Source: an uncultured Candidatus Saccharibacteria bacterium (lineage in GTDB: Bacteria; Patescibacteriota; Minisyncoccia; Phycocordibacterales; UBA918). Taken from it: DNA of 51,583 nucleotides. The notes beneath the pieces are model-generated. The model was not told the DNA's origin and did no database searches. It was given only the letters and a program-made list of their open reading frames with translations. Where the stretch lies: NCBI GenBank assembly GCA_964521645.1, contig CAZFSB010000001.1, forward strand, positions 17,712 through 69,294, in the 5' to 3' direction. Shown piece after piece: positions 1-51,583 of the stretch (position 1 is the first letter of the stretch; each line of letters begins with the position of its first letter). The position numbers and the translations under genes were made by a program.

Positions 1-2
1 CT

Positions 3-164
3 GGTGCCAACCCATTCCATGTCTGGGAGAGACTCCCACCGAACGAAAAGGATTGTTTCGGTTCGGTGGAGCAACATCCGGAGGGAATGGAATTGTGCAT
101 CGAACAGTGGATCGAGACCGGGGCAGCGAAACGTTGGGGTGAAGCATACGAACAAAATTCCTAA
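3..164 (+). CDS. 3' end of an unidentified protein-coding gene (partial, runs off the window start)
   Basis: Frame 3 is open from the window edge for 53 codons (GANPFHVWERLPPNEKDCFGSVEQHPEGMELCIEQWIETGAAKRWGEAYEQNS) to TAA at 162-164. A hairpin AAAACTGG/CCAGTTTT plus T-run follows at 187-217. Composition is protein-like but the family is not recognised. The ORF is below the ORF-track length cutoff. Confidence 0.35.
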   Translation, partial: GANPFHVWERLPPNEKDCFGSVEQHPEGMELCIEQWIETGAAKRWGEAYEQNS

Positions 165-264
165 GGACACCGAGTGTATCATCATTAAAACTGGTAAGCA
201 TTTGCTCGCCAGTTTTTATTTGCTTGCCTCGGCAAGATTAGACCGTATACTAAACGCCACTTAT

Positions 265-1011
265 ATGTCACACATCGACACCCTTTGCGCGCGACTCCTT
301 ACCGAAAAATATCAAGGGGGAAAGACCGAGCAATACGACCTGGACTGTGAACGCCTGCAAAAGGGGGAACCGTACGAGTATGTGCTGGGTTATGTCGATT
401 TTCTTGGAGCAAAGATCGACCTGTCGCTGCGGCCCATGATCCCCCGGCCTGAAACGGCTTTTTGGGTAGCGCGGGCGATTGAAGAACTGAAAGGGAAGGA
501 GGGTGGGCTGCGCCTGGCAGACACTTTTGCGGGAGCAGGGAATGTGGGTGTAGCCTTACTAAAACACTTACCAAACGCGACCGTCGACATTTCTGAACTG
601 GACCCGATGCTGAAAGAGCAAATTGAAAAGAATCTCGCGCTGAATGACCTTGTTCCCGAACGGGCCCGGGTGGTGAGTGCTTCGATCTTAGAAGGATTGA
701 CGGGGGAGTATGATGCCATTTTTGCCGTACCTCCTTATGTGCCATATGAAGCCTTACCCGACCTCGACCCAGAAATGATCGAGTTTGAGCCACACTTGGC
801 TTTCTTCGCGCACGAAGATGGCCACGAATTCCATCACGCGCTTATTGCTGGAGCTTGGGACCTTCTCAAGGAGGGAGGAACTCTTTATATGGAAGCTGAC
901 ATGGATCATAATCAAGCAATAAAAGAACTAGTCGAGGGGACCAAGTGGTCGAAGCTTGAATTCTGGCCCGACCCGTATGGCGCAACGCCGAATGTGGTGC
1001 TACGTAAGTAG
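265..1011 (+). CDS. prmC: HemK/PrmC-family SAM-dependent methyltransferase (release-factor glutamine methyltransferase-like)
   Basis: ORF 4..1011 trimmed to ATG 265 (MSHIDTLCARL...), because the upstream part overlaps the preceding gene end and terminator. SAM-binding motif DTFAGAGNVGVA. The IFAVPPYV...FEPHLAF stretch aligns with PrmC IVSNPPYI...FEPLTAL, but the catalytic motif is VPPY rather than NPPY. Confidence 0.7.
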   Translation: MSHIDTLCARLLTEKYQGGKTEQYDLDCERLQKGEPYEYVLGYVDFLGAKIDLSLRPMIPRPETAFWVARAIEELKGKEGGLRLADTFAGAGNVGVALLKHLPNATVDISELDPMLKEQIEKNLALNDLVPERARVVSASILEGLTGEYDAIFAVPPYVPYEALPDLDPEMIEFEPHLAFFAHEDGHEFHHALIAGAWDLLKEGGTLYMEADMDHNQAIKELVEGTKWSKLEFWPDPYGATPNVVLRK

Positions 1012-1092
1012 TTTTTTCTGTCCGGGTATCTATTTTGGGAATACAGCGTATACTTACCCCACCGCGGTTTAGTAGCTAACATATAACAATAT

Positions 1093-1182
1093 ATGACAGA
1101 CCCAAAAAAAGAAGAAGCCGTAGTTGCTACACCAGCCGCCGATACTCAAAAGCCAGAAGTGAGCGAGGAAAAGAAAGCATAA
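1093..1182 (+). CDS. possible 29-aa small protein (MTDPKKEEAVVATPAADTQKPEVSEEKKA)
   Basis: ATG 1093 to TAA 1180-1182, directly followed by an intrinsic terminator at 1196-1226. No homology is recognised and the ORF is short. Confidence 0.3.
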   Translation: MTDPKKEEAVVATPAADTQKPEVSEEKKA

Positions 1183-1195
1183 CCATCCGCCTTGC

Positions 1196-1226
1196 AAAAA
1201 AAACACTCTGCAGGGTGTTTTTTTGT
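1196..1226 (+). terminator. rho-independent terminator
   Basis: A-run, hairpin ACACTC-TGCA-GGGTGT, then TTTTTTT. Confidence 0.6.
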
Positions 1227-1306
1227 TGTAAGGATTTACCCGTCCAGTCGTTCACCTCATTTGCTTTTTTACTCTACGATGTGGTTTAATTTCCGGCACG
1301 TGACTT

Positions 1307-1390
1307 GCTGGAGTGGCGAAATTGGTAGACGCGCTACGTTCAGGTCGTAGTGGGGGCAACCCCATGGAGGTTCAAGTCCTCTCTCCAGCA
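1307..1390 (+). tRNA. tRNA-Leu (anticodon CAG), class II with long variable arm; CCA not encoded
   Basis: Acceptor GCTGGAG/CTCCAGC plus discriminator A. D-region GTGGCGAAATTGGTAGACGC is typical of tRNA-Leu. Anticodon stem CTACG/CGTAG with loop TTCAGGT. Variable arm GGGGGCAACCCC. T-arm GGAGG-TTCAAGT-CCTCT. Confidence 0.9.
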
Positions 1391-1522
1391 CAAAATGAGT
1401 CCAGCGAATTTTGTGCTGGAGAAGCAAAGTCTGGGGGACTTTGCGTGAGGGCTTGAAAAGGTTGCCAGCTATTTTAGAGCTTGCGAACAAAATAGCGACA
1501 ACCTATACAGATTCTGTAAGAA

Positions 1523-1542
1523 TCAAGTCCTCTCTCCAGCAC
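1523..1542 (+). repeat. 20-nt direct repeat of the tRNA-Leu 3' end (TCAAGTCCTCTCTCCAGCAC; first copy at 1372-1391)
   Basis: Exact 20/20 match found by eye. It covers the T-arm 3' half, the acceptor 3' strand, the discriminator and 1 further nt. This is att-like. Confidence 0.8.
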
Positions 1543-1644
1543 CCAAACTTCTGGCCGGCTCTCGAAGCGAGCCGGCCTAATACAGATCGACACTATTGAT
1601 ACGTTCTTATCACTTCTAGTGATATAGTATCTAAGCAGAGCCAC

Positions 1645-2514
1645 ATGACCCGCCCATTAATTAATATGAATTCATTTGAGAATCCACAGTCGACGCACAA
1701 CGAGACCTCTCCTCAAGAACTGAATATCGAATCATCTGCAGAAGTGACCGCGATGGTGTCCCAGGAAAGCACTCGTCTGAAGGAGCTGCTCGATCGCGCG
1801 ACCGGTAAAAGCAAAGCTCTTCTCCGTGCCTTTTTACTTAGTACTGCTATCGCCTGCACCCCCGCGCAGGCTTTTGATCAGGACCGAATGACCGAATCGC
1901 AACATGAAGACAGTACGATGATCCAAAGTGAAGTTGGGGGACAGATCGAATCAACCGATTCTCTGGATGTACTCTACCGTGATGATCAATTCACCTGGGG
2001 CGTGGAATACGTTCCTAAAGAAGCTGGAGACTCGAGCTTTTTAGCCCAACACTACATAAAGATCAACAATGTATCTGGAGAGAAAGTTGTTCTCGGTGCC
2101 TATGACAATATTTTTGACGCGGCCAAAGGCGTGGCTGAAAATTCGGAATTCCCTGAAAAGGTCAGACAGCATGCACAGAATGACGCAAACGTTGTTCAAA
2201 TGGAACGGGATTTTCAGGCTTCCGGCCTGACTGAAGCCACCGGGAACCCAGATGCACAAACACACATTGAAGAACGGGACTTCGACGGCTATGGAATTAA
2301 AGCAAAGACGATCGTCGAGGTGGATGATGCGGGAGAGGTGGTCAAGCTTCTTCGGGTTTCTAAGATCGAAGGAGACAACTTCAGTGCTGGCGAAAGCGGC
2401 GATCTCTCTGAGAGTAGCGCTGAGGCTCCTGGTTCGGACACGGAATTATCAGATTATGAGCGAGCACTTTTTGAGCAGATCAAAAAGCAAGAAGCTGATC
2501 TACTAGGAAAATAG
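1645..2514 (+). CDS. hypothetical acidic protein with one hydrophobic segment (LLRAFLLSTAIACTPAQA), probably exported or anchored
   Basis: Long ORF with protein-like composition. No family recognised. Confidence 0.6.
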   Translation: MTRPLINMNSFENPQSTHNETSPQELNIESSAEVTAMVSQESTRLKELLDRATGKSKALLRAFLLSTAIACTPAQAFDQDRMTESQHEDSTMIQSEVGGQIESTDSLDVLYRDDQFTWGVEYVPKEAGDSSFLAQHYIKINNVSGEKVVLGAYDNIFDAAKGVAENSEFPEKVRQHAQNDANVVQMERDFQASGLTEATGNPDAQTHIEERDFDGYGIKAKTIVEVDDAGEVVKLLRVSKIEGDNFSAGESGDLSESSAEAPGSDTELSDYERALFEQIKKQEADLLGK

Positions 2515-2518
2515 TATT

Positions 2519-2791
2519 ATGAACGACATACTGAAACAACTGGAAAACGAATTACGGGAAGCTGGCATGCCAATGAGTGAAATACAAGACATCCTGAAGA
2601 TCATTGTAGTCATGGAAGAGGAAGATCAGGCATCTTTAGTAGACCTCTTCAAGAGTGACCCGGCTTGGGCAGAAAAACTCAGTGAGCTACTGCGATCGAA
2701 AAAAGAGCTATTGGCATCAGGCGACACCGCCGGTTGGGATCAACTCGTTTCAGAGGAAGAACGAATGATTGAGGGTTTGCTTGAAAAGTAA
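2519..2791 (+). CDS. hypothetical small acidic protein (90 aa)
   Basis: ORF starts 4 nt after the upstream stop (likely co-transcribed) and is followed by a GC hairpin at 2824-2848. Confidence 0.55.
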   Translation: MNDILKQLENELREAGMPMSEIQDILKIIVVMEEEDQASLVDLFKSDPAWAEKLSELLRSKKELLASGDTAGWDQLVSEEERMIEGLLEK

Positions 2792-2981
2792 TGTTCTTTG
2801 GGGTTTCTCTCGTTTGGGTTATCGGCCGGCTCGCGAAGCGAGCCGGCCGTTTAACGTACAACCGCTTGTATTTCTTTACAGCTATGCTTTAATGCTGGTA
2901 CGAAACGAAGCTCCTCTGAAGTTTTGAAGAAAGACCAGGTGAAGTGATGTTTTGTTTAAAATAATTTAGATCTACACACAT

Positions 2982-3179
2982 ATGAAGGGTTCAATCGTAC
3001 GAAAGCGCACAGAGGGTTACGGATTCATCAAGCCAGAGAACGGCGAGAAGGACGTATTCTTCCACGCTTCAGCTCTCGTTGACGTTGCTTTTGATGACCT
3101 CAACGAAGGTGACGTTGTTACTTTCGAAGTTGAGCAGGGTCCAAAGGGTCCAGCTGCAACAAACGTACAACGCGCGTAA
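2982..3179 (+). CDS. csp: cold-shock protein, CspA family (CSD)
   Basis: 65 aa. RNP1-like GYGFI and RNP2-like VFFH motifs. Full-length match to the cold-shock domain pattern (GFIKPENGEKDVFFHASAL...GDVVTFEVEQGPKGPAATNV). Confidence 0.92.
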   Translation: MKGSIVRKRTEGYGFIKPENGEKDVFFHASALVDVAFDDLNEGDVVTFEVEQGPKGPAATNVQRA

Positions 3180-3187
3180 GGAGTGAG

Positions 3188-3226
3188 AAAAAGCCGGGTG
3201 GGGGCAAAGCCCCCACCCGGCTTTTT
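3188..3226 (+). terminator. rho-independent terminator of csp
   Basis: AAAAAGCCGGGTGGGGG-CAAA-CCCCCACCCGGCTTTTT. Confidence 0.85.
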
Positions 3227-3261
3227 CGTATCCGTTACTCGTGTGCCATAATATACATACC

Positions 3262-3651
3262 ATGCTCTTTCTCTCGATAGTGCACCACTATTTATTTTGG
3301 CACTACACACGCGCCTTTTTGGAGATATTTCACGTCTGGTTCAATTTTCTCTGGTTCGTTGTTCATTTCTTCTCCCTCCCGCAGCTGATGCGCTCCTGGA
3401 TCTCGCCCTGGAAGCGCATGGTGGAGGACCGCGGGAATAAATGGAACCTGGAAGACCTGGCTGGCTACATTATCATCGGTTTCTTTTCACGAGTCATCGG
3501 TTTCATTCTACGAACAGTCATCATTTTTATTGGTCTGTTTTGCCTGCTCATTACTGTCGTTGCCGGATTCTTAGTGTACGTCTTTTGGCTGGCCGCTCCG
3601 CTCATCATCATTTCTCTGGTCGTCTTCGGCGTCACCCTCTTATTAGCCTAG
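3262..3651 (+). CDS. hypothetical integral membrane protein (about 4 TM segments)
   Basis: ORF 3241..3651 (GTG) trimmed to ATG 3262. CATAAT at 3247-3252 lies 9 nt upstream. Sequence is very hydrophobic (FLWFVVHFF..., IIIGFFSRVIGFILRTVIIFIGLFCLLITVVAGFLVYVFWLAAPLIIISLVVFGVTLLLA). Confidence 0.65.
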   Translation: MLFLSIVHHYLFWHYTRAFLEIFHVWFNFLWFVVHFFSLPQLMRSWISPWKRMVEDRGNKWNLEDLAGYIIIGFFSRVIGFILRTVIIFIGLFCLLITVVAGFLVYVFWLAAPLIIISLVVFGVTLLLA

Positions 3652-3662
3652 TCACTAGCACT

Positions 3663-6113
3663 ATGATCACCCTACACGACAGCGTCAAATACTATACCCC
3701 CGCAGTCCGACTCACCCTGGTGGTCGGCCGACCAACCCTTTCTCTCTTGCGGACCGTTTCCTTTGCGGGAATGACCTTGTGTGGCGTGGGAGCGGCTGCT
3801 GCCTTCTACTTCCCAGACGGACCGATCGGCCCTTTTGCCAATCCTCTACTTGGGGCAGGAGCTCTGTTTGCTGCCTTTTGGCTCGAACAAATGCTCGTTT
3901 TTTCCTACCACAACAGCTTCTACTTCCGTGGGTTGAATTCACTCATTGGTATCGATGAAGAAGATATCAGCGGCGCCACGTACGACGTTGCGGCGGCAGT
4001 GCTGAAATACCCTCACGACGTTACTTTGGCTTTTTGTGCTTCTAATTTTGGCTCACAGGCGCTCCTGCGCAGCGGCGTTCCCACAGAAGCAGTGGACGAA
4101 TTCCTGCGCGGCACCAGGCAGATGATCACCCCTGATATGGTCATGCTGCCTGAGAATGAGATCTTCAGTCTGATCGGTCTCGGGAAATACCTACTCGCTC
4201 ATGACACTGGCTTCAAATCACTCATTGCCAAGACGGGCATCACTGAAGACGTTTTCATTGGAGCCCTTCGCTGGGTGGTTGGTTCATACCACCAAGAGAA
4301 ACGTCGTATCCGCTGGTGGAGCAAGGACAACCTTTCTCGCACGACCGGCATTGGTCGCGAGTGGGCCTACGGCACTGCCTACTTACTCGAAAAATTCTCT
4401 CGAGATATTCGCACGAGCGCGGTGTTCTCTACGCTTGGCGCTGATAGTTCTTTTGCGGCAGAAAAGGTGCGTGAAATTGAGTCGGCCCTGGTACGCGCCA
4501 AAGATTCAAATGTTCTCGTCATTGGTGAAGCCGGGGTAGGAAAGATCGACCTGATCATGGAGATCGCCAAGCGGATCAACCTTGGGAAATCACTCGACGC
4601 CATCTCCGGCCGTCAGCTGATCGTTCTTGACACCAACCGACTCTTTGCGGTCCATAAAGACAAGCAAGAACTAGAGCTCACCTTGCTACAGATGTTCGAC
4701 GAAGCGACCGAAGCGGGCAACATCATCATCGTCATCGAAAACCTCAGCACCTTTATTCGCGAAGCACAGGCGATGGGTGTCTTCATTCCAGAATTACTCG
4801 ATGAGTACCTGGCGCTTCCACAGCTGCAGATCATTGCCACTGATACCCCCGGGTCTTACCACACCTTCCTCGAACCCCTCGGCGCGTTCTCGAGGCGGTT
4901 TGCAGAAGTACTCATTGAAAGCCCCGACCTTTCTGCTACGACACGAGTCCTCCAAGACATCGCGCTCCAACATGAAATGAGGAGTCACACCCTCTTCACC
5001 TACGCTGGCCTACACGCGGTCACTGTCGCGGCCGACCGCTACATCGTGGAAGGAGTCATGCCAGGCAAGGCCATTGAGCTTCTCATCGACGTGGTCACCA
5101 AGGCTCAGCAAACCAATACGAGTATCATCACCGAGGATTTTGTCTACGAAACAGTCAGTGAGAAGACGGGCGTCCCCGCTGGCCCGATCCAAAATTCCGA
5201 GCGCGACCTTCTCCTTCACCTAGAAGACCGTCTGCATCAGCAGGTCATTGGGCAACAGAATGCCCTCAACGCTATCGCGCGTACGATGCGCCGCGCTCGC
5301 GCTGGCATCCAAGCAACCGATAAACCGATCGGGTCGTTCCTCTTTTTAGGGCCAACCGGAGTCGGAAAGACCGAGACCGCGAAAGCGCTCGCCAAGATCT
5401 TCTTTGGCGGAGAAGACAAGATGCAGCGAATCGATATGTCTGAGTATAGTGGCGATGACGCGCTGGTCCAACTCATTGGCAATGGAGAAGAGGCCGGCAC
5501 CCTGCCATCAATGCTTCGCGAACACCCCTACTGCGTCCTCCTACTTGATGAGTTTGAGAAAGCCAGCCGACCAGTGCACGATCTGTTCCTGCAGATATTG
5601 GATGAGGGAATGTTCACCGACGCGCGCGGAGCGCGCGTCAACGCTCGCAACACTATCATCATCGCCACCTCTAACGCTGGGAGTCAGCTTATTTTGAAAA
5701 CTGTCCAGCAGCGTAAGCAACTTGCACACCTCACCCAAGAGATCATCGACCATATTGTACGCGAGGGGGTCTACCGACCTGAACTCATCAACCGGTTCGA
5801 TAGCACTATTGTCTTTGAGCCACTCACCGTTGCGGAACAGACCGATGTCGCCAGCCTCATGCTTGGTGGACTGTATGACCGGGTGAAGCAGCGCGGCTAC
5901 GATCTTACCGTGAGCAAGGACCTGCTCGATGTCCTGGTAGAGAAAGGGTACAACCCTGAGTACGGTGCGCGACCGATGCAGCGCGTGCTCCAGGATGTGA
6001 TCGAAGAGAAGATCGCCCAAAAGATCATCGCTGGAACCGTGGCAAAGGGGGAGGCAATCACCCTTACCAAGGCCGATTTCACCGACGCGGAACTCGCGGT
6101 CCAGGGTACGTAG
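3663..6113 (+). CDS. membrane-anchored Clp/Hsp100-family AAA+ ATPase (ClpC/ClpB-like), degenerate NBD1 and intact NBD2
   Basis: ORF 3441..6113 trimmed to ATG 3663, because the upstream part overlaps the previous gene in another frame. Two N-terminal hydrophobic segments. NBD1 has VIGEAGVGKI (no Thr) and IIIVIENLS in place of a DE Walker B. NBD2 has GPTGVGKTETAKALA, VLLLDEFEKA and sensor-2 GARPMQR. Confidence 0.85.
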   Translation: MITLHDSVKYYTPAVRLTLVVGRPTLSLLRTVSFAGMTLCGVGAAAAFYFPDGPIGPFANPLLGAGALFAAFWLEQMLVFSYHNSFYFRGLNSLIGIDEEDISGATYDVAAAVLKYPHDVTLAFCASNFGSQALLRSGVPTEAVDEFLRGTRQMITPDMVMLPENEIFSLIGLGKYLLAHDTGFKSLIAKTGITEDVFIGALRWVVGSYHQEKRRIRWWSKDNLSRTTGIGREWAYGTAYLLEKFSRDIRTSAVFSTLGADSSFAAEKVREIESALVRAKDSNVLVIGEAGVGKIDLIMEIAKRINLGKSLDAISGRQLIVLDTNRLFAVHKDKQELELTLLQMFDEATEAGNIIIVIENLSTFIREAQAMGVFIPELLDEYLALPQLQIIATDTPGSYHTFLEPLGAFSRRFAEVLIESPDLSATTRVLQDIALQHEMRSHTLFTYAGLHAVTVAADRYIVEGVMPGKAIELLIDVVTKAQQTNTSIITEDFVYETVSEKTGVPAGPIQNSERDLLLHLEDRLHQQVIGQQNALNAIARTMRRARAGIQATDKPIGSFLFLGPTGVGKTETAKALAKIFFGGEDKMQRIDMSEYSGDDALVQLIGNGEEAGTLPSMLREHPYCVLLLDEFEKASRPVHDLFLQILDEGMFTDARGARVNARNTIIIATSNAGSQLILKTVQQRKQLAHLTQEIIDHIVREGVYRPELINRFDSTIVFEPLTVAEQTDVASLMLGGLYDRVKQRGYDLTVSKDLLDVLVEKGYNPEYGARPMQRVLQDVIEEKIAQKIIAGTVAKGEAITLTKADFTDAELAVQGT

Positions 6114-6122
6114 GTGGTACAT

Positions 6123-6157
6123 AAAAAAGGCGGGCCCCGAAGGGGCCCGCCTTTTTT
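6123..6157. terminator. bidirectional terminator between convergent genes
   Basis: AAAAAAGGCGGGCCCC-GAAG-GGGCCCGCCTTTTTT. Confidence 0.85.
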
Positions 6158-6167
6158 CTTTTACCAC

Positions 6168-8717
6168 CTACTCCTCCGAAACAATGATATTCTCCTTTGG
6201 TCGTTCTAGTAAGGCTGTCACGATGAAGAGAAGGCCGATGCCAAGGAAGGTGAAGATCCTCCACACCAACTCCATATCCCACACATCCACCAGAGCCAGT
6301 CGAAGGATGACCGCAGAAAGCAGCAGCACTCCCACCCGCTTCCACACCACCGAACCGGTCATGCGGCCGCGACTGTACGAAAAGAGTCCCGCCACGGTGT
6401 AGATGAAGAGCGCGATGGTGACCGCGATCGCCCCCTCAGTAAAGACGGTCTGGTTCATGATCCACACTAGGGCGAAGACGAGAAGACCTGCAATGACGTA
6501 GAGTGCCGAGGCTGAGACTTGGAGGGGTTCTCTCTCCGTATCAGCAACATACTGTCGGTACTCTAAGAGGGTGGTCGCGAGCAGGAAGAGGATCGTCGTT
6601 GTGACATACAAGCCAACCGCATTGATATCCATGAGTCCCGCCGACCAACCACCAACTTCCAATGACTCAAGGAGCAATACTCCCGGAAGGATGAGAACGA
6701 ACAGGATCGGGAGCAACTTGCCGACACTTACCCGCAGCAACATCAGCCCGTTAGCGATGAGATAGATGAGTACGGTGTAGCTGACCGCTGTCACCACGCG
6801 CTCGGCGTCTCCGGAAAGCAACGTATCCCAGATCGTGCTGAGGAACATAAAGCCAAAACCGATAGCGACCCAGACCAGAAGGTAGGCGTACTCTTTGGAC
6901 AGACCATTCGATCGTTCGTCTGCTGGTTCGTTCACCCAATACAGCATCATGATGCTAAGCAGGCTGACAAAGTAGAACGAGGCTCCCAAGAATGGCTGAT
7001 GCATGACACCACTATTCCACGCTGAGTCGGCCAAAAGCGCTAGCGCACTAAAAGTTGGCGCCAGTAATGTAAACAGGGCGATCCCCTGCCAGGAGTCGCG
7101 GGGAACAGCGCGCAGCAAGTAGACGATCACCAGGGCTGCCAGAATGGTGAGTAGGATAGTGGTCATTGATCCTTCATCAAAACTCTGCTGTGAATCTCCG
7201 ACCACAACACTAGCCGCCACCACAAAGGTGTACCAGGCGATCAGTAGCCCGCCCGCTGTCTGGCGCAACCAATCGATCGACTGAAGGGCTGGACTTCGCA
7301 AACTCCAGACCACGGCAAAACCGAGAGTAATGATGACGCTCAGCACTCCGAGTGCTTCCGCGTGGAAGACGCCACTATTCCAGGAGGGATCCATGAGGTT
7401 CGCCACCCCGGAAAAGAGTGGTAGCGCGAAAAGTAGCGCTGCGATCACGATCGAGCGGGGGACTGTGGCGAGGCGAATACTGAGGAAGTAAAGAGCCAGC
7501 ACTTCAACCGAGTAGGCGATGGTAAGCACAAATCCGTCAAACAGCTTGGCGGTACCGATCAAGCTACAGATCAAGCTGATAGCCACAAAGAGCGATACAC
7601 CATCGGCGGCCACGCCACGGATGCGCAGCGCGTATCCCACAAACCCCGTGACCGCAGCCGCGACAAACAGAGCCAAGGCGGGGAACAGGGCGATCTCGTT
7701 CGCGTAGAGAACGAACTGCAGAGAGATGGTTACCAAGATCAAGACGTCAGAGAGAGCTGGCTGGTTGGTGCGGAGGATACTGACTGCCGTGCTCGCACAG
7801 AACAGAAGAGAAAATAGGACCACGAAGAACCACAGGACGTTCTCATTGAGAGCACTGTTGCTATACACCAGCGCTAGGTAGAACGCGGAACCAAAAACTA
7901 GGGTGAGTGATACACCACGCCACGCCGTAAAGAACACGACCGCCACGAAACCAATGGAGAGTAGGAAGACGTACGAGAGGAGGAGAGCGGAGAGCGGCTC
8001 ATCAAACTTGACCAGGACCGGAGCAAGCAGACCAGCGACACTAGCCACGACACCGAGCCACTCTGTCTTTGTTTGGAGCGCCACATGAAGTGTGTAGGCA
8101 ATACTCACGACCATCAGCCCTAGGGCGACAAATGGTGGCAGTATAGGAACCGGGAAAGCAAATTGTGAAGCGATGGCGGTACCCAGAAAAACACCGGTTC
8201 CAAGCGTGGTCAGCACCTGATACTGTGTCACTTCTGCCGCTCGGCGCCAGTGGCCGACCACGTAGATGGCACCAGCGAGCAAGAGACCGAGAACAATACG
8301 CATGAATGGGCTGATCCAGTTTTCCTGAATAGCCAGACTCACAAACCACACCGCACCCAAGAAGAAGATGATGGAACCGATCTTGATGAGTGTCTGTTCT
8401 CGGAACCACGTTACCAAGAAAAAGTCCTCGGTTGGTGCTTCGCTGTACAGCGGCGTATAGGACGGCGGGGGAGGGAGCGGGGCCGGCTCACTGTATACCG
8501 GCGCAACTGGTGTTTCGGGCGCCCCAAACGGTGGTGGTACGTTGGTAGTTGCTTCTGCTGGTTGGTACGGGGCTGTCTCCTCGTACTTGGTCTCAGCTTG
8601 CACTGATGCTTGGTAGCGCAGTGAGCGTACTTTTCGTTCTAGTTCATCGACGCGGTTTCGGAGAGAAACGTGCGCGAAAACAAGGATCATAAAGGCGAAA
8701 AAAGCGAGCAGGGCCAT
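6168..8717 (-). CDS. large polytopic membrane protein (about 25 TM segments), DUF2339-like architecture
   Basis: ORF 6168..8831 trimmed to ATG 8717 (MALLAFFAFMILVF...), because the upstream codons cover the terminator hairpin of the preceding gene. Architecture is an N-terminal TM, a coiled segment (RNRVDELERKVRSL), a Pro-rich linker, then a long array of TM helices. The family assignment is from memory of the architecture only. Confidence 0.7.
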   Translation of the reverse strand: MALLAFFAFMILVFAHVSLRNRVDELERKVRSLRYQASVQAETKYEETAPYQPAEATTNVPPPFGAPETPVAPVYSEPAPLPPPPSYTPLYSEAPTEDFFLVTWFREQTLIKIGSIIFFLGAVWFVSLAIQENWISPFMRIVLGLLLAGAIYVVGHWRRAAEVTQYQVLTTLGTGVFLGTAIASQFAFPVPILPPFVALGLMVVSIAYTLHVALQTKTEWLGVVASVAGLLAPVLVKFDEPLSALLLSYVFLLSIGFVAVVFFTAWRGVSLTLVFGSAFYLALVYSNSALNENVLWFFVVLFSLLFCASTAVSILRTNQPALSDVLILVTISLQFVLYANEIALFPALALFVAAAVTGFVGYALRIRGVAADGVSLFVAISLICSLIGTAKLFDGFVLTIAYSVEVLALYFLSIRLATVPRSIVIAALLFALPLFSGVANLMDPSWNSGVFHAEALGVLSVIITLGFAVVWSLRSPALQSIDWLRQTAGGLLIAWYTFVVAASVVVGDSQQSFDEGSMTTILLTILAALVIVYLLRAVPRDSWQGIALFTLLAPTFSALALLADSAWNSGVMHQPFLGASFYFVSLLSIMMLYWVNEPADERSNGLSKEYAYLLVWVAIGFGFMFLSTIWDTLLSGDAERVVTAVSYTVLIYLIANGLMLLRVSVGKLLPILFVLILPGVLLLESLEVGGWSAGLMDINAVGLYVTTTILFLLATTLLEYRQYVADTEREPLQVSASALYVIAGLLVFALVWIMNQTVFTEGAIAVTIALFIYTVAGLFSYSRGRMTGSVVWKRVGVLLLSAVILRLALVDVWDMELVWRIFTFLGIGLLFIVTALLERPKENIIVSEE

Positions 8718-8786
8718 AAGGATATAAATATGATATGTGTAATACGTAAAGTATGACACAGCGCTGGCCGGCTGGGGCACATATCC

Positions 8787-8820
8787 ACAAAACAGGCGGG
8801 CCCCTTCGGGGCCCGCCTGT
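8787..8820 (-). terminator. rho-independent terminator of the acidic-protein gene
   Basis: On the minus strand: ACAGGCGGGCCCC-GAAG-GGGCCCGCCTGT followed by TTTTG. Confidence 0.8.
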
Positions 8821-8840
8821 TTCTTCTCCAACGCAACTAC

Positions 8841-9668
8841 TTAGTTACCCTGCTGGAGTGCCATCTGCTGCGTGAGCAACTGGATGAGCACGAGAAGGAG
8901 TTCTCGAAGCTGATTCTGGAGTTCAGTTTGGTCGGTGCTTTTACCGTAATCTCGATACTTTTCCATATTTTTATCCTGGAAACGCTCGACCTTTTGTGCC
9001 ATCTTGTCGTTAATTACGTAGTCTTCGTCATCAACACACTTCTTTGCAACACCCCAACCAGCCGCTTGGCTTGTCTGGTCACAAAATTCACTATCATCAC
9101 CGTCTTCGTCATCGTCGTAATCCTCGAAAATACTTTCAGCGAGGTCCTTGGCCTCATCTGCCAATTCTTCGGCCTCTTCGTAATTCTCTGCATCAAATTC
9201 TTCCTCAGCATCAGCGAGGAGAGCCTTTGCCTCTGCCAAAGTCGTTGAAGCTGCTTCTAGGTCATCTTCATCTTCTTCGGCAGCTTCTGCATCCTCAATC
9301 CTTTCTGCTGCGTCTGCGATCTCTTCCTCGGCATCTTTGATAGCGTCAGAAGCGTCCTCCTCAGCATCCTCGTCTTCCTTGTTATCGATCTCTGCGAGGT
9401 CTTCAATCTGACTTGCAGTGAGGTCGATGTCGAAATCTTCCTCCAGATCAACAACGAGCCCATCGAGAGCTTCCTCAAGGTCAGCATCATTGTAGGTGTA
9501 ATCCTCGCTTTCATCACCATACTCCACCTCTACTTCTACTCGGTCTGCATATACCTCAATCTCGATCTCAAGATCGTCGTATGAAGCGTACGCGGTAAAG
9601 GCCATCCCGAACGCTACCGCAAGGGAAGCAGCGAGGATGACTAGTTTATTGGTAACAGTTAATTGCAT
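8841..9668 (-). CDS. hypothetical secreted or anchored, extremely acidic protein
   Basis: N-terminal hydrophobic signal or anchor (KLVILAASLAVAFGMAFTAYA), then a long Asp/Glu-dominated region, then a C-terminal module containing 2 Cys. Confidence 0.65.
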   Translation of the reverse strand: MQLTVTNKLVILAASLAVAFGMAFTAYASYDDLEIEIEVYADRVEVEVEYGDESEDYTYNDADLEEALDGLVVDLEEDFDIDLTASQIEDLAEIDNKEDEDAEEDASDAIKDAEEEIADAAERIEDAEAAEEDEDDLEAASTTLAEAKALLADAEEEFDAENYEEAEELADEAKDLAESIFEDYDDDEDGDDSEFCDQTSQAAGWGVAKKCVDDEDYVINDKMAQKVERFQDKNMEKYRDYGKSTDQTELQNQLRELLLVLIQLLTQQMALQQGN

Positions 9669-9971
9669 ATAAATGAATACTATTTATGTTTCTACTAATG
9701 ATTCGTTCTGCGCCGCAGACGTGGCTCCAGTATACGCCTATTCACCGGACATAAAAAGACCCGAAGGCCTCCGAAAAATGAAAGGGTGACCGACGGGTCT
9801 GGTGTATAGGGTGTGCAAGCAACGCTTGCGGTGAAGAACAAAATGAACTGGAAGTTCTTTCCTTAGTATATACCCTGACTTCTTCCCGACAAGCCAGTTA
9901 TACACACCCAGCCGACCTTATTTCAAAGGCGATTGGCCAAGCCGCGCCAGCTGGCATACAATAGGAAGTAT

Positions 9972-10868
9972 ATGCAAGCAAAAAATATCGTCATTGGTGC
10001 CTTGGCCTTAGTGCTTATCGGTGCCATCGCCTATTTATTAGTTACTAGTAGTAAGGACACCGTTGTGATCGTTGAAGACAATACCTCCGAAACTCCGGTT
10101 GAAGTCTTACCAGTTGAACCAGATGGGAGCATCGGGGACGGAAGCACTGAAGAGGAAGGGGAGCCAAGTACCGAGCGCACTAGCGAAAGTCTACTCGGTT
10201 CATCAGTGGAGGGCCGGGAAATAGTCGCCTACCACTTTGGCAGTGGCGAGAAGGAAGTTTTGCTCATTGGCGGGGTACACGGGGGGTATTCACCCAACAC
10301 CCTGGCCCTCGGTGAAGAATTCGTCACGTTCTTTCGTGAAAATGAAGCTGTCATCCCAGACAACGTGACCGTGACCGTGATACCGTCCCTCAACCCAGAC
10401 GGAGCGCTCAAGAGCGGTACCGCTGGTCGCTTCAACGCCAACAACGTCGACCTCAACCGAAACTTCGATTGTGAGTGGTCGGCCACTGCTGTGTGGCGAA
10501 GTGAGCAGGTAAGCGGAGGAACCGCGGCCTTTTCTGAACCAGAAGCAGCGGCACTCCGTGATTACATCGAAAAGTACGACCCAGCGGCTGCCCTGGTATG
10601 GTTTAGCGCGGAAGGTAAGGTCTACCCATCAGCTTGTGGCGGCACACCAAGCAAGGCTTCGGTCGAGCTCGCAGCCACCTTTGCTTCTGCCGCTGGCTAC
10701 CCAGCCGCAGCTGAATTTGACGCCTACGCTATCACTGGTGACATGGTGAACTGGATGGCTAAGCAGGGTATCCCTGCCATTAGCGTCCTCCTTACCGACC
10801 ACAAGAGCACCGAGTGGAGCAAGAACGAAGCTGGTATCAAAGCTGTCCTTGCTAAGTACGCTGAGTAA
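9972..10868 (+). CDS. M14 (zinc carboxypeptidase)-like protein, predicted catalytically inactive paralog
   Basis: ORF 9933 (TTG) trimmed to ATG 9972, with AGGAAG 5 nt upstream. N-terminal TM. Retains NANNVDLNRNF, but has HGGYSP, WFSA and SVLLT at the positions where the downstream paralog has HGGYEW, WHSQ and TVELE. Confidence 0.75.
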   Translation: MQAKNIVIGALALVLIGAIAYLLVTSSKDTVVIVEDNTSETPVEVLPVEPDGSIGDGSTEEEGEPSTERTSESLLGSSVEGREIVAYHFGSGEKEVLLIGGVHGGYSPNTLALGEEFVTFFRENEAVIPDNVTVTVIPSLNPDGALKSGTAGRFNANNVDLNRNFDCEWSATAVWRSEQVSGGTAAFSEPEAAALRDYIEKYDPAAALVWFSAEGKVYPSACGGTPSKASVELAATFASAAGYPAAAEFDAYAITGDMVNWMAKQGIPAISVLLTDHKSTEWSKNEAGIKAVLAKYAE

Positions 10869-11767
10869 TGAAACGTTCTTCGCTGATCGTCTTTGGGGTT
10901 ATCGCGCTTTTCCTCGGTGTGGGACTGGCTTTCTTGGTCTTTGACGAACCTACCGAGCCGGCAGTCGCTCCGCTCGAGCCACCAGTAGCCGAGACCATCA
11001 GCGCCACCGCCGCACCGACCTCTACCCAGGCTGTCATCGGCAGTTCTGTCGAAGAGCGGGCGATCGAAGCCTACACCTTTGGCACGGGCGAGACCGATCT
11101 ACTGTTCGTCGGTGGTATCCATGGCGGGTATGAATGGAACAGCATTCTCCTTGCCTACGAAATGGTAGAGCACTTCACGACCGACCCAAGCATCATTCCT
11201 GCGAACGTCACCGTACACATCATTCCCAATCTCAACCCCGACGGCCTTTTTGCCGCCACGGGAATAGAAGGGAAGTTTGCCGCGACCGACATAAAGAGTA
11301 ACGCGATGCACACGAGTGGCACCGGCCGCATGAACGCTAACGGCGTTGACCTCAACCGCAACTTCGCCTGCAAGTGGGCACCGAAAAGTACCTGGCGCAG
11401 CAAGGAAGTGAGTGCCGGTAACGCCGCCTTCTCCGAACCAGAAGCGGAAGCACTGCGCAGCTACGTAGTGACTCACACCCCTGCAGCGGCCATCTTCTGG
11501 CACAGCCAAGCCAACAACGTGTACGCTTCAGAGTGCGAAAACGGCGTACTGCCGGCGACGCTAACCCTCATGAACACCTACGCGCTCGCGGGCAGCTACG
11601 GCGCGGTACCGGCATTCACCGCGTACCCAATAACCGGCGACGCGGAAGGCTGGCTGGCCTCGATCGGTATTCCGGCCGTGACGGTCGAACTCGAGAGCCG
11701 TACCAGCATTGAGTGGGACCGCAACCTGGCTGGAGTGGAGGCGGTGCTGGAGTTGTATAAGAAATAG
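10868..11767 (+). CDS. M14 family metallocarboxypeptidase (murein-peptide or gamma-D-Glu-type amidase-like)
   Basis: TAATG overlap with the upstream paralog. N-terminal TM. Motifs GGIHGGYEW (His/Glu Zn ligands), NANGVDLNRNF, FWHSQ (third ligand) and VTVELES (catalytic Glu). Confidence 0.8.
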   Translation: MKRSSLIVFGVIALFLGVGLAFLVFDEPTEPAVAPLEPPVAETISATAAPTSTQAVIGSSVEERAIEAYTFGTGETDLLFVGGIHGGYEWNSILLAYEMVEHFTTDPSIIPANVTVHIIPNLNPDGLFAATGIEGKFAATDIKSNAMHTSGTGRMNANGVDLNRNFACKWAPKSTWRSKEVSAGNAAFSEPEAEALRSYVVTHTPAAAIFWHSQANNVYASECENGVLPATLTLMNTYALAGSYGAVPAFTAYPITGDAEGWLASIGIPAVTVELESRTSIEWDRNLAGVEAVLELYKK

Positions 11768-11786
11768 TTGAACGCGCAGAGAAGAC

Positions 11787-11821
11787 AAACCGGTCGGGCG
11801 CTTCGCGCCCGACCGGTTTTT
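11787..11821 (+). terminator. rho-independent terminator
   Basis: AAACCGGTCGGGCG-CTTC-GCGCCCGACCGGTTTTT. Confidence 0.85.
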
Positions 11822-11864
11822 GATTGAGAGTGCTACAATATTATCATTATCTAATCTTATTCAT

Positions 11865-12881
11865 ATGCAATCACTACTACAAAATAAATTCGTGCGCCTT
11901 GGTCTCTTTGGGATCGCTGCGTTGTTCGGGCTTTTTGTCCTCCTACTTATTATCACAAACTTACTGACCACCAGCACCGGCCTGAGCAGTACAGATATTG
12001 GTTACGCTCCGGCAGGGATACCTTCTTTCTCCAACTCACTCGGTCGGGATGCCATGATGGATGAGTCGATGGTGATGGAAGCCGAGTCATCATACTACTA
12101 CCCGCCAGTACCGACCCCTGACGGATACACGAGCGGCCTTGAGTCCTATGAGACCACGAGCTACAACGTGACCGCCCGCACCAAAGACTTCGACGCCCTC
12201 TGCGGAGCGGTGGCTGGACTCAAGGCCGATCCACAAATTCATTTCCGAACTATCACCTCAAATCTTAACAACTGCTACGCGACCTTCTTTGTCGCGGAAG
12301 AAAAAGTGGAGAGTGTACTTGCGACCCTTACCGGGTACCGTGGAGTAGAAGTGAATCGCAACACCGAATCGGTCACGAGACACAAGCAGCAGCTAGAGAG
12401 TCAGACCGCTATTTTGCAGCAGCAGCTCGCGCGCGTAGACTCTTCACTGACGGCTGCGCAAGCCCAGCTCGATCGTCTTAACCAGGTATTCAATTCTAGT
12501 GATGAAGTGACCAGGCTCTCATCGGAGGTAACCAAGAGCCTCCAGTATATCGACCAGCTGACAGAGCGGAAGATCCGCCTCATCAGCCAACTCGACGATA
12601 TCTATCAGCAGTCGGCCGACCTCGCCGAGCGTATGGCAGTCGTGCAGTTTGATGTGCGTATCGCCCGGGCCACCCCGATCGTTATCGACAAGTATGAACG
12701 ACAGTGGGATCAGGCCTGGGAAGAATTGAAAGACACCTTTACCGAAACTCTCATCGGCCTCACTGCCTTCTTTGGTATCTTCCTCTTGTGGGTCATCCGG
12801 ATTGGTTTGTACCTCTTAGTGCTCATCGTGCTCGGACGAGGGCTCTGGAAGTTTGGGGAAGTGGTTTGGAAGAAGTGGTGA
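11865..12881 (+). CDS. hypothetical membrane protein with N- and C-terminal TM segments and a central coiled coil (DUF4349-like architecture)
   Basis: ORF 11820 (TTG) trimmed to ATG 11865. Has an N-terminal TM, a coiled region (HKQQLESQTAILQQQLARVDSSL...) and two C-terminal TMs. The family call is tentative. Confidence 0.65.
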   Translation: MQSLLQNKFVRLGLFGIAALFGLFVLLLIITNLLTTSTGLSSTDIGYAPAGIPSFSNSLGRDAMMDESMVMEAESSYYYPPVPTPDGYTSGLESYETTSYNVTARTKDFDALCGAVAGLKADPQIHFRTITSNLNNCYATFFVAEEKVESVLATLTGYRGVEVNRNTESVTRHKQQLESQTAILQQQLARVDSSLTAAQAQLDRLNQVFNSSDEVTRLSSEVTKSLQYIDQLTERKIRLISQLDDIYQQSADLAERMAVVQFDVRIARATPIVIDKYERQWDQAWEELKDTFTETLIGLTAFFGIFLLWVIRIGLYLLVLIVLGRGLWKFGEVVWKKW

Positions 12882-12892
12882 GGTTGATTTAG

Positions 12893-12927
12893 AAAAAGGC
12901 CGGCCCCCTTCGGGGGCCGGCCGTTTT
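12893..12927. terminator. bidirectional terminator
   Basis: AAAAAGGCCGGCCCC-CTTC-GGGGGCCGGCCGTTTT between convergent genes. Confidence 0.85.
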
Positions 12928-12935
12928 CTATCTCC

Positions 12936-14060
12936 CTACTTCTGCGCGGTCATGCGATACTTCGAATAGTCTCGCGCCACCACGGCATCATCAACATCAG
13001 AAATTTCTGTTACGGTACGCTTCACCTGTCCGCAGGGAATCGCGATGATGACCGTCGTCCCTTTTCCTTCTTTACTCTTGATACTGATCTTGCCACCATG
13101 CAACTTCACCAACTCGCTGACGATCGTGAGCCCAAGCCCACTGCCACCCTGCCACTTGGTGCGAGAGGAATCCGCACGGTAGAACGGCTCCAAAATATGA
13201 GCGAGCACTTTTTCTTCCATACCAATACCGGTGTCGGACACACTAAGCTCAATGTGTCCTCGGTAATCCGGTAGCACCTGTATCTCCACGCTGCCGCCTG
13301 ATTCGGTAAAGAGGAGAGCGTTCTTGGTTATGTTAAAGACCACTTGCTCAAGCGCACTGGCATTTCCCCATACCGTCACAAATTCACCTTTTATCACCGA
13401 CAGCTGCACCTCTTTTTCCCGCGCAAAAGCAGCCAACTTTTCAGCCACTCCTTCCGCCACCACCCCTAGGTCACAGTTTCCGAATTCGATCTGCTCAGGG
13501 TTCTGCAGCGTATTGAAACTGAGCAAGTTGTTAATGATGTCAGAGGTACGATCGAGTTCATCGACATTACCGAGCAGTGATTCGCGCACTGACCTGTTGA
13601 GGTATTTATCCAAAAGTGCCACTTCAATATTGGTCTTCATCACCGAGAGTGGGGTGCGCAGTTCGTGCGCGATATTTGCAATGAACTGCTTCTGCGAAGC
13701 GAGCGCATCACGCGAAGGCTTGAGTGCCAGATAAACAATGAGATACCCCAAAAGACCAACCGCTCCTACAAAAGCAAGCCCCACAAGGAAAAGGTCGGCC
13801 ATCGGCACCGTCTCCCACAGCTTGGTGAACGCCAACACGAAGGGAAGGGAAGCCTTTCCAAAACCATGTTGCAACACTAAGACCAAACCGCTCGCGATCC
13901 CCAAAAGCAGCAGCAGCTCCAAGCCGATCACGCGGACCTTGGTCTTGAAATAAATATCGTACCGATACTTATACGCAAATTCGGTAGCCAACCCCGCGCA
14001 CCGTTTGGAGAACACTTTCCACTTTTGCTGCAGATAATTTTTTACGGATATTTTTAACAT
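12936..14060 (-). CDS. sensor histidine kinase (HisKA + HATPase_c), two TM segments
   Basis: H-box HELRTPL, N-box ITKNALLFT, G1 DTGIGM, G2 GGSGLGL. The start is uncertain. ATG 14060 overlaps the regulator gene by 92 nt. In-frame alternatives are GTG 14015, TTG 13994 and GTG 13934; the last gives no overlap and has AAGG 7 nt upstream. Confidence 0.85.
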   Translation of the reverse strand: MLKISVKNYLQQKWKVFSKRCAGLATEFAYKYRYDIYFKTKVRVIGLELLLLLGIASGLVLVLQHGFGKASLPFVLAFTKLWETVPMADLFLVGLAFVGAVGLLGYLIVYLALKPSRDALASQKQFIANIAHELRTPLSVMKTNIEVALLDKYLNRSVRESLLGNVDELDRTSDIINNLLSFNTLQNPEQIEFGNCDLGVVAEGVAEKLAAFAREKEVQLSVIKGEFVTVWGNASALEQVVFNITKNALLFTESGGSVEIQVLPDYRGHIELSVSDTGIGMEEKVLAHILEPFYRADSSRTKWQGGSGLGLTIVSELVKLHGGKISIKSKEGKGTTVIIAIPCGQVKRTVTEISDVDDAVVARDYSKYRMTAQK

Positions 14061-14643
14061 GGACATCAAGGACATTACTAAATGGATCAAAATCATGGTC
14101 CCACAATTTTGCCAACAATACCTCTCGGTCGACCACCTCACCGGCATGGCGGACCAGACACTCGAGAATGGCGTACTCTTTTCGCGTCAGCTCGAGGGTG
14201 GCATCGCCGGCCGTCACAGCTCGCGTAGCCGTATCGACGACAATGCTTCCAGTTTGGAGCACCTCCCTAGAAACTTCCTTCGGGCGACGGAGTATGGCAC
14301 GCAGTCGCGCCACGAGCTCCGCGAAGGCAAAGGGCTTCACGAGGTAGTCATCAGCGCCGATCGTGAGCAAGTTCACTTTGTTCTCAACGGTCTGCTTTGC
14401 GGTCAGTACCAGTATCGGTACCGTGATCCCGCGTTCGCGGAGCGTGAGGCAAACTTCAGCACCGTCCAGCCTGGGGAGCATGAGATCGAGTATCACAATG
14501 TCATACTCATCGTGACGCGCAAAGATCCTCTCGAGCGCACTGTGCCCATCGTGCACCATATCGGCAGTGTATCCCGAAAGGGTAAGGCCACGGGCAAGCG
14601 CTGTAGCTAACTTCACCTCATCTTCAACGATCAGTACTTTCAT
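13969..14643 (-). CDS. OmpR-family two-component response regulator
   Basis: Receiver domain (MKVLIVEDE..., DLMLPRLDG, LTAK) plus a winged-helix C-terminus (LTRKEYAILE..., VRGVGYRI). Confidence 0.92.
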   Translation of the reverse strand: MKVLIVEDEVKLATALARGLTLSGYTADMVHDGHSALERIFARHDEYDIVILDLMLPRLDGAEVCLTLRERGITVPILVLTAKQTVENKVNLLTIGADDYLVKPFAFAELVARLRAILRRPKEVSREVLQTGSIVVDTATRAVTAGDATLELTRKEYAILECLVRHAGEVVDREVLLAKLWDHDFDPFSNVLDVHVKNIRKKLSAAKVESVLQTVRGVGYRICV

Positions 14644-14752
14644 ATGCTGTCAGCGCTTTCGGTTCGGCAGTGGTCATAACCACACTATGGTATGTCTAAA
14701 CCACCAAAAATAACATTGACAAGCCTGGTCGGGCAGTGCGTACCCGTATACA

Positions 14753-14787
14753 AAGAAAAGCCAGACATACCCGAAGGTATCTCTGGC
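14753..14787 (-). terminator. rho-independent terminator of the 14821..15318 gene
   Basis: On the minus strand: GCCAGAGATAC-CTTCGG-GTATGTCTGGC followed by TTTTC. Confidence 0.7.
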
Positions 14788-14820
14788 CAATGAATGCACT
14801 ATTCCTCTGTCCTGGCGTGA

Positions 14821-15318
14821 TCATCCTTTTTCCACCGCCATGAAGAAGCTGCCGTGCGCGATGATCAGACCAAACGTACTGAGGTTAAGAAGCACCAAAC
14901 GGTCCTTACCGGTTCTGACGTCACTCGTCACCCGGTTGTTACGATCTGTCACAAAAGCAACCAGATAATTTTCGTCGCGCACCACTTTGAACGGGCCTTC
15001 GCCACAATGCCGCCGTGCGGGGTGCTTCTTCGGAACGAAGGCATCATTCCAGATGAGGACATCACCAGATACAAAATGGCAGGGGGGAAGGTTCTGGTCA
15101 GTCACTTCATGAAAGGCGACAGCGCTGGCGATATCATCAGCGGCCAGTTCGGAAACAGCATCTCTGATGAGGTCGATCAATTGTTCTTGCTCAGCATTGA
15201 CCTGATAGCCATGGTGCAGCTGATGTTTTGCTGCTTGGTACTCGCTCACTTCGCGTGAGCTTCCTGGTACAAAACTTTCATAGACCATTGCTGGCTGGTA
15301 AAACATTTCCTGTTCCAT
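14821..15318 (-). CDS. hypothetical protein (165 aa)
   Basis: Long ORF with its own terminator. No family recognised. Confidence 0.55.
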   Translation of the reverse strand: MEQEMFYQPAMVYESFVPGSSREVSEYQAAKHQLHHGYQVNAEQEQLIDLIRDAVSELAADDIASAVAFHEVTDQNLPPCHFVSGDVLIWNDAFVPKKHPARRHCGEGPFKVVRDENYLVAFVTDRNNRVTSDVRTGKDRLVLLNLSTFGLIIAHGSFFMAVEKG

Positions 15319-15409
15319 GATCAGCTCCTTTTTAATGAACTTCTATAGTCGATCATAGTTTTTTGTCCATGAAGATTTCGTGAAGAAATTTTCAGTAATC
15401 CACAGTATG

Positions 15410-15503
15410 AAAAATGGGTGGCGCGCTCGCCCTAATTTTTAGGGAGGATTTATCTGACCATAAAAATAGAAGTGCCCTTGGGATGCGCGCGCCACCCATT
15501 TTT
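15410..15503 (-). terminator. long-range 17-bp stem with a 60-nt structured loop, flanked by A/T runs (atypical terminator)
   Basis: AAAAATGGGTGGCGCGC (15410-15426) pairs with GCGCGCCACCCATTTTT (15487-15503). The loop contains the hairpin CCCTAA-TTT-TTAGGG. Confidence 0.5.
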
Positions 15504-16478
15504 CTACACCACCTTCACAAATTCCCGATGCGGTGACCCCCGTTTCCACATCACACTTTCGAGATAGTAATGAATGAAACCAAACGTCATTATGAGAGCA
15601 AAAAGCAACTCGGTATTTGAAATAGATTCACGTAAGAATACTCCCAAGAATATTGCGATGAGCGGTACGACAAGAATAAGTGAGAGCGGCAGTAACGGGA
15701 TCGCCTGGTACAAAAAATTTCTCACCAGGTCTTTATTACGATTCATCTCGTGAGTGATGTAGAACAAGAAGGCGGTCACGTCGTGAATGAACCGAGCAAC
15801 AAAGATAGCAAGGAAGAAATAGCCGAACCAAAGCACGGTGTAACTAGTGATCACCATGAGTAACGTCAGCGCAATATACGAAATTCCCCAACGCGAGCTG
15901 GTCGTGCGGGCGAGAAACCCACCACTGATCAAAGCAGCGATCAACGTCGCCACAATGAAAAAGACCAAATACGAAGTATTGATATCTTCTACAAATCTTG
16001 GGAGCATGATCGCGACATACATGACGGCAGTGCTGAGTACCAGACTCCAGGCCCATCGCTCGTGCCACTTGTTTTTTGGTACGCCAAACATGAGCGCTAT
16101 CCCTGTCTGTTGGCGCATGACGTGATACATGGTAACTGCCAAGTACACTGCGACAGCAGTTGTGATGTCGAACCAGAGTAAGCTAAAAAAACCGGTCAGC
16201 ATGAGCGGGATACCAACCATGAGATGGGTTCGATAATGAGCGACGTACTCCTTATCCATGAATCCAACGAAGCTCGCAAAGATATGCGGCATTTCAAAAA
16301 TGAGCAAATACAGCGGGAGAAAAAGTGAGGCTGGACCAAGGGAGGGAAGAAGCCCACGATCATTGAACGTCATGTCCCAAGACCACACGAGAAGCACCAG
16401 TGGCACGATGAGAAAAAGACCAAGTATCCAGGAGCGATGGATAGAGTAAAACGTCTGCTCGACTTTGATGTTATTCAT
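15504..16478 (-). CDS. polytopic membrane protein with conserved His motifs, paralog A
   Basis: About 9 TM segments. Motifs PHIFASF, YHVMRQQTGI, RFIHDVTAF, YITHE, and the C-terminal HYYLESVMWKRGSPHREFVKVV shared with paralog B. Confidence 0.75.
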   Translation of the reverse strand: MNNIKVEQTFYSIHRSWILGLFLIVPLVLLVWSWDMTFNDRGLLPSLGPASLFLPLYLLIFEMPHIFASFVGFMDKEYVAHYRTHLMVGIPLMLTGFFSLLWFDITTAVAVYLAVTMYHVMRQQTGIALMFGVPKNKWHERWAWSLVLSTAVMYVAIMLPRFVEDINTSYLVFFIVATLIAALISGGFLARTTSSRWGISYIALTLLMVITSYTVLWFGYFFLAIFVARFIHDVTAFLFYITHEMNRNKDLVRNFLYQAIPLLPLSLILVVPLIAIFLGVFLRESISNTELLFALIMTFGFIHYYLESVMWKRGSPHREFVKVV

Positions 16479-16484
16479 GTCCTG

Positions 16485-17459
16485 TTACACTACCTTCACA
16501 AACTCCCGATGCGGTGACCCCCGCTTCCACATCACACTTTCAAGGTAGAAATGAGACATGCAGATAAGGATGACGATGCTGTACCCAACGGCCAATTGGT
16601 TGGCAGAGGTCGTAATGAGGTAGGCCAGCGAAATGCCGAGAACCGGGGTGAGTACGATCACGTGCTTCGGGATACGAGAGATCAGCTGGTACAGGTAGTT
16701 ACGGTGGCCGCTTTTGGCTCGGTTGTGGTCGTGCGTGATGTAGAAAGCGAAAGCGGTGATGTCGTGCACAAAACGAAACGCGAGTATCGTGAAGAAAATG
16801 TAGTCAGTGAGAATAAAGAAATAGTTCACGATAAACATCATCGATACAGCAAAGATGTACCAGCGGACTGAAGACGGGGAGGTCCACAGCTTCGCGGCCA
16901 TGGTGAGCAAAGTTAGGATCGCGCCAATGAATAGCACTGGTGATAAGTACGGGAGGAGGTCGTCGGGGAAAGCGTCCGGCCGCAACATGTACACGTACGC
17001 GATACTTCCCATGACAAATGGGGCGAGCGTCCACAGACGATGAATATGACCGGGCTTAGAACCGAGAATAAGTGAGATACCGACCTGCTGTCGCACGCCG
17101 TGCCACATATCATTGATCAGGAAGAATACCAAACCCCAGAGGTAGTCGTACCACAAGAGCAGCGCAGTACCAACAAGGAGCATCGGCAGGTACACGAAAA
17201 GATGTCGACGATAGTACCGCACGTATTCGGTGTCGACGAAACTGAAGAAGCTCGCGATGATGTGCGGTAAGTTGAACAGCAGCAAGAAGAGCGGGAAGAA
17301 GAGTGCGTCAATCCCGACGTACGGTTGAAGAAAATGATCAAAGAGAAACATGTCCGCGAGCACGATCCCTAAGAGAACCGGGATGATGAGATATACCGAC
17401 AACAGTAACTTTCTGGGAATGGTCATCATCGTTTCAGCAGCGGTTATTTTACTTTCCAT
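16485..17459 (-). CDS. polytopic membrane protein with conserved His motifs, paralog B
   Basis: ORF 16485..17555 trimmed to ATG 17459, which overlaps the Xer gene end by 11 nt; ATG 17429 is an alternative. Motifs PHIIASF, WHGVRQQVGI, RFVHDITAF, YITHD, HFYLESVMWKRGSPHREFVKVV. Confidence 0.75.
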   Translation of the reverse strand: MESKITAAETMMTIPRKLLLSVYLIIPVLLGIVLADMFLFDHFLQPYVGIDALFFPLFLLLFNLPHIIASFFSFVDTEYVRYYRRHLFVYLPMLLVGTALLLWYDYLWGLVFFLINDMWHGVRQQVGISLILGSKPGHIHRLWTLAPFVMGSIAYVYMLRPDAFPDDLLPYLSPVLFIGAILTLLTMAAKLWTSPSSVRWYIFAVSMMFIVNYFFILTDYIFFTILAFRFVHDITAFAFYITHDHNRAKSGHRNYLYQLISRIPKHVIVLTPVLGISLAYLITTSANQLAVGYSIVILICMSHFYLESVMWKRGSPHREFVKVV

Positions 17460-18363
17460 GATATTTCTTATGAACTTCTCGTAAATGTTTGTCAGTGACA
17501 TGAGTATACACCTGGGTCGTACCGATGTTGGCGTGCCCCAGGAGTGCCTGCACACTACGGAGGTCGGCCCCGTTTGACAGCAGGTCGGTCGCGAAGCTGT
17601 GACGAATGACGTGCGGGGTCACCTTGCGGGTGATGCCGGCTTTGATCGCGTAGGTCTTAATGAGTCGCTGCACGGCCCGCGGGGAGAGTCGCAGGTCGCC
17701 ACCGTCGTTCATCTTTCGGCCGTAGCGAACGAACATCGCATCATCCATGTCCTTTCGATGCTTCAGGTAGTCCTGCAGGGTGGCACGCGCGGAGTCTGAG
17801 AGAAAGACCACGCGCACTTTGTCACCCTTTCCGCGCACGGAAAATTCGTCACGCGACATATCGACATCATCGATCGACAGTCCGCACAATTCTGAGATAC
17901 GCAGGCCGGTGGAGAAGAGAAGTTCGAGGATCGCTTTGTCCCTCTTTCCCTCGAGCGTCTTCTGGTCGGGTGCACCCATGAGCCGTTTCAGCTCAGCGGC
18001 TGAAATGAGATCGATCGAACGCTCGGGGACTTTCGCCAGCTCGATGCGCTCCGGAGAGAGAGCTTCGATACCGCGCTTGCGGAGGAACTTGAGAAACGCC
18101 CGCAGCGCGATGAGATAGTAGTTCTGCGTGCGGCGCTTCATCGGTTCCATGCGTCCGCCGACTTTCGTACCTGGCTGCCTGTTGAGATGGATACGAAACT
18201 CTCGTACCTGTTCCTCAGTGAGGTCACCGACCTTTTTCACTTTGGCGAACTCGAAAAAACGCTCCAGGTAGCGATCATAGTTCTCAACTGTCTTCACACT
18301 CCTACCCCGCTCGATCTCGAGGTACTCCAGAAATTGCCGTTTCAGTTCCACAAGGCTGTTCAT
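17449..18363 (-). CDS. tyrosine site-specific recombinase, XerC/XerD family
   Basis: ORF trimmed to ATG 18363 (MNSLVELKRQFLEYLEIERGRS...), with TATACT 8 nt upstream. N-terminal SAM-like domain. Catalytic residues in LRISEL, HVIRHSFAT and LGHANIGTTQVYTHV. Confidence 0.9.
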   Translation of the reverse strand: MNSLVELKRQFLEYLEIERGRSVKTVENYDRYLERFFEFAKVKKVGDLTEEQVREFRIHLNRQPGTKVGGRMEPMKRRTQNYYLIALRAFLKFLRKRGIEALSPERIELAKVPERSIDLISAAELKRLMGAPDQKTLEGKRDKAILELLFSTGLRISELCGLSIDDVDMSRDEFSVRGKGDKVRVVFLSDSARATLQDYLKHRKDMDDAMFVRYGRKMNDGGDLRLSPRAVQRLIKTYAIKAGITRKVTPHVIRHSFATDLLSNGADLRSVQALLGHANIGTTQVYTHVTDKHLREVHKKYHGK

Positions 18364-18575
18364 CAGTACCAAGTATAGCAGGGAACGGAACCGTTTTGCG
18401 ACATGACAAAACTTCACAAATGAAGATTCACTCCTTTACCTCACTCAGATTTTTTCGACCGTTCCCGCTTCCAGCGAGCGGGAACTAACGCTTCGCCGGA
18501 CCCTCTTCAAATGAAGAGACCAAGCGCTCCGGCTCCAGAGTTTCGAAAAAAGCTAAGTGAGGTACGGAGTACCAA

Positions 18576-18750
18576 GGTACCACCAAGCTAATTTTACGAT
18601 GCCTTGCGGATTGATGGTTGGTGACAGAGGAGTTGGAGCAGGCAAAAGCCACTGTCTGAGTGAAACGAGTTTGGCTTTTGCCGTCGTGGAAACGACTACC
18701 GTCACCCCAGCAAGTAGCACTCGGCTGAGTAAACTTAGCTTGGTGGTGCC
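18576..18750. ncRNA. unclassified ~175-nt structured element, copy 1 (homolog of 29726-29900)
   Basis: 15-bp closing helix 18576-18590/18736-18750 and three internal helices. Five blocks are identical to the reverse complement of copy 2, while all helices covary. G-U pairs and a GGAA loop favour the + strand. Confidence 0.6.
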
Positions 18751-18780
18751 TGGTGTTTCGCAAAAAGAAGACACAGTAGC

Positions 18781-18808
18781 TTGATTTTTGCCCAATTTAT
18801 GCTATTAT
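18781..18808 (+). promoter_or_regulatory. candidate sigma70-type promoter upstream of rpsO
   Basis: TTGATT (18781-18786), 16-nt spacer, TATTAT (18803-18808). This would give a ~145-nt leader. Confidence 0.3.
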
Positions 18809-18957
18809 CATCGGAACCTTCACCCCAGGAGTACTTCCATTGGCCTACGCCAAGGGGCACGCAGGTTGTTATTATTCCGGACCAGATGGTGCCGTCGATG
18901 TTGGAAACAGCATATGCGCGGATTGGCTCACGATCGGTTTCGTAAACAAATACACAC

Positions 18958-19224
18958 ATGCTATCAAAGCGAGTAAAAGAAAATGAACTGAAGAAGGCGC
19001 AGCGCCACGACCAAGACACTGGTTCGCCAGAAGCACAGGTCGCCCTCTTGACCCGTCAGATCGAGGAGTTGTCCGCTCATTTGCGCAAGCACAAGAAGGA
19101 CTTCCACTCACGACGCGGACTTCTCCAGATGGTAGCGGATCGCCGCACCCACCTGAAGTATCTTCAGAAGAAGAATGCTGATGCCTACGAGGCACTCATC
19201 AAGAAGCTTGACCTCAAGCGATAA
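18958..19224 (+). CDS. rpsO: 30S ribosomal protein S15
   Basis: 88 aa. [40 protein letters not shown] matches the S15 consensus throughout. Confidence 0.95.
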
Positions 19225-19244
19225 GCTCCGTCATTCAAATTCTG

Positions 19245-19275
19245 AAAACTCGCTCCATAGTGGAGCGAGTTTTCG
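19245..19275 (+). terminator. rho-independent terminator of rpsO
   Basis: AAAACTCGCTCCA-TAG-TGGAGCGAGTTTTC. Confidence 0.8.
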
Positions 19276-19321
19276 TTTCGCGGTATAGTGTAACTAAGGT
19301 TACCTCACGATGTTTTGTAAA

Positions 19322-19435
19322 GTCACCTCCCCGGTCGCCACTCAGAGAGTAGCGACTATGCGCGGGAGGGTTTGGCTGGGGCGCGCAAGGAGCGTGCGAT
19401 TCGAGGGGTGACCGGAGAGGTGACAACTGTTTTTC
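19322..19435 (+). ncRNA. candidate structured RNA or long-stem terminator-like element
   Basis: GTCACCTCCCCGGTC (19322-19336) pairs with GACCGGAGAGGTGAC (19410-19424), 14 of 15 positions. It encloses hairpins GTCGC...GCGAC and TGCGCG...CGCGCA. TTTTT lies 5 nt downstream. Confidence 0.4.
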
Positions 19436-19475
19436 ATAAACTGAAAACTTTTTAATAAATTAATCAATTTTATAT

Positions 19476-20093
19476 ATGGGAGTAATTAGACACCCCGACC
19501 AGCGCGTCGCCATGCTCATTGATACACAAAACCTGTATCACAGCGCTAAGAATCTTTATAAGTCGAAAGTGAACTTTGCCGCGGTAGTGAAAGCAGCCGT
19601 ACAAGACCGCAAACTCATCCGCGCAGTTTCCTACGTCGTGAACACGGAGGGCGGGGAAGAGTCGGCTTTTTTCGAGGCGCTTGAAAAGGTTGGCATTGAG
19701 ATCAAGACCAAAGACTTGCAGATATTTTACGGCGGTGCGAAAAAAGCCGACTGGGACGTCGGTCTCGCCGTCGACGCGATCAAGCTCGCTCACAAAGTGG
19801 ACGCGATCATCCTTGCCACTGGCGATGGAGACTTCATTCCGCTCGTTGAGTACGTGAAGAGCCAGGGCTGTCAGGTGGAGGCGATCACCTTTGGTCGCTC
19901 ATCATCGTCTGGCCTACGTGCCGTGGTGGATGACTTCATCGATCTCGACGATGACCCGAAGCAATTCCTCCTCGGCTACCGACCGACTCGCAAGGGACCC
20001 GCTCGCAGTAGTCGACCCGCTCGCAATGGTAAAGGTGAGGGCAGAGGGGGATCAACCAAGGTAGTTGGTTCTGATACGGACGGATTACTGTAA
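19476..20093 (+). CDS. NYN-domain (LabA/DUF88-like) protein with Arg/Gly-rich C-terminal tail
   Basis: RVAMLIDTQNLYHSAKN... and ILATGDGDFIPLVEYVKSQGCQVEAITFG are typical of the LabA-like NYN fold. Confidence 0.8.
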   Translation: MGVIRHPDQRVAMLIDTQNLYHSAKNLYKSKVNFAAVVKAAVQDRKLIRAVSYVVNTEGGEESAFFEALEKVGIEIKTKDLQIFYGGAKKADWDVGLAVDAIKLAHKVDAIILATGDGDFIPLVEYVKSQGCQVEAITFGRSSSSGLRAVVDDFIDLDDDPKQFLLGYRPTRKGPARSSRPARNGKGEGRGGSTKVVGSDTDGLL

Positions 20094-20096
20094 AAA

Positions 20097-20137
20097 TAAA
20101 AAACAGCGCGGCGCCCTTCGGGCGCCGCGCTGTTTTT
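20097..20137 (+). terminator. rho-independent terminator
   Basis: AAAAAACAGCGCGGCGCC-CTTC-GGGCGCCGCGCTGTTTTTT. Confidence 0.85.
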
Positions 20138-20259
20138 TGCTAGTGGCACTTCCGTCGCAACTTTGCTATCGTGGTGGCGTTACCATTCCGAACTACTCAC
20201 GACCGGATATTTGATCTTTCAAATGTCTCATCGTGAGTGGCTCACTTAAGTTTTCACAC

Positions 20260-22404
20260 ATGAAGTCACGATCATTTTCTTTAGAGCTAGCGGGAAAAAC
20301 ACTCACCGCGCAGTTCACCGACCTTACCGCTCACGCCAATGGCTCGGTTCTCCTCCGGTACGGTGAGACCGCTATCCTGGTTACCGCCGTGATGGGCGAC
20401 CGGGAAGTAAATATGAATTACTTCCCGCTCTCGGTTGAGTTCGAAGAAAAATTCTACGCCGCCGGTGCCATTCTCGGCAGCCGCTTCATGCGCCGCGAAG
20501 GAAAACCGAGCGATGAAGCTGTCCTTTCAGCCCGTATCGTAGACCGCACCATTCGCCCACTCTTCAATCAACACATACGAAATGAAGTGCAGGTGGTCGT
20601 GACTGTCCTCGCCATCGGCGAAGACGACCCCGATGTCCTTGGCGTCATCGGAGCCTCCCTTGCTCTTGGTACCTCTGACATTCCTTGGCGTGGCCCGGTC
20701 GGTGCCGTGCGCATCGGCCGCAATAAAGAAACCGGCATCGTGACCCTCAACCCAACTTACAACGAGCGCAAAGAAGGGCTGCTTGATTTTGAAGTACTTG
20801 CTTGTGGTAAAGACGGTACCATCAACATGATCGAGACCGCTGCGTTTGAGGTACAAGAAAAGGATATCGTCGCAGTGCTGGAAGCAGCGAGCAAGATCCA
20901 CCACCAACTTGAAACATGGCAACAGAAGATCATCACCACTATCGGCAAAGCCAAGAAGGCTGAACCAGTGCGTGAGATCCCAGTCGAACTCACCGAAATA
21001 TTTGAATCCTCCTTCCGCTCTCGACTCTCGGCTGTCCTCTTTTCAAACACCGCTGGAAAGTCACATATATATGAGCTGAAAGATGCGTTCATGGCCACTA
21101 TCAAAGCCGCCGAAGCAGACATTAACGAAACTCTCGCGAGCGATTTCTTCGAAGAAGCGATTGACCACGAACTCCATCGTGGCGCCATTGAGGAGGGAAA
21201 GCGAGCTGACGGCCGCGGCATGGACGAAGTTCGCGAACTCTACGCGCAGGCCGGACGACTCTCACCGGTTCTCCATGGTTCAGGTATCTTCTACCGCGGC
21301 GGCACGCATATTTTCACCGCACTCACCCTCGGTGGACCAGAGGCCGCCCAGATGATCGACAGCATCGAATCTGCCGACACCAAGAAGCGCTTCATGCATC
21401 ACTACAACTTCCCACCCTTTTCGGTCGGCGAGACCGGACGCATCGGTGGTTTCAACCGACGCATGATCGGGCACGGCGCTCTGGCTGAAAAAGCGCTTGT
21501 TCCAGTCATCCCAGCACAGCAAGAATTTCCGTACACTATTCGCTTGGTGTCTGAGACCCTTTCCAGCAACGGCTCTAGTTCCATGGGTTCGGTTTGCGCC
21601 TCAACTCTCGCCCTCATGGACGGTGGGGTACCGATCACGCGACCGGTCGCCGGTATCGCCTCTGGCGTAATGATCAAGGGAGAGGAGTATGTGCTTCTCA
21701 CTGACATCCAAGGACCAGAAGATGAATTTGGTGACATGGACTTCAAGGTCGCCGGTACGACCGAGGGTGTGACTGCCATTCAAATGGATGTGAAGGTCGA
21801 TGGTGTGCCACTACATATATTAGAAGGAGCGCTCGAGAAAGCTCGTTTGGCGCGTCTGCAGATACTCGAGGTCATCAAGACCGAGATACAAAATCCGCGA
21901 GCTACCATCTCACCACGTGCCCCAGAGATCGTCGTCGTACAGATCATGCCCGAGCAGATCGGTCTTGTGATCGGCAGCGGCGGCAAGACCATCAACAGCA
22001 TCAAAGACGGCACGAAGGTGGAGGAGATAACCATCGAGGAAGATGGCACCGTGTTCATCACTGGCAAGAATGGCAGCGCGCAAGCGGCCGCCGAGCGGGT
22101 CCGCGCGCTCACTAAGGTCTACGAAATAGGCGATCGCCTCGACGCTACTATCATTAAGATCGCGACCTTTGGTGCTTTCGCCAAACTCGACGCCTTTAAC
22201 GAGGGTCTCATTCACATTTCTGAGATCGCCCCCTTCCGTCTTGAGACAATGGAAAGCATTCTCAAGGAAGGGGAAGTGGTGCCGGTCGTCGTGAGCAAGA
22301 TAGAGAATGGGAAGATCGGCCTTTCCATTAAGCAGGCTGACCCCACTTTTGCTGAAAAACGTGGTCTGAAACCTCAAAATAAACCAGAAAACCACGGAAA
22401 GTAG
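20260..22404 (+). CDS. pnp: polyribonucleotide nucleotidyltransferase (PNPase)
   Basis: ORF 20233 (GTG) trimmed to ATG 20260. Two RNase PH domains (GDMDFKVAGT, SNGSSSMGSVC), a KH domain (GKTINSIK) and a C-terminal S1 domain. Confidence 0.95.
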   Translation: MKSRSFSLELAGKTLTAQFTDLTAHANGSVLLRYGETAILVTAVMGDREVNMNYFPLSVEFEEKFYAAGAILGSRFMRREGKPSDEAVLSARIVDRTIRPLFNQHIRNEVQVVVTVLAIGEDDPDVLGVIGASLALGTSDIPWRGPVGAVRIGRNKETGIVTLNPTYNERKEGLLDFEVLACGKDGTINMIETAAFEVQEKDIVAVLEAASKIHHQLETWQQKIITTIGKAKKAEPVREIPVELTEIFESSFRSRLSAVLFSNTAGKSHIYELKDAFMATIKAAEADINETLASDFFEEAIDHELHRGAIEEGKRADGRGMDEVRELYAQAGRLSPVLHGSGIFYRGGTHIFTALTLGGPEAAQMIDSIESADTKKRFMHHYNFPPFSVGETGRIGGFNRRMIGHGALAEKALVPVIPAQQEFPYTIRLVSETLSSNGSSSMGSVCASTLALMDGGVPITRPVAGIASGVMIKGEEYVLLTDIQGPEDEFGDMDFKVAGTTEGVTAIQMDVKVDGVPLHILEGALEKARLARLQILEVIKTEIQNPRATISPRAPEIVVVQIMPEQIGLVIGSGGKTINSIKDGTKVEEITIEEDGTVFITGKNGSAQAAAERVRALTKVYEIGDRLDATIIKIATFGAFAKLDAFNEGLIHISEIAPFRLETMESILKEGEVVPVVVSKIENGKIGLSIKQADPTFAEKRGLKPQNKPENHGK

Positions 22405-22451
22405 TGAAAAACTCCCCTACAAGTCACTGAAATCGTGCGATACTAGAAGCA

Positions 22452-24200
22452 ATGACAGACAACTCCACACGTCGACCAATTCGCCTGCGTACTTTTGCCT
22501 CTGATCTAGAAGCAAAGCGGGGGACGGGAGCGACCCTCGACCCTTCGATTCAGCCGGTGGTTTCGGCGGCATTGGCAGAGGAGGCTCTAGCAAAGCCGAC
22601 ACCTAGACAGCGTGCCTCCACTCCAGAACCAACCGATATCAACATTACCGCTTCGTCATCGGTAAAAATAAATGAGGACCTTTCCGTTCCATCACCTTCC
22701 ACCACGATCGAGCGACCGGCCGCTCCCGCTGAAGCCTCCACTACAATAAACAAGATCCCCGCCTTTCATGAGCTGAAAAAGAAGGCTAATACGATTCACA
22801 CAGACATCACCGCCGAAACACCAAAGCACAAGAAGAAGAAACCGGCACGAAAAGCGAGTGCGGCTCCCGATCGGCCTAATGTAGGTTACGATTCCGCCAT
22901 CATTACCGACACCAAGAGTGAGCGATTCAAGCTGTTCCCCTCTATCATCGATTCACTTCGCTCCTGGTTTACCCAACTTACCAAGAATCGTGCGCGTAGA
23001 AAGGTCCCGCAGTATAGCGTTCCCGAGACTGAGCGGCGCAAGGGAGTGATCCAGCGTGCCACGTCCAAGACCGGTACGATCTTTAGCGCTGACAGTGAAA
23101 CGTTGCGCGAGCAGATCAGGCGTCGACAACAGCGCGCTGAAGAAACCGACACCGATGATGAGCTAGACACCATTTGGACACCTTTCACCGAAACTGGGTT
23201 CCCTCTTTTGGAGGCGCCTGATGAGCCGGTGCCAACTATTCAGAATGTCACCATTGAGTACAAGCGTCGCCCACAGATCGTCGTACCGACAAACGAAACC
23301 CCAGTCATTCCTCCCGAGGCCATGGCCGCTGACGCTACTAATGAGTTAGAAGTCATTGAACCCCTGTCTGAAGATGAAGCTCGCTGGGCAGCAACTGCTG
23401 CCGAAGATCGTTCTGACCTCCTTGAAGCGGAGATACCCCCAGAACCTTTCGAGCGTACTGTGGTCGCGGAAAGCACCGAGCCCTTCACTCAAACCGTTCC
23501 GTTGGCTAAACGATCAACAACACAAACTCGCTTCCTCTCCCTTTCCGATACCAACACACTGACCATTATCGTTGTGATCGCCATTGTCGCTGTCGTGGTC
23601 ACGGTGTTCGTTGGCTACACGATCTTTTTCAAGGACCGTTCTTCCGAGGCCGCTCTTACCGTATCGCTCACTGAGCCAGTCCTTTCTCCAGCTACCTTAA
23701 ATAACTTGACCCTCACCGCACAATCCTTGAACACTGTTCCCGAGCTGATCAACAGCACCCTTGCTTCTAGTTCCGCTGGATTGGTCGAGCTCGCCCTGGT
23801 CTCTGCAACCGGAGAAGAGATCAGCCCGGCATACCTTTTCGAGATCCTTCGTTTTCAAACGATGCCCGGCTTGCGCCAGGCTCTCACGAGCGTACGTTTC
23901 GCTTCGGTCAATGGCTCCGACCCGATCATTGTCCTTAGTTTCACTGACACCGACACGGTGCGTGGGGGATTGCTTGCTTGGGAAAATACCATCACTGCCG
24001 ACTTGATAGACCTGTATGACCTTCCGGTCCTTCCTGCTTCTGCGTTTACTGATGAAACCATTTCCGGAGTCGACACACGCATCCTTCGCCATGAGAATAA
24101 GACCGTACTGATGTACGGTATCGTAGGGGAGAACATCGCTCTCATTACGACCAACTTTGCAGATTTTGCACAAGTGATTGACCTACTCGGTACCAAGTAG
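22452..24200 (+). CDS. hypothetical single-pass membrane protein with a long Pro/Thr/Glu-rich disordered N-terminal half
   Basis: TM segment LTIIVVIAIVAVVVTVFVGYTIFF in mid-protein. N-terminal IRLRTFASDLEA motif. No family recognised. Confidence 0.65.
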   Translation: MTDNSTRRPIRLRTFASDLEAKRGTGATLDPSIQPVVSAALAEEALAKPTPRQRASTPEPTDINITASSSVKINEDLSVPSPSTTIERPAAPAEASTTINKIPAFHELKKKANTIHTDITAETPKHKKKKPARKASAAPDRPNVGYDSAIITDTKSERFKLFPSIIDSLRSWFTQLTKNRARRKVPQYSVPETERRKGVIQRATSKTGTIFSADSETLREQIRRRQQRAEETDTDDELDTIWTPFTETGFPLLEAPDEPVPTIQNVTIEYKRRPQIVVPTNETPVIPPEAMAADATNELEVIEPLSEDEARWAATAAEDRSDLLEAEIPPEPFERTVVAESTEPFTQTVPLAKRSTTQTRFLSLSDTNTLTIIVVIAIVAVVVTVFVGYTIFFKDRSSEAALTVSLTEPVLSPATLNNLTLTAQSLNTVPELINSTLASSSAGLVELALVSATGEEISPAYLFEILRFQTMPGLRQALTSVRFASVNGSDPIIVLSFTDTDTVRGGLLAWENTITADLIDLYDLPVLPASAFTDETISGVDTRILRHENKTVLMYGIVGENIALITTNFADFAQVIDLLGTK

Positions 24201-24215
24201 GATATACTCATCCAT

Positions 24216-24587
24216 ATGCAACACGAAGAATATAAAGCGCACCTTGAGTCGGCTTTGGCTGAGATAGTCTCTGAACTTTCTGACATTGCCTCTTTTAATG
24301 ATGAGACGGGTGACTGGGAAGCGGTTCCTGATGCTACCGAGCTCGGTAACGCTGACGAAAATGTTGAAGCAGATGCGATCGAAGGCTGGGGCACAAGGCG
24401 GGCGATCGTAAACGAACTTGAGACACGCTACCGTAATCTCAAGCGCGCCCTCGCCAAGATCGAAGCGGGTACCTACGGTGTCTGTGAGATCAGCGGCGAA
24501 CCGATCGAGCCAGAACGACTAGCAGCCAACCCGGCCGCGCGTACCAACATCGCCAACCGGGACCGCGAAAAGGAACTTCCTCTATAG
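24216..24587 (+). CDS. DksA/TraR-family protein, Cys4 zinc finger not conserved
   Basis: RRAIVNELETRYRNLKRALAKIEAGTYGVCEISGEPIEPERLAANPAARTNI matches the DksA/TraR C-terminal pattern, but only one of the four Cys is present. Confidence 0.7.
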   Translation: MQHEEYKAHLESALAEIVSELSDIASFNDETGDWEAVPDATELGNADENVEADAIEGWGTRRAIVNELETRYRNLKRALAKIEAGTYGVCEISGEPIEPERLAANPAARTNIANRDREKELPL

Positions 24588-24592
24588 TCAGT

Positions 24593-26107
24593 ATGTCCAT
24601 TGCTCGTGTATACACCGTTCAACCGGAAGTGCTTCGTGGTACGGTCGTGACCATTGAAGCCGACATCTCTCGCGGTCTCCATGCTTTTTCGGTCGTTGGT
24701 CTCGCTAGTAAGGCCGTCGATGAAGCAAAGGATAGGGTAGGGAGTGCGATCAAACATTCCGGCTACCCCTCGCCGAAAACAAAGAATCAAAAGGTTGTCG
24801 TTTCACTGTCTCCGGCCGACCTTAAGAAGGAGGGCCCGCTGTTCGATCTTCCCATCGCGATCGCCTACCTGGAGGCAGCGGGCGAGATCGTCACTGATGG
24901 AATACAGCGGGCGTACATTGGCGAACTGGGGCTCGACGGCACACTACGACCGGTGCGCGGGGTCCTGAATTCAGTGGCCGCTGCTAAGGAGGCGGGTTTC
25001 GGTGAGATCATTGTACCGTCTGCTAATGCCAGTGAGGCCGGTCTGGTCGATGGTATCGTGGTGCGGCCTGCTCTCACATTGCGGGAGGTCATTGAGCACA
25101 TTGCGCCGCCAGAATCCTTCCCCTTTTCTCTTCCTGTCCAACCAGCAACCGAGATCGAGGGAGGTTGGTACGAGAGCAGTGTGTCGCTCGAGGATATTAA
25201 GGGGCAGGAGAGTGCGAAGCGGGGGCTCATCATCGCGGCGGCAGGTCGCCACAATGTCATTTTGGTCGGGCCGCCAGGCACCGGCAAAACCATGCTTGCG
25301 CGTGCCCTACGCTCGCTCCTGCCGCCGCTCTCTCGCGAGGAGGCACTGGCGGTAACCGCGATCCATTCGCTGATCTCCGGCGATCACTCCATCAGCACCC
25401 GACCACCTTTCCGTAGTCCTCACCACACCGCGAGCCACACGAGCTTGGTTGGAGGCGGGGCACACCCGAAGCCTGGGGAGGTGACCTTGGCACACCACGG
25501 CGTACTTTTCATGGACGAGTTTCCAGAATTTGAAAGGCGTTCACTCGATGCGCTGCGCCAACCACTCGAAGATCGGGTGGTCTCCATTTCACGAGTACAG
25601 GGGAGTGCGGACTTTCCCGCTGATTTTATTCTGATAGCTGCACTCAATCCCTACCGCGGAAGCGAAGACGGCACGACCGACCTGGCACGCGCGATGACCG
25701 AAACGTATAAAAATAAGATATCTGGACCGATCCTCGATCGTATCGACCTCTGGCTTGAGGTACCACATGTACCCTACGAAACTCTCACTACCTTGAACAA
25801 AGGTTCGGGTGAGACCGAACGGGCACGCGAGCAGATCCTCTCCGCTCGCGAGCTGCAGGCAAACCGTTTTAGCAACGTTACTACCAACACCAATTCCGGC
25901 ATGGCGGCTCGCGATATTGAAGCTCTCATCGACCTGAGTACCGAAGTGAAAGACCTTCTCAAGGTGTCCAGCGCAAAACTGAATCTCTCGCCACGGAGTT
26001 ACCACCGCCTCATCAAGGTGGCGAGAACGATCGCTGACCTCGCCGGGAAGGAGCACATTGAAACGCCCCATGTGCTGGAAGCGCTCCAGTACCGGGTGAG
26101 TCTATAA
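24593..26107 (+). CDS. comM: YifB/ComM-family Mg-chelatase-like AAA+ ATPase
   Basis: N-terminal Lon-like domain, Walker A GPPGTGKTMLA, Walker B VLFMDEFPEF, and a C-terminal ChlI-like region. Confidence 0.92.
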   Translation: MSIARVYTVQPEVLRGTVVTIEADISRGLHAFSVVGLASKAVDEAKDRVGSAIKHSGYPSPKTKNQKVVVSLSPADLKKEGPLFDLPIAIAYLEAAGEIVTDGIQRAYIGELGLDGTLRPVRGVLNSVAAAKEAGFGEIIVPSANASEAGLVDGIVVRPALTLREVIEHIAPPESFPFSLPVQPATEIEGGWYESSVSLEDIKGQESAKRGLIIAAAGRHNVILVGPPGTGKTMLARALRSLLPPLSREEALAVTAIHSLISGDHSISTRPPFRSPHHTASHTSLVGGGAHPKPGEVTLAHHGVLFMDEFPEFERRSLDALRQPLEDRVVSISRVQGSADFPADFILIAALNPYRGSEDGTTDLARAMTETYKNKISGPILDRIDLWLEVPHVPYETLTTLNKGSGETERAREQILSARELQANRFSNVTTNTNSGMAARDIEALIDLSTEVKDLLKVSSAKLNLSPRSYHRLIKVARTIADLAGKEHIETPHVLEALQYRVSL

Positions 26108-26109
26108 TG

Positions 26110-26301
26110 AAAAAGGCCGGCCCAGCGGGGCAAGAAGCGTAAAAGAAAACCATCCCTGCGGATGGTTTTCTAGCTTTTTGAGACGGAGCCATGTTTTTAA
26201 TTCCTTTCCTAGAATTAAAAACAGGCGAGTCCGGGGAGGAAGCGCTTAGTATTATTTCTGGGAAGCAGAAATTATACTTAGCGACTTGACCCGGCCTTTT
26301 T
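26110..26301. other. 192-nt convergent spacer folding as an 11-bp closing stem around three near-perfect hairpins
   Basis: AAAAAGGCCGG (26110-26120) pairs with CCGGCCTTTTT (26291-26301). H1 26145-26170 (11 bp, followed by a T-rich tract, probable comM terminator). H2 26193-26222 (11 bp). H3 26248-26278 (13 bp with 1 mismatch). Confidence 0.5.
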
Positions 26302-26314
26302 CATTTTCATCTAT

Positions 26315-27313
26315 CTAAATCGGGTTCTTGCCGCCGCGCACTTCAAAGTGTACATGAGTACCGGTCGATCGTCCGGTATTACCCATACCACCGATGACCT
26401 CACCCTGTGACACATACGCACCGACTCCTACGTCATTACGCATAAGGTGCGCGTAGAGGGTTTGGGTGCCATTAGGATGACGGATCACAATGTACTGGCC
26501 ATACCCACCATTCCAGCCAGAACTCTTTGAAACAATGACCTCTCCAGCAGCGGCAGCGCGGATGGCTGACCCGTATGAACCAGCGAGGTCCACCGCGTTA
26601 TAACCATGGATACCTTGGGTCTTTATCGAACCTGGAGCAGGGTGAGTGAATCCGGTCGAGGCCGCCGCTCCCGTACCAGAAACCCGAACTGGTCCTGCAC
26701 TCGCCACGCGCACCGGCGCGGCGTGCATGGCTCCACCTGGAATGATCAGGGTCTGGCCCACTGACAGATCTCCAGCCGAAGCGAGTTGATTGTATGAAAG
26801 GATCTCCTCTACGTCTCCTTGGTACTTTTTAGCGATCGAAGCGATAGTGTCGCCGCTTTTTATCACGTGGCGTACGCCAGCGATCGGCAAGATGACCAAG
26901 GTGTCACCCGGTTGAATGGCCGTTGCTTTCGTGAGGTCATTGGCCCACATGATGGTATTACTGGTCACGCCAAACATCTCAGCCACTTGGGAAAGGGAAT
27001 CACCGGGGCGAACGGTATACACTCGAATCTCTCCCATGCCGCTTTTTTGTTCAGCGATCTCATCTTCACCCACTGGACCAGTGGAAACCAGCGTGTTCTC
27101 ATTGACCATGATCTCGGCACCACCTCTTCCTCCCATTGGGTTCGGGTTCAAAAGCGCCGTGAGTAGTGATACATCGGTAGCTGCTGCCGGCGTTTCAGCG
27201 ATGACTGGCGCAACCGCGTTCGTTTCGTTTTTAGCGAAGAATTTACCGATCAAGTCAGCGTGCACGGAAAAGGGTACCGCGATGACGAGAGCGATCAGGA
27301 TCAACTCGGCCAC
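26315..27313 (-). CDS. LysM-domain M23 family metallopeptidase (peptidoglycan endopeptidase)
   Basis: GTG start at 27313 and an N-terminal TM. Two LysM repeats (YTVRPGDSLSQVAEMFGV..., HVIKSGDTIASIAKKY...). M23 motifs HGYNAVDLAG and GNTGRSTGTHVHFEV. Confidence 0.9.
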   Translation of the reverse strand: MAELILIALVIAVPFSVHADLIGKFFAKNETNAVAPVIAETPAAATDVSLLTALLNPNPMGGRGGAEIMVNENTLVSTGPVGEDEIAEQKSGMGEIRVYTVRPGDSLSQVAEMFGVTSNTIMWANDLTKATAIQPGDTLVILPIAGVRHVIKSGDTIASIAKKYQGDVEEILSYNQLASAGDLSVGQTLIIPGGAMHAAPVRVASAGPVRVSGTGAAASTGFTHPAPGSIKTQGIHGYNAVDLAGSYGSAIRAAAAGEVIVSKSSGWNGGYGQYIVIRHPNGTQTLYAHLMRNDVGVGAYVSQGEVIGGMGNTGRSTGTHVHFEVRGGKNPI

Positions 27314-27722
27314 TACTCGTGAGTACGTGGTCAGTTTGCTGTCTTTATTATATGTGGACTGATGCGTGCGTTTGCCAGAATCGGCACCAGTGTCTTGATT
27401 TTGAGGTTTTATAAGCTGTTCTTAGGTCTCGCCGCAGTTTCTGTCGTTACGCCCGTGCTTGTGTAGTAGAAGAAGGAAAAAGAGACTTTCTGTGTACTCT
27501 CATCCGCACCATTGTCGGTACGCCAGCTATTGTACCGGACAGCCCCGGGATGACAATTGACGTAATGCACTTTTCTCCGTAATGCCAAAATGTACCAGAA
27601 AACCCTTCTTTGGGGCCACACAATTGCTATTGACTCCCTTTCAATCTTGGGGCATAAGATTTTCGCACTTTCCCAGCGGCTCTCCACGGCCGACGGAACA
27701 GTCGTGGTATGATGTGCCACAC

Positions 27723-29684
27723 ATGCACGAAAATATTCCCTACCTAGAAGGACTTAACGCGCCCCAACGAGAAGCAGTAATGCACATTGACGGCCCGCTC
27801 ATGGTGCTCGCTGGCGCTGGTTCCGGCAAAACGAGAGTGATCACGCACCGCATTGTGCACATCATTCACCAGGGGGTAGCGCCACACAATATCCTGGCCG
27901 TCACCTTCACCAACAAAGCTGCCAAGGAAATGCGCGAGCGTGTCGTACATCTCACTCAAAAATATTTTCCCTCTGATCGGGCGGTCATTGATAGCTATCC
28001 GGTCGTTACCACCTTCCACTCGCTGGGTGTTCGTATTCTCCGCGAGTTCCACGAAACCCTTGGTTTACGCCGCCATTTCACTATTTACGACCGCGCCGAC
28101 AGCCAGCGAGCGGTGAAACAAGCGATCGAGCAGGCCGGCTACAACCCGAAAGAGTTCGAGCCGCGCAAGCTACTTAGTATCATTTCGCGGGCCAAAGGCG
28201 ACGCCAAGACCGTGCTGGAATTCAAAGATGCGGCCAGTTCTTTCCCAGAGCAGGTCGCGGCGGAGGTGTGGGAACGCTACGAGGAAATCCTCCGGGCCGA
28301 ACACGCCCTTGACTTTGATGACCTCCTCGCAAAAACGCTCTACCTGCTACGCGAACACAAAACTGTTCGAGAAACCCTCCAACAGCGCTATCAGTATATT
28401 CATGTTGATGAATTCCAAGACACCAACCGCGTGCAGTTCACCATCATGGAGCTCCTCACCGGCGAAGCGCAAAATGTCTGCGTGGTGGGCGACATAGATC
28501 AAAACATCTACTCCTGGCGGGGGGCTGATATCAAGAATGTACTGCAGTTTGAGCGTCACTTCCCCCGCGCCAAGACCATTCTCCTTGAGGAAAATTACCG
28601 TTCTACCCAAACCATCATCGCCGCCAGCAACGACATCATCAAGAAGAATCAGAACCGCGTCGAGAAAAATGTCTTCACAAACAATCAAGAAGGGGAGAAG
28701 CTCACTCTCTACGCTGGCATGACCGGACAAGATGAGGCTGAATATGTCGCACTCACTGCCAAGAGCCTCATTGCCGATGGCGCAGATCCTTCCTCGATAG
28801 CGGTCCTCTACCGCACCAACTTCCAGTCCCGCTCACTGGAGGAAGCCTTCCTTAATTATGAGGTACCGTACCAGCTCCTTGGTACTAAGTTCTTTGAGCG
28901 GAAAGAGGTGAAGGATGTCCTCTCATACCTCCGCCTCGCGCTCAACCCAGGCAGTAGCGCAGACCTCACCCGCATCATCAACGAGCCAGCGCGCGGCATC
29001 GGTAAAGTGACCATGCTCAAAGTAGTGGAAGGGAAGCGCAGCGAACTCAATGCTGGCGCAGCGGCGAAAGTAAAGGTGTTTGATGACATCATGCTCGATA
29101 TCGCTAAGACAGCGACCGAAAAACCCTTATCTGACACCATTAAATTCATCATGGCACGGAGCGGCATTGAAGCAGCGCTGAAAGAAGAGGGGACCGAAGA
29201 CGCTCTCGAACGCCTCGAAAACCTCCGAGAACTCGTGACCCTGGCGAGCCGCTTCAACGATACCAATCCAAGTGAGGCAGTCGAGCAACTGCTTGAAACC
29301 GCCGCTCTCCAGAGTGATCAGGATGAACTCAAGGAAAAAGAAGAACAAAATGCTGTGCGTCTCATGACCATTCATGCCGCGAAGGGCCTAGAATTCTCCT
29401 ATGTTTTCATTACCGGTCTGGAAGAAGGTCTCTTCCCCCATGAGCGCCTCGATGATGGCCGCACCGACCAAGAAGAAGAGCGACGACTTTTCTACGTCGC
29501 CCTCACCCGCGCCGAGAAGAAGATCTTCCTCACCTACGCGCATATGCGCACCATCTTCGGCAGCCAGCGCATCAATGTTCCTTCGTCATTCCTCAACGAC
29601 ATCAGTCGCGAACACGTCGAGAACGCCGAACCAGAAGGCAGGGGGCATAATTCTGGCTACGAGACCACGATCTATTTGGATTAA
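27723..29684 (+). CDS. pcrA: UvrD/PcrA-type ATP-dependent DNA helicase (SF1)
   Basis: ORF 27582 trimmed to ATG 27723 (MHENIPYLEGLNAPQREAV...). Motifs AGAGSGKT, VDEFQDTN, YRS, TIHAAKGLEF and YVALTRA. Confidence 0.93.
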   Translation: MHENIPYLEGLNAPQREAVMHIDGPLMVLAGAGSGKTRVITHRIVHIIHQGVAPHNILAVTFTNKAAKEMRERVVHLTQKYFPSDRAVIDSYPVVTTFHSLGVRILREFHETLGLRRHFTIYDRADSQRAVKQAIEQAGYNPKEFEPRKLLSIISRAKGDAKTVLEFKDAASSFPEQVAAEVWERYEEILRAEHALDFDDLLAKTLYLLREHKTVRETLQQRYQYIHVDEFQDTNRVQFTIMELLTGEAQNVCVVGDIDQNIYSWRGADIKNVLQFERHFPRAKTILLEENYRSTQTIIAASNDIIKKNQNRVEKNVFTNNQEGEKLTLYAGMTGQDEAEYVALTAKSLIADGADPSSIAVLYRTNFQSRSLEEAFLNYEVPYQLLGTKFFERKEVKDVLSYLRLALNPGSSADLTRIINEPARGIGKVTMLKVVEGKRSELNAGAAAKVKVFDDIMLDIAKTATEKPLSDTIKFIMARSGIEAALKEEGTEDALERLENLRELVTLASRFNDTNPSEAVEQLLETAALQSDQDELKEKEEQNAVRLMTIHAAKGLEFSYVFITGLEEGLFPHERLDDGRTDQEEERRLFYVALTRAEKKIFLTYAHMRTIFGSQRINVPSSFLNDISREHVENAEPEGRGHNSGYETTIYLD

Positions 29685-29725
29685 CTTTTTCGCAAAATAC
29701 CTAAAAAGTTTCTTTTTTAGGAATT

Positions 29726-29900
29726 AAATAACCAAACCTCTCCGTAACTCAGCCGAGTGCTACGCTGTGGGGTAGTTACACTCGCCTTCACGACGAGAAT
29801 TGCAAAACTCGTTTCACTCAGACAGTTGCAATTCTCTGTTACGTCTCGTTAACTACCAACCACCTCTTCGCAAGGCATCGTTATGGCGAGGTTTGGTTTT
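29726..29900. ncRNA. unclassified ~175-nt structured element, copy 2 (inverted relative to copy 1)
   Basis: Closing helix AACCAAACCTC (29730-29740)/GAGGTTTGGTT (29888-29898). Hairpin GAGAATTGCAA/TTGCAATTCTC (29795-29836) has a 20-nt loop that is the exact reverse complement of 18652-18671. Four further blocks are shared. Confidence 0.6.
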
Positions 29901-29954
29901 AAGCTTTCTCGTGATCCAGTTGCGCTATTCTGCTTTTTCTCGTACCGTACTGAC

Positions 29955-30752
29955 ATGTCGGAAAAATTCGAACACAAAAAATCCCTCGGGCAGCATTTTC
30001 TCAATAGCGACTACGTACCAAAGAAGATGTGTGACGCAGCAGGGGACATCGCCGGAAAGACCGTGCTGGAGATCGGCCCCGGGACCGGTGCCCTCACCAG
30101 AGAAATTCTTGCTCGTGGCGCGAAGGTGGTAGCTGTCGAGGCCGACCAGCGGGCGATCTCCGCGCTTGAAGCAGCTTTCCCGGCGGAGATCGCCCGCGGG
30201 TTCCTCATCCTCCACCACCACGACGCGCGCGCCCTCGACCCAGCTCAATTTGGCCTTGAAAAACATAGCTATATCGTCATTTCGAACATTCCGTACTACC
30301 TCTCTGGTTACCTCTTTCGCAGCCTTCTCGAAACTAGCTGCCAGCCGTCCACCCTGGTGTTTCTGATCCAAAAAGAGGTCGCCGAGCGTATCGCTCGCGA
30401 TAAAAAAGAATCTCTGCTTTCGCTTTCCATCAAGGCTTTTGGCGAACCTTCATATATATGTACGATCAAAAGTTGCCATTTCACCCCACCCCCAAAAGTT
30501 GATTCGGCCATTGTAGCCATATCTAGTATCGGCCAGCACCATTTCAACGATTTGAGCCAAGAGCATTTTTTCTCCCTCCTTCACCTTGGCTTTGGTCAAA
30601 AACGAAAACAGCTCTTAGGTAATCTCGCACAGCGCTACAATCGCGCTACGCTAGGCGACCTTTTCTCAACCCTTCACCTTGAACCAACGGTCCGCGCTGA
30701 AGATGTCTCCCTTGCTACTTGGCTAGCCATAGCGAAGTCTCTCCCGGTATAG
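29955..30752 (+). CDS. rsmA: 16S rRNA (adenine1518/1519-N6)-dimethyltransferase
   Basis: ORF 29883 trimmed to ATG 29955 (MSEKFEHKKSLGQHFL...). SAM motif VLEIGPGTGALT and SNIPYYLS. Confidence 0.92.
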   Translation: MSEKFEHKKSLGQHFLNSDYVPKKMCDAAGDIAGKTVLEIGPGTGALTREILARGAKVVAVEADQRAISALEAAFPAEIARGFLILHHHDARALDPAQFGLEKHSYIVISNIPYYLSGYLFRSLLETSCQPSTLVFLIQKEVAERIARDKKESLLSLSIKAFGEPSYICTIKSCHFTPPPKVDSAIVAISSIGQHHFNDLSQEHFFSLLHLGFGQKRKQLLGNLAQRYNRATLGDLFSTLHLEPTVRAEDVSLATWLAIAKSLPV

Positions 30753-30868
30753 AAGAAGGGCAGGGCGCTCCCTATCCACCACCATACGCACAGCTTATAC
30801 ACAGTTTTATACAAAAGTGTGTGCATTTCTTGCTGTAAGTCTTTATCGTACTGCTATACTTATGTCAT

Positions 30869-31759
30869 ATGCAGGGTCAGATCAACCCAAAGATAATTGG
30901 TGCAACCATTATTGGTTTTGCGCTTGTGGCTAGTGCTTTTACAGTGAGCAGTTTGCAGAGCGAGCGCACCATCCCTCAGCCGGCAGCAGTGGCTCTCGGT
31001 AGTCAACCACGTGCGCCAATCGCCGTCGTTGACAACGACAACAATGGTATCGAAGACTGGCGTGATGATTTCGTGACCACTGAGCCGGTCGTTCTTGATC
31101 AAGCCTCCTCTACCTACACCTTACCCACTACGCTGACCGGCAAGACCAGCATTGGTCTTCTGGAAAACTACGTTCGTTCCAAAAACTATGGTCCGTTCGG
31201 CAGTTCTGAAGAAGAGATAATCACCAACACCGTCAATTATCTCGCAAAAGAGACAGAGATCAAATTCTACAATACCCCCGATATCACGATCATGGAAACT
31301 TGGGACGACCAAGATATTCTCAATTACGCCAACGTTGTCGCCTCAACGATCTACAAACACAACGTGGCTGATACTGAAGGTGAGTTGGCCGTCCTCTATG
31401 ATATTCTTTCTACAAACAACTCTGCACGACTAGGGGAACTAACAGCCCTTTCTGAGATGTATAAGAACTATCGAGATGATACCCTACTGATCCCCGTTCC
31501 AGCTTTTCTGGTCAAAGAACACCTTGATCTCATCAACACCTACCACTCTTTACACGAGGACATTAAGGCGATGTTGCTCATATTTGATGACCCCGCTGTC
31601 ACCTTGTTACGCCTGAAACGTTACGAGGATGACACGACTGGCCTTGGTTACGCCCTTCAGAATATATACTTCGCTCTCGAGCCATACGCTTATTTGGTCA
31701 CCTCGGTTGAGGAGCCGGCCACCCTGTTCGCCATCTTCAGTCCTGATTTTAATAATTAA
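30869..31759 (+). CDS. hypothetical N-terminally anchored protein, first gene of the T4SS-like cluster
   Basis: N-terminal TM (IIGATIIGFALVASAFTV). TATACT lies 8 nt upstream of the ATG. No family recognised. Confidence 0.65.
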   Translation: MQGQINPKIIGATIIGFALVASAFTVSSLQSERTIPQPAAVALGSQPRAPIAVVDNDNNGIEDWRDDFVTTEPVVLDQASSTYTLPTTLTGKTSIGLLENYVRSKNYGPFGSSEEEIITNTVNYLAKETEIKFYNTPDITIMETWDDQDILNYANVVASTIYKHNVADTEGELAVLYDILSTNNSARLGELTALSEMYKNYRDDTLLIPVPAFLVKEHLDLINTYHSLHEDIKAMLLIFDDPAVTLLRLKRYEDDTTGLGYALQNIYFALEPYAYLVTSVEEPATLFAIFSPDFNN

Positions 31760-31769
31760 TTTATCATCT

Positions 31770-32885
31770 ATGGATACCTTTTTTACCTACCTTAAGAAAA
31801 GCCTCGTCGCCACAGTTTTTGTGATGTTTGCTTTGGTCGCCACCTACACCCCACAGGACTGGAATAAAGTGGAGGTGGCATATGCTGGTGGGGCGGGAGG
31901 TGGTGCCCTGGAGATAACACAACAGATACGTTGGGCCTTTGAAAAAGTCAACAACCTGGCAATAAAGATCTCAACCGGCATCTCTGCTTTTGCGACCAAC
32001 AGCCTTTGGATCAAGGAGAACTTTCTTGATGGTATCGCTTGGTACGCTGCCAAATTCATCATATCTCAAATAACGCAGAGTTTAATCAGTTGGATAAACT
32101 CGGGCTTTAAGGGTAGTCCGATGTTCATTCAAGACCTCGAGGCCTTCCTGCGCAACGCGGCCGATCAGGCGGTCGGCGAATATATCGATGAACTTGGTGG
32201 CCCGCTTTCCTTCCTTTGCGATCCGTTCAAGCTTGATATCCAAGTAGCCATCGCGATGCAGTACTACAAACAAGATCGCACCTCCCAACCAGCGCCAACC
32301 TGTACTTTGACCAACATCATTGGAAACATTGAAGATTATACTTCGGGAACCCTCGGAAGCTTTGAGCAAGGAGGTTGGGATAACTGGTTGAACATCGTCG
32401 CCCAACCGAGCGTATACACTCCATACGGCGCCTTGCTAGCAGCGCAGAGCGGGGCTGACATACGTGTACTCTCCACCATGGGAGAGGAGACGACCAAATC
32501 ACAGTGGACCAGCGGTTTCCTTTCGCAGCAGATCTGTCAGATGATATCAAGTGGAGGTACTACCAAGGAAAACTGTTTTATCACCACTCCAGGCAAGGCC
32601 GTTCAGGAAGCACTTGGTTTCAATCTTGACTCCGGTCGGGAGACCCTCGTCGCTGCCGATGAATTCAACGAACTGATTGGCTCACTCTTTAGCCAACTGG
32701 CCAATAAGGCACTTGGGGGTGCCGCCGGCTTACTGGGAATCTCTGGTGGCACTGGTTATACTGAGTACGACCCTTCTGGCACTACTTACCTCGACTCCAC
32801 CGTTCTAGATCAAATGGACCTATATATAGAATCGCAAGAACCGGAACCAGAACCGGAACCAGAACCGGAACCAGCAATGCCATAA
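31770..32885 (+). CDS. hypothetical N-terminally anchored or secreted protein with a C-terminal (Glu-Pro)7 repeat
   Basis: ORF 31629 trimmed to ATG 31770 (MDTFFTYLKKSLVATVFVMFALVA...), 10 nt after the upstream stop. Confidence 0.65.
   Translation: MDTFFTYLKKSLVATVFVMFALVATYTPQDWNKVEVAYAGGAGGGALEITQQIRWAFEKVNNLAIKISTGISAFATNSLWIKENFLDGIAWYAAKFIISQITQSLISWINSGFKGSPMFIQDLEAFLRNAADQAVGEYIDELGGPLSFLCDPFKLDIQVAIAMQYYKQDRTSQPAPTCTLTNIIGNIEDYTSGTLGSFEQGGWDNWLNIVAQPSVYTPYGALLAAQSGADIRVLSTMGEETTKSQWTSGFLSQQICQMISSGGTTKENCFITTPGKAVQEALGFNLDSGRETLVAADEFNELIGSLFSQLANKALGGAAGLLGISGGTGYTEYDPSGTTYLDSTVLDQMDLYIESQEPEPEPEPEPEPAMP
32838..32873 (+). repeat. 3 x 12-nt perfect tandem repeat (GAACCGGAACCA) encoding EPEP units
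   Basis: Read directly from the sequence. Lies at the 3' end of the 31770..32885 CDS. Confidence 0.9.
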
Positions 32886-32893
32886 CCATCACT

Positions 32894-35143
32894 ATGACCC
32901 TTCGCTCTTCGCACATTCTTACCATCATCCTACTAGCCACACTACTCCTTACTGTGCCGTTTTTAGTGGAGGCGGCGGCGACTAAAGCTGGGCCTCCGAC
33001 GGCGTTTCAGAACGTACTCTGGTCAATCACAGTCTCTGTTTTCGGTCTTTTTGTCTGGCTGTCGAGCGCGATAATCGATATTGGGATCAATACCTACGTT
33101 ATCGGTTTTGGTGATAAGTTCATAACCACCGGCGTTGGCTCAGCAGTTGACAGCCTCTGGACCACCGTGCGTGATATCTTTAACCTTACCTTTATTTTCG
33201 GACTGGTATTTATCGGGTTCAAGATGATCCTTAATAGCGACGATTCAAATACCAAGCGTTGGCTCATCAATCTCATTCTGGCTGCGCTCCTGGTCAACTT
33301 CAGCCTCTTCATCACCAAGGCGGTGGTCGACTTCACCAACATTGCTGCTACCCAGATCGCTCAAGGATTCCCTGTGGATGGTGACAAGGTTTCCCTATCC
33401 AAGGGGTATATGAATATGCTTGGAATACAAAGTTTACTGGGGGGCAACGTCGTACCTGGTACAGAACAAAATGCCTACGGCTTCATCTTTGGCACCATGA
33501 TCCTCTTCGTTGTCATGACTTTCGTCTTCGCGGCGGGAGGTATACTGCTCTTGATCCGCTACGTGGTGCTCTGCTTATACATGATCTTATCACCGCTCAT
33601 GTTCTTAGGCTGGGTCTTTCCGCAACTGCAAAGCATCTCTAACCAATACTGGCAAGGATTTTTGAGTCGTGCTTTCTTTGCCCCGGTCTTTCTACTTCTA
33701 GTTTATTTTTCTCTCTTTGTACTCTCTGCGCTATATAAAGGGTTCGCCACCACTGCTACTGAAAATGAATCCTTGAAAAACGCGTTCGCAACAGCTCAAC
33801 CCGGGCAATTGCCTTCCGTTGAAGCAGCCTTCATCCCCTTCATTCTGAGCGCTATCTTCCTCATCGCTTCCATCGTGGTGGCCAACAAAATGGGCGCTGA
33901 TGGCGCTAGCACCGCCCTTCGGATGGGCAAAAGCGCTAGCAGCTGGGCACAGACCAGAGCCAAGAGAGCTGGAATCGGAACTACTAAATTTGCAGCATCT
34001 CAAACTGGTGGTCGCTTAGCCCGTCGCGGGTCATACGCACTTGGTAATACGCTAAATCAGCAAATTAGCCGCATGCAGAATTCAAACAATCGACTTGTCC
34101 GTGCCGCTGCCAGAAGTACTGCGGTTGACTCCACCGTGCGTGGCGGTGCAGCTAAGATGACAAATGCGAAGTTCGGATTGGCTCGAACGAGAGAACAAGA
34201 ACAAGCTGAAAGTAACCGGATCAATCGTAATGCGGATAGACGAGCTGATGAAGAGCGAACCAGGCAAGCCGAGCAAAATACGAGACTCACTCCCGCTAGC
34301 ACAGATGCTGAAATTACAGCTCATCAGAACGCTCGCCAGGCACATGCACAAGAAGTTAGTCAAATGTCCAATGAGCAGGTTGTTGAAATGGCAAGGCAAG
34401 ACAGGGCGTATGTTCAATCTCCAGAGTTTGCCTCGCTTCTTTCCGTGGCTCAGACAACTGCACTAAGAGAATCTGGAATCTACGATAACGCTGAAATGAC
34501 CCAACTTGAACAAAACAGAACTGACGGAGCGCTTCAGGAAGTCAACCAGGTTCTTACTAATTCAAATGCCTCGGTAGAAAACCTCAATACAGCTATCGAC
34601 AACCTCAATAGGACTGTCAGTACGATGTCAGATCAGCAGATTAGTGACGTGATAGCACGTGACACGAGAGCAGGAAGACCTACGGATCCTGCTTTTGCGG
34701 CCAGCATGACTCAGGCACAGTTTGATACATACATGAACTCATCAGCCTCTCAAGCAGAAAAGAATGCTCTAAGGACAGCACGAGGCGACGGACAACAACG
34801 TATTGCACACTATGGTAGCCTCGTCGATCCTACTTCAGCAGGGGCGACTTCACCTGGAGCAACCGATGCCGACTTCCAAGACAGAAATCGCCGTCGATTA
34901 TTCCGTAACGCTCAGCAGGCTGGTGCCTTGCCTGCGGCGGTACTTGCAGATCCTGAAGTTCGTGAGTTCTTAACACCTCGCATCATTGAAGAATTCTTGA
35001 ACAATAACCCTAATCCTGGTGACATAACAAGTGTAAGAAACAATGTTGAAGATTACATAACTGACCCACTCACACCAAACGCAGTAACCAGCACCTGGCA
35101 AACCTGGATGAATACAACGGTTCTAGGAAGGCGTTTCCAATAA
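32894..35143 (+). CDS. VirB6/TrbL-like polytopic membrane protein with a long hydrophilic C-terminal half
   Basis: Signal-like N-terminus, then about 7 TM helices in the first ~340 aa, then a Gln/Asn/Arg/Ala-rich soluble region. Its size and position beside VirB3/VirB4-like genes resemble the VirB6-type subunits of Gram-positive conjugation systems. Confidence 0.6.
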   Translation: MTLRSSHILTIILLATLLLTVPFLVEAAATKAGPPTAFQNVLWSITVSVFGLFVWLSSAIIDIGINTYVIGFGDKFITTGVGSAVDSLWTTVRDIFNLTFIFGLVFIGFKMILNSDDSNTKRWLINLILAALLVNFSLFITKAVVDFTNIAATQIAQGFPVDGDKVSLSKGYMNMLGIQSLLGGNVVPGTEQNAYGFIFGTMILFVVMTFVFAAGGILLLIRYVVLCLYMILSPLMFLGWVFPQLQSISNQYWQGFLSRAFFAPVFLLLVYFSLFVLSALYKGFATTATENESLKNAFATAQPGQLPSVEAAFIPFILSAIFLIASIVVANKMGADGASTALRMGKSASSWAQTRAKRAGIGTTKFAASQTGGRLARRGSYALGNTLNQQISRMQNSNNRLVRAAARSTAVDSTVRGGAAKMTNAKFGLARTREQEQAESNRINRNADRRADEERTRQAEQNTRLTPASTDAEITAHQNARQAHAQEVSQMSNEQVVEMARQDRAYVQSPEFASLLSVAQTTALRESGIYDNAEMTQLEQNRTDGALQEVNQVLTNSNASVENLNTAIDNLNRTVSTMSDQQISDVIARDTRAGRPTDPAFAASMTQAQFDTYMNSSASQAEKNALRTARGDGQQRIAHYGSLVDPTSAGATSPGATDADFQDRNRRRLFRNAQQAGALPAAVLADPEVREFLTPRIIEEFLNNNPNPGDITSVRNNVEDYITDPLTPNAVTSTWQTWMNTTVLGRRFQ

Positions 35144-35150
35144 AAATTCT

Positions 35151-35645
35151 ATGATTCAAATTGACACAAACTCATTCCTGAAGGCTTTCAATGCTGCTGA
35201 TGAAAACAAGAAGGAATTGATGCGTAATTCACGAATCAATGATTGCATACTCGGATCATCAATCAAGATGAATATAGATACCGATTCAAAATCCTTGATA
35301 TTGTTGTTTGGTTATAAAATATTAGGTTTGATTGACAGTCAGACTTTGTACAGGGAGCTAAAAGTGCTCGGAATTAATGATGCTGAAGCATTCGCAACGA
35401 CGGTGCTTTCGTGTGTAGAAGTCACTAACACTCCCTCCTCCCCACATACAATTCACAATGAGGAGACAAGTGTAGAAAATAAATCAAAGATACAGACAAC
35501 TACCCCCCACATCCGCACCATGGCAGACGACATGGCAAAGTCACAAGCAGCCGGCGAGCATGTCTACACCTCCACCCAAGAGGCAATCCTCAAAGAAGGT
35601 TGGTCGACACCAAAGCCAGCGCAAAATCCACCCCAGTCTTCGTAA
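35151..35645 (+). CDS. hypothetical protein (164 aa)
   Basis: ORF starts 7 nt after the upstream stop. Contains an IRTMADDMAKS motif. No family recognised. Confidence 0.55.
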   Translation: MIQIDTNSFLKAFNAADENKKELMRNSRINDCILGSSIKMNIDTDSKSLILLFGYKILGLIDSQTLYRELKVLGINDAEAFATTVLSCVEVTNTPSSPHTIHNEETSVENKSKIQTTTPHIRTMADDMAKSQAAGEHVYTSTQEAILKEGWSTPKPAQNPPQSS

Positions 35646-35710
35646 CTCATTGGGGATAGACGTCGACAAATGATTCGTATCAGCTTCACCACCATGTATA
35701 ATGGTGGTGT

Positions 35711-36133
35711 ATGCGTTTTGAAGTTCCTCAATTCATCGAGATCGAAGACAAGATCTTCGGACCACTGTCCTGGCGGCAGTTCCTCTACCTCAGTGGAGGA
35801 GTCGGCATGGCCGTGGTCATCTTTTTCACCACTAACCTCATTGTCTTTGCTTTTCTCGGACTGCCCCTAGCACTCTTGGCCGGGGCCCTGGCCTTTTATC
35901 CGGTCAACAATCGCCCCTTCTCCTTTTTCCTAGAAGCCATCTTCAATTACCTCACCAAACAGCGCCTGTACCTCTGGCGTAAACGGTCCGATGTGGTGTA
36001 TCGTGCCGCGCCAACCACCCACCAGAGCGCCACCAACCTAGCAGTAAGGCGTGGTGAAGTGGCAGCGAAGAAGAAAGATATCGGCTCGATGGCCCGACGA
36101 CTAGAATTACAAGCATTACAAAAAACAGAATAG
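35711..36133 (+). CDS. PrgI-family (VirB3-like) small T4SS membrane protein
   Basis: N-terminal VPQFIEIEDKIFGPLSWRQFLYL followed by two TM helices. This is the pattern I associate with PrgI/VirB3-like proteins that sit directly upstream of VirB4. Confidence 0.65.
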   Translation: MRFEVPQFIEIEDKIFGPLSWRQFLYLSGGVGMAVVIFFTTNLIVFAFLGLPLALLAGALAFYPVNNRPFSFFLEAIFNYLTKQRLYLWRKRSDVVYRAAPTTHQSATNLAVRRGEVAAKKKDIGSMARRLELQALQKTE

Positions 36134-36134
36134 T

Positions 36135-36776
36135 ATGGCGACAGCAAAAGCAGCAACCCAAGATTTTGTCTCGATCCGAGACATCAAAGACAACGTGGTC
36201 ATCCAGAAGGGTGGGCAGATGCAAATGGTGCTGCTCGCTTCTTCGGTAAACTTTGCCCTCAAGTCGCTCGACGAGCAGAAAGCCATCCTCATGCAGTTCC
36301 AGCAGTTTCTGAACACACTCGACTTTTCTCTCCAGATATATGTCCAGTCTCGCCGACTGAACATCGATCCATACCTCGAGTTACTGGCAACCTTGGAGAA
36401 TAAACAAGACAACGACCTTATGCGCATTCAGCTCCGTGAGTACATGGAGTTCATTCGCACCTTCACCACGGACGTCGACGTGATGAGCAAGAGCTTCTTT
36501 GTTGTCATTCCGTATACTCCTTCGCCAGTCAACCTCACCAAGGGCATCACCAATCTCTTCGCGCCGAGCGCGTCTACCACCAGCACCCTTCCTGGTGATG
36601 CGCAGTTTGAGGAACACCGCATTCAGCTCGAACAGCGCGTCGGGATGGTGACGGAAGGTTTGGCGCGTGTCGGGGTACGCACCATTACGCTCCAGAAGGA
36701 TGACTTGGTTGAGCTGTACTACCATCTTTACAATCCCGCTGACCCGACCGGCTCGGCTCCGATCATGGAAAATTAA
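36135..36776 (+). CDS. VirB4/TraC N-terminal-domain-like protein (detached N-terminal module)
   Basis: IRDIKDNVVIQKGGQMQMVLLASSVNFALKSLDEQKAILMQFQQFLNTLDFSLQIYV resembles the extreme N-terminus of Gram-positive VirB4-type ATPases. It is in the same reading frame as the next ORF and separated from it by TAA TAA plus 4 codons. Confidence 0.55.
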   Translation: MATAKAATQDFVSIRDIKDNVVIQKGGQMQMVLLASSVNFALKSLDEQKAILMQFQQFLNTLDFSLQIYVQSRRLNIDPYLELLATLENKQDNDLMRIQLREYMEFIRTFTTDVDVMSKSFFVVIPYTPSPVNLTKGITNLFAPSASTTSTLPGDAQFEEHRIQLEQRVGMVTEGLARVGVRTITLQKDDLVELYYHLYNPADPTGSAPIMEN

Positions 36777-36791
36777 TAATCTGCTATTTAT

Positions 36792-38585
36792 ATGGGTATC
36801 TTAAGTTCACTACAACCACAAGCTGGAAAAAACGGAGACAAGATGAGCGATCAGCTGCTCACCCTTACCGATGTCATCGCTCCTTCCGCCATTAGCATCA
36901 CCCCGCGTAGCATCAACATCAGCGGCATGACCGCCCGTGTCTACTATGCCGTATCCTACCCACGCTTCCTCAGTGACGGTTGGCTCGAGCCGGTTCTCAA
37001 CCTAGCTAAGGAGCTCGACATATCGATCTTCGTTCACCCGATCGACACCGCAGATACCCTTAAAAAATTCCAGAAGAAAGTGGCTGAGGTACAAAGTCAG
37101 ATCAACCTCAAGGAAGAGAAGGGGGAAGTGCGTGACCCACAGCTCGAGGCAGCCTTTCGCAACCTTGAGGAGCTACGTGATAAGCTGCAGCAAGCAGAAG
37201 AGAAACTCTTCAATGTCGGTTTCTACCTGGCCATCTACGGCGAAAATGAAACGGCTATCAGCAAGGCGGAAAATGAGATCCGCGGCGTGCTCGATGCTCG
37301 CATGGTCGCTATGAAGCCAGCCCTCTTTCAGCAAGAACAAGGACTGAAGAGTATCATGCCCCTAGCGACCGACGAGCTCTTGGTCCACAGCAAATTCAAT
37401 TCTGAACCACTCTCCAGCTTTTTCCCCTTCACCTCCTTCGATCTCACCTCAGACACCGGCATCCTCTACGGTATCAACCGACATAATTCTTCGCTCGTTC
37501 TCTTCGACCGCTACTCTCTCACCAACTACAACTCCGTGACCTTTGCCACTTCTGGGGCAGGGAAGTCTTACGGCCTCAAACTGGAGATCCTTCGCTCACT
37601 CATGTTCGGCGCGGAGGTGATCGTACTCGACCCGGAACGAGAGTACGAATACTTGGCCGAAGCCACCGGTGGTCGCTTCTTTAATATCTCACTTTCCTCT
37701 AACCACCACGTAAACCCCTTCGATCTACCGCCGCCAGGGGAAGATGAGGACCCTCGTGATGTTTTGCGCACGCACGTCATTGAGCTTGTCGGCCTATTTC
37801 GTCTCATGCTCGGTGGCCTCACCGCCGAGGAAGAGACGCTCATCGACCTAGCGATCCAAGAAACTTACGCTCTCAAGGACATCACCGGCGACACAAACTT
37901 CGGTGATATGGAACCCCCGCTCCTGACAGACTTTGAGATGGTGCTCGCTGGTATGGATGGCAGCGCGTCACTTATCACCCGTCTCCAAAAATATACCTCA
38001 GGTACCTGGTCGGGCTTCATGAATAAGCCGACCAATGTTGACATCAACCAAAAATTCATCGTCTTCTCGCTCCGTGACATGGAGGATGAGCTAAAGACCA
38101 TCGCGATGTACATTATTACGAACTACATTTGGGGCTCAATCCGTCGCCGTCTCGCGAAGCGACTCATGGTGATCGACGAGGCGTGGTGGATGATGAAAAG
38201 TGAAGACACCGCTTCCTTCCTCTTCTCGCTCGCCAAACGTGGCCGTAAGTACTACCTCGGCATCGCTACCATCACCCAAGACGTGGACGACTTTCTCCGC
38301 TCACCGTATGGTGTGCCGATGATCACTAACTCCTCCATTCAGCTCCTTATGAAGCAGTCGCCGACCGCTATCGATAATATTCAAAAGACTTTCAACCTCA
38401 CCGATGAAGAGAAATTCCTTCTTCTGGAATCAAACGTGGGGGAGGGGATATTCTTTGCTGGCCTGAAGCACGTTGCCATTAAGATCATCGCTTCCTACAC
38501 CGAAGACCAGATCATCACCTCCGACCCATCGCAGCTACTCCAGATCCAGCGCGCCCGTGAGGAACTACAAGCCTCCCGCACTTAG
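36792..38585 (+). CDS. virB4: VirB4-family type IV secretion ATPase
   Basis: Walker A TSGAGKSYGLK, DPEREYEYLA, Walker B MVIDEAWWMM, and RGRKYYLGIATITQDVDDF. Confidence 0.88.
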   Translation: MGILSSLQPQAGKNGDKMSDQLLTLTDVIAPSAISITPRSINISGMTARVYYAVSYPRFLSDGWLEPVLNLAKELDISIFVHPIDTADTLKKFQKKVAEVQSQINLKEEKGEVRDPQLEAAFRNLEELRDKLQQAEEKLFNVGFYLAIYGENETAISKAENEIRGVLDARMVAMKPALFQQEQGLKSIMPLATDELLVHSKFNSEPLSSFFPFTSFDLTSDTGILYGINRHNSSLVLFDRYSLTNYNSVTFATSGAGKSYGLKLEILRSLMFGAEVIVLDPEREYEYLAEATGGRFFNISLSSNHHVNPFDLPPPGEDEDPRDVLRTHVIELVGLFRLMLGGLTAEEETLIDLAIQETYALKDITGDTNFGDMEPPLLTDFEMVLAGMDGSASLITRLQKYTSGTWSGFMNKPTNVDINQKFIVFSLRDMEDELKTIAMYIITNYIWGSIRRRLAKRLMVIDEAWWMMKSEDTASFLFSLAKRGRKYYLGIATITQDVDDFLRSPYGVPMITNSSIQLLMKQSPTAIDNIQKTFNLTDEEKFLLLESNVGEGIFFAGLKHVAIKIIASYTEDQIITSDPSQLLQIQRAREELQASRT

Positions 38586-38608
38586 GGGTGTAGTATACTG
38601 ATACGTAT

Positions 38609-39655
38609 ATGGCGGTACCGCAGCCAGCAGACCGGGGAACGTACGATCGCTCAAGTGAGTCGGGGGCTTTTCCAGCCGCCGCCAATGACCCCCGGTTTGT
38701 GCAAAGACCTAACTTGCGCGTGACCAACGTAACTAATACAACTCGCCCTGATACAACGCAGCGTACGGTAGTCCGCCGTACCTCTGCCGATCGTTCTGAC
38801 CTGCGTGGACCAACTGTCACGCGCAACGTACGAGTCTCCACCATGCCCGGTTCGCATAAAGAGGTTGGTGACAGTGGGCACAAGACCACTGACCAACAGT
38901 TCACTGAGAGCTACGCGAAGGCTGGACTTCAACCCTCTTCTCTAGATGATATACCTCCCGGCGCCAACCAAAGACAGTATGACGCTGTTCCCCAGATCAC
39001 CCGCAGCGCTGGAGGGAGAGAATCCACCGCTTCTGTTCCTGCTGGGGTTTCTAATGAGCAATTACAGTATCGGCAAGCTGCTGGACAGGCGTCCTTCTTA
39101 AAGAAGGCAATGCGTAGTAAAGTTTCTTTAGCAAAGACCAACGCGGCTCATATTAAAGCTGCGGCGACCACAGCAAGCATCTATTCCTGGGCAGTTCCTT
39201 TGTGGCTGATATTTCAATTACCACTTGCCTTACTTGGCCTGGCCGCGATGATGGTTGGGATCGCTATCGAGACAGCTATTAGAGATTACGCAGTAGCAAA
39301 ACCGGATGACGGAATCCTTACCTATGCATTTAAAACGGTTGTCGGGGCCGTTTTGGAGGCGGGAACAGCAGTGGTTGGTTATATTACTGGTTTATTTGGT
39401 ATCGATCTCTCAATTCTCAATCCGCTGAATATCTTCCTCGCCCTACACCTGGTGTTAGTAGGGTATGCCATTATCCTTCTATTTGCGATCTTTTTGATCT
39501 ACAAATTACGTTTTATGAACCCTTTATTTGGATCAGGTGGCGGCATGAAGACCGGAGCCTTTTTACTTGCCTTGGTTGGTTACTCTGTTCCTATCCTTAA
39601 TTTGTTTCCTTGGTTCGTACCCTGGACAGTGACCGTCTTCCTTCATCCAAAGTAG
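38609..39655 (+). CDS. hypothetical membrane protein: disordered N-terminal half plus about 5 C-terminal TM helices
   Basis: TATACT lies 9 nt upstream of the ATG. No family recognised. Confidence 0.6.
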   Translation: MAVPQPADRGTYDRSSESGAFPAAANDPRFVQRPNLRVTNVTNTTRPDTTQRTVVRRTSADRSDLRGPTVTRNVRVSTMPGSHKEVGDSGHKTTDQQFTESYAKAGLQPSSLDDIPPGANQRQYDAVPQITRSAGGRESTASVPAGVSNEQLQYRQAAGQASFLKKAMRSKVSLAKTNAAHIKAAATTASIYSWAVPLWLIFQLPLALLGLAAMMVGIAIETAIRDYAVAKPDDGILTYAFKTVVGAVLEAGTAVVGYITGLFGIDLSILNPLNIFLALHLVLVGYAIILLFAIFLIYKLRFMNPLFGSGGGMKTGAFLLALVGYSVPILNLFPWFVPWTVTVFLHPK

Positions 39656-39781
39656 AGGATCGGTGTTTTTATAATTGACTGACCGGAAATCTCCACAGTT
39701 TTTCCCAACACTATACACAGCCCATCCCCGTTTTTCCCACAGGTTCTTGAAAAAGACCCTCTCGAGAGCTCTCCATCTGAT

Positions 39782-40762
39782 ATGATTATGCATATGAGGA
39801 CCCTTTCACTAATCTTTCTATTCGCAGCCGTTTTTATGGCCGCGCCAACCTACGCACAATTTGATTCTCTCACGTACTCAGGAAATGACTCCGGGCTCGA
39901 ATTTCAGCCAGAGTTTCCTCAACCAGGAGAACTGGTCACCATCTCCATCAGAGACTACCGGAACAGTAGCTATGGAGCAAAGATAACTTGGGTTCTAGAT
40001 GGCAAAGTAATTCCAGACGCTGAAAACCAGCGACAGGTGAGTGTTACCGCCGGCGCAGCTGGCGGGTCCCAAAAGATCGAGGCTGTCCTTACTCGTGTGA
40101 CCGGCTCAAACGATGTCATTAGCGCTGTCCTCCGACCGGTCTACCTCGACATCATTCTCGAACCACAAACCCGAACCCCAGATTTCTATCTCGGTCGGTC
40201 CCTCCCCAGCGTTGGCAGTTCGGTAAACGCTACTGTTTTGGTGAGTCAGGGTAGTGGCATCAGAAACACTGACCTCGTCTACACCTGGAAATTGGGGCAG
40301 CAGGTGCTCGGTGGTGGCCCACTACGCGGCCAGAACAAGATCTCCTACATCACCCCGGTTGGGAACGGGGAGATCATGTCTGTTCAAGTTTCTGAACTAG
40401 GTGGCACCGTTTTGGCTCGCCGAGCTTTCCTAGTACCTTCCGTCGACCCGGTGATCCGCTTCTATGAGGTCAATGCGCTTTTTGGTATAAACAAAAAGGC
40501 GGTCACTACCGGGGCTCCCCTTATTAGCAACAGCTTGACGCTGCGCGCCGAACCATACTACCTCGACTCCCGTATCTATAATGACCCGGCCATTTTACAG
40601 TGGAAGCTTGGTGGTAGGGAAGCAAGCAACACCAGCAGCAACCCCTACGAGATAGCCTTGCAGCGCACTGGTCTTACTGGTTCGACGCAGTTAGAGTTTC
40701 TGGTTCGTGATACGAAGCAGGTCTTACAGGGTGCCCAAGCAACCACGCGCATTAATTACTGA
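39782..40762 (+). CDS. hypothetical secreted protein
   Basis: Signal peptide MRTLSLIFLFAAVFMAAPTYAQ. ATG at 39782, 39788 or 39794 is possible. Beta-rich composition. Confidence 0.6.
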   Translation: MIMHMRTLSLIFLFAAVFMAAPTYAQFDSLTYSGNDSGLEFQPEFPQPGELVTISIRDYRNSSYGAKITWVLDGKVIPDAENQRQVSVTAGAAGGSQKIEAVLTRVTGSNDVISAVLRPVYLDIILEPQTRTPDFYLGRSLPSVGSSVNATVLVSQGSGIRNTDLVYTWKLGQQVLGGGPLRGQNKISYITPVGNGEIMSVQVSELGGTVLARRAFLVPSVDPVIRFYEVNALFGINKKAVTTGAPLISNSLTLRAEPYYLDSRIYNDPAILQWKLGGREASNTSSNPYEIALQRTGLTGSTQLEFLVRDTKQVLQGAQATTRINY

Positions 40763-40767
40763 TCCTT

Positions 40768-41967
40768 ATGAAACGTCCTCTTTTCGTCATTATTGGAAGC
40801 GTCATCGTCCTGGTCCTGATCTTTGTCTGGGTATATATCCTCTTCTTTAGTGAGCCGAAGGTAGGTGATGAGTCTTTTGCCGACCTCGGTTTTGGGGACA
40901 CTACCGACACTAGCTATGATCCCACTATCGGGACGGGAACTGAAGAGACCGAACCAATCGTTGACGTCTCTGGTCCCGAACGACTCCGCCAACTCACTAC
41001 CCGTCCGGTAGTGGGGTATCAAGATGTACAAAAGGCCCCTAGTTCGACACCCGCTGTCTACTACGTTGAGTCGGGCACTGGACACATCTTTTCTATCGAT
41101 CTCGTTTCTGGTGAGGAAAGGCGTATTTCTGGCACCACCATTCCTGCTAGTCGTGAAGCAGTGATCACTCCTGATGGCCAATTCCTCATGGCCCGCTCTG
41201 GTTCTGGTAATGGCGCAAAGATTATTGTTGGTGAAATTGACCCTATGCAAGAAAGTGTTTCTATCGGAACCATTGATGAGCGTATCGTCAGTTTTACCGC
41301 AACCACCGACAACACTTTCCTCTACGCCGTGCAAACTGGTGACTCGGTGATCGCCAAGGAATATGACCCTACCACTGCTTCAGCTAAGAACCTTTTTACC
41401 ACCCCCTTCCGCGAAGCGGTCATCGCCTGGGGCAAGAGCGCTGCTGATACACACCACTTCTATCCTAAAGCAGCCGCTCAACTGGAGGGCTACGGATACC
41501 AGGTTACGAAGGGAAAGATCGACCGCCTTCCAGCCGATGGGTATGGGTTCTCGCTCCGGGGAAGTAGCGCTGGTGTTCTCTACAGTGAGCAGGTGAACTA
41601 TGACTACCGGTCCTTTATTTACAATACATCACTCGACACGACATTTCCCGCACCACTTCTTCTCATTCCAGAGAAGTGTGCCGCCCTTACCCTGACACCC
41701 GCCAACCTGGTGTGTGGGGGACAATTTGGTATGAATGGTGAATCACTACCAGATAATTGGTACCAGGGCATTATCTCTTTTGCTGATGGTTTATGGCTCA
41801 TCGATGTTGAAAACGGCTTGGTGGAGGAATTGGTAAATATCACCAGTGAAAGCGGCCGGCAATTGGATGTCACTGGTGTTCTAGTCAGCAGTGATGATCA
41901 GCGGCTGTACTTTACCAACTCGCATGATAACTACCTCTGGACACTTGACCGCTCCTTGGCACAATAA
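40768..41967 (+). CDS. hypothetical N-terminally anchored protein, possible beta-propeller (PD40/TolB-like repeats)
   Basis: N-terminal TM. Repeats of the type YYVESGTGHIFSIDLVSGEERRISG. The fold call is tentative. Confidence 0.6.
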   Translation: MKRPLFVIIGSVIVLVLIFVWVYILFFSEPKVGDESFADLGFGDTTDTSYDPTIGTGTEETEPIVDVSGPERLRQLTTRPVVGYQDVQKAPSSTPAVYYVESGTGHIFSIDLVSGEERRISGTTIPASREAVITPDGQFLMARSGSGNGAKIIVGEIDPMQESVSIGTIDERIVSFTATTDNTFLYAVQTGDSVIAKEYDPTTASAKNLFTTPFREAVIAWGKSAADTHHFYPKAAAQLEGYGYQVTKGKIDRLPADGYGFSLRGSSAGVLYSEQVNYDYRSFIYNTSLDTTFPAPLLLIPEKCAALTLTPANLVCGGQFGMNGESLPDNWYQGIISFADGLWLIDVENGLVEELVNITSESGRQLDVTGVLVSSDDQRLYFTNSHDNYLWTLDRSLAQ

Positions 41968-41985
41968 GTTAGTTAACCCACCTTT

Positions 41986-42732
41986 ATGAAACAACACTTT
42001 CTCATCGCCGCACTCATCACTACCTTTTCTTTCCCGCTTTTTTCTTTTGCAGCGACCTATACACCCTTGGTCGGGATTCCTGGGGTTGATCCAGCCGCTG
42101 ATTTCAATACCTATATCAACAGCCTCTACGCACTTTCGATCAGTATCGCCGCTCTCCTGGCCGTCATTAAGATCATCATTGCTGGCGTAAAGTGGATGAT
42201 GACCGACGTAGTCACCACAAAAGGGGAGGCAAAGAAAGATATTCAAGGAGCCCTCATTGGTCTCATTATCGTCATTGCGGCGGTACTTATTTTGAACCAG
42301 ATCAATGAAGACATAACAAATGTTAACCTTAAATTTGAATCTCCAGTTTCCCCAACCGCTTCTCCAGTTGTAACAACTGCACCTCCCCCCCTACCAGCAG
42401 GATACGTGCTGACTCTAACACCAACAGCAAAACTGACCTACTGGACACAAGCTCATAATCTGACCTCAGAACAAGTACAAACAATTATTAATAATTGTAA
42501 TAAAACACCAAACTCACGAGCTGAATTACCTACTGATTCTAGCGGCACTACTTATCCAAGGTGTCTTACTTTTAGTAGCACGGAATACTCAAAAATGTAT
42601 AGGAATTGCCTACCAGGCGATTGTAGTACACCAACCCAGAACGTTTTAGACAATTGTGAAAAAGTCCTAAAGGGAAGCTATAAGGTAGATCTTGTTTTAA
42701 CAAGTTACGGATACTGTACATACCCTGATTAA
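41986..42732 (+). CDS. VirB2/TrbC-like T4SS pilin with a Cys-rich C-terminal extension
   Basis: Signal peptide, then two hydrophobic helices separated by a short charged loop (LYALSISIAALLAVIKIIIAGVKWMM...KDIQGALIGLIIVIAAVLILNQI). A ~130-aa tail carries 7 Cys. Confidence 0.6.
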   Translation: MKQHFLIAALITTFSFPLFSFAATYTPLVGIPGVDPAADFNTYINSLYALSISIAALLAVIKIIIAGVKWMMTDVVTTKGEAKKDIQGALIGLIIVIAAVLILNQINEDITNVNLKFESPVSPTASPVVTTAPPPLPAGYVLTLTPTAKLTYWTQAHNLTSEQVQTIINNCNKTPNSRAELPTDSSGTTYPRCLTFSSTEYSKMYRNCLPGDCSTPTQNVLDNCEKVLKGSYKVDLVLTSYGYCTYPD

Positions 42733-42737
42733 GTAAC

Positions 42738-42772
42738 AAAAATAATACCAGCATCAGGCTGGTATTATTTTT
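42738..42772. terminator. bidirectional terminator between the pilin gene and yidC
   Basis: AAAAATAATACCAGC-ATCA-GGCTGGTATTATTTTT. Confidence 0.8.
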
Positions 42773-43501
42773 CTACCGATGCTTTCTAATGAAATATTCC
42801 TGGGCGATAGTGACCACGTTGCTCACAAAGAAGTAGAGAGCGATCGCGGCTGAGATGGAGTACGCCACAATCGTAATAAGGACCGGCATCACGTACTTCA
42901 TTTGGGTATGCATATTGCGCATGAAATCCTCTTTGAGATTTGGCGCGGCCCCTTCTGCCTTTGGTGGGGGAGCGGGCATGGTGAGGGTGACATGAATATA
43001 CTGCGTGATTCCCGCTCCGAGCGCGAGCAGCAGGCTCTTTTCCGTGATATTGATCAGCCCAAGGAAATCCATCGTCACTTGGGTTGGCGCGGCAATGAAC
43101 GCATAAAGGAGGGAGAGATTGATATCGGGAAGAGCCACCCCACCGCCGCTGTATACTGAGAAATACAAAGCGATGATGATCGGTATCTGCAAGAATATCA
43201 AGGCAATGCTCGCGAGTGGGTTTATCCCCGCATCGCGATAGATCGCCATCATCGCCTGCGCTTGCTGCTGTCGGTCGTCTTTATATTTCTCTTTAATTTC
43301 TTTGAGTTTTGGTTCGATCTCGCGGATCACTTTTTGAGTCTTAACCGCCTTAATAGAGAGCGGAAGTAAAATGGTCTTCACGAGGAGGACGGTCGCAATG
43401 ATGGCTAAACCAACGTCTCCACCGGGGATGATATCAATAAAAAAGACCAGTGCGTTGTAGACTGGGTCGAAAAAAAACGTGTGCCAAATATAACTGAACA
43501 T
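42773..43501 (-). CDS. yidC: membrane protein insertase YidC (short, Oxa1-type)
   Basis: 242 aa and 5 TM. Conserved rnpA-yidC synteny. The LLVKTILLPLSIKAVKTQ and MKYVMPVLI regions are typical. Confidence 0.88.
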   Translation of the reverse strand: MFSYIWHTFFFDPVYNALVFFIDIIPGGDVGLAIIATVLLVKTILLPLSIKAVKTQKVIREIEPKLKEIKEKYKDDRQQQAQAMMAIYRDAGINPLASIALIFLQIPIIIALYFSVYSGGGVALPDINLSLLYAFIAAPTQVTMDFLGLINITEKSLLLALGAGITQYIHVTLTMPAPPPKAEGAAPNLKEDFMRNMHTQMKYVMPVLITIVAYSISAAIALYFFVSNVVTIAQEYFIRKHR

Positions 43502-43513
43502 AATGGACCTATT

Positions 43514-43849
43514 CTACGCACTTTTCATCACTTGGGCAATTGCGTTGACTACTTCCTGCTCCGCGGTCTTGCGGGGGAGAGTAGCGAAGGATGGTTTTAC
43601 GAGGACGATAAAAACACCAGCTGACTGTTGCTCTAACACCTTCCGTAGACTAGCGGAGACCCGGCGTTTGAGCGTGTTTCTACGCACCGCACTTTTAGCC
43701 ACCTTCTTGCCCACCACCACCGCTACTTTCAGGTTGGGGTTGGGGTAGGGGAACGTGATAACAGTGAGGTGTTTGGTGTGCCGGCGCGCACCCACACCAA
43801 AAAAATGGGTGAATTCAGACTTGGATAAACGTTCGCTCTTTTTAAACAT
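43514..43849 (-). CDS. rnpA: ribonuclease P protein component
   Basis: 111 aa, basic. MFKKSERLSKSEF start. Conserved rpmH-rnpA-yidC order. Confidence 0.85.
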   Translation of the reverse strand: MFKKSERLSKSEFTHFFGVGARRHTKHLTVITFPYPNPNLKVAVVVGKKVAKSAVRRNTLKRRVSASLRKVLEQQSAGVFIVLVKPSFATLPRKTAEQEVVNAIAQVMKSA

Positions 43850-43983
43850 ATCGTCCGTTCATAGTAGCCTAGAGTGCAGATTTTGTTAAACTCACCGCCG
43901 ATACATAGCGCTAAGGAGGCGCTATGTACTGGCGTAAATTCGCAATAGTCGCTTCGCTCGTTTGCTCATTTAAAAAAAGCTCA

Positions 43984-44133
43984 TTACTGAGCTTTTTTCA
44001 CCGTGAGCTGGGCTCGACCCTTTCGTCGGCGGGCGAGGAGGACCTTTCGTCCGGTCGGACTCTCGGCACGCACCAAAAAGCCGTGGGTGGTGGCTCGCTT
44101 GCGCTTACTTGGTTGATAGGTTCGTTTTGACAT
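43984..44133 (-). CDS. rpmH: 50S ribosomal protein L34
   Basis: Manual minus-strand translation: [49 protein letters not shown] (49 aa). Below the ORF-track cutoff. Confidence 0.93.
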
Positions 44134-44280
44134 ACCTGTAGAATTAGTACCTGGGAACTATACAGGAATATATAAATAATTCAATAGGGTAGGTCACTTT
44201 TATAGTTATTAACAGTTTATACACAGTTGCATTTTTGGTTTCAAAAAATCGGCTGGAAAAATCGATTTTGGGTGATTTCA

Positions 44281-44308
44281 TTTACAGTTTCCGCCACAGC
44301 GGTATAAT
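44281..44308 (+). promoter_or_regulatory. candidate dnaA promoter
   Basis: TTTACA (44281-44286), 16-nt spacer, TATAAT (44303-44308), 29 nt upstream of the dnaA ATG. Confidence 0.45.
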
Positions 44309-44337
44309 GCAAATCACCGTACGATCTTCGTTTGATT

Positions 44338-45720
44338 ATGAACTCACTCTCACACTCAGCCACCAACAGCATTGTCCACACCGAACAGGTAGACGTAAAG
44401 CAACTCTGGGATGACGCACTGGTGAAGATCGAGCTCTCTATCACCACCGCAAATTTCAAAACTTGGTTCCGCGACACCTACATCATCGCGCTTGAAGATG
44501 GGACCGCTACTATCGGTGTACCGAGTGTCTTTGTGAAAGATTGGTTGCAAGACAAGTTTCACACCATGATCCTAAAGACCCTCCGCGATCTCACCCCCTA
44601 CGTACGGAGTGTTGAGTACACCGTGGCGCAGCGTAGTGACCGAAAGCAAGAGGCGACGAAGAACCAAATGGTGAACGCTGCGCTCCCCCTCGAAGACTAC
44701 TACATCAACAAGAGCGACAATCTCAACCCGAAATATTCATTCGAAACTTTTGTGGTCGGCCCCTACAACGCGCTTGCCCACGCCGCAGCCCGTACCGTCA
44801 GCGAGAAGCCTGGCATCACCTACAATCCACTCTTCATCTACGGCAAGACTGGTCATGGTAAGACCCACCTCATTCAAGCAGTGGGGAACCAAATAAAAAA
44901 GACGGGAAAGAAGGTTTTTTATGTCACCAGTGAGCGCTTCGCGGTCGATTACTTCAACGCGCTCCAAAGTGGTAGCGCGAATAGTTTCAAAGACCGCTAC
45001 CGACAGTACGATGTGTTGATCATGGACGATGTGCAATTCTTGGCCACTAAGGAGAAGACTCAGGAAGAGCTATTTCATCTCTTCAACGCCCTGCACGACA
45101 ACAACAAGCAGATCGTCTTCTCGAGCGACCAGCACCCAGCACTCCTCAATGGCATGGAGGAACGTCTCCAGTCACGCTTTGCCCAGGGAATGATCGTCGA
45201 CCTACCTGCTCCTGACCTAGAGTCTCGAGCAGCTATCCTTCGCGCTAAGGCGGCACAAAATAGCATCATGCTCAATGATGATGTGGTTGAGCACCTAGCC
45301 CAGACCATTGAGGGTAACGTACGTGAACTTGAGGGAGCTCTCAACACCATCATGTGTCAGTCCCAGCTACTTGGCCGCTCACTCATGATCGATGAGGTAC
45401 GCGCCATCATCAAGAACAGCTCTCGACCACGCAAGACTCTCGCTATTACTGATGTGGTAGAAAAAGTGGCGCGCTACTACGACATCGATCAGGCAAGTAT
45501 CTACGAAAAGACTCGTCGCAAAGAAGTAGTGAAGCCCCGCCAGATCATCATGTACATCCTTCGTGAAGATTTCCAAGTCTCCTATCCAGCCATTGGGAAA
45601 AAGTTAGGGGGGCGCGACCACACCACCGTCATCCACTCCTGTGAAAAGATCAAAGAGGAGTTGAAAAGAGATACCGAACTAGAAGAAGAGATCACCCAAG
45701 TACGTTTACTGCTGAAGTAG
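44338..45720 (+). CDS. dnaA: chromosomal replication initiator protein DnaA
   Basis: ORF 44332 (TTG) trimmed to ATG 44338. Walker A GKTGHGKTHL, Walker B LIMDDVQF, and domain IV GGRDHTTVIHSCEKI. Confidence 0.96.
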   Translation: MNSLSHSATNSIVHTEQVDVKQLWDDALVKIELSITTANFKTWFRDTYIIALEDGTATIGVPSVFVKDWLQDKFHTMILKTLRDLTPYVRSVEYTVAQRSDRKQEATKNQMVNAALPLEDYYINKSDNLNPKYSFETFVVGPYNALAHAAARTVSEKPGITYNPLFIYGKTGHGKTHLIQAVGNQIKKTGKKVFYVTSERFAVDYFNALQSGSANSFKDRYRQYDVLIMDDVQFLATKEKTQEELFHLFNALHDNNKQIVFSSDQHPALLNGMEERLQSRFAQGMIVDLPAPDLESRAAILRAKAAQNSIMLNDDVVEHLAQTIEGNVRELEGALNTIMCQSQLLGRSLMIDEVRAIIKNSSRPRKTLAITDVVEKVARYYDIDQASIYEKTRRKEVVKPRQIIMYILREDFQVSYPAIGKKLGGRDHTTVIHSCEKIKEELKRDTELEEEITQVRLLLK

Positions 45721-45739
45721 GGAGTATCTGTATACTTAT

Positions 45740-45770
45740 CAAAAAAGCGCTTATTTTAAGCGCTTTTTTG
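45740..45770 (+). terminator. rho-independent terminator of dnaA
   Basis: CAAAAAAGCGCTTA-TTT-TAAGCGCTTTTTTG. Confidence 0.8.
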
Positions 45771-45783
45771 ATCACTTGTTAAT

Positions 45784-45887
45784 TGTTGATAACAATTTGG
45801 ATAACTGAGGATAACACCCAAGGTACCCTGTGAGTTCTCTCAATGGAGACTGTAGATGGGTCTGTATAAAGAGAGAACTTATCCTCA
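45784..45887. promoter_or_regulatory. cluster of DnaA-box-like 9-mers (candidate oriC core) in the dnaA-dnaN spacer
   Basis: TGTTGATAA (45784-45792), TTTGGATAA (45796-45804) and TGAGGATAA (45806-45814) each have 1 mismatch to TGTGGATAA. TTATCCTCA (45879-45887) has 1 mismatch to TTATCCACA. Confidence 0.55.
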
Positions 45888-46070
45888 GTTGTGTGCAATT
45901 TCCAAGAGGCTGACGCGTTACTCACAGTACTATCCCCGCTCACCCCCACTGAGTACACACCCCCACCAGGATAGCGATAGGCACTCACAGTAAGCAGTAC
46001 GCCATATTTTCTACTTTTGCACACTTCCACACCCCTAATAGTAAGCAGTAAAATAGGCTACAATAAAGAT

Positions 46071-47165
46071 ATGGAGATAACTATTCCACATAGAGAACTT
46101 ATTCGAGCGCTAGAGTTGGTGAGTCGCATTAGTACCAAACACATTACGTTACCGATCCTGCAGTGTGTTCGTCTGGAGGCAAAGGGTGAGACTGTGACAC
46201 TGCAGGCTACCAACCTCGAGATCAGTATGGAAATACCTATTCCCGGGACAGTGGCAGAGGAGGGGGTGGTGGCAGTTCCGGCACAGATATTTTTACAGAG
46301 CGTACAGTTCATTACCGAGAGGGAGGTTACCTTGCGGACAGAGGATCAAGTCTTACAGCTTGAATCAGCGCGGACTAACACATCGATCAAGACCTTTTCT
46401 GTTGATGAATTCCCGGTGCTGAACCAACTTCACGGCGAGGAATCAAAACTGCAGGGAGCTGGTTTTTCTTTTGGTATCAAGAGCGTGGCGTTTGCGGCCT
46501 CACAGACATCTATTAAACCAGAGCTTGGTAGCGTTTTCATTCAGCAAAAGAAAGAGCATTCACTTACTTTTGTAGCAACGGACTCTTTTCGACTGATGGA
46601 AAAGACCGTGTCGCAGAAAGGTCTCGTGTTTGAACAGTCAATCATGATCCCACAAAAGAATGCGGTGGAACTAGCGCGGGTCTGTGATGTGGTGGGGGAG
46701 GATCCAGTGTTCATCACCAACGACAACCAATGCGCACTACGCTTCCCTAGTGGGGTGTATATCTCCTCTCGGCTCGTGACCGGTAGTTTCCCTGATTATG
46801 TGCAGATCATTCCAAAGGAGTTTGTTACGCATGTGACCGTTCTTAAGGACGACCTGGCCCGTTCCTTTAAGAAGACTAATATCTTTTTAAATAAATTCCG
46901 CCAAGTCTCACTCTTGGTGACTGAGCAAGACCTGACTATCTCTTCTCATAATAATGACGTTGGTCACACAACCGATACTGTGCGCGCAAAAGTAGAGGGG
47001 GAGGAACTGTCACTCAGTTTCAATCAACAGTACATCATGGACCCTCTCATGCACATCAATGATGATTCAGTGAAGATGAGTTTTGCAGGCATTGGCCGCG
47101 CTATGATCATGCAAGGGGTGAGTGATACTAGTCTCCGGTACCTAGTGATGCCAATGAACAAATAA
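46071..47165 (+). CDS. dnaN: DNA polymerase III subunit beta (sliding clamp)
   Basis: ORF 46017 trimmed to ATG 46071 (MEITIPHRELIRALELVSRI...). 364 aa, three-domain clamp pattern, dnaA-dnaN synteny. Confidence 0.92.
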   Translation: MEITIPHRELIRALELVSRISTKHITLPILQCVRLEAKGETVTLQATNLEISMEIPIPGTVAEEGVVAVPAQIFLQSVQFITEREVTLRTEDQVLQLESARTNTSIKTFSVDEFPVLNQLHGEESKLQGAGFSFGIKSVAFAASQTSIKPELGSVFIQQKKEHSLTFVATDSFRLMEKTVSQKGLVFEQSIMIPQKNAVELARVCDVVGEDPVFITNDNQCALRFPSGVYISSRLVTGSFPDYVQIIPKEFVTHVTVLKDDLARSFKKTNIFLNKFRQVSLLVTEQDLTISSHNNDVGHTTDTVRAKVEGEELSLSFNQQYIMDPLMHINDDSVKMSFAGIGRAMIMQGVSDTSLRYLVMPMNK

Positions 47166-47171
47166 CCGCTC

Positions 47172-47468
47172 ATGCAAGACTACAAAGCACCATTAGCGAT
47201 GAAGCAGCTGGGTGACCTGTTTGAGAAGTATAAGAACCGGTTCAAGCCACCACAGAGCACAGTGGAGAAGGCTTGTGTGGAGGTTATTAAAGAGGTGACC
47301 GGGTTTGAGATAGTCCCTGCGCAAGTTGTCTATACCGTGAGTACTAAAACAGTATCGATCCAAGTTCCGAGTTTGCTAAAGACCGAGTTGCGCCTGCAGC
47401 AAGAAAAGATATTAAAAGGATTAGAAGCACGATTAGGAAAAGGCGAGGCCCCAATACATCTCCGTTAA
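47172..47468 (+). CDS. DUF721/DciA-like small protein
   Basis: 98 aa directly after dnaN. The pattern VIKEVTG...VVYTVSTKTVSIQVPSLLKTELRLQQEKILKGLEARLG resembles DUF721. The family call is tentative. Confidence 0.6.
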   Translation: MQDYKAPLAMKQLGDLFEKYKNRFKPPQSTVEKACVEVIKEVTGFEIVPAQVVYTVSTKTVSIQVPSLLKTELRLQQEKILKGLEARLGKGEAPIHLR

Positions 47469-47481
47469 AGAGGAAGCATCG

Positions 47482-49725
47482 CTACTCCTCGTCTTCTGCG
47501 GGACTAGTTGTCTCCTCTACTGGTGTCGCTGTCTCGAGGAGAGCGCCAAAAGTTTCTTCCTTCCACTGCTGCACCCCGTACTCCCAGTTATCGTACTGTG
47601 GGTCATTGCGAGGATTAGCCGGGTAGCCACCTAGAGGGTCGTCCTTGTCGACGAAGTGGAGGATGGAATGGATATTGTTGTAGATGGTGTTCAGGTCCAT
47701 GGCCGGCGTTTCACCACCTCCATCACCTTCTGGAGAAGTGGGATTCTGGGCTAGTTGTATTATGAGTGAAGCATCAACATAATCACCACGAATGATCGGC
47801 TTTACTCCAGCCGTGTTGATCTGGGGTTGTGGGAAGGTCTCAGTTGGTAATTTTTCCAAAGCGACATCAATGAACTCGCGCCAGAGTGGGGTAGTGATGA
47901 GACCAGAGAGTCCTTTCATGGGGGCGTTGTCATTATTGCCACACCAAGCCCCTACCGCGATATTTGGCGCATAGCCCATGATCCAAGCATCACGGAAGTT
48001 GTTGGTGCTACCAGATTTTGCAGCGACGTCTCGGTTGGGGAAATTGATCTGAGAATTCGAACCCCAAAGTGGGGTGCGAGCGACGTTGTCAGAGAGAACA
48101 TCGCTCACCATTGCCGCAACATTCTCTTCCACTACTCGAGTGGTGCGAACGGCTGGCTCATCAATGATGTTGCCACGATTATCCTCAATACGGAGGATCG
48201 AACGCGGTTCGGCTTTTACACCATTATTAGCGAAGACACCGTACGCGTAGGTCATATCAAGGAGACGTACCTCACCACCACCCAGTACAAGGGTAAGTCC
48301 ATAGCGGTCAGGGTCGGTGAAGGTGGAGATGCCCATATCGGTAGCAAACTTGAGCGTGTCTTTTATACCAGCTAAGTAGAGGGTCTTCACCGCGGGAATA
48401 TTCAAAGATTGCGCCAGAGCGTTGCGCATACTGATCGGCCCGACAAACTTATTGTTGTGGTTGTTGGGTGCGTAGCAGGGAGATTCTGAGCTACGACTCC
48501 AAGGGTCACACTGTGGGGAGAATTGGGTGGCGACATCAAAGAGTATGGTGTTGGGGAGGTAGCCTTTTCGAAACGCGTTGGCATACACAAATGGTTTGAT
48601 CGCTGAGCCAGGCTGGCGGTAGGCGAGGGCGATGTTGAAATTTCCCTCAACTTCTTCACTAAAGTAATCACGTGAGCCGACCATGACCAAAAGGTCACCA
48701 GTCTTCGGGTCGGTAGCGACGAGGCCGGCATTGGAGGCGTTGAATCGTTCAGTGTTAGTAGGAACCTTTTCTGCCACGATCCGCTCTGCCTCCTTCTGAA
48801 GCTCCCAATCGAGAGAGGTTATGATACGAAGCCCTTGTGAGGCGAGCATGTCCTCATCAAAGCGACGAGCGAGCTGGTCGATGATGTACATGACGAAGTG
48901 GGGCGCACGAATGCCGGTGACTGCCTGGGGTTGGAATTCGACGGTTGTATTCTTTGCTTCCTCATACTCATCAACGGTAATGAAGCCGTTGGAGCGCATG
49001 CGGTCAAGAACCAGCTGCTGTCGCTTGTCGAGTTCAGCTCGGTTGTTACCGTAAGGAGAAAAATAGGTTGGTGCCTGAGGAATGGCTGCGAGGTAGGCCG
49101 CTTCCGGGAGTGTCAGGTCGCTCGCTTTTTTTCCAAAGAAGGACTGTGAAGCTTCCTCTACACCGTAAATAGTGCCACCATATGGGGCTTCATTGAGATA
49201 CACTTCAAGGATCTCATCCTTCTCTAGTATCTGCTCGAGCTTGATGGAGAGAATAGCTTCCTTGACCTTACGGCTCAGCTTCTTGTCGCGATCGAGCAAG
49301 GCGTTCTTGATGACCTGCTGGGTGATGGTGGATCCTCCTTGGCCACCGAGAAGGTCGCCTTCAGTGAAGTTTGCAATCGCAGCGCGAGCGATCGCTTTAA
49401 AGTCGATGCCGATATGGTTATAGAATTGGTCATCCTCGATCGCAACGGTAGCATTTTTGACATGACGTGACATGTCTGAGAAGGGGATGATCGTGCGCCG
49501 GACGTCTTGGTGAAGGTCGTAGAGTAATATCTCACCAGTACGGTCGTAGATCTTGGTTGATTGGAGAACACGCCGCTCTTCAAAAGCAGATAGGTCTGGT
49601 ATCTCTAGAGTAGATACCCAGATCAAAATGGTGGCTGAGACGATAATAAAAGCCGCCAATCCAAAGACAAAAATGTCTATGATCACTTCTTTCCAGTTCT
49701 TTCGTAGCCAGGCGAAAATTTTCAT
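47482..49725 (-). CDS. class A penicillin-binding protein (glycosyltransferase GT51 + transpeptidase)
   Basis: N-terminal TM. GT51 motifs EDDQFYNHIGID and GGSTITQQ. Transpeptidase motifs SAIK (SxxK) and KSGST (KTG-type). Confidence 0.92.
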   Translation of the reverse strand: MKIFAWLRKNWKEVIIDIFVFGLAAFIIVSATILIWVSTLEIPDLSAFEERRVLQSTKIYDRTGEILLYDLHQDVRRTIIPFSDMSRHVKNATVAIEDDQFYNHIGIDFKAIARAAIANFTEGDLLGGQGGSTITQQVIKNALLDRDKKLSRKVKEAILSIKLEQILEKDEILEVYLNEAPYGGTIYGVEEASQSFFGKKASDLTLPEAAYLAAIPQAPTYFSPYGNNRAELDKRQQLVLDRMRSNGFITVDEYEEAKNTTVEFQPQAVTGIRAPHFVMYIIDQLARRFDEDMLASQGLRIITSLDWELQKEAERIVAEKVPTNTERFNASNAGLVATDPKTGDLLVMVGSRDYFSEEVEGNFNIALAYRQPGSAIKPFVYANAFRKGYLPNTILFDVATQFSPQCDPWSRSSESPCYAPNNHNNKFVGPISMRNALAQSLNIPAVKTLYLAGIKDTLKFATDMGISTFTDPDRYGLTLVLGGGEVRLLDMTYAYGVFANNGVKAEPRSILRIEDNRGNIIDEPAVRTTRVVEENVAAMVSDVLSDNVARTPLWGSNSQINFPNRDVAAKSGSTNNFRDAWIMGYAPNIAVGAWCGNNDNAPMKGLSGLITTPLWREFIDVALEKLPTETFPQPQINTAGVKPIIRGDYVDASLIIQLAQNPTSPEGDGGGETPAMDLNTIYNNIHSILHFVDKDDPLGGYPANPRNDPQYDNWEYGVQQWKEETFGALLETATPVEETTSPAEDEE

Positions 49726-49802
49726 ATCCTATGTTATATAGCCAATACTAGCACGAGTTGTCTAGACAACTTAGTACGATTGTGTGATAGAGTTGTTTCA
49801 AT

Positions 49803-51047
49803 ATGAGTCTAGCACAAGAACTTCAAGCCCGAGGTTTTATTCACCAAATATCCGGACCCTCCCTGGAGGCAATTATCGATGGGGAACCGCGTACTATCTA
49901 CCACGGCATCGACCCGACCGCTGATTCAGCTCATGCGGGAAATTTCGTGGTTTGGATGGTGCTGCGACACCTCGCACATGCCGGCCATAAGATCGTGTTC
50001 TTGGTCGGGGGTGGCACGGGTATGATCGGGGACCCAAAACCGGACGCGGAGCGCCAGCTAAAAGACACGGCTTTGGTAGCGGAAAATGTGGCAAAGATCA
50101 AAAAACAAGCAGAACAGTTTTTTGCCAGTTACGACATAGAGTTTGTAAATAACTTGGAATGGTTGGGAGAGCTGAAGCTCATCGATTTCTTACGGGATGT
50201 CGGCAAGCACTACACCATCAATGAGCTCATCAAAAAAGATGCTATTGCCACCCGACTCGCGAGCGACACTGGCCTTTCGTATACCGAATTCGCCTACCCT
50301 TTGCTGCAGGGGTACGACTACCTACAGCTGTTTGAGACCAAGGGTTGTACGGTACAGGTCGGCGGCTCTGACCAGTGGGGAAACATCGTTTCCGGAGTAG
50401 AGCTGATTCGTCGCAAGAAGCAAGCTGAGGTGTATGCCATCACCGTGCCACTCATTATCGATAAAGCTACCGGCAAGAAGTTTGGTAAGAGTGAGGGGAA
50501 TGCGGTGTGGCTTGATCCAGAAAAGACCTCACCCTACCAGTTCTACCAATTCTGGCTCAATGTCGACGACGAGAGCGTGTTGGAACACCTGCGACGATTC
50601 ACGTTCTTGCCCTTGGAGCAGATCGAAGAAGTAAAGCGAGATTTCGAAATGAACCCCGGCACTCGAGCGGCTCAGAAGACCCTCGCGTTTGCGGTGACAG
50701 AACTCGTGCATGGTACAGAAGCCGCTGCCGCGGCACAAAAAGTTTCCCAGATGTTGTTTGGTGAGGGTTCACTGAAGGACTTGTCTGAACTAGAGCGAGA
50801 AGTACTGCTGCAAAACGCACCAGTGAATGAGGTTGCATCAGGAACGGCTGTGGTAGATGTCTTGGTGGAAACCGGCCTAGCTTCCAGTAAACGGGAAGCG
50901 AGAACTTTCCTTGAGAGTGGTGCGGTTACGGTGGGTGGTGAGAAGATAGAAGGAGTTGATTCAGTACTGACCAGAGCACAAGCCGAAGGTGGCTTGGTTC
51001 TACTCAAACGAGGAAAGCGGCAGGTGTGTGTTGTAAAGATCCAGTAA
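49803..51047 (+). CDS. tyrS: tyrosine--tRNA ligase
   Basis: HIGH-type HAGN, KMSKS-type KFGKS, GGSDQWGN, and a C-terminal S4 domain. Confidence 0.95.
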   Translation: MSLAQELQARGFIHQISGPSLEAIIDGEPRTIYHGIDPTADSAHAGNFVVWMVLRHLAHAGHKIVFLVGGGTGMIGDPKPDAERQLKDTALVAENVAKIKKQAEQFFASYDIEFVNNLEWLGELKLIDFLRDVGKHYTINELIKKDAIATRLASDTGLSYTEFAYPLLQGYDYLQLFETKGCTVQVGGSDQWGNIVSGVELIRRKKQAEVYAITVPLIIDKATGKKFGKSEGNAVWLDPEKTSPYQFYQFWLNVDDESVLEHLRRFTFLPLEQIEEVKRDFEMNPGTRAAQKTLAFAVTELVHGTEAAAAAQKVSQMLFGEGSLKDLSELEREVLLQNAPVNEVASGTAVVDVLVETGLASSKREARTFLESGAVTVGGEKIEGVDSVLTRAQAEGGLVLLKRGKRQVCVVKIQ

Positions 51048-51051
51048 AAAG

Positions 51052-51077
51052 AAAAGAGCGCCCTTGGGCGCTCTTTT
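51052..51077. terminator. bidirectional terminator
   Basis: AAAAGAGCGCCC-TT-GGGCGCTCTTTT between convergent genes. Confidence 0.8.
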
Positions 51078-51081
51078 CTTT

Positions 51082-51360
51082 TTACATCTCGTCGATATCA
51101 TCAAAGGTGTCGAAGTCTACATCCTCAGCGTCATCCTCAAGTTCTTCGTCTGCGCTAGTTTCCTCTTCCTCGTCATCTTCCTCTTCCTCGTCACTTTCCT
51201 CAGCTGTTTCGCTGATGTGGCCGAACCCAGCTAGCTCATCCTCCCCAAGGTCTTCCTCGGTCTCACTGACTTCAGCCAAGAGGTCATCATCTAATGAAGC
51301 GTCCTCGTCCTCTTCTGGAATTTCCACCTCCTCTTCCTCATCATTTCGAAAGTTGATCAT
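51082..51360 (-). CDS. hypothetical extremely acidic small protein (92 aa)
   Basis: By my count 50 of 92 residues are Asp or Glu. Bounded by a terminator. The overlapping + strand Ser-rich ORF is its antisense shadow. Confidence 0.55.
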   Translation of the reverse strand: MINFRNDEEEEVEIPEEDEDASLDDDLLAEVSETEEDLGEDELAGFGHISETAEESDEEEEDDEEEETSADEELEDDAEDVDFDTFDDIDEM

Positions 51361-51583
51361 AGATAATGCGTTAATACCTAGTTTGTATCAAAGATGTATC
51401 ACTCTGACAATAATTTAGTGTGTATCAGTTTTACCTCCCGCTGCGGGTCGTTTTTATAGTTTCGACCCGACATGCTGGGGGGTAGTTTACTAGCTGTCGC
51501 GTCCAATCGCAAGTGAGTACTTGCGACTGGAACCGCCCCGATTATAGTTTAAGCGGCGCCCTACCAAAAACAACCAAAATAAC

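What the first reader, a model, noticed from the sequence alone, without database searches (positions are those of the whole stretch)
18576..18750. Unclassified ~175-nt structured element, copy 1: identical loops and junctions, all four helices covary with a second copy
On the + strand, 18576-18750 folds into a closed multi-helix structure. P1 is GGTACCACCAAGCTA (18576-18590) paired with TAGCTTGGTGGTGCC (18736-18750), 15 bp including one G-U. P2 is GGTGAC (18620-18625)/GTCACC (18701-18706). P3 is GGCAAAAGCCA (18641-18651)/TGGCTTTTGCC (18672-18682), capped by a 20-nt loop. P4 is GTCGT-GGAA-ACGAC (18683-18696). The reverse complement of 29726-29900 has the same architecture in the same order. 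Five collinear blocks are identical in both copies: ACGATGCCTTGCG (18596-18608 = rc 29869-29881); GGTTGGT (18616-18622 = rc 29855-29861, with a 7-nt spacer after the first block in both); the whole P3 loop CTGTCTGAGTGAAACGAGTT (18652-18671 = rc 29806-29825); GTCGTG (18683-18688 = rc 29789-29794); and GTAGCACTCGGCTGAGT (18714-18730 = rc 29747-29763). The helices have different sequences yet still pair in copy 2: P1 AACCAAACCTC/GAGGTTTGGTT, P2 GGTAGTTA/TAACTACC, P3 GAGAATTGCAA/TTGCAATTCTC, P4 TCGT-GAAG-GCGA. Conserved unpaired blocks combined with compensatory helix changes indicate a selected RNA (or ssDNA) fold rather than a drifting duplicate or a terminator. I cannot match it to any RNA family I know.
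Basis: seen in the sequence. Interest (0 to 1): 0.85.

Follow-up and report, generated by a model that had tools for sequence, protein, structure and literature searches.

The report
New rod-shaped RNA family in Kaiserbacteria
The two ~175-base elements are real copies of a previously undescribed structured RNA gene family, found so far only in three closely related tiny-genome (CPR, Kaiserbacteria-like) bacteria; the fold is strongly supported but the function is unknown.

Summary
Copy 1 (+ 18575-18751) and copy 2 (- 29726-29900) share five identical blocks, while every helix differs yet still pairs.

Four more full copies and one 3' fragment turned up in two related Candidatus Kaiserbacteria-like genomes. 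On six sequences, 94% of cells pair (34-48% in slid controls), and 38 of 63 pairs carry compensatory changes. Unpaired core columns are 32/48 invariant; the 20-bp closing stem is 1/38.

No Rfam 15 family matches at E<=10. There was no true hit in GTDB genomes, JGI metagenome contigs, IMG/VR, phages or plasmids, and none in 80 syntenic loci of relatives.

The fold is better drawn as one long irregular rod than as a four-helix junction. The 'unpaired' blocks pair with each other through tandem G.A loops. The P4 hairpin competes with a covarying long-range helix.

There are at least three paralog types. They sit in either orientation in two variable intergenic hot spots (xer-rpsO and uvrD-rsmA), beside a second unrelated structured element, X.

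My best guess is a trans-acting, protein-binding RNA cut out of longer transcripts through its closing stem. Rivals are a 6S-like RNA, a selfish mobile element and an ssDNA site. Function is inferred, not shown.

The parts
18575..18751 (+). Copy 1 of the element (paralog type C), whole
   Evidence: Inverted arms 18575-18597 / 18729-18751. Model R1 hit 18578-18748, 180 bits. MFE z = -7.9.
18578..18597 (+). P1 5' arm of the closing stem. It pairs with 18729-18748. The sequence is hypervariable but always paired.
   Evidence: A2 columns 9-28 with 163-182. 17 of the 24 pairs of helix 1 have compensatory changes. 1 of 38 P1 columns is invariant.
18729..18748 (+). P1 3' arm
   Evidence: As for the 5' arm.
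18596..18608 (+). Conserved block B1 (ACGATGCCTTGCG). G18598-A18599 lie opposite G18727-A18728 (tandem G.A). TGCC 18600-18603 pairs with GGCT 18723-18726. TGC 18605-18607 pairs with GCA 18717-18719.
   Evidence: Identical in both window copies. Pairs 31-34/157-160 and 36-38/151-153, with G-C to A-U and U.U to G-C changes in relatives.
18714..18730 (+). Conserved block B5 (GTAGCACTCGGCTGAGT), the partner strand of B1. CTC 18720-18722 is an invariant 3-nt bulge.
18611..18629 (+). They pair with 18696-18713.
   Evidence: A2 columns 42-60 with 130-147. Within helix 3, 12 of 19 pairs have compensatory changes.
18630..18640 (+). Central 5' strand (GAGTTGGAGCA). It is either unpaired opposite the P4 hairpin, or paired with 18686-18693 through GA/GA and GNA/GNA loops.
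   Evidence: Pairs 63-127, 64-126 (UA x3, CG x2) and 65-125 (UA x3, CG x3) covary. The rod form is 2.4-8.9 kcal/mol more stable in all six copies.
18683..18696 (+). It is an alternative to the long-range helix.
   Evidence: 5 pairs, 96.7% paired, only one-sided changes.
18641..18682 (+). P3 (18641-18651 / 18672-18682) capped by the conserved 20-nt apical segment 18652-18671
   Evidence: 11 pairs, 100% paired, 7 with compensatory changes. The apical block is unique to the two copies.
29726..29900 (-). Copy 2 of the element (paralog type B), whole
   Evidence: Model R1 hit 29729-29899, 174.3 bits. MFE z = -5.2. It is 84-89% identical in the core to L002 + and L001 + copies.
29694..29721 (-). A+U-rich hairpin (CCTAAAAAAG-AAA-CTTTTTAGG) followed by TATTTT, directly 3' of copy 2. 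It may be a terminator for the minus-strand transcript.
   Evidence: Read. Not called by the consensus scan, which needs at least 3 G-C pairs. This is inference only.
18437..18564 (+). Element X, an unrelated structured element directly upstream of copy 1 on the same strand. It may be co-transcribed with copy 1.
   Evidence: Arms 18437-18458 / 18543-18564. z = -5.8. Homologs in L007, L009 and L012. 19 of 52 pairs compensatory.

Best explanation
These are genes of a lineage-specific family of ~175-nt structured non-coding RNAs in a subclade of Candidatus Kaiserbacteria-like (CPR) bacteria. There are at least three paralog types (A, B, C).

Shown:
- The named strand folds into one long, irregular rod.
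- The rod is closed by a ~20-bp stem (P1). Its sequence drifts freely but it always pairs.
- Between the covarying helices lie nearly invariant non-canonical modules: two GA/GA loops, two GNA/GNA loops, a U/CUC bulge and a 20-nt apical segment.

Inferred:
- The RNA acts in trans.
- The invariant GA-rich loops and the apex are docking sites for one or more proteins, so the RNA is an RNP scaffold or a protein decoy.
- The long sequence-free closing stem is a processing and protection stem. An RNase III-type cleavage there would release the RNA from longer intergenic transcripts. This would explain why copies lack consistent promoters and terminators of their own, and why they sit in co-oriented clusters with element X, which has the same kind of closing stem.
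- The central region may switch between a hairpin (P4) and a long-range helix.
For: Structure:
- On six copies from three genomes, 93.9% of cells pair, against 34-46% when partners are slid by 1-3 columns.
- 38 of 63 pairs have changes on both sides, against 7-12 in the slid controls. 0 of 500 shuffles reach any measure.

Conservation is inverted relative to neutral drift:
- Invariant columns are 32/48 in the unpaired core, 36/88 in the paired core and 1/38 in P1.
- P1 identity between copies is 23-60%, even between positional orthologs.

Strand:
- G.U pairs number 12 against 4 A.C.
- All conserved loops are purine (G, A) rich on this strand.
- A hairpin with a U-run follows copy 2 on the minus strand only.

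Not cis-regulatory:
- Neighbours and orientation differ between genomes. B is on the minus strand in the window and on the plus strand in L001/L002. C lies upstream of rpsO in the window and next to rsmA in L002.

Not coding:
- Copies differ by 1-2-nt indels, and the changes are compensatory rather than synonymous.

Processing idea:
- The 5' ends of A and B are only ~14 nt apart, and copy A of L002 ends 6 nt from the uvrD stop, so there is no room for private signals.
- X also has a hypervariable long closing stem. It is co-oriented with C in the window, and W and Z follow X in the same gaps in L007 and L009.

Novelty:
- No Rfam family matches and no literature was found.
Against: - No expression data exist. 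No promoter could be identified for any copy.
- No candidate partner protein is encoded next to the copies. The neighbours are housekeeping genes: Xer recombinase, S15, an NYN-domain protein, PNPase, UvrD and RsmA.
- G.U pairs are few (3% of pairs), so the strand call is suggestive rather than decisive.
- The family is absent from the same gaps in equally close relatives (L007, L010, L012, L013, L015, L097). It moves and decays: there is a fragment in L002. That behaviour fits an accessory or selfish element as well as it fits a cellular RNP RNA.
- Only three genomes contribute, so many 'events' are shared by descent.
Confidence: 0.45

Rival explanations
1. A 6S-like RNA. The rod would mimic open promoter DNA and sequester RNA polymerase holoenzyme. 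The central region (18630-18640 opposite 18683-18695) would be the bubble, P3 plus the apex one duplex arm, and P1-P2 the other. The hairpin / long-range-helix alternative would be the release switch.
For: - The size (~175 nt) fits, as does the rod shape with periodic small internal loops and a highly conserved central region on both strands.
- Two mutually exclusive central structures are both compatible with the alignment.
- From general knowledge: 6S paralogs exist in some bacteria (Bacillus 6S-1 and 6S-2), and 6S is hard to find by sequence.
Against: - Rfam 6S (RF00013) does not reach even E<=10 on any copy.
- The supposed bubble strands pair, with covariation (64-126, 65-125). The paired rod is the more stable form in all six copies.
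- Up to three paralogs sit in one gap. The family is absent at the syntenic loci of equally close relatives and includes a decayed copy. That is unlike a housekeeping 6S gene.
Confidence: 0.15
2. A selfish or mobile structured element. It would be a non-autonomous element whose RNA or single-strand fold is needed for its own propagation, and which hops or is recombined between intergenic hot spots.
For: - Presence/absence: L012 has X followed directly by the rpsO promoter, while the window has copy 1 inserted exactly between them.
- The same gap holds A(-) B(+) in L001/L002 but B(-) alone in the window, with the uvrD-side flank homologous.
- A 5'-truncated copy exists in L002.
- The two gaps also take up an IS (rve) and accessory genes in other genomes.
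Against: - The termini (P1 arms) are not conserved between copies (1 of 38 invariant columns), so there is no common end for a transposase or recombinase to recognise.
- No target-site duplications flank the copies.
- No reverse transcriptase, transposase or homing endonuclease is nearby. The adjacent tyrosine recombinase is a syntenic Xer-type housekeeping gene.
- Only 2-3 copies were seen per genome region.
- No copy was found in IMG/VR, phages or plasmids.
Confidence: 0.15
3. A single-stranded DNA structure, such as a recombination, priming or uptake site that folds during replication or transformation, rather than an RNA.
For: - No promoter or terminator is consistently present.
- G.U(T) pairs are rare, 12 of 353 pairs.
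- A Xer-type recombinase gene lies next to copy 1, and the window is near dnaA/dnaN.
Against: - No conserved core site sits at the base of the stem, unlike attC or dif-type sites.
- The Xer gene is there whether or not the element is.
- The conserved modules (tandem sheared-G.A-type loops, GNA/GNA loops, tetraloop-like caps) are typical RNA building blocks. This last point rests on general knowledge.
Confidence: 0.05
4. A cis-acting leader or regulator of the neighbouring genes (rpsO for copy 1, rsmA or uvrD for copy 2).
For: Copy 1 lies upstream of rpsO on the same strand. Copies in L001/L002 lie just upstream of rsmA.
Against: - The conserved rpsO promoter (18781-18808) lies downstream of copy 1, and the rpsO leader is conserved in relatives that lack the element.
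- Copy 2 is antisense to both neighbours.
- The same paralog type has different neighbours and orientations in different genomes.
Confidence: 0.03

Closest known systems
6S RNA (SsrS, Rfam RF00013)
   Same: About 175-190 nt. A long irregular rod closed by the paired 5' and 3' ends. A conserved central region, alternative central structures, and sometimes several paralogs.
   Different: There is no model match. The central strands pair with covariation instead of forming a large open bubble. The invariant loops are tandem G.A type. The distribution is patchy and hot-spot bound, and the family includes a pseudogene.
Box C/D sRNA and kink-turn modules (including the C/D-like motifs of TIGR and IS110 guide RNAs, PMC12045711)
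   Same: The B1/B5 module reads CGAUG opposite CUGA(G). That gives G.A, A.G, U.U and then G-C, the same non-canonical stack as a C/D box pair. A second CUGA...CGAG pair occurs at the apex, in the C, D', C', D order.
   Different: There is no 3-nt bulge, so by definition it is not a kink-turn. The C box is not RUGAUGA. The segments between the 'boxes' are base-paired helices, not free guides. No Nop, fibrillarin, L7Ae or Tas gene was seen in the window.
Orphan lineage-specific structured sRNAs (for example raiA, and the many 'phylum-1' motifs in Rfam)
   Same: A stand-alone intergenic element with strong covariation, invariant loops, unknown function and narrow taxonomic range.
   Different: No sequence or structure match to any of the 4227 Rfam families. 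It is much narrower (three genomes) and multi-paralog.
Palindromic intergenic repeats and MITEs (Rickettsia RPE, Neisseria Correia, ERIC)
   Same: About 100-200 bp. Rod-like when folded, intergenic, found in either orientation, with presence/absence between relatives.
   Different: Those families keep their sequence, especially the ends, and do not show compensatory helix changes around invariant loops. Here the ends are the least conserved part.
RNase III processing stems flanking rRNAs and some sRNAs
   Same: A stem of 20 bp or more that joins the 5' and 3' flanks, is free to vary in sequence and is kept paired.
   Different: This is only an analogy for P1. Cleavage was not tested.

Membership tests
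Any Rfam 15 family | Covariance-model score at or above the family's gathering score | tested here: not met
   Whole window at gathering: only tRNA-Leu. Both copies at E<=10: nothing for copy 1, and a meaningless 13-bit lncRNA hit for copy 2. Relatives L002, L007 and L009 at E<=1: nothing on the elements.
6S RNA | Match to RF00013 | tested here: not met
   No hit at E<=10.
6S RNA | Large single-stranded central bubble between two long helical arms | tested here: inconclusive
   A bubble exists only in the P4-hairpin form. The alternative paired form covaries and is more stable.
6S RNA | Binds RNA polymerase holoenzyme and templates product RNA | not testable with these tools
   Needs biochemistry.
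Box C/D sRNA / kink-turn | C box RUGAUGA and D box CUGA | tested here: inconclusive
   CUGA is present and invariant in five of six copies (UCGA in the two A copies... i.e. GGUCGAG). The C-like box is CGAUG, CGAAG, CGAGA or CAAGG, never RUGAUGA.
Box C/D sRNA / kink-turn | 3-nt bulge 5' of the tandem G.A pairs (the kink) | tested here: not met
   C28-G163 is invariant and stacks directly on the G.A pairs. The loop is symmetric.
Box C/D sRNA / TIGR / IS110 guide RNAs | Adjacent Nop-domain, fibrillarin, Tas or DEDD recombinase gene | tested here: not met
   Pfam scans of 30 window proteins (the flanking genes included) show none. Five unknown proteins remain unassigned.
MITE / palindromic repeat | Conserved terminal inverted repeats shared by copies | tested here: not met
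   P1 arms: 1 of 38 invariant columns, 23-60% identity.
MITE / palindromic repeat | Target-site duplication | tested here: not met
   Flanks of the six copies show none.
MITE / palindromic repeat | Many dispersed copies per genome | not testable with these tools
   Only 20-50 kb per genome could be read. 2-3 copies were seen, all in two gaps.
Integron attC site | Conserved R''/R' core sites (RYYYAAC ... GTTRRRY) at the base of the stem, and an adjacent integron integrase with cassettes | tested here: not met
   The stem base is not conserved. The recombinase is Xer-type: XerA equivalog 252 bits, above its cut-off, while the integron model is far below its cut-off. It is syntenic in relatives without the element.
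Retron msr/msd or other RT-associated ncRNA | Reverse transcriptase gene next to the RNA | tested here: not met
   No RT domain in any neighbouring protein.
Bacterial Y RNA | Ro (TROVE) gene nearby and a match to the Y RNA / YrlA models | tested here: not met
   No Rfam hit. The 582-aa unknown protein after PNPase is a low-complexity membrane-anchored protein with no TROVE match.
tRNA / tmRNA | ARAGORN detection | tested here: not met
   Only tRNA-Leu at 1307-1391.

The most novel reading that the evidence does not exclude
The elements, together with element X and its companions W, Y and Z, are a new CPR-specific class of accessory RNP RNAs. They would be made as polycistronic clusters, cut out through sequence-free closing stems, and recognised through C/D-box-like tandem-G.A modules. 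That would make them a bacterial counterpart of K-turn/Nop-type RNPs, or a new kind of self-propagating structured RNA that shuttles between two genomic hot spots.
Probability: 0.12. Interest if true: 0.85.

Novelty: new variant of a known kind. Interest (0 to 1): 0.6.

Why it matters
CPR/Patescibacteria have tiny genomes and make up a large share of bacterial diversity, yet almost nothing is known about their non-coding RNAs. I found no literature on this element.

This is a 175-nt RNA with about 60 base pairs, most of them covarying, and invariant GA-rich loops. It is kept in two or three paralogs in a ~1-Mb genome. That is costly, so it should do something important for these cells or for an element living in them.

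It also shows that such RNAs can evolve so fast that sequence searches lose them beyond about 75-80% protein identity. Structured RNAs in CPR genomes may therefore be badly undercounted.

The two gaps (xer-rpsO and uvrD-rsmA) look like hot spots for several such families and would be a good place to look for more.

Tried and rejected
Searches that found nothing:
- Rfam, four searches.
- A gapped DNA pattern built from the invariant blocks:
  - GTDB genomes gave two hits, both coding-sequence chance matches.
  - JGI metagenome contigs gave 0 hits.
  - IMG/VR gave 0 hits.
- blastn against phages and plasmids.
- Model R1 found no true member in the syntenic loci of 8 more relatives, nor in 80 metagenome loci around RsmA homologs. 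The one weak exception is element Z in L009 (22 bits), discussed in the full report.

Ideas rejected:
- P1 arms as guides or spacers: 20-mers of both window copies have no exact match in IMG/VR. The idea has no support.
- 'Phage integrase' next to copy 1 as a sign of a mobile island: rejected. It is a Xer-type recombinase, syntenic in relatives.
- Ro/Y-RNA idea, prompted by the nearby PNPase: rejected. There is no TROVE protein.
- Coding potential of the overlapping ORFs (18557-18784 and others): rejected because of indels and compensatory changes.
- rpsO leader: rejected, because the rpsO promoter lies downstream of the element.
- Short resemblances to 5S, 23S and 16S rRNA strings, the SRP GGAA hairpin and the hairpin ribozyme. 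I noticed these by eye and treated them as chance, since no model supports them.

Literature searches found nothing relevant.

Full report
**1. The observation**

The pairwise alignment (A1) shows the five identical blocks and the differing helices.

The 20-nt and 17-nt blocks occur only in these two places in the 51.6-kb window, even with three mismatches allowed. Chance expectation is 0.00 and 0.15 matches.

Each copy folds far better than its shuffles: z = -7.9 for copy 1 and z = -5.2 for copy 2. The closing stem of copy 1 is found independently as a 23-nt inverted repeat.

**2. Organism and context**

RsmA and PNPase homologs place the window in a Candidatus Kaiserbacteria-like CPR bacterium. 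The best hits outside the window's own genome are 79% (RsmA) and 89% (PNPase) identical. Named hits are Kaiserbacteria and Nomurabacteria MAGs.

The window is ordinary chromosome. It carries YidC, DnaA and DnaN at 42.8-47.2 kb, plus ClpB-like, PBP and TyrRS genes.

Copy 1 lies between a tyrosine recombinase gene (17449-18417, minus strand) and an unannotated S15 gene (rpsO, 18958-19224, plus strand). After rpsO come an NYN-domain gene and pnp.

The recombinase is Xer-type. It sits in the same place in relatives whether or not they carry the element, so it does not mark a mobile island.

Copy 2 lies between the end of uvrD/pcrA (29684) and rsmA. Homologs put the true rsmA start at 29955. The 289-aa database gene call (P0001, as long as the ORF that starts at 29883) would begin inside the element.

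**3. Relatives**

I fetched syntenic loci through RsmA and PNPase homologs. Two other genomes carry the element in the uvrD-rsmA gap:

| Genome | Copies |
|---|---|
| L001 | minus 9587-9759; plus 9774-9945 |
| L002 (same as L003 and L011) | minus 9490-9661; plus 9677-9849; a 3' fragment at plus 9881-9950 |

By sequence there are three paralog types:
- Type A: the minus-strand copies of L001 and L002.
- Type B: window copy 2 and the plus-strand copies.
- Type C: window copy 1 and the L002 fragment.

Equally close relatives have other things, or nothing, in the same gaps (L007, L009, L010, L012, L013/14, L015/16, L097).

Model R1, built from the six copies, scores them at 172-187 bits. It finds no other member in 292 kb of syntenic loci, in 393 kb around RsmA homologs from metagenomes, or in L097.

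One weak hit remains: element Z in L009 at 9736-9897, 22 bits. It is strand-specific and shares only the middle section of the fold, so it may be a distant relative.

Pattern scans of GTDB genomes, JGI contigs and IMG/VR, and blastn of phages and plasmids, gave no true hit. The family is either very narrow or evolves too fast to be followed by sequence.

**4. Structure**

RNAalifold on the six copies predicts 63 pairs, 38 of them with compensatory changes.

Counting on the fixed structure gives 93.9% of cells paired, against 34-46% when partners are slid by 1-3 columns. There are 38 pairs with double changes against 7-12 in the slid controls. None of 500 shuffles reaches any measure.

Conservation is the reverse of neutral drift:

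| Region | Invariant columns |
|---|---|
| Unpaired core | 32 of 48 |
| Paired core | 36 of 88 |
| Closing stem (P1) | 1 of 38 |

P1 arms are 23-60% identical between copies, even between positional orthologs.

The fold is one long rod. From the base to the tip it reads:
1. P1, 20 bp.
2. GA/GA loop.
3. GCC/GGC.
4. U/CUC bulge.
5. UGC/GCA.
6. GNA/GNA loop.
7. Two 3-bp helices with bulges.
8. P2, 10 bp.
9. The central region.
10. P3, 11 bp.
11. A structured 20-nt apex.

In the A copies, GCC/GGC becomes ACC/GGU and the U.U opposition becomes G-C.

The central region has two compatible forms:
- A long-range helix joining 18632-18634 to 18691-18693 and 18638-18639 to 18686-18687, through GA/GA and GNA/GNA loops. 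Pairs 64-126 and 65-125 covary. This form is 2.4-8.9 kcal/mol more stable in all six copies.

A switch between the two forms is possible but not shown.

**5. Which strand, and RNA or DNA**

G.U pairs outnumber A.C oppositions 12 to 4. All conserved loops are purine-rich on the named strand. A hairpin followed by a U-run comes after copy 2 on the minus strand only.

This favours a transcript of the named strand, but G.U pairs are few and no expression data exist.

**6. Genomic behaviour**

No promoter or terminator is shared by the copies. In L001 and L002 the 5' ends of A and B are ~14 nt apart, and copy A of L002 ends 6 nt from the uvrD stop codon.

Copy 1 is a clean presence/absence difference. 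L012 has element X followed directly by the conserved rpsO promoter, while the window has copy 1 between them.

Window copy 2 occupies the uvrD-side position that type A holds in L001 and L002, but it is type B in sequence.

The same two gaps take up an IS and accessory genes in other genomes. The family therefore shows birth, death and shuffling inside two hot spots.

**7. Element X and companions**

Directly upstream of copy 1, on the same strand, lies a second, unrelated structured element, X (18437-18564). Homologs occur in L007, L009 and L012, and 19 of 52 pairs are compensatory. Its long closing stem is also hypervariable.

X is followed by other rod-like elements in L007 (W) and L009 (Y, Z). 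Co-oriented clusters of RNAs, each closed by a sequence-free stem, suggest a common precursor and stem-directed processing. This is inference.

**8. What it is**

*Shown:* a selected single-strand fold that belongs to no described family.

*Best explanation (0.45):* a trans-acting, protein-binding RNA, acting as an RNP scaffold or decoy. Its invariant GA-type loops and apex would be the recognition surface. P1 would be a processing and protection stem.

*Rivals:*
- A 6S-like RNA (0.15). It fits the size, the rod shape and the alternative central folds. It does not fit the paired, covarying 'bubble', the missing model match or the patchy multi-paralog distribution.
- A selfish or mobile structured element (0.15). 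It fits the hot-spot behaviour. It does not fit the unconserved ends, the missing target duplications or the missing enzyme gene.
- An ssDNA site (0.05).
- A cis-regulator (0.03).

The remainder is for functions not thought of here.

**9. Comparison with the known**

The B1/B5 module (CGAUG opposite CUGAG: G.A, A.G, U.U, G-C) copies the non-canonical stack of a box C/D pair. A second CUGA...CGAG pair sits at the apex.

However, the 3-nt bulge that defines a kink-turn is absent, the segments between the 'boxes' are helices, and no Nop, L7Ae or Tas gene is nearby (PMC12045711 read).

It is not a member of 6S, C/D, Y RNA, retron, attC or MITE families by the tests listed in the membership table.

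**10. Verdict**

This is a real and well-supported new structured RNA family from a poorly explored branch of bacteria. Its function is unknown. The interest is moderate to high for RNA biologists, limited by the narrow distribution and the lack of any expression or partner evidence.

Noticed in passing
window 18437-18564 (+); L007 8971-9108; L009 9422-9559; L012 8357-8491: Element X is a second, unrelated ~130-nt structured element with a hypervariable 22-bp closing stem. Conserved strings include CTAACGCTTCGC and GAGTTTCGRAA. 19 of 52 pairs are compensatory in four genomes. It has no Rfam match. It also moves between the xer-rpsO and uvrD-rsmA gaps.
   Followed up: partly
window 18958-19224 (+), promoter-like 18781-18808, leader 18809-18957: A small ORF encodes ribosomal protein S15 (rpsO). 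Its CTTGATTTTT...TGCTATTAT promoter and ~150-nt leader are conserved in L011, L012, L013 and L097, with a variable inserted hairpin. It may be an S15 autoregulatory leader.
   Followed up: partly
window 19320-19430 (+): A rod-like structured stretch lies between rpsO and the NYN/pnp genes (z = -5.0). It is positionally conserved in L011 and L012. It could be an RNase III-type processing or regulatory hairpin of the pnp operon. No Rfam match.
   Followed up: partly
window 26106-26305: A ~200-nt multi-hairpin structure in the comM-lysM/M23 gap is closed by a perfect 15-bp stem (z = -8.2). No similar sequence in any fetched relative.
   Followed up: partly
window 15409-15504: A 27-nt inverted repeat (85% complementary, 42 nt apart) lies in the gap upstream of the 324-aa unknown gene. 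Part of this gap is conserved in L012.
   Followed up: partly
window 29883-29954: The database gene call for RsmA (P0001) is 289 aa, the length of the ORF that starts at 29883, inside copy 2. Homologs are 263-274 aa and align from the ATG at 29955, so the long call is probably an annotation artefact.
   Followed up: yes
L002 9881-9950 (+) (same as L003 2184-2253 and L011 19619-19688): A 5'-truncated copy of the element, running from P4 to the P1 3' arm. It is most similar to window copy 1 and is a decayed third paralog.
   Followed up: yes
L009 9604-9692 and 9736-9897; L007 9160-9265: Further rod-like elements (Y, Z, W) sit in the uvrD-rsmA gap of relatives that lack the family. Z shares the middle section of the fold (CCUYGCGGA...AUG...AGGAGC / GACUA). 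W has CGAUG and GUAGCAC strings.
   Followed up: partly
L011 7472-8419: An rve-family transposase (IS) is inserted between the xer gene and rpsO in the L002 genome. L013/L014 and L097 have a 130-aa ORF there instead. This gap is a general insertion hot spot.
   Followed up: no
window 43502-44331: An 830-nt gap between yidC (minus strand) and dnaA (plus strand) is probably the replication origin region. It was not examined.
   Followed up: no
window 30869-42732: Downstream of rsmA lies a conserved cluster of mostly unannotated genes with TrbL, PrgI, TraC-like, TraG P-loop and T4SS-pilin hits in the window or in relatives. It is a type IV secretion or conjugation-like apparatus, syntenic across the clade.
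   Followed up: no
window 22452-24200: A 582-aa protein directly after pnp has no Pfam hit. It has a long low-complexity N-terminal part, one hydrophobic helix and a C-terminal domain. It is conserved in position in all relatives.
   Followed up: no

What the first reader, a model, noticed from the sequence alone, without database searches (positions are those of the whole stretch)
30869..42732. Origin-proximal, chromosomally embedded minimal type IV secretion-like cluster without DNA-processing genes
Eleven same-strand ORFs are separated mostly by 1-23 nt, with two larger gaps of 65 and 126 nt. Five are recognisable: a VirB6/TrbL-like polytopic protein (32894-35143), a PrgI/VirB3-like protein (35711-36133), a detached VirB4 N-terminal module (36135-36776), the VirB4 ATPase (36792-38585) and a VirB2/TrbC-like pilin (41986-42732). 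The other six are orphan anchored or secreted proteins (30869, 31770, 35151, 38609, 39782, 40768). Nowhere in the window is there a relaxase, a VirD4-type coupling ATPase, VirB11, a dedicated cell-wall hydrolase, an integrase or flanking att repeats. The flanks are rsmA and yidC, and the cluster ends 1.6 kb from dnaA. That content does not fit a conventional conjugative element. It suggests a domesticated apparatus used for something else, such as cell-cell attachment, protein delivery or DNA uptake in an epibiotic lifestyle. The six orphan genes are the undescribed part.
Basis: partly seen in the sequence, partly recalled or inferred. Interest (0 to 1): 0.75.

Follow-up and report, generated by a model that had tools for sequence, protein, structure and literature searches.

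The report
Patescibacteria chromosomal type IV secretion locus
This is the origin-proximal, non-conjugative type IV secretion gene cluster that ultra-small Patescibacteria (here a Paceibacteria/Kaiserbacteria-like genome) carry as a vertically inherited chromosomal locus; the system was already described in 2023-2025, and only its six lineage-specific accessory genes remain uncharacterised.

Summary
Eleven same-strand ORFs (30869-42732) have gaps of 10, 8, 7, 65, 1, 15, 23, 126, 5 and 18 nt, between rsmA and yidC, and end 1.6 kb before dnaA. PrgI/VirB3, VirB4 and a VirB2-type pilin are confirmed by profiles. The 213-aa protein is the true N-terminal piece of a split VirB4 (TrsD-like). The VirB6 call is supported only through orthologues. 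No relaxase, coupling protein or VirB11 is in the window.

The cluster is not new. VirB4 is 66-94% identical to hundreds of Patescibacteria proteins. The order uvrD-rsmA-[11 genes]-yidC-rnpA-dnaA-dnaN recurs in essentially all 80 related species loci I fetched. Quiñonero-Coronel et al. 2025 described this T4SS, including TrsD, PrgI, VirB6, pilins, no relaxase, and proximity to dnaA, ksgA and rnpA. Wang et al. 2023 showed the Saccharibacteria version is essential for epibiotic growth.

What I add:
- All six "orphans" are conserved positional components.
- One is a TolB-like β-propeller and one is an Ig-like secreted protein.
- One belongs to a very large unannotated family with variable adhesin-like C-termini.
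- The pilin carries a C-terminal domain with no match in the 80 loci.

The motor is as conserved as DnaA, while the exposed parts evolve fast.

Verdict: a new member of a known kind, of modest interest.

The parts
30869..31759 (+). g1: N-terminally membrane-anchored extracytoplasmic protein (296 aa) with a DxDxNGxxDW Ca-binding-like loop and a helical bundle; lineage-specific accessory component
   Evidence: One TM-like segment at residues 9-27. No Pfam, NCBIfam or PHROG hit. Profile against PDB gives only weak EF-hand matches at the DxDxDG loop (E=0.08). AF2 model has pLDDT 81 and pTM 0.62, a helical bundle over residues 89-276. No significant Foldseek match in PDB or BFVD. Present in 53 of 57 related loci with enough upstream flank.
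31770..32885 (+). g2: secreted or anchored protein (371 aa) with a conserved ~330-aa domain (motifs WINSGFxGSPxFV, TPG, ADExNEI; four conserved Cys) and an EP-repeat tail; candidate surface or tip adhesin
   Evidence: Found by tblastn in 54 of the 80 loci. The family has 5,233 representatives at E<=1e-3 and 2,169 at E<=1e-30 in the 1.84-billion-protein library. No known family or PDB relative. Orthologues carry variable C-terminal Ig-like, PKD or F5/8-type-C domains. The window copy is about 100 aa shorter than most homologues. The AF2 model is poor (pLDDT 68, pTM 0.31), mostly helical with one beta hairpin, and gives no fold match.
32894..35143 (+). g3: extended VirB6/TrbL-like polytopic membrane protein (749 aa): signal or TM segment plus about 7 TM segments in residues 1-330, then a ~420-aa hydrophilic, basic, helical C-terminal domain
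   Evidence: Hydrophobic segments. No significant hit for the window protein itself. Nine of 60 orthologues hit PF04610 TrbL (best 3.6e-8) and one hits TrbL_4. The family profile hits TrwI (VirB6 of R388, 7o3v_F) at E=0.035 across the TM region.
35151..35645 (+). g4: small cytoplasmic protein (164 aa) with an N-terminal ~90-aa helical domain, a Pro-rich disordered linker and a short conserved C-terminal motif; fast-evolving but always between VirB6 and PrgI
   Evidence: No TM segment. tblastn finds it in only 3 loci, but an iterated profile finds it in 71 of 80 loci overall, and in 66 of the 69 loci with enough flank, always at that position. Alignment A8 shows a C-terminal DPYRE motif in distant species and RTM..D / TSTQ..IL in close ones.
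35711..36133 (+). g5: PrgI/VirB3-like membrane protein (140 aa)
   Evidence: PF12666 PrgI at 5.2e-11, 43.4 bits against a cut-off of 27. Present in 79 of 80 loci.
36135..36776 (+). g6: TrsD-like protein (213 aa), the detached N-terminal segment of VirB4
   Evidence: NCBIfam VirB4_plasma 6.5e-10 (protein 4-141 to profile 100-248 of 894), CD1110 family profile positions 2-102, and TrsD 0.039. g7 starts at profile positions 287 and 178 of the same two models, so the two genes tile one VirB4. hhalign of g6 against g7 finds no similarity. Present in 80 of 80 loci.
36792..38585 (+). g7: VirB4 ATPase (597 aa), the motor of the system
   Evidence: PF19044, PF12846 and PF01935. NF045971 CD1110-family VirB4 at 1.3e-106, 357.6 bits against a cut-off of 325. 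PDB 4AG5 (Thermoanaerobacter VirB4 C-terminal domain) at 1.5e-40, and TrwK at 3.5e-5. At least 8,000 homologues, the best 85-94% identical, named Kaiserbacteria, Parcubacteria or Patescibacteria.
38609..39655 (+). g8: membrane protein (348 aa) with a ~185-aa disordered N-terminal region and 3-5 C-terminal TM segments; conserved last hairpin motif (G..K....GY.iPilN.fPW)
   Evidence: TM segments. A polytopic ORF starts a median 8 nt after the virB4 stop in 52 of 74 loci. hhalign of close against distant positional equivalents gives Prob 87%, E 3.6e-6. Not pilin-like.
39782..40762 (+). g9: Sec-signal-bearing secreted protein (326 aa) made of Ig-like beta-sandwich domains
   Evidence: N-terminal hydrophobic segment. 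The family profile hits phage T4 Hoc Ig-like domains at 5.8e-7. Among orthologues, 16 of 66 hit BiPBP_C and 4 of 66 hit Ig_3. Present in 70 of 80 loci.
40768..41967 (+). g10: N-terminally anchored TolB-like beta-propeller protein (399 aa) with a conserved Cys pair
   Evidence: TM segment at residues 7-25. The family profile hits eleven TolB sequences at 3-6e-6. Orthologues give weak PD40, DPPIV_N or beta-propeller hits, and one carries PG_binding_1. Present in 68 of 80 loci.
41986..42732 (+). g11: VirB2-type T4SS pilin (248 aa): signal peptide plus two TM helices (residues 1-112), followed by a Pro-rich linker and a Cys-rich ~110-aa C-terminal domain with no match in the 80 related loci
   Evidence: PF18895 T4SS_pilin at 5.6e-6, 26.8 bits against 26.6. 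NF045849 Mbov_0395 pilin-like at 2.6e-5. The core is 36-67% identical to 75 ORFs in the loci, while residues 113-248 have no blastp hit. The closest relative's pilin is 122 aa.

Best explanation
The cluster is the vertically inherited, chromosomal type IV secretion system of the Patescibacteria VirB4 clade. That clade derives from the monoderm MPF-FATA conjugation machinery. Here it appears in the arrangement typical of Paceibacteria (Kaiserbacteria/Parcubacteria-like genomes).

Shown:
- The cytoplasmic-membrane core is present: an extended VirB6-like protein (g3), PrgI/VirB3 (g5), and a VirB4 ATPase split into a TrsD-like N-terminal piece (g6) and the main body (g7).
- There is one VirB2-type pilin (g11).
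- The six unannotated genes are conserved positional members of the locus, not random orphans.
- No coupling protein, relaxase or VirB11 is nearby.
- The locus sits in the same order between rsmA and yidC-rnpA-rpmH-dnaA in related species.

Inferred:
- VirB6 and PrgI dock the VirB4 hexamer at the membrane.
- VirB4 extracts the pilin from the membrane and polymerises a tube.
- g8 (polytopic), g10 (anchored TolB-like propeller), g9 (Ig-like), g1 (anchored helical bundle) and g2 (secreted, with a variable adhesin-like end) build the wall-spanning and distal parts. In other systems these roles are filled by VirB8/VirB1 or VirB7/9/10/VirB5.
- The fast-evolving g2 and the variable pilin C-terminus contact the host cell.
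- The machine serves the epibiotic lifestyle, as a host-contact and penetration conduit for T4CP-independent transfer (protein export or uptake of host macromolecules), not conjugation.
For: Parts:
- PrgI, VirB4 and pilin profiles. VirB4 scores above the curated cut-off of the Firmicute CD1110 family, and its best solved relative is a Firmicute VirB4.
- g6 and g7 tile one VirB4 model.
- VirB6 is supported via orthologues and TrwI.

Inheritance:
- 571 tblastn-confirmed relatives were found in GTDB species genomes. The 80 best loci are all Patescibacteria MAGs.
- The order uvrD-rsmA-g1..g11-yidC-rnpA-dnaA-dnaN recurs.
- g1 is in 53/57, g4 in 66/69 and g8 in 52/74 of the loci with enough flank. 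g9 is in 70 and g10 in 68 of the 80 loci.
- GC content is unremarkable, and there are no att-like repeats.

Constraint: against the closest relatives, VirB4 is 91% identical. DnaA is 92%, DnaN 82% and YidC 81%. By contrast g1, g2, g3, g8, g9 and g10 are 35-56%.

No T4CP, relaxase or VirB11 domain was found in any scanned ORF of the window.

Literature:
- The same system and context are described in PMC12102498.
- The Southlakia T4SS SEML1_0004-0019 is essential for epibiotic growth, has pilins, lacks a coupling protein and relaxase, and also lies next to dnaA-dnaN (PMC10633639).
- Tubular structures that may be T4SS pili, together with host RNA uptake, are reported in a cultivated relative (bioRxiv 10.64898/2026.06.21.733656).
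Against: - No experiment exists for any Paceibacteria T4SS. The function is extrapolated from Saccharimonadia and one preprint.
- The window is 51.6 kb of a larger genome, so a coupling protein or relaxase could be encoded elsewhere. PMC12102498 reports VirD4 homologues in most Patescibacteria genomes, usually far from virB4.
- The VirB6 call rests on orthologues and a weak profile hit.
- The pilin profile score is only just above threshold.
- The roles assigned to g1, g2, g4, g8, g9 and g10 are inferred from location, topology and fold class only.
- The g2 structure model is unreliable.
- No VirB8-like (NTF2) or VirB1-like protein was identified inside the cluster.
Confidence: 0.85

Rival explanations
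1. A decayed integrative conjugative element (ICE) or conjugative transposon that lost its integrase, relaxase and coupling protein, leaving a non-functional T4SS remnant.
For: VirB4 scores best against a family defined on Clostridioides conjugative transposons (CD1110) and on Mycoplasma ICE proteins. DNA-processing genes are missing from the window.
Against: The gene order and chromosomal site are the same in essentially all 80 related species loci. All eleven ORFs are intact. VirB4 is as conserved as DnaA. There is no GC anomaly and there are no flanking repeats. The only tyrosine recombinase is XerC/D-type and lies 12 kb away. The homologous Saccharibacteria locus is essential (PMC10633639).
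Confidence: 0.02
2. A working DNA-conjugation machine whose coupling protein and relaxase are encoded elsewhere in the genome.
For: VirD4-type homologues occur in most Patescibacteria genomes away from virB4 (PMC12102498). The window covers only part of the genome. A PcrA/UvrD helicase is syntenic just upstream.
Against: Relaxases were found in only 103 of 3,035 Patescibacteria genomes (PMC12102498). In Southlakia the coupling-protein homologue is dispensable while the T4SS genes are essential. PcrA is a housekeeping helicase. A machine as conserved as DnaA in reduced genomes is hard to explain by conjugation alone.
Confidence: 0.06
3. A DNA- or nucleic-acid-import machine analogous to Helicobacter ComB or the archaeal Ced system. 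It would bring in host nucleic acids through the pilus, with host RNA as the cargo in the recent 'RNA-feeding' model.
For: - Nucleic acids must be acquired from the host, because nucleotide synthesis is absent in the phylum.
- A cultivated relative takes up host RNA and shows tubular structures at the interface.
- PNPase (20233-22404) and a NYN RNase (19476-20093) lie 9-11 kb upstream.
- There is a weak VirB4 similarity to CedB (5.8e-9).
Against: The CedB score (35 bits) is far below the family cut-off (700). In Southlakia, competence needs ComEC, and losing it does not affect viability, so DNA import is not the essential role (PMC12857230). The RNA-uptake route is explicitly unresolved in the preprint. 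No nucleic-acid-binding component was identified in the cluster.
Confidence: 0.15
4. Only an adhesion organelle: the VirB4 core builds a pilus whose sole job is to bind the host, with nothing translocated.
For: There is a pilin with a hypervariable C-terminal domain, and g2 has variable adhesin-like ends. No coupling protein is present. VirB4 alone is known to drive pilus biogenesis in other T4SSs (general knowledge of VirB/Trw systems).
Against: Patescibacteria already use type IV pili for host adhesion (PMC12206443 and PMC10633639, as listed). An extended VirB6 channel subunit is retained and conserved. The T4SS is separately essential in Southlakia.
Confidence: 0.12

Closest known systems
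Patescibacteria-clade T4SS as catalogued by Quiñonero-Coronel et al. 2025 (Microb Genom 11:001409; PMC12102498), Paceibacteria arrangement
   Same: - A VirB4 of Patescibacteria type, with a TrsD-like gene next to it.
- PrgI/VirB3, VirB6 and a VirB2-like pilin near virB4.
- No relaxase or coupling protein nearby.
- Neighbours dnaA, dnaN, rnpA, rpmH and ksgA/rsmA.
   Different: Nothing essential differs. The paper leaves the remaining neighbours unannotated. Here they are shown to be conserved components, and two get fold-class assignments (TolB-like, Ig-like). The TrsD-like gene is shown to tile with VirB4 rather than duplicate part of it.
Southlakia epibionticum ML1 T4SS, SEML1_0004-0019 (Wang et al. 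2023, Cell; PMC10633639)
   Same: - The same core order in the direction of transcription: VirB6-like, PrgI, TrsD-like, VirB4, then exported envelope proteins including Ig-like ones.
- VirB2-type pilins.
- No coupling protein or relaxase in the cluster.
- Directly beside dnaA-dnaN and transcribed towards the origin.
   Different: - Southlakia has two giant VirB6-like proteins, a six-gene pilin array, lysozyme/CHAP and DD-peptidase genes just downstream of virB4, and an NTF2-like protein.
- This window has one VirB6-like protein and one pilin with a C-terminal extension.
- It has no hydrolase inside the cluster.
- It also has g1, g2, g4, g8 and a TolB-like propeller, which are not listed for Southlakia.
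MPF-FATA conjugative T4SSs of monoderms (pCF10 Prg/Pcf; Clostridioides CTn / CD1110 family; Mycoplasma ICE Mbov_0395-0397)
   Same: VirB4 scores above the CD1110-family cut-off. There is a PrgI-type VirB3 and a VirB6-like channel subunit. The pilin-like and VirB4 hits to the Mycoplasma ICE families show shared ancestry.
   Different: No coupling protein, relaxase, VirB8-like (PrgL/TraM) or VirB1-like hydrolase is in the cluster. VirB4 is split. The locus is a fixed chromosomal site rather than a mobile element. A VirB2-type pilin is present, which Gram-positive conjugation systems generally lack.
T4CP-less effector translocators (Bordetella Ptl, Brucella VirB)
   Same: They work without a VirD4 coupling protein and are chromosomal and non-conjugative. 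This comparison draws on the review PMC12857230 and PMC12102498.
   Different: Those are diderm MPF-T systems with a VirB7/9/10 outer-membrane core, VirB5, VirB8 and VirB11. None of these was detected here.

Membership tests
Patescibacteria-clade T4SS (PMC12102498) | VirB4 belonging to the Patescibacteria clade nested in MPF-FATA | tested here: met
   All of the best 120 of at least 8,000 homologues are 85-94% identical; those that carry a name are labelled Patescibacteria, Kaiserbacteria or Parcubacteria. The 80 genome loci are all Patescibacteria MAGs. The best curated family is the Firmicute CD1110 family, scored above its cut-off. The best PDB relative is a Firmicute VirB4. No phylogenetic tree was computed.
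Patescibacteria-clade T4SS (PMC12102498) | TrsD-like (VirB4 N-terminal-like) gene adjacent to virB4 | tested here: met
   g6 ends 15 nt before g7. It hits VirB4_plasma at 6.5e-10, CD1110 profile positions 2-102, and TrsD at 0.039. It is present in 80 of 80 loci.
Patescibacteria-clade T4SS (PMC12102498) | VirB3/PrgI, VirB6 and VirB2-like pilin near virB4 | tested here: met
   PrgI at 5e-11. Pilin PF18895 just above the cut-off, plus NF045849. VirB6 is supported only via orthologues (9 of 60 hit TrbL) and a weak TrwI profile hit.
Patescibacteria-clade T4SS (PMC12102498) | No relaxase or coupling protein next to virB4; chromosomal site near dnaA, dnaN, rnpA, rpmH and ksgA | tested here: met
   No such domains were found in the ORFs scanned. 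The flanking genes were identified. The synteny holds in 80 loci.
MPF-FATA conjugative T4SS (pCF10 / CTn type) | Coupling protein (VirD4/PcfC or TcpA) and relaxase associated with the MPF genes | tested here: not met
   No T4CP or relaxase domain is in the 51.6-kb window. The rest of the genome was not available.
MPF-FATA conjugative T4SS (pCF10 / CTn type) | VirB8-like NTF2-fold protein (PrgL/TraM/TcpC) and VirB1-like cell-wall hydrolase (PrgK/TraG) in the cluster | tested here: not met
   Profiles of g1, g2, g9 and g10 against PDB gave no VirB8, TraM or hydrolase hits. The g1 model is an all-helical bundle. The only hydrolase nearby is an M23+LysM protein 3.5 kb upstream on the opposite strand, which is DipM/NlpD-like. 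g4 and g8 were not modelled.
MPF-FATA conjugative T4SS (pCF10 / CTn type) | VirB4 of the monoderm type and PrgI-type VirB3 | tested here: met
   NF045971 at 357.6 bits against a cut-off of 325. PF12666 at 43.4 bits against 27.
Integrative conjugative element | Site-specific integrase at one end, flanking att direct repeats, variable presence among relatives | tested here: not met
   The only recombinase is XerC/D-type, 12 kb away. The sole flanking repeat (17 nt, 30790 and 44212) is at chance level and is not conserved. The locus is present at the same site in the related genomes.
Diderm MPF-T (VirB/VirD4) system | VirB7/VirB9/VirB10 outer-membrane core, VirB5, VirB8, VirB11 | tested here: not met
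   No Pfam or NCBIfam hits to these families in any cluster protein. Profile-PDB searches of the accessory proteins returned no VirB5, VirB8, VirB9 or VirB10 chains above noise. CagX appears only at E>1 for the g3 tail.
DNA-import T4SS relatives (archaeal Ced, Helicobacter ComB) | CedB/ComB4-type ATPase with the cognate CedA/ComB partners | tested here: not met
   CedB model at 35 bits against a cut-off of 700. No CedA or ComB-like partner was detected.

The most novel reading that the evidence does not exclude
The five conserved envelope proteins would form a previously undescribed wall-spanning and tip module. They are g1 (helical bundle), g2 (large unannotated family with variable adhesin-like ends), g8 (polytopic), g9 (Ig-like) and g10 (anchored TolB-like propeller). 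In Paceibacteria this module would replace VirB8/VirB1/VirB5. Together with a pilin carrying a strain-specific C-terminal domain, it would build a host-penetrating tube. Host macromolecules such as RNA would be imported through that tube without a coupling protein, with the small cytoplasmic g4 as adaptor or regulator.
Probability: 0.15. Interest if true: 0.8.

Novelty: new member of a known kind. Interest (0 to 1): 0.3.

Why it matters
The Patescibacteria T4SS is currently regarded as one of the most intriguing newcomers to the T4SS superfamily. It is the only T4SS known to be essential for its bearer, it is a monoderm system with pilins, and its substrate is unknown (PMC12857230).

This window adds nothing to the published concept. 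It does give a clean Paceibacteria example in which every gene of the locus can be delimited. The useful leads are the accessory set:
- A TolB-like propeller.
- An Ig-like secreted protein.
- A very large unannotated secreted family (5,233 cluster representatives at E<=1e-3) with variable ends.
- A conserved small cytoplasmic protein with terminal short motifs.
- A pilin with a hypervariable C-terminal domain.

If these prove to be structural or host-recognition parts, they would help explain how a monoderm builds a pilus-bearing T4SS and how host range is set.

Tried and rejected
- Direct family searches (Pfam, NCBIfam, PHROGs) of the six unannotated proteins gave nothing significant.
- Structure prediction of g2 from 60 homologues gave a poor model (pLDDT 68, pTM 0.31), and its Foldseek PDB matches were all noise (E>0.7).
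- Structure prediction of g1 gave a fair helical-bundle model. Only generic four-helix-bundle matches came back in PDB (E>0.4) and BFVD (E>0.06). I therefore do not call it VirB5- or VirB8-like.
- I tested whether g8 is a second pilin. hhalign against the pilin family was negative.
- I tested whether g6 is a duplicate of the N-terminal part of g7. hhalign was negative, and the two instead cover complementary parts of VirB4 models.
- I looked for att-like flanking repeats. One 17-nt pair (30790-30806 and 44212-44228) contains a DnaA-box-like TTATACACA. The upstream-of-g1 copy is found in only 1 of 36 related loci, so I treat it as chance or strain-specific.
- Promoter and terminator consensus scans were no better than shuffled sequence.
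- The Rfam scan found only the tRNA-Leu.
- The idea that g2 is a VirB5 analogue rests on three points: it is encoded immediately upstream of VirB6 (as in virB operons, from general knowledge), it is predicted helical, and it is secreted. It has no sequence or fold support and is kept only as speculation.

Full report
**Observation**

The window has eleven + strand ORFs between 30869 and 42732. The upstream flank is PcrA/UvrD (27582-29684) and RsmA/KsgA (29883-30752). Downstream lie YidC (42773-43501, -), RnpA (43514-43849, -), RpmH (43984-44133, -), DnaA (44332-45720) and DnaN (46017-47165). The cluster ends 1,600 nt before dnaA.

**The recognisable genes**

- **PrgI/VirB3 (g5).** It passes the Pfam threshold (5e-11).
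- **VirB4 (g7).** It hits the TraG P-loop, AAA_10 and DUF87 domains. It scores 357.6 bits on the NCBIfam CD1110-family VirB4 model, whose cut-off is 325. It matches the Thermoanaerobacter VirB4 C-terminal domain structure 4AG5 at 1.5e-40, against 3.5e-5 for R388 TrwK.
- **Split VirB4 (g6 + g7).** The 213-aa g6 matches the N-terminal stretch of full-length VirB4 models: positions 100-248 of 894 in the Mycoplasma ICE VirB4 model, positions 2-102 of the CD1110 model, and weakly TrsD. g7 begins at positions 287 and 178 of the same two models. g6 and g7 show no similarity to each other. The two genes therefore tile one VirB4. It is a split gene, not a paralogous copy.
- **Pilin (g11).** It has a signal peptide and two hydrophobic helices. 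It reaches PF18895 only just (26.8 against 26.6 bits), and also hits the Mycoplasma ICE pilin-like family (2.6e-5).
- **VirB6 (g3).** This is the weakest call. The window protein has 7-8 hydrophobic segments but no significant family hit. Nine of 60 orthologues hit Pfam TrbL/VirB6 (best 3.6e-8), and the family profile finds TrwI (VirB6 of R388) at E=0.035 over the membrane domain.

Pfam and NCBIfam scans of the window ORFs that look like genes found no relaxase, VirD4-type coupling ATPase or VirB11. The window does contain a tyrosine recombinase (17449-18417, -). It scores as XerC/XerD/XerA, the chromosome-dimer-resolution type, and lies 12 kb from the cluster. There is also an M23+LysM endopeptidase (26315-27313, -) 3.5 kb upstream. 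It is DipM/NlpD-like and more likely a division enzyme than a dedicated VirB1. Direct-repeat search gave only short two-copy matches. The single pair that brackets the cluster is discussed under "Other things noticed".

**Origin and inheritance**

- VirB4 has at least 8,000 database homologues. The best are 85-94% identical and are named Kaiserbacteria, Parcubacteria, Nomurabacteria or Patescibacteria.
- A scan of one genome per GTDB species found 571 tblastn-confirmed relatives. The 80 best loci (66-91% identity) are all Patescibacteria MAGs.
- tblastn of the window proteins against these loci shows the order uvrD-rsmA-g1-g2-g3-(g4)-g5-g6-g7-(g8)-g9-[g10, g11 in either order]-yidC-rnpA-dnaA-dnaN wherever the flanks reach.

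This is a fixed, vertically inherited chromosomal locus, not a mobile element. GC content across it is unremarkable.

**The six "orphans"**

All six are conserved members of the locus.

- **g1.** Found in 53 of 57 loci with enough upstream flank. It has one N-terminal anchor, a DxDxNGxxDW loop that gives weak EF-hand matches, and a helical bundle. The AF2 model has pLDDT 81 and pTM 0.62. It has no significant fold relative in PDB or BFVD.
- **g2.** Found in 54 loci by tblastn. It belongs to a very large unannotated family: 5,233 representatives of 50% clusters at E<=1e-3, and 2,169 at E<=1e-30. Its ~330-aa domain carries the motifs WINSGFxGSPxFV and ADExNEI and four conserved cysteines. Orthologues end in variable coiled-coil, Ig-like, PKD or F5/8-type-C domains. 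The window copy is about 100 aa shorter than most and ends in EP repeats. Its AF2 model is unreliable and matches nothing.
- **g4.** It looked unique by tblastn (3 loci). An iterated profile finds it in 71 of 80 loci overall (66 of the 69 with enough flank), always between VirB6 and PrgI. It has no membrane segment. It consists of an N-terminal helical domain, a Pro-rich linker and a short C-terminal motif, DPYRE in distant species.
- **g8.** It has a long disordered N-terminus and 3-5 C-terminal membrane segments. A homologous polytopic ORF starts a median 8 nt after virB4 in 52 of 74 loci. The last hairpin is conserved between close and distant versions (hhalign 87%, E 3.6e-6). It is not pilin-like.
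- **g9.** A signal-peptide protein of Ig-like domains. The profile hits T4 Hoc at 5.8e-7, 16 of 66 orthologues hit BiPBP_C, and 4 of 66 hit Ig_3.
- **g10.** An anchored TolB-like β-propeller. The profile hits eleven TolB sequences at 3-6e-6, and orthologues give weak PD40/β-propeller hits, one with a peptidoglycan-binding domain.

**Rates of change**

Identity to the closest relatives (L001, L017), all except the last row:

| Protein | Identity (%) |
|---|---|
| DnaA | 92 |
| VirB4 | 91 |
| UvrD | 83 |
| DnaN | 82 |
| YidC | 81 |
| TrsD-like (g6) | 77-83 |
| PrgI | 65-68 |
| Pilin core | 66 |
| g1 | 56 |
| g9 | 56 |
| g2 | 54 |
| g10 | 48 |
| g8 | 40 |
| VirB6-like (g3) | 35 |
| g4 | about 28 (L002, full length) |
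| Pilin residues 113-248 | no detectable relative in any of the 80 loci |

The closest relative's pilin is only 122 aa. The pattern is a motor under housekeeping-level constraint with fast-changing exposed parts. That fits a machine that touches another organism.

**Comparison with what is known**

The finding is essentially the subject of Quiñonero-Coronel et al. 2025 (PMC12102498).

- VirB4 is present in 2,417 of 3,035 Patescibacteria genomes, in a monophyletic clade nested in MPF-FATA.
- TrsD is the most frequent partner.
- PrgI, VirB6 and VirB2-like pilins lie near virB4.
- Relaxases are nearly absent, and coupling proteins are rarely adjacent.
- For Paceibacteria, dnaA, dnaN, rnpA, ksgA and rpmH are the commonest neighbours, with a gene-dosage argument for origin proximity.

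Wang et al. 2023 (PMC10633639) showed that the Southlakia cluster SEML1_0004-0019 is essential for epibiotic growth. It has the same core order (VirB6-like, PrgI, TrsD-like, VirB4, then exported proteins), carries pilins, and lacks coupling and relaxase proteins. The 2025 FEMS review treats these systems as established newcomers (PMC12857230). A 2026 preprint reports tubular structures that may be T4SS pili, and host RNA uptake, in a cultivated relative.

Relative to Southlakia, this locus differs as follows:
- It has one VirB6-like gene and one pilin, with a C-terminal extension.
- It has no hydrolase inside the cluster.
- It has its own accessory set: g1, g2, g4, g8 and the TolB-like g10.

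**Mechanism**

Shown:
- Part identities, split VirB4, topology classes and conservation.
- Absence of DNA-processing genes from the window.

Inferred from established T4SS biology:
- VirB6 and VirB3 dock a VirB4 hexamer at the membrane.
- VirB4 dislocates the pilin and drives polymerisation.
- g8, g10, g9, g1 and g2 supply the envelope-spanning and distal parts.
- g2 and the pilin C-terminus are the host-contact surfaces.
- Transfer is independent of a coupling protein.

The direction and nature of the cargo are unknown. I rank the options as follows:
1. A host-contact or transfer conduit for proteins or host macromolecules (favoured).
2. Nucleic-acid import specifically (about 0.15).
3. Adhesion only (about 0.12).
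4. Trans-complemented conjugation (about 0.06).
5. ICE remnant (about 0.02).

**Other things noticed**

- Four DnaA-box-like 9-mers cluster at 45784-45887, in the dnaA-dnaN spacer. The cumulative GC-skew minimum lies at about 45.7-46.0 kb. oriC is probably there, so the T4SS operon is transcribed towards the origin, head-on to the fork. The Southlakia cluster has the mirror-image arrangement with the same head-on orientation.
- A 17-nt repeat holding TTATACACA lies upstream of both g1 and dnaA. It is conserved only at dnaA (14 of 36 loci), against 1 of 36 at g1.
- None of the eleven genes has a GGAG-type motif in the 20 nt before its start.
- A 9-bp stem-loop abuts the g5 start codon.

**Verdict**

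This is a new member of a known kind, and its interest is modest, resting on the uncharacterised accessory genes.

Noticed in passing
window 42322-42732 (pilin residues 113-248): The pilin carries a Pro-rich linker and a Cys-rich ~110-aa C-terminal domain. This region has no blastp match in any of 80 related loci. The pilin core is 36-67% identical across those loci, the closest relative's pilin is only 122 aa, and pilin lengths range from 122 to 470 aa.
   Followed up: partly
window 31770-32885: g2 is about 100 aa shorter than nearly all of its homologues (~470 aa) and ends in an EPEPEPEPEPEP tail directly before VirB6. Orthologues have variable Ig-like, PKD or F5/8-type-C ends.
   Followed up: partly
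window 45721-46016 (dnaA-dnaN spacer) and the whole cluster: Four DnaA-box-like 9-mers lie at 45784-45887, and the cumulative GC-skew minimum is at about 45.7-46.0 kb, which suggests oriC is here. The T4SS operon (+ strand, left of oriC) is then transcribed head-on to replication. The Southlakia cluster is the mirror image with the same head-on orientation.
   Followed up: partly
window 30790-30806 and 44212-44228: A 17-nt near-identical direct repeat (ACAGYTTATACACAGTT) containing a DnaA-box-like TTATACACA lies upstream of g1 and upstream of dnaA. The box is conserved upstream of dnaA in 14 of 36 loci but upstream of g1 in only 1 of 36, so the g1 copy is probably chance or strain-specific.
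   Followed up: yes
window 36792-38585 versus flanking housekeeping genes: VirB4 is 91% identical to the closest relatives. That is as conserved as DnaA (92%) and more conserved than DnaN, YidC and UvrD (81-83%). The envelope components of the same locus are 35-56% identical.
   Followed up: yes
window 35687-35709: A 9-bp stem-loop (CACCACCATGTATAATGGTGGTG) ends one base before the PrgI (g5) start codon, inside the 65-nt gap. It could be a translational or sub-operon control element. Its conservation was not checked.
   Followed up: no
window 30849-42000 (20 nt upstream of each of the 11 starts): None of the eleven genes has a GGAG/GAGG Shine-Dalgarno-like motif in the 20 nt before its start codon.
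   Followed up: no
window 19476-22404: A NYN-domain RNase (19476-20093) and PNPase (20233-22404) lie 9-11 kb upstream of the T4SS. A 2026 preprint links PNPase and the T4SS to feeding on host RNA in this phylum.
   Followed up: no
window 17449-18417 (-): A XerC/XerD/XerA-type tyrosine recombinase. Its ORF overlaps the next unannotated ORF (16485-17555) by about 100 nt, so one of the two starts is probably mis-set.
   Followed up: no
window 22452-24200 (+), 15504-17555 (-), 1645-2514 (+), 8841-9668 (-): Several sizeable ORFs, including a 582-aa one, have no Pfam or NCBIfam match at all.
   Followed up: no
window 9933-11767 and 6168-8831 (-): There are two tandem M14 zinc-carboxypeptidase genes and an 887-aa DUF2339 polytopic membrane protein. 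These are envelope-related genes of unknown role in this reduced genome.
   Followed up: no
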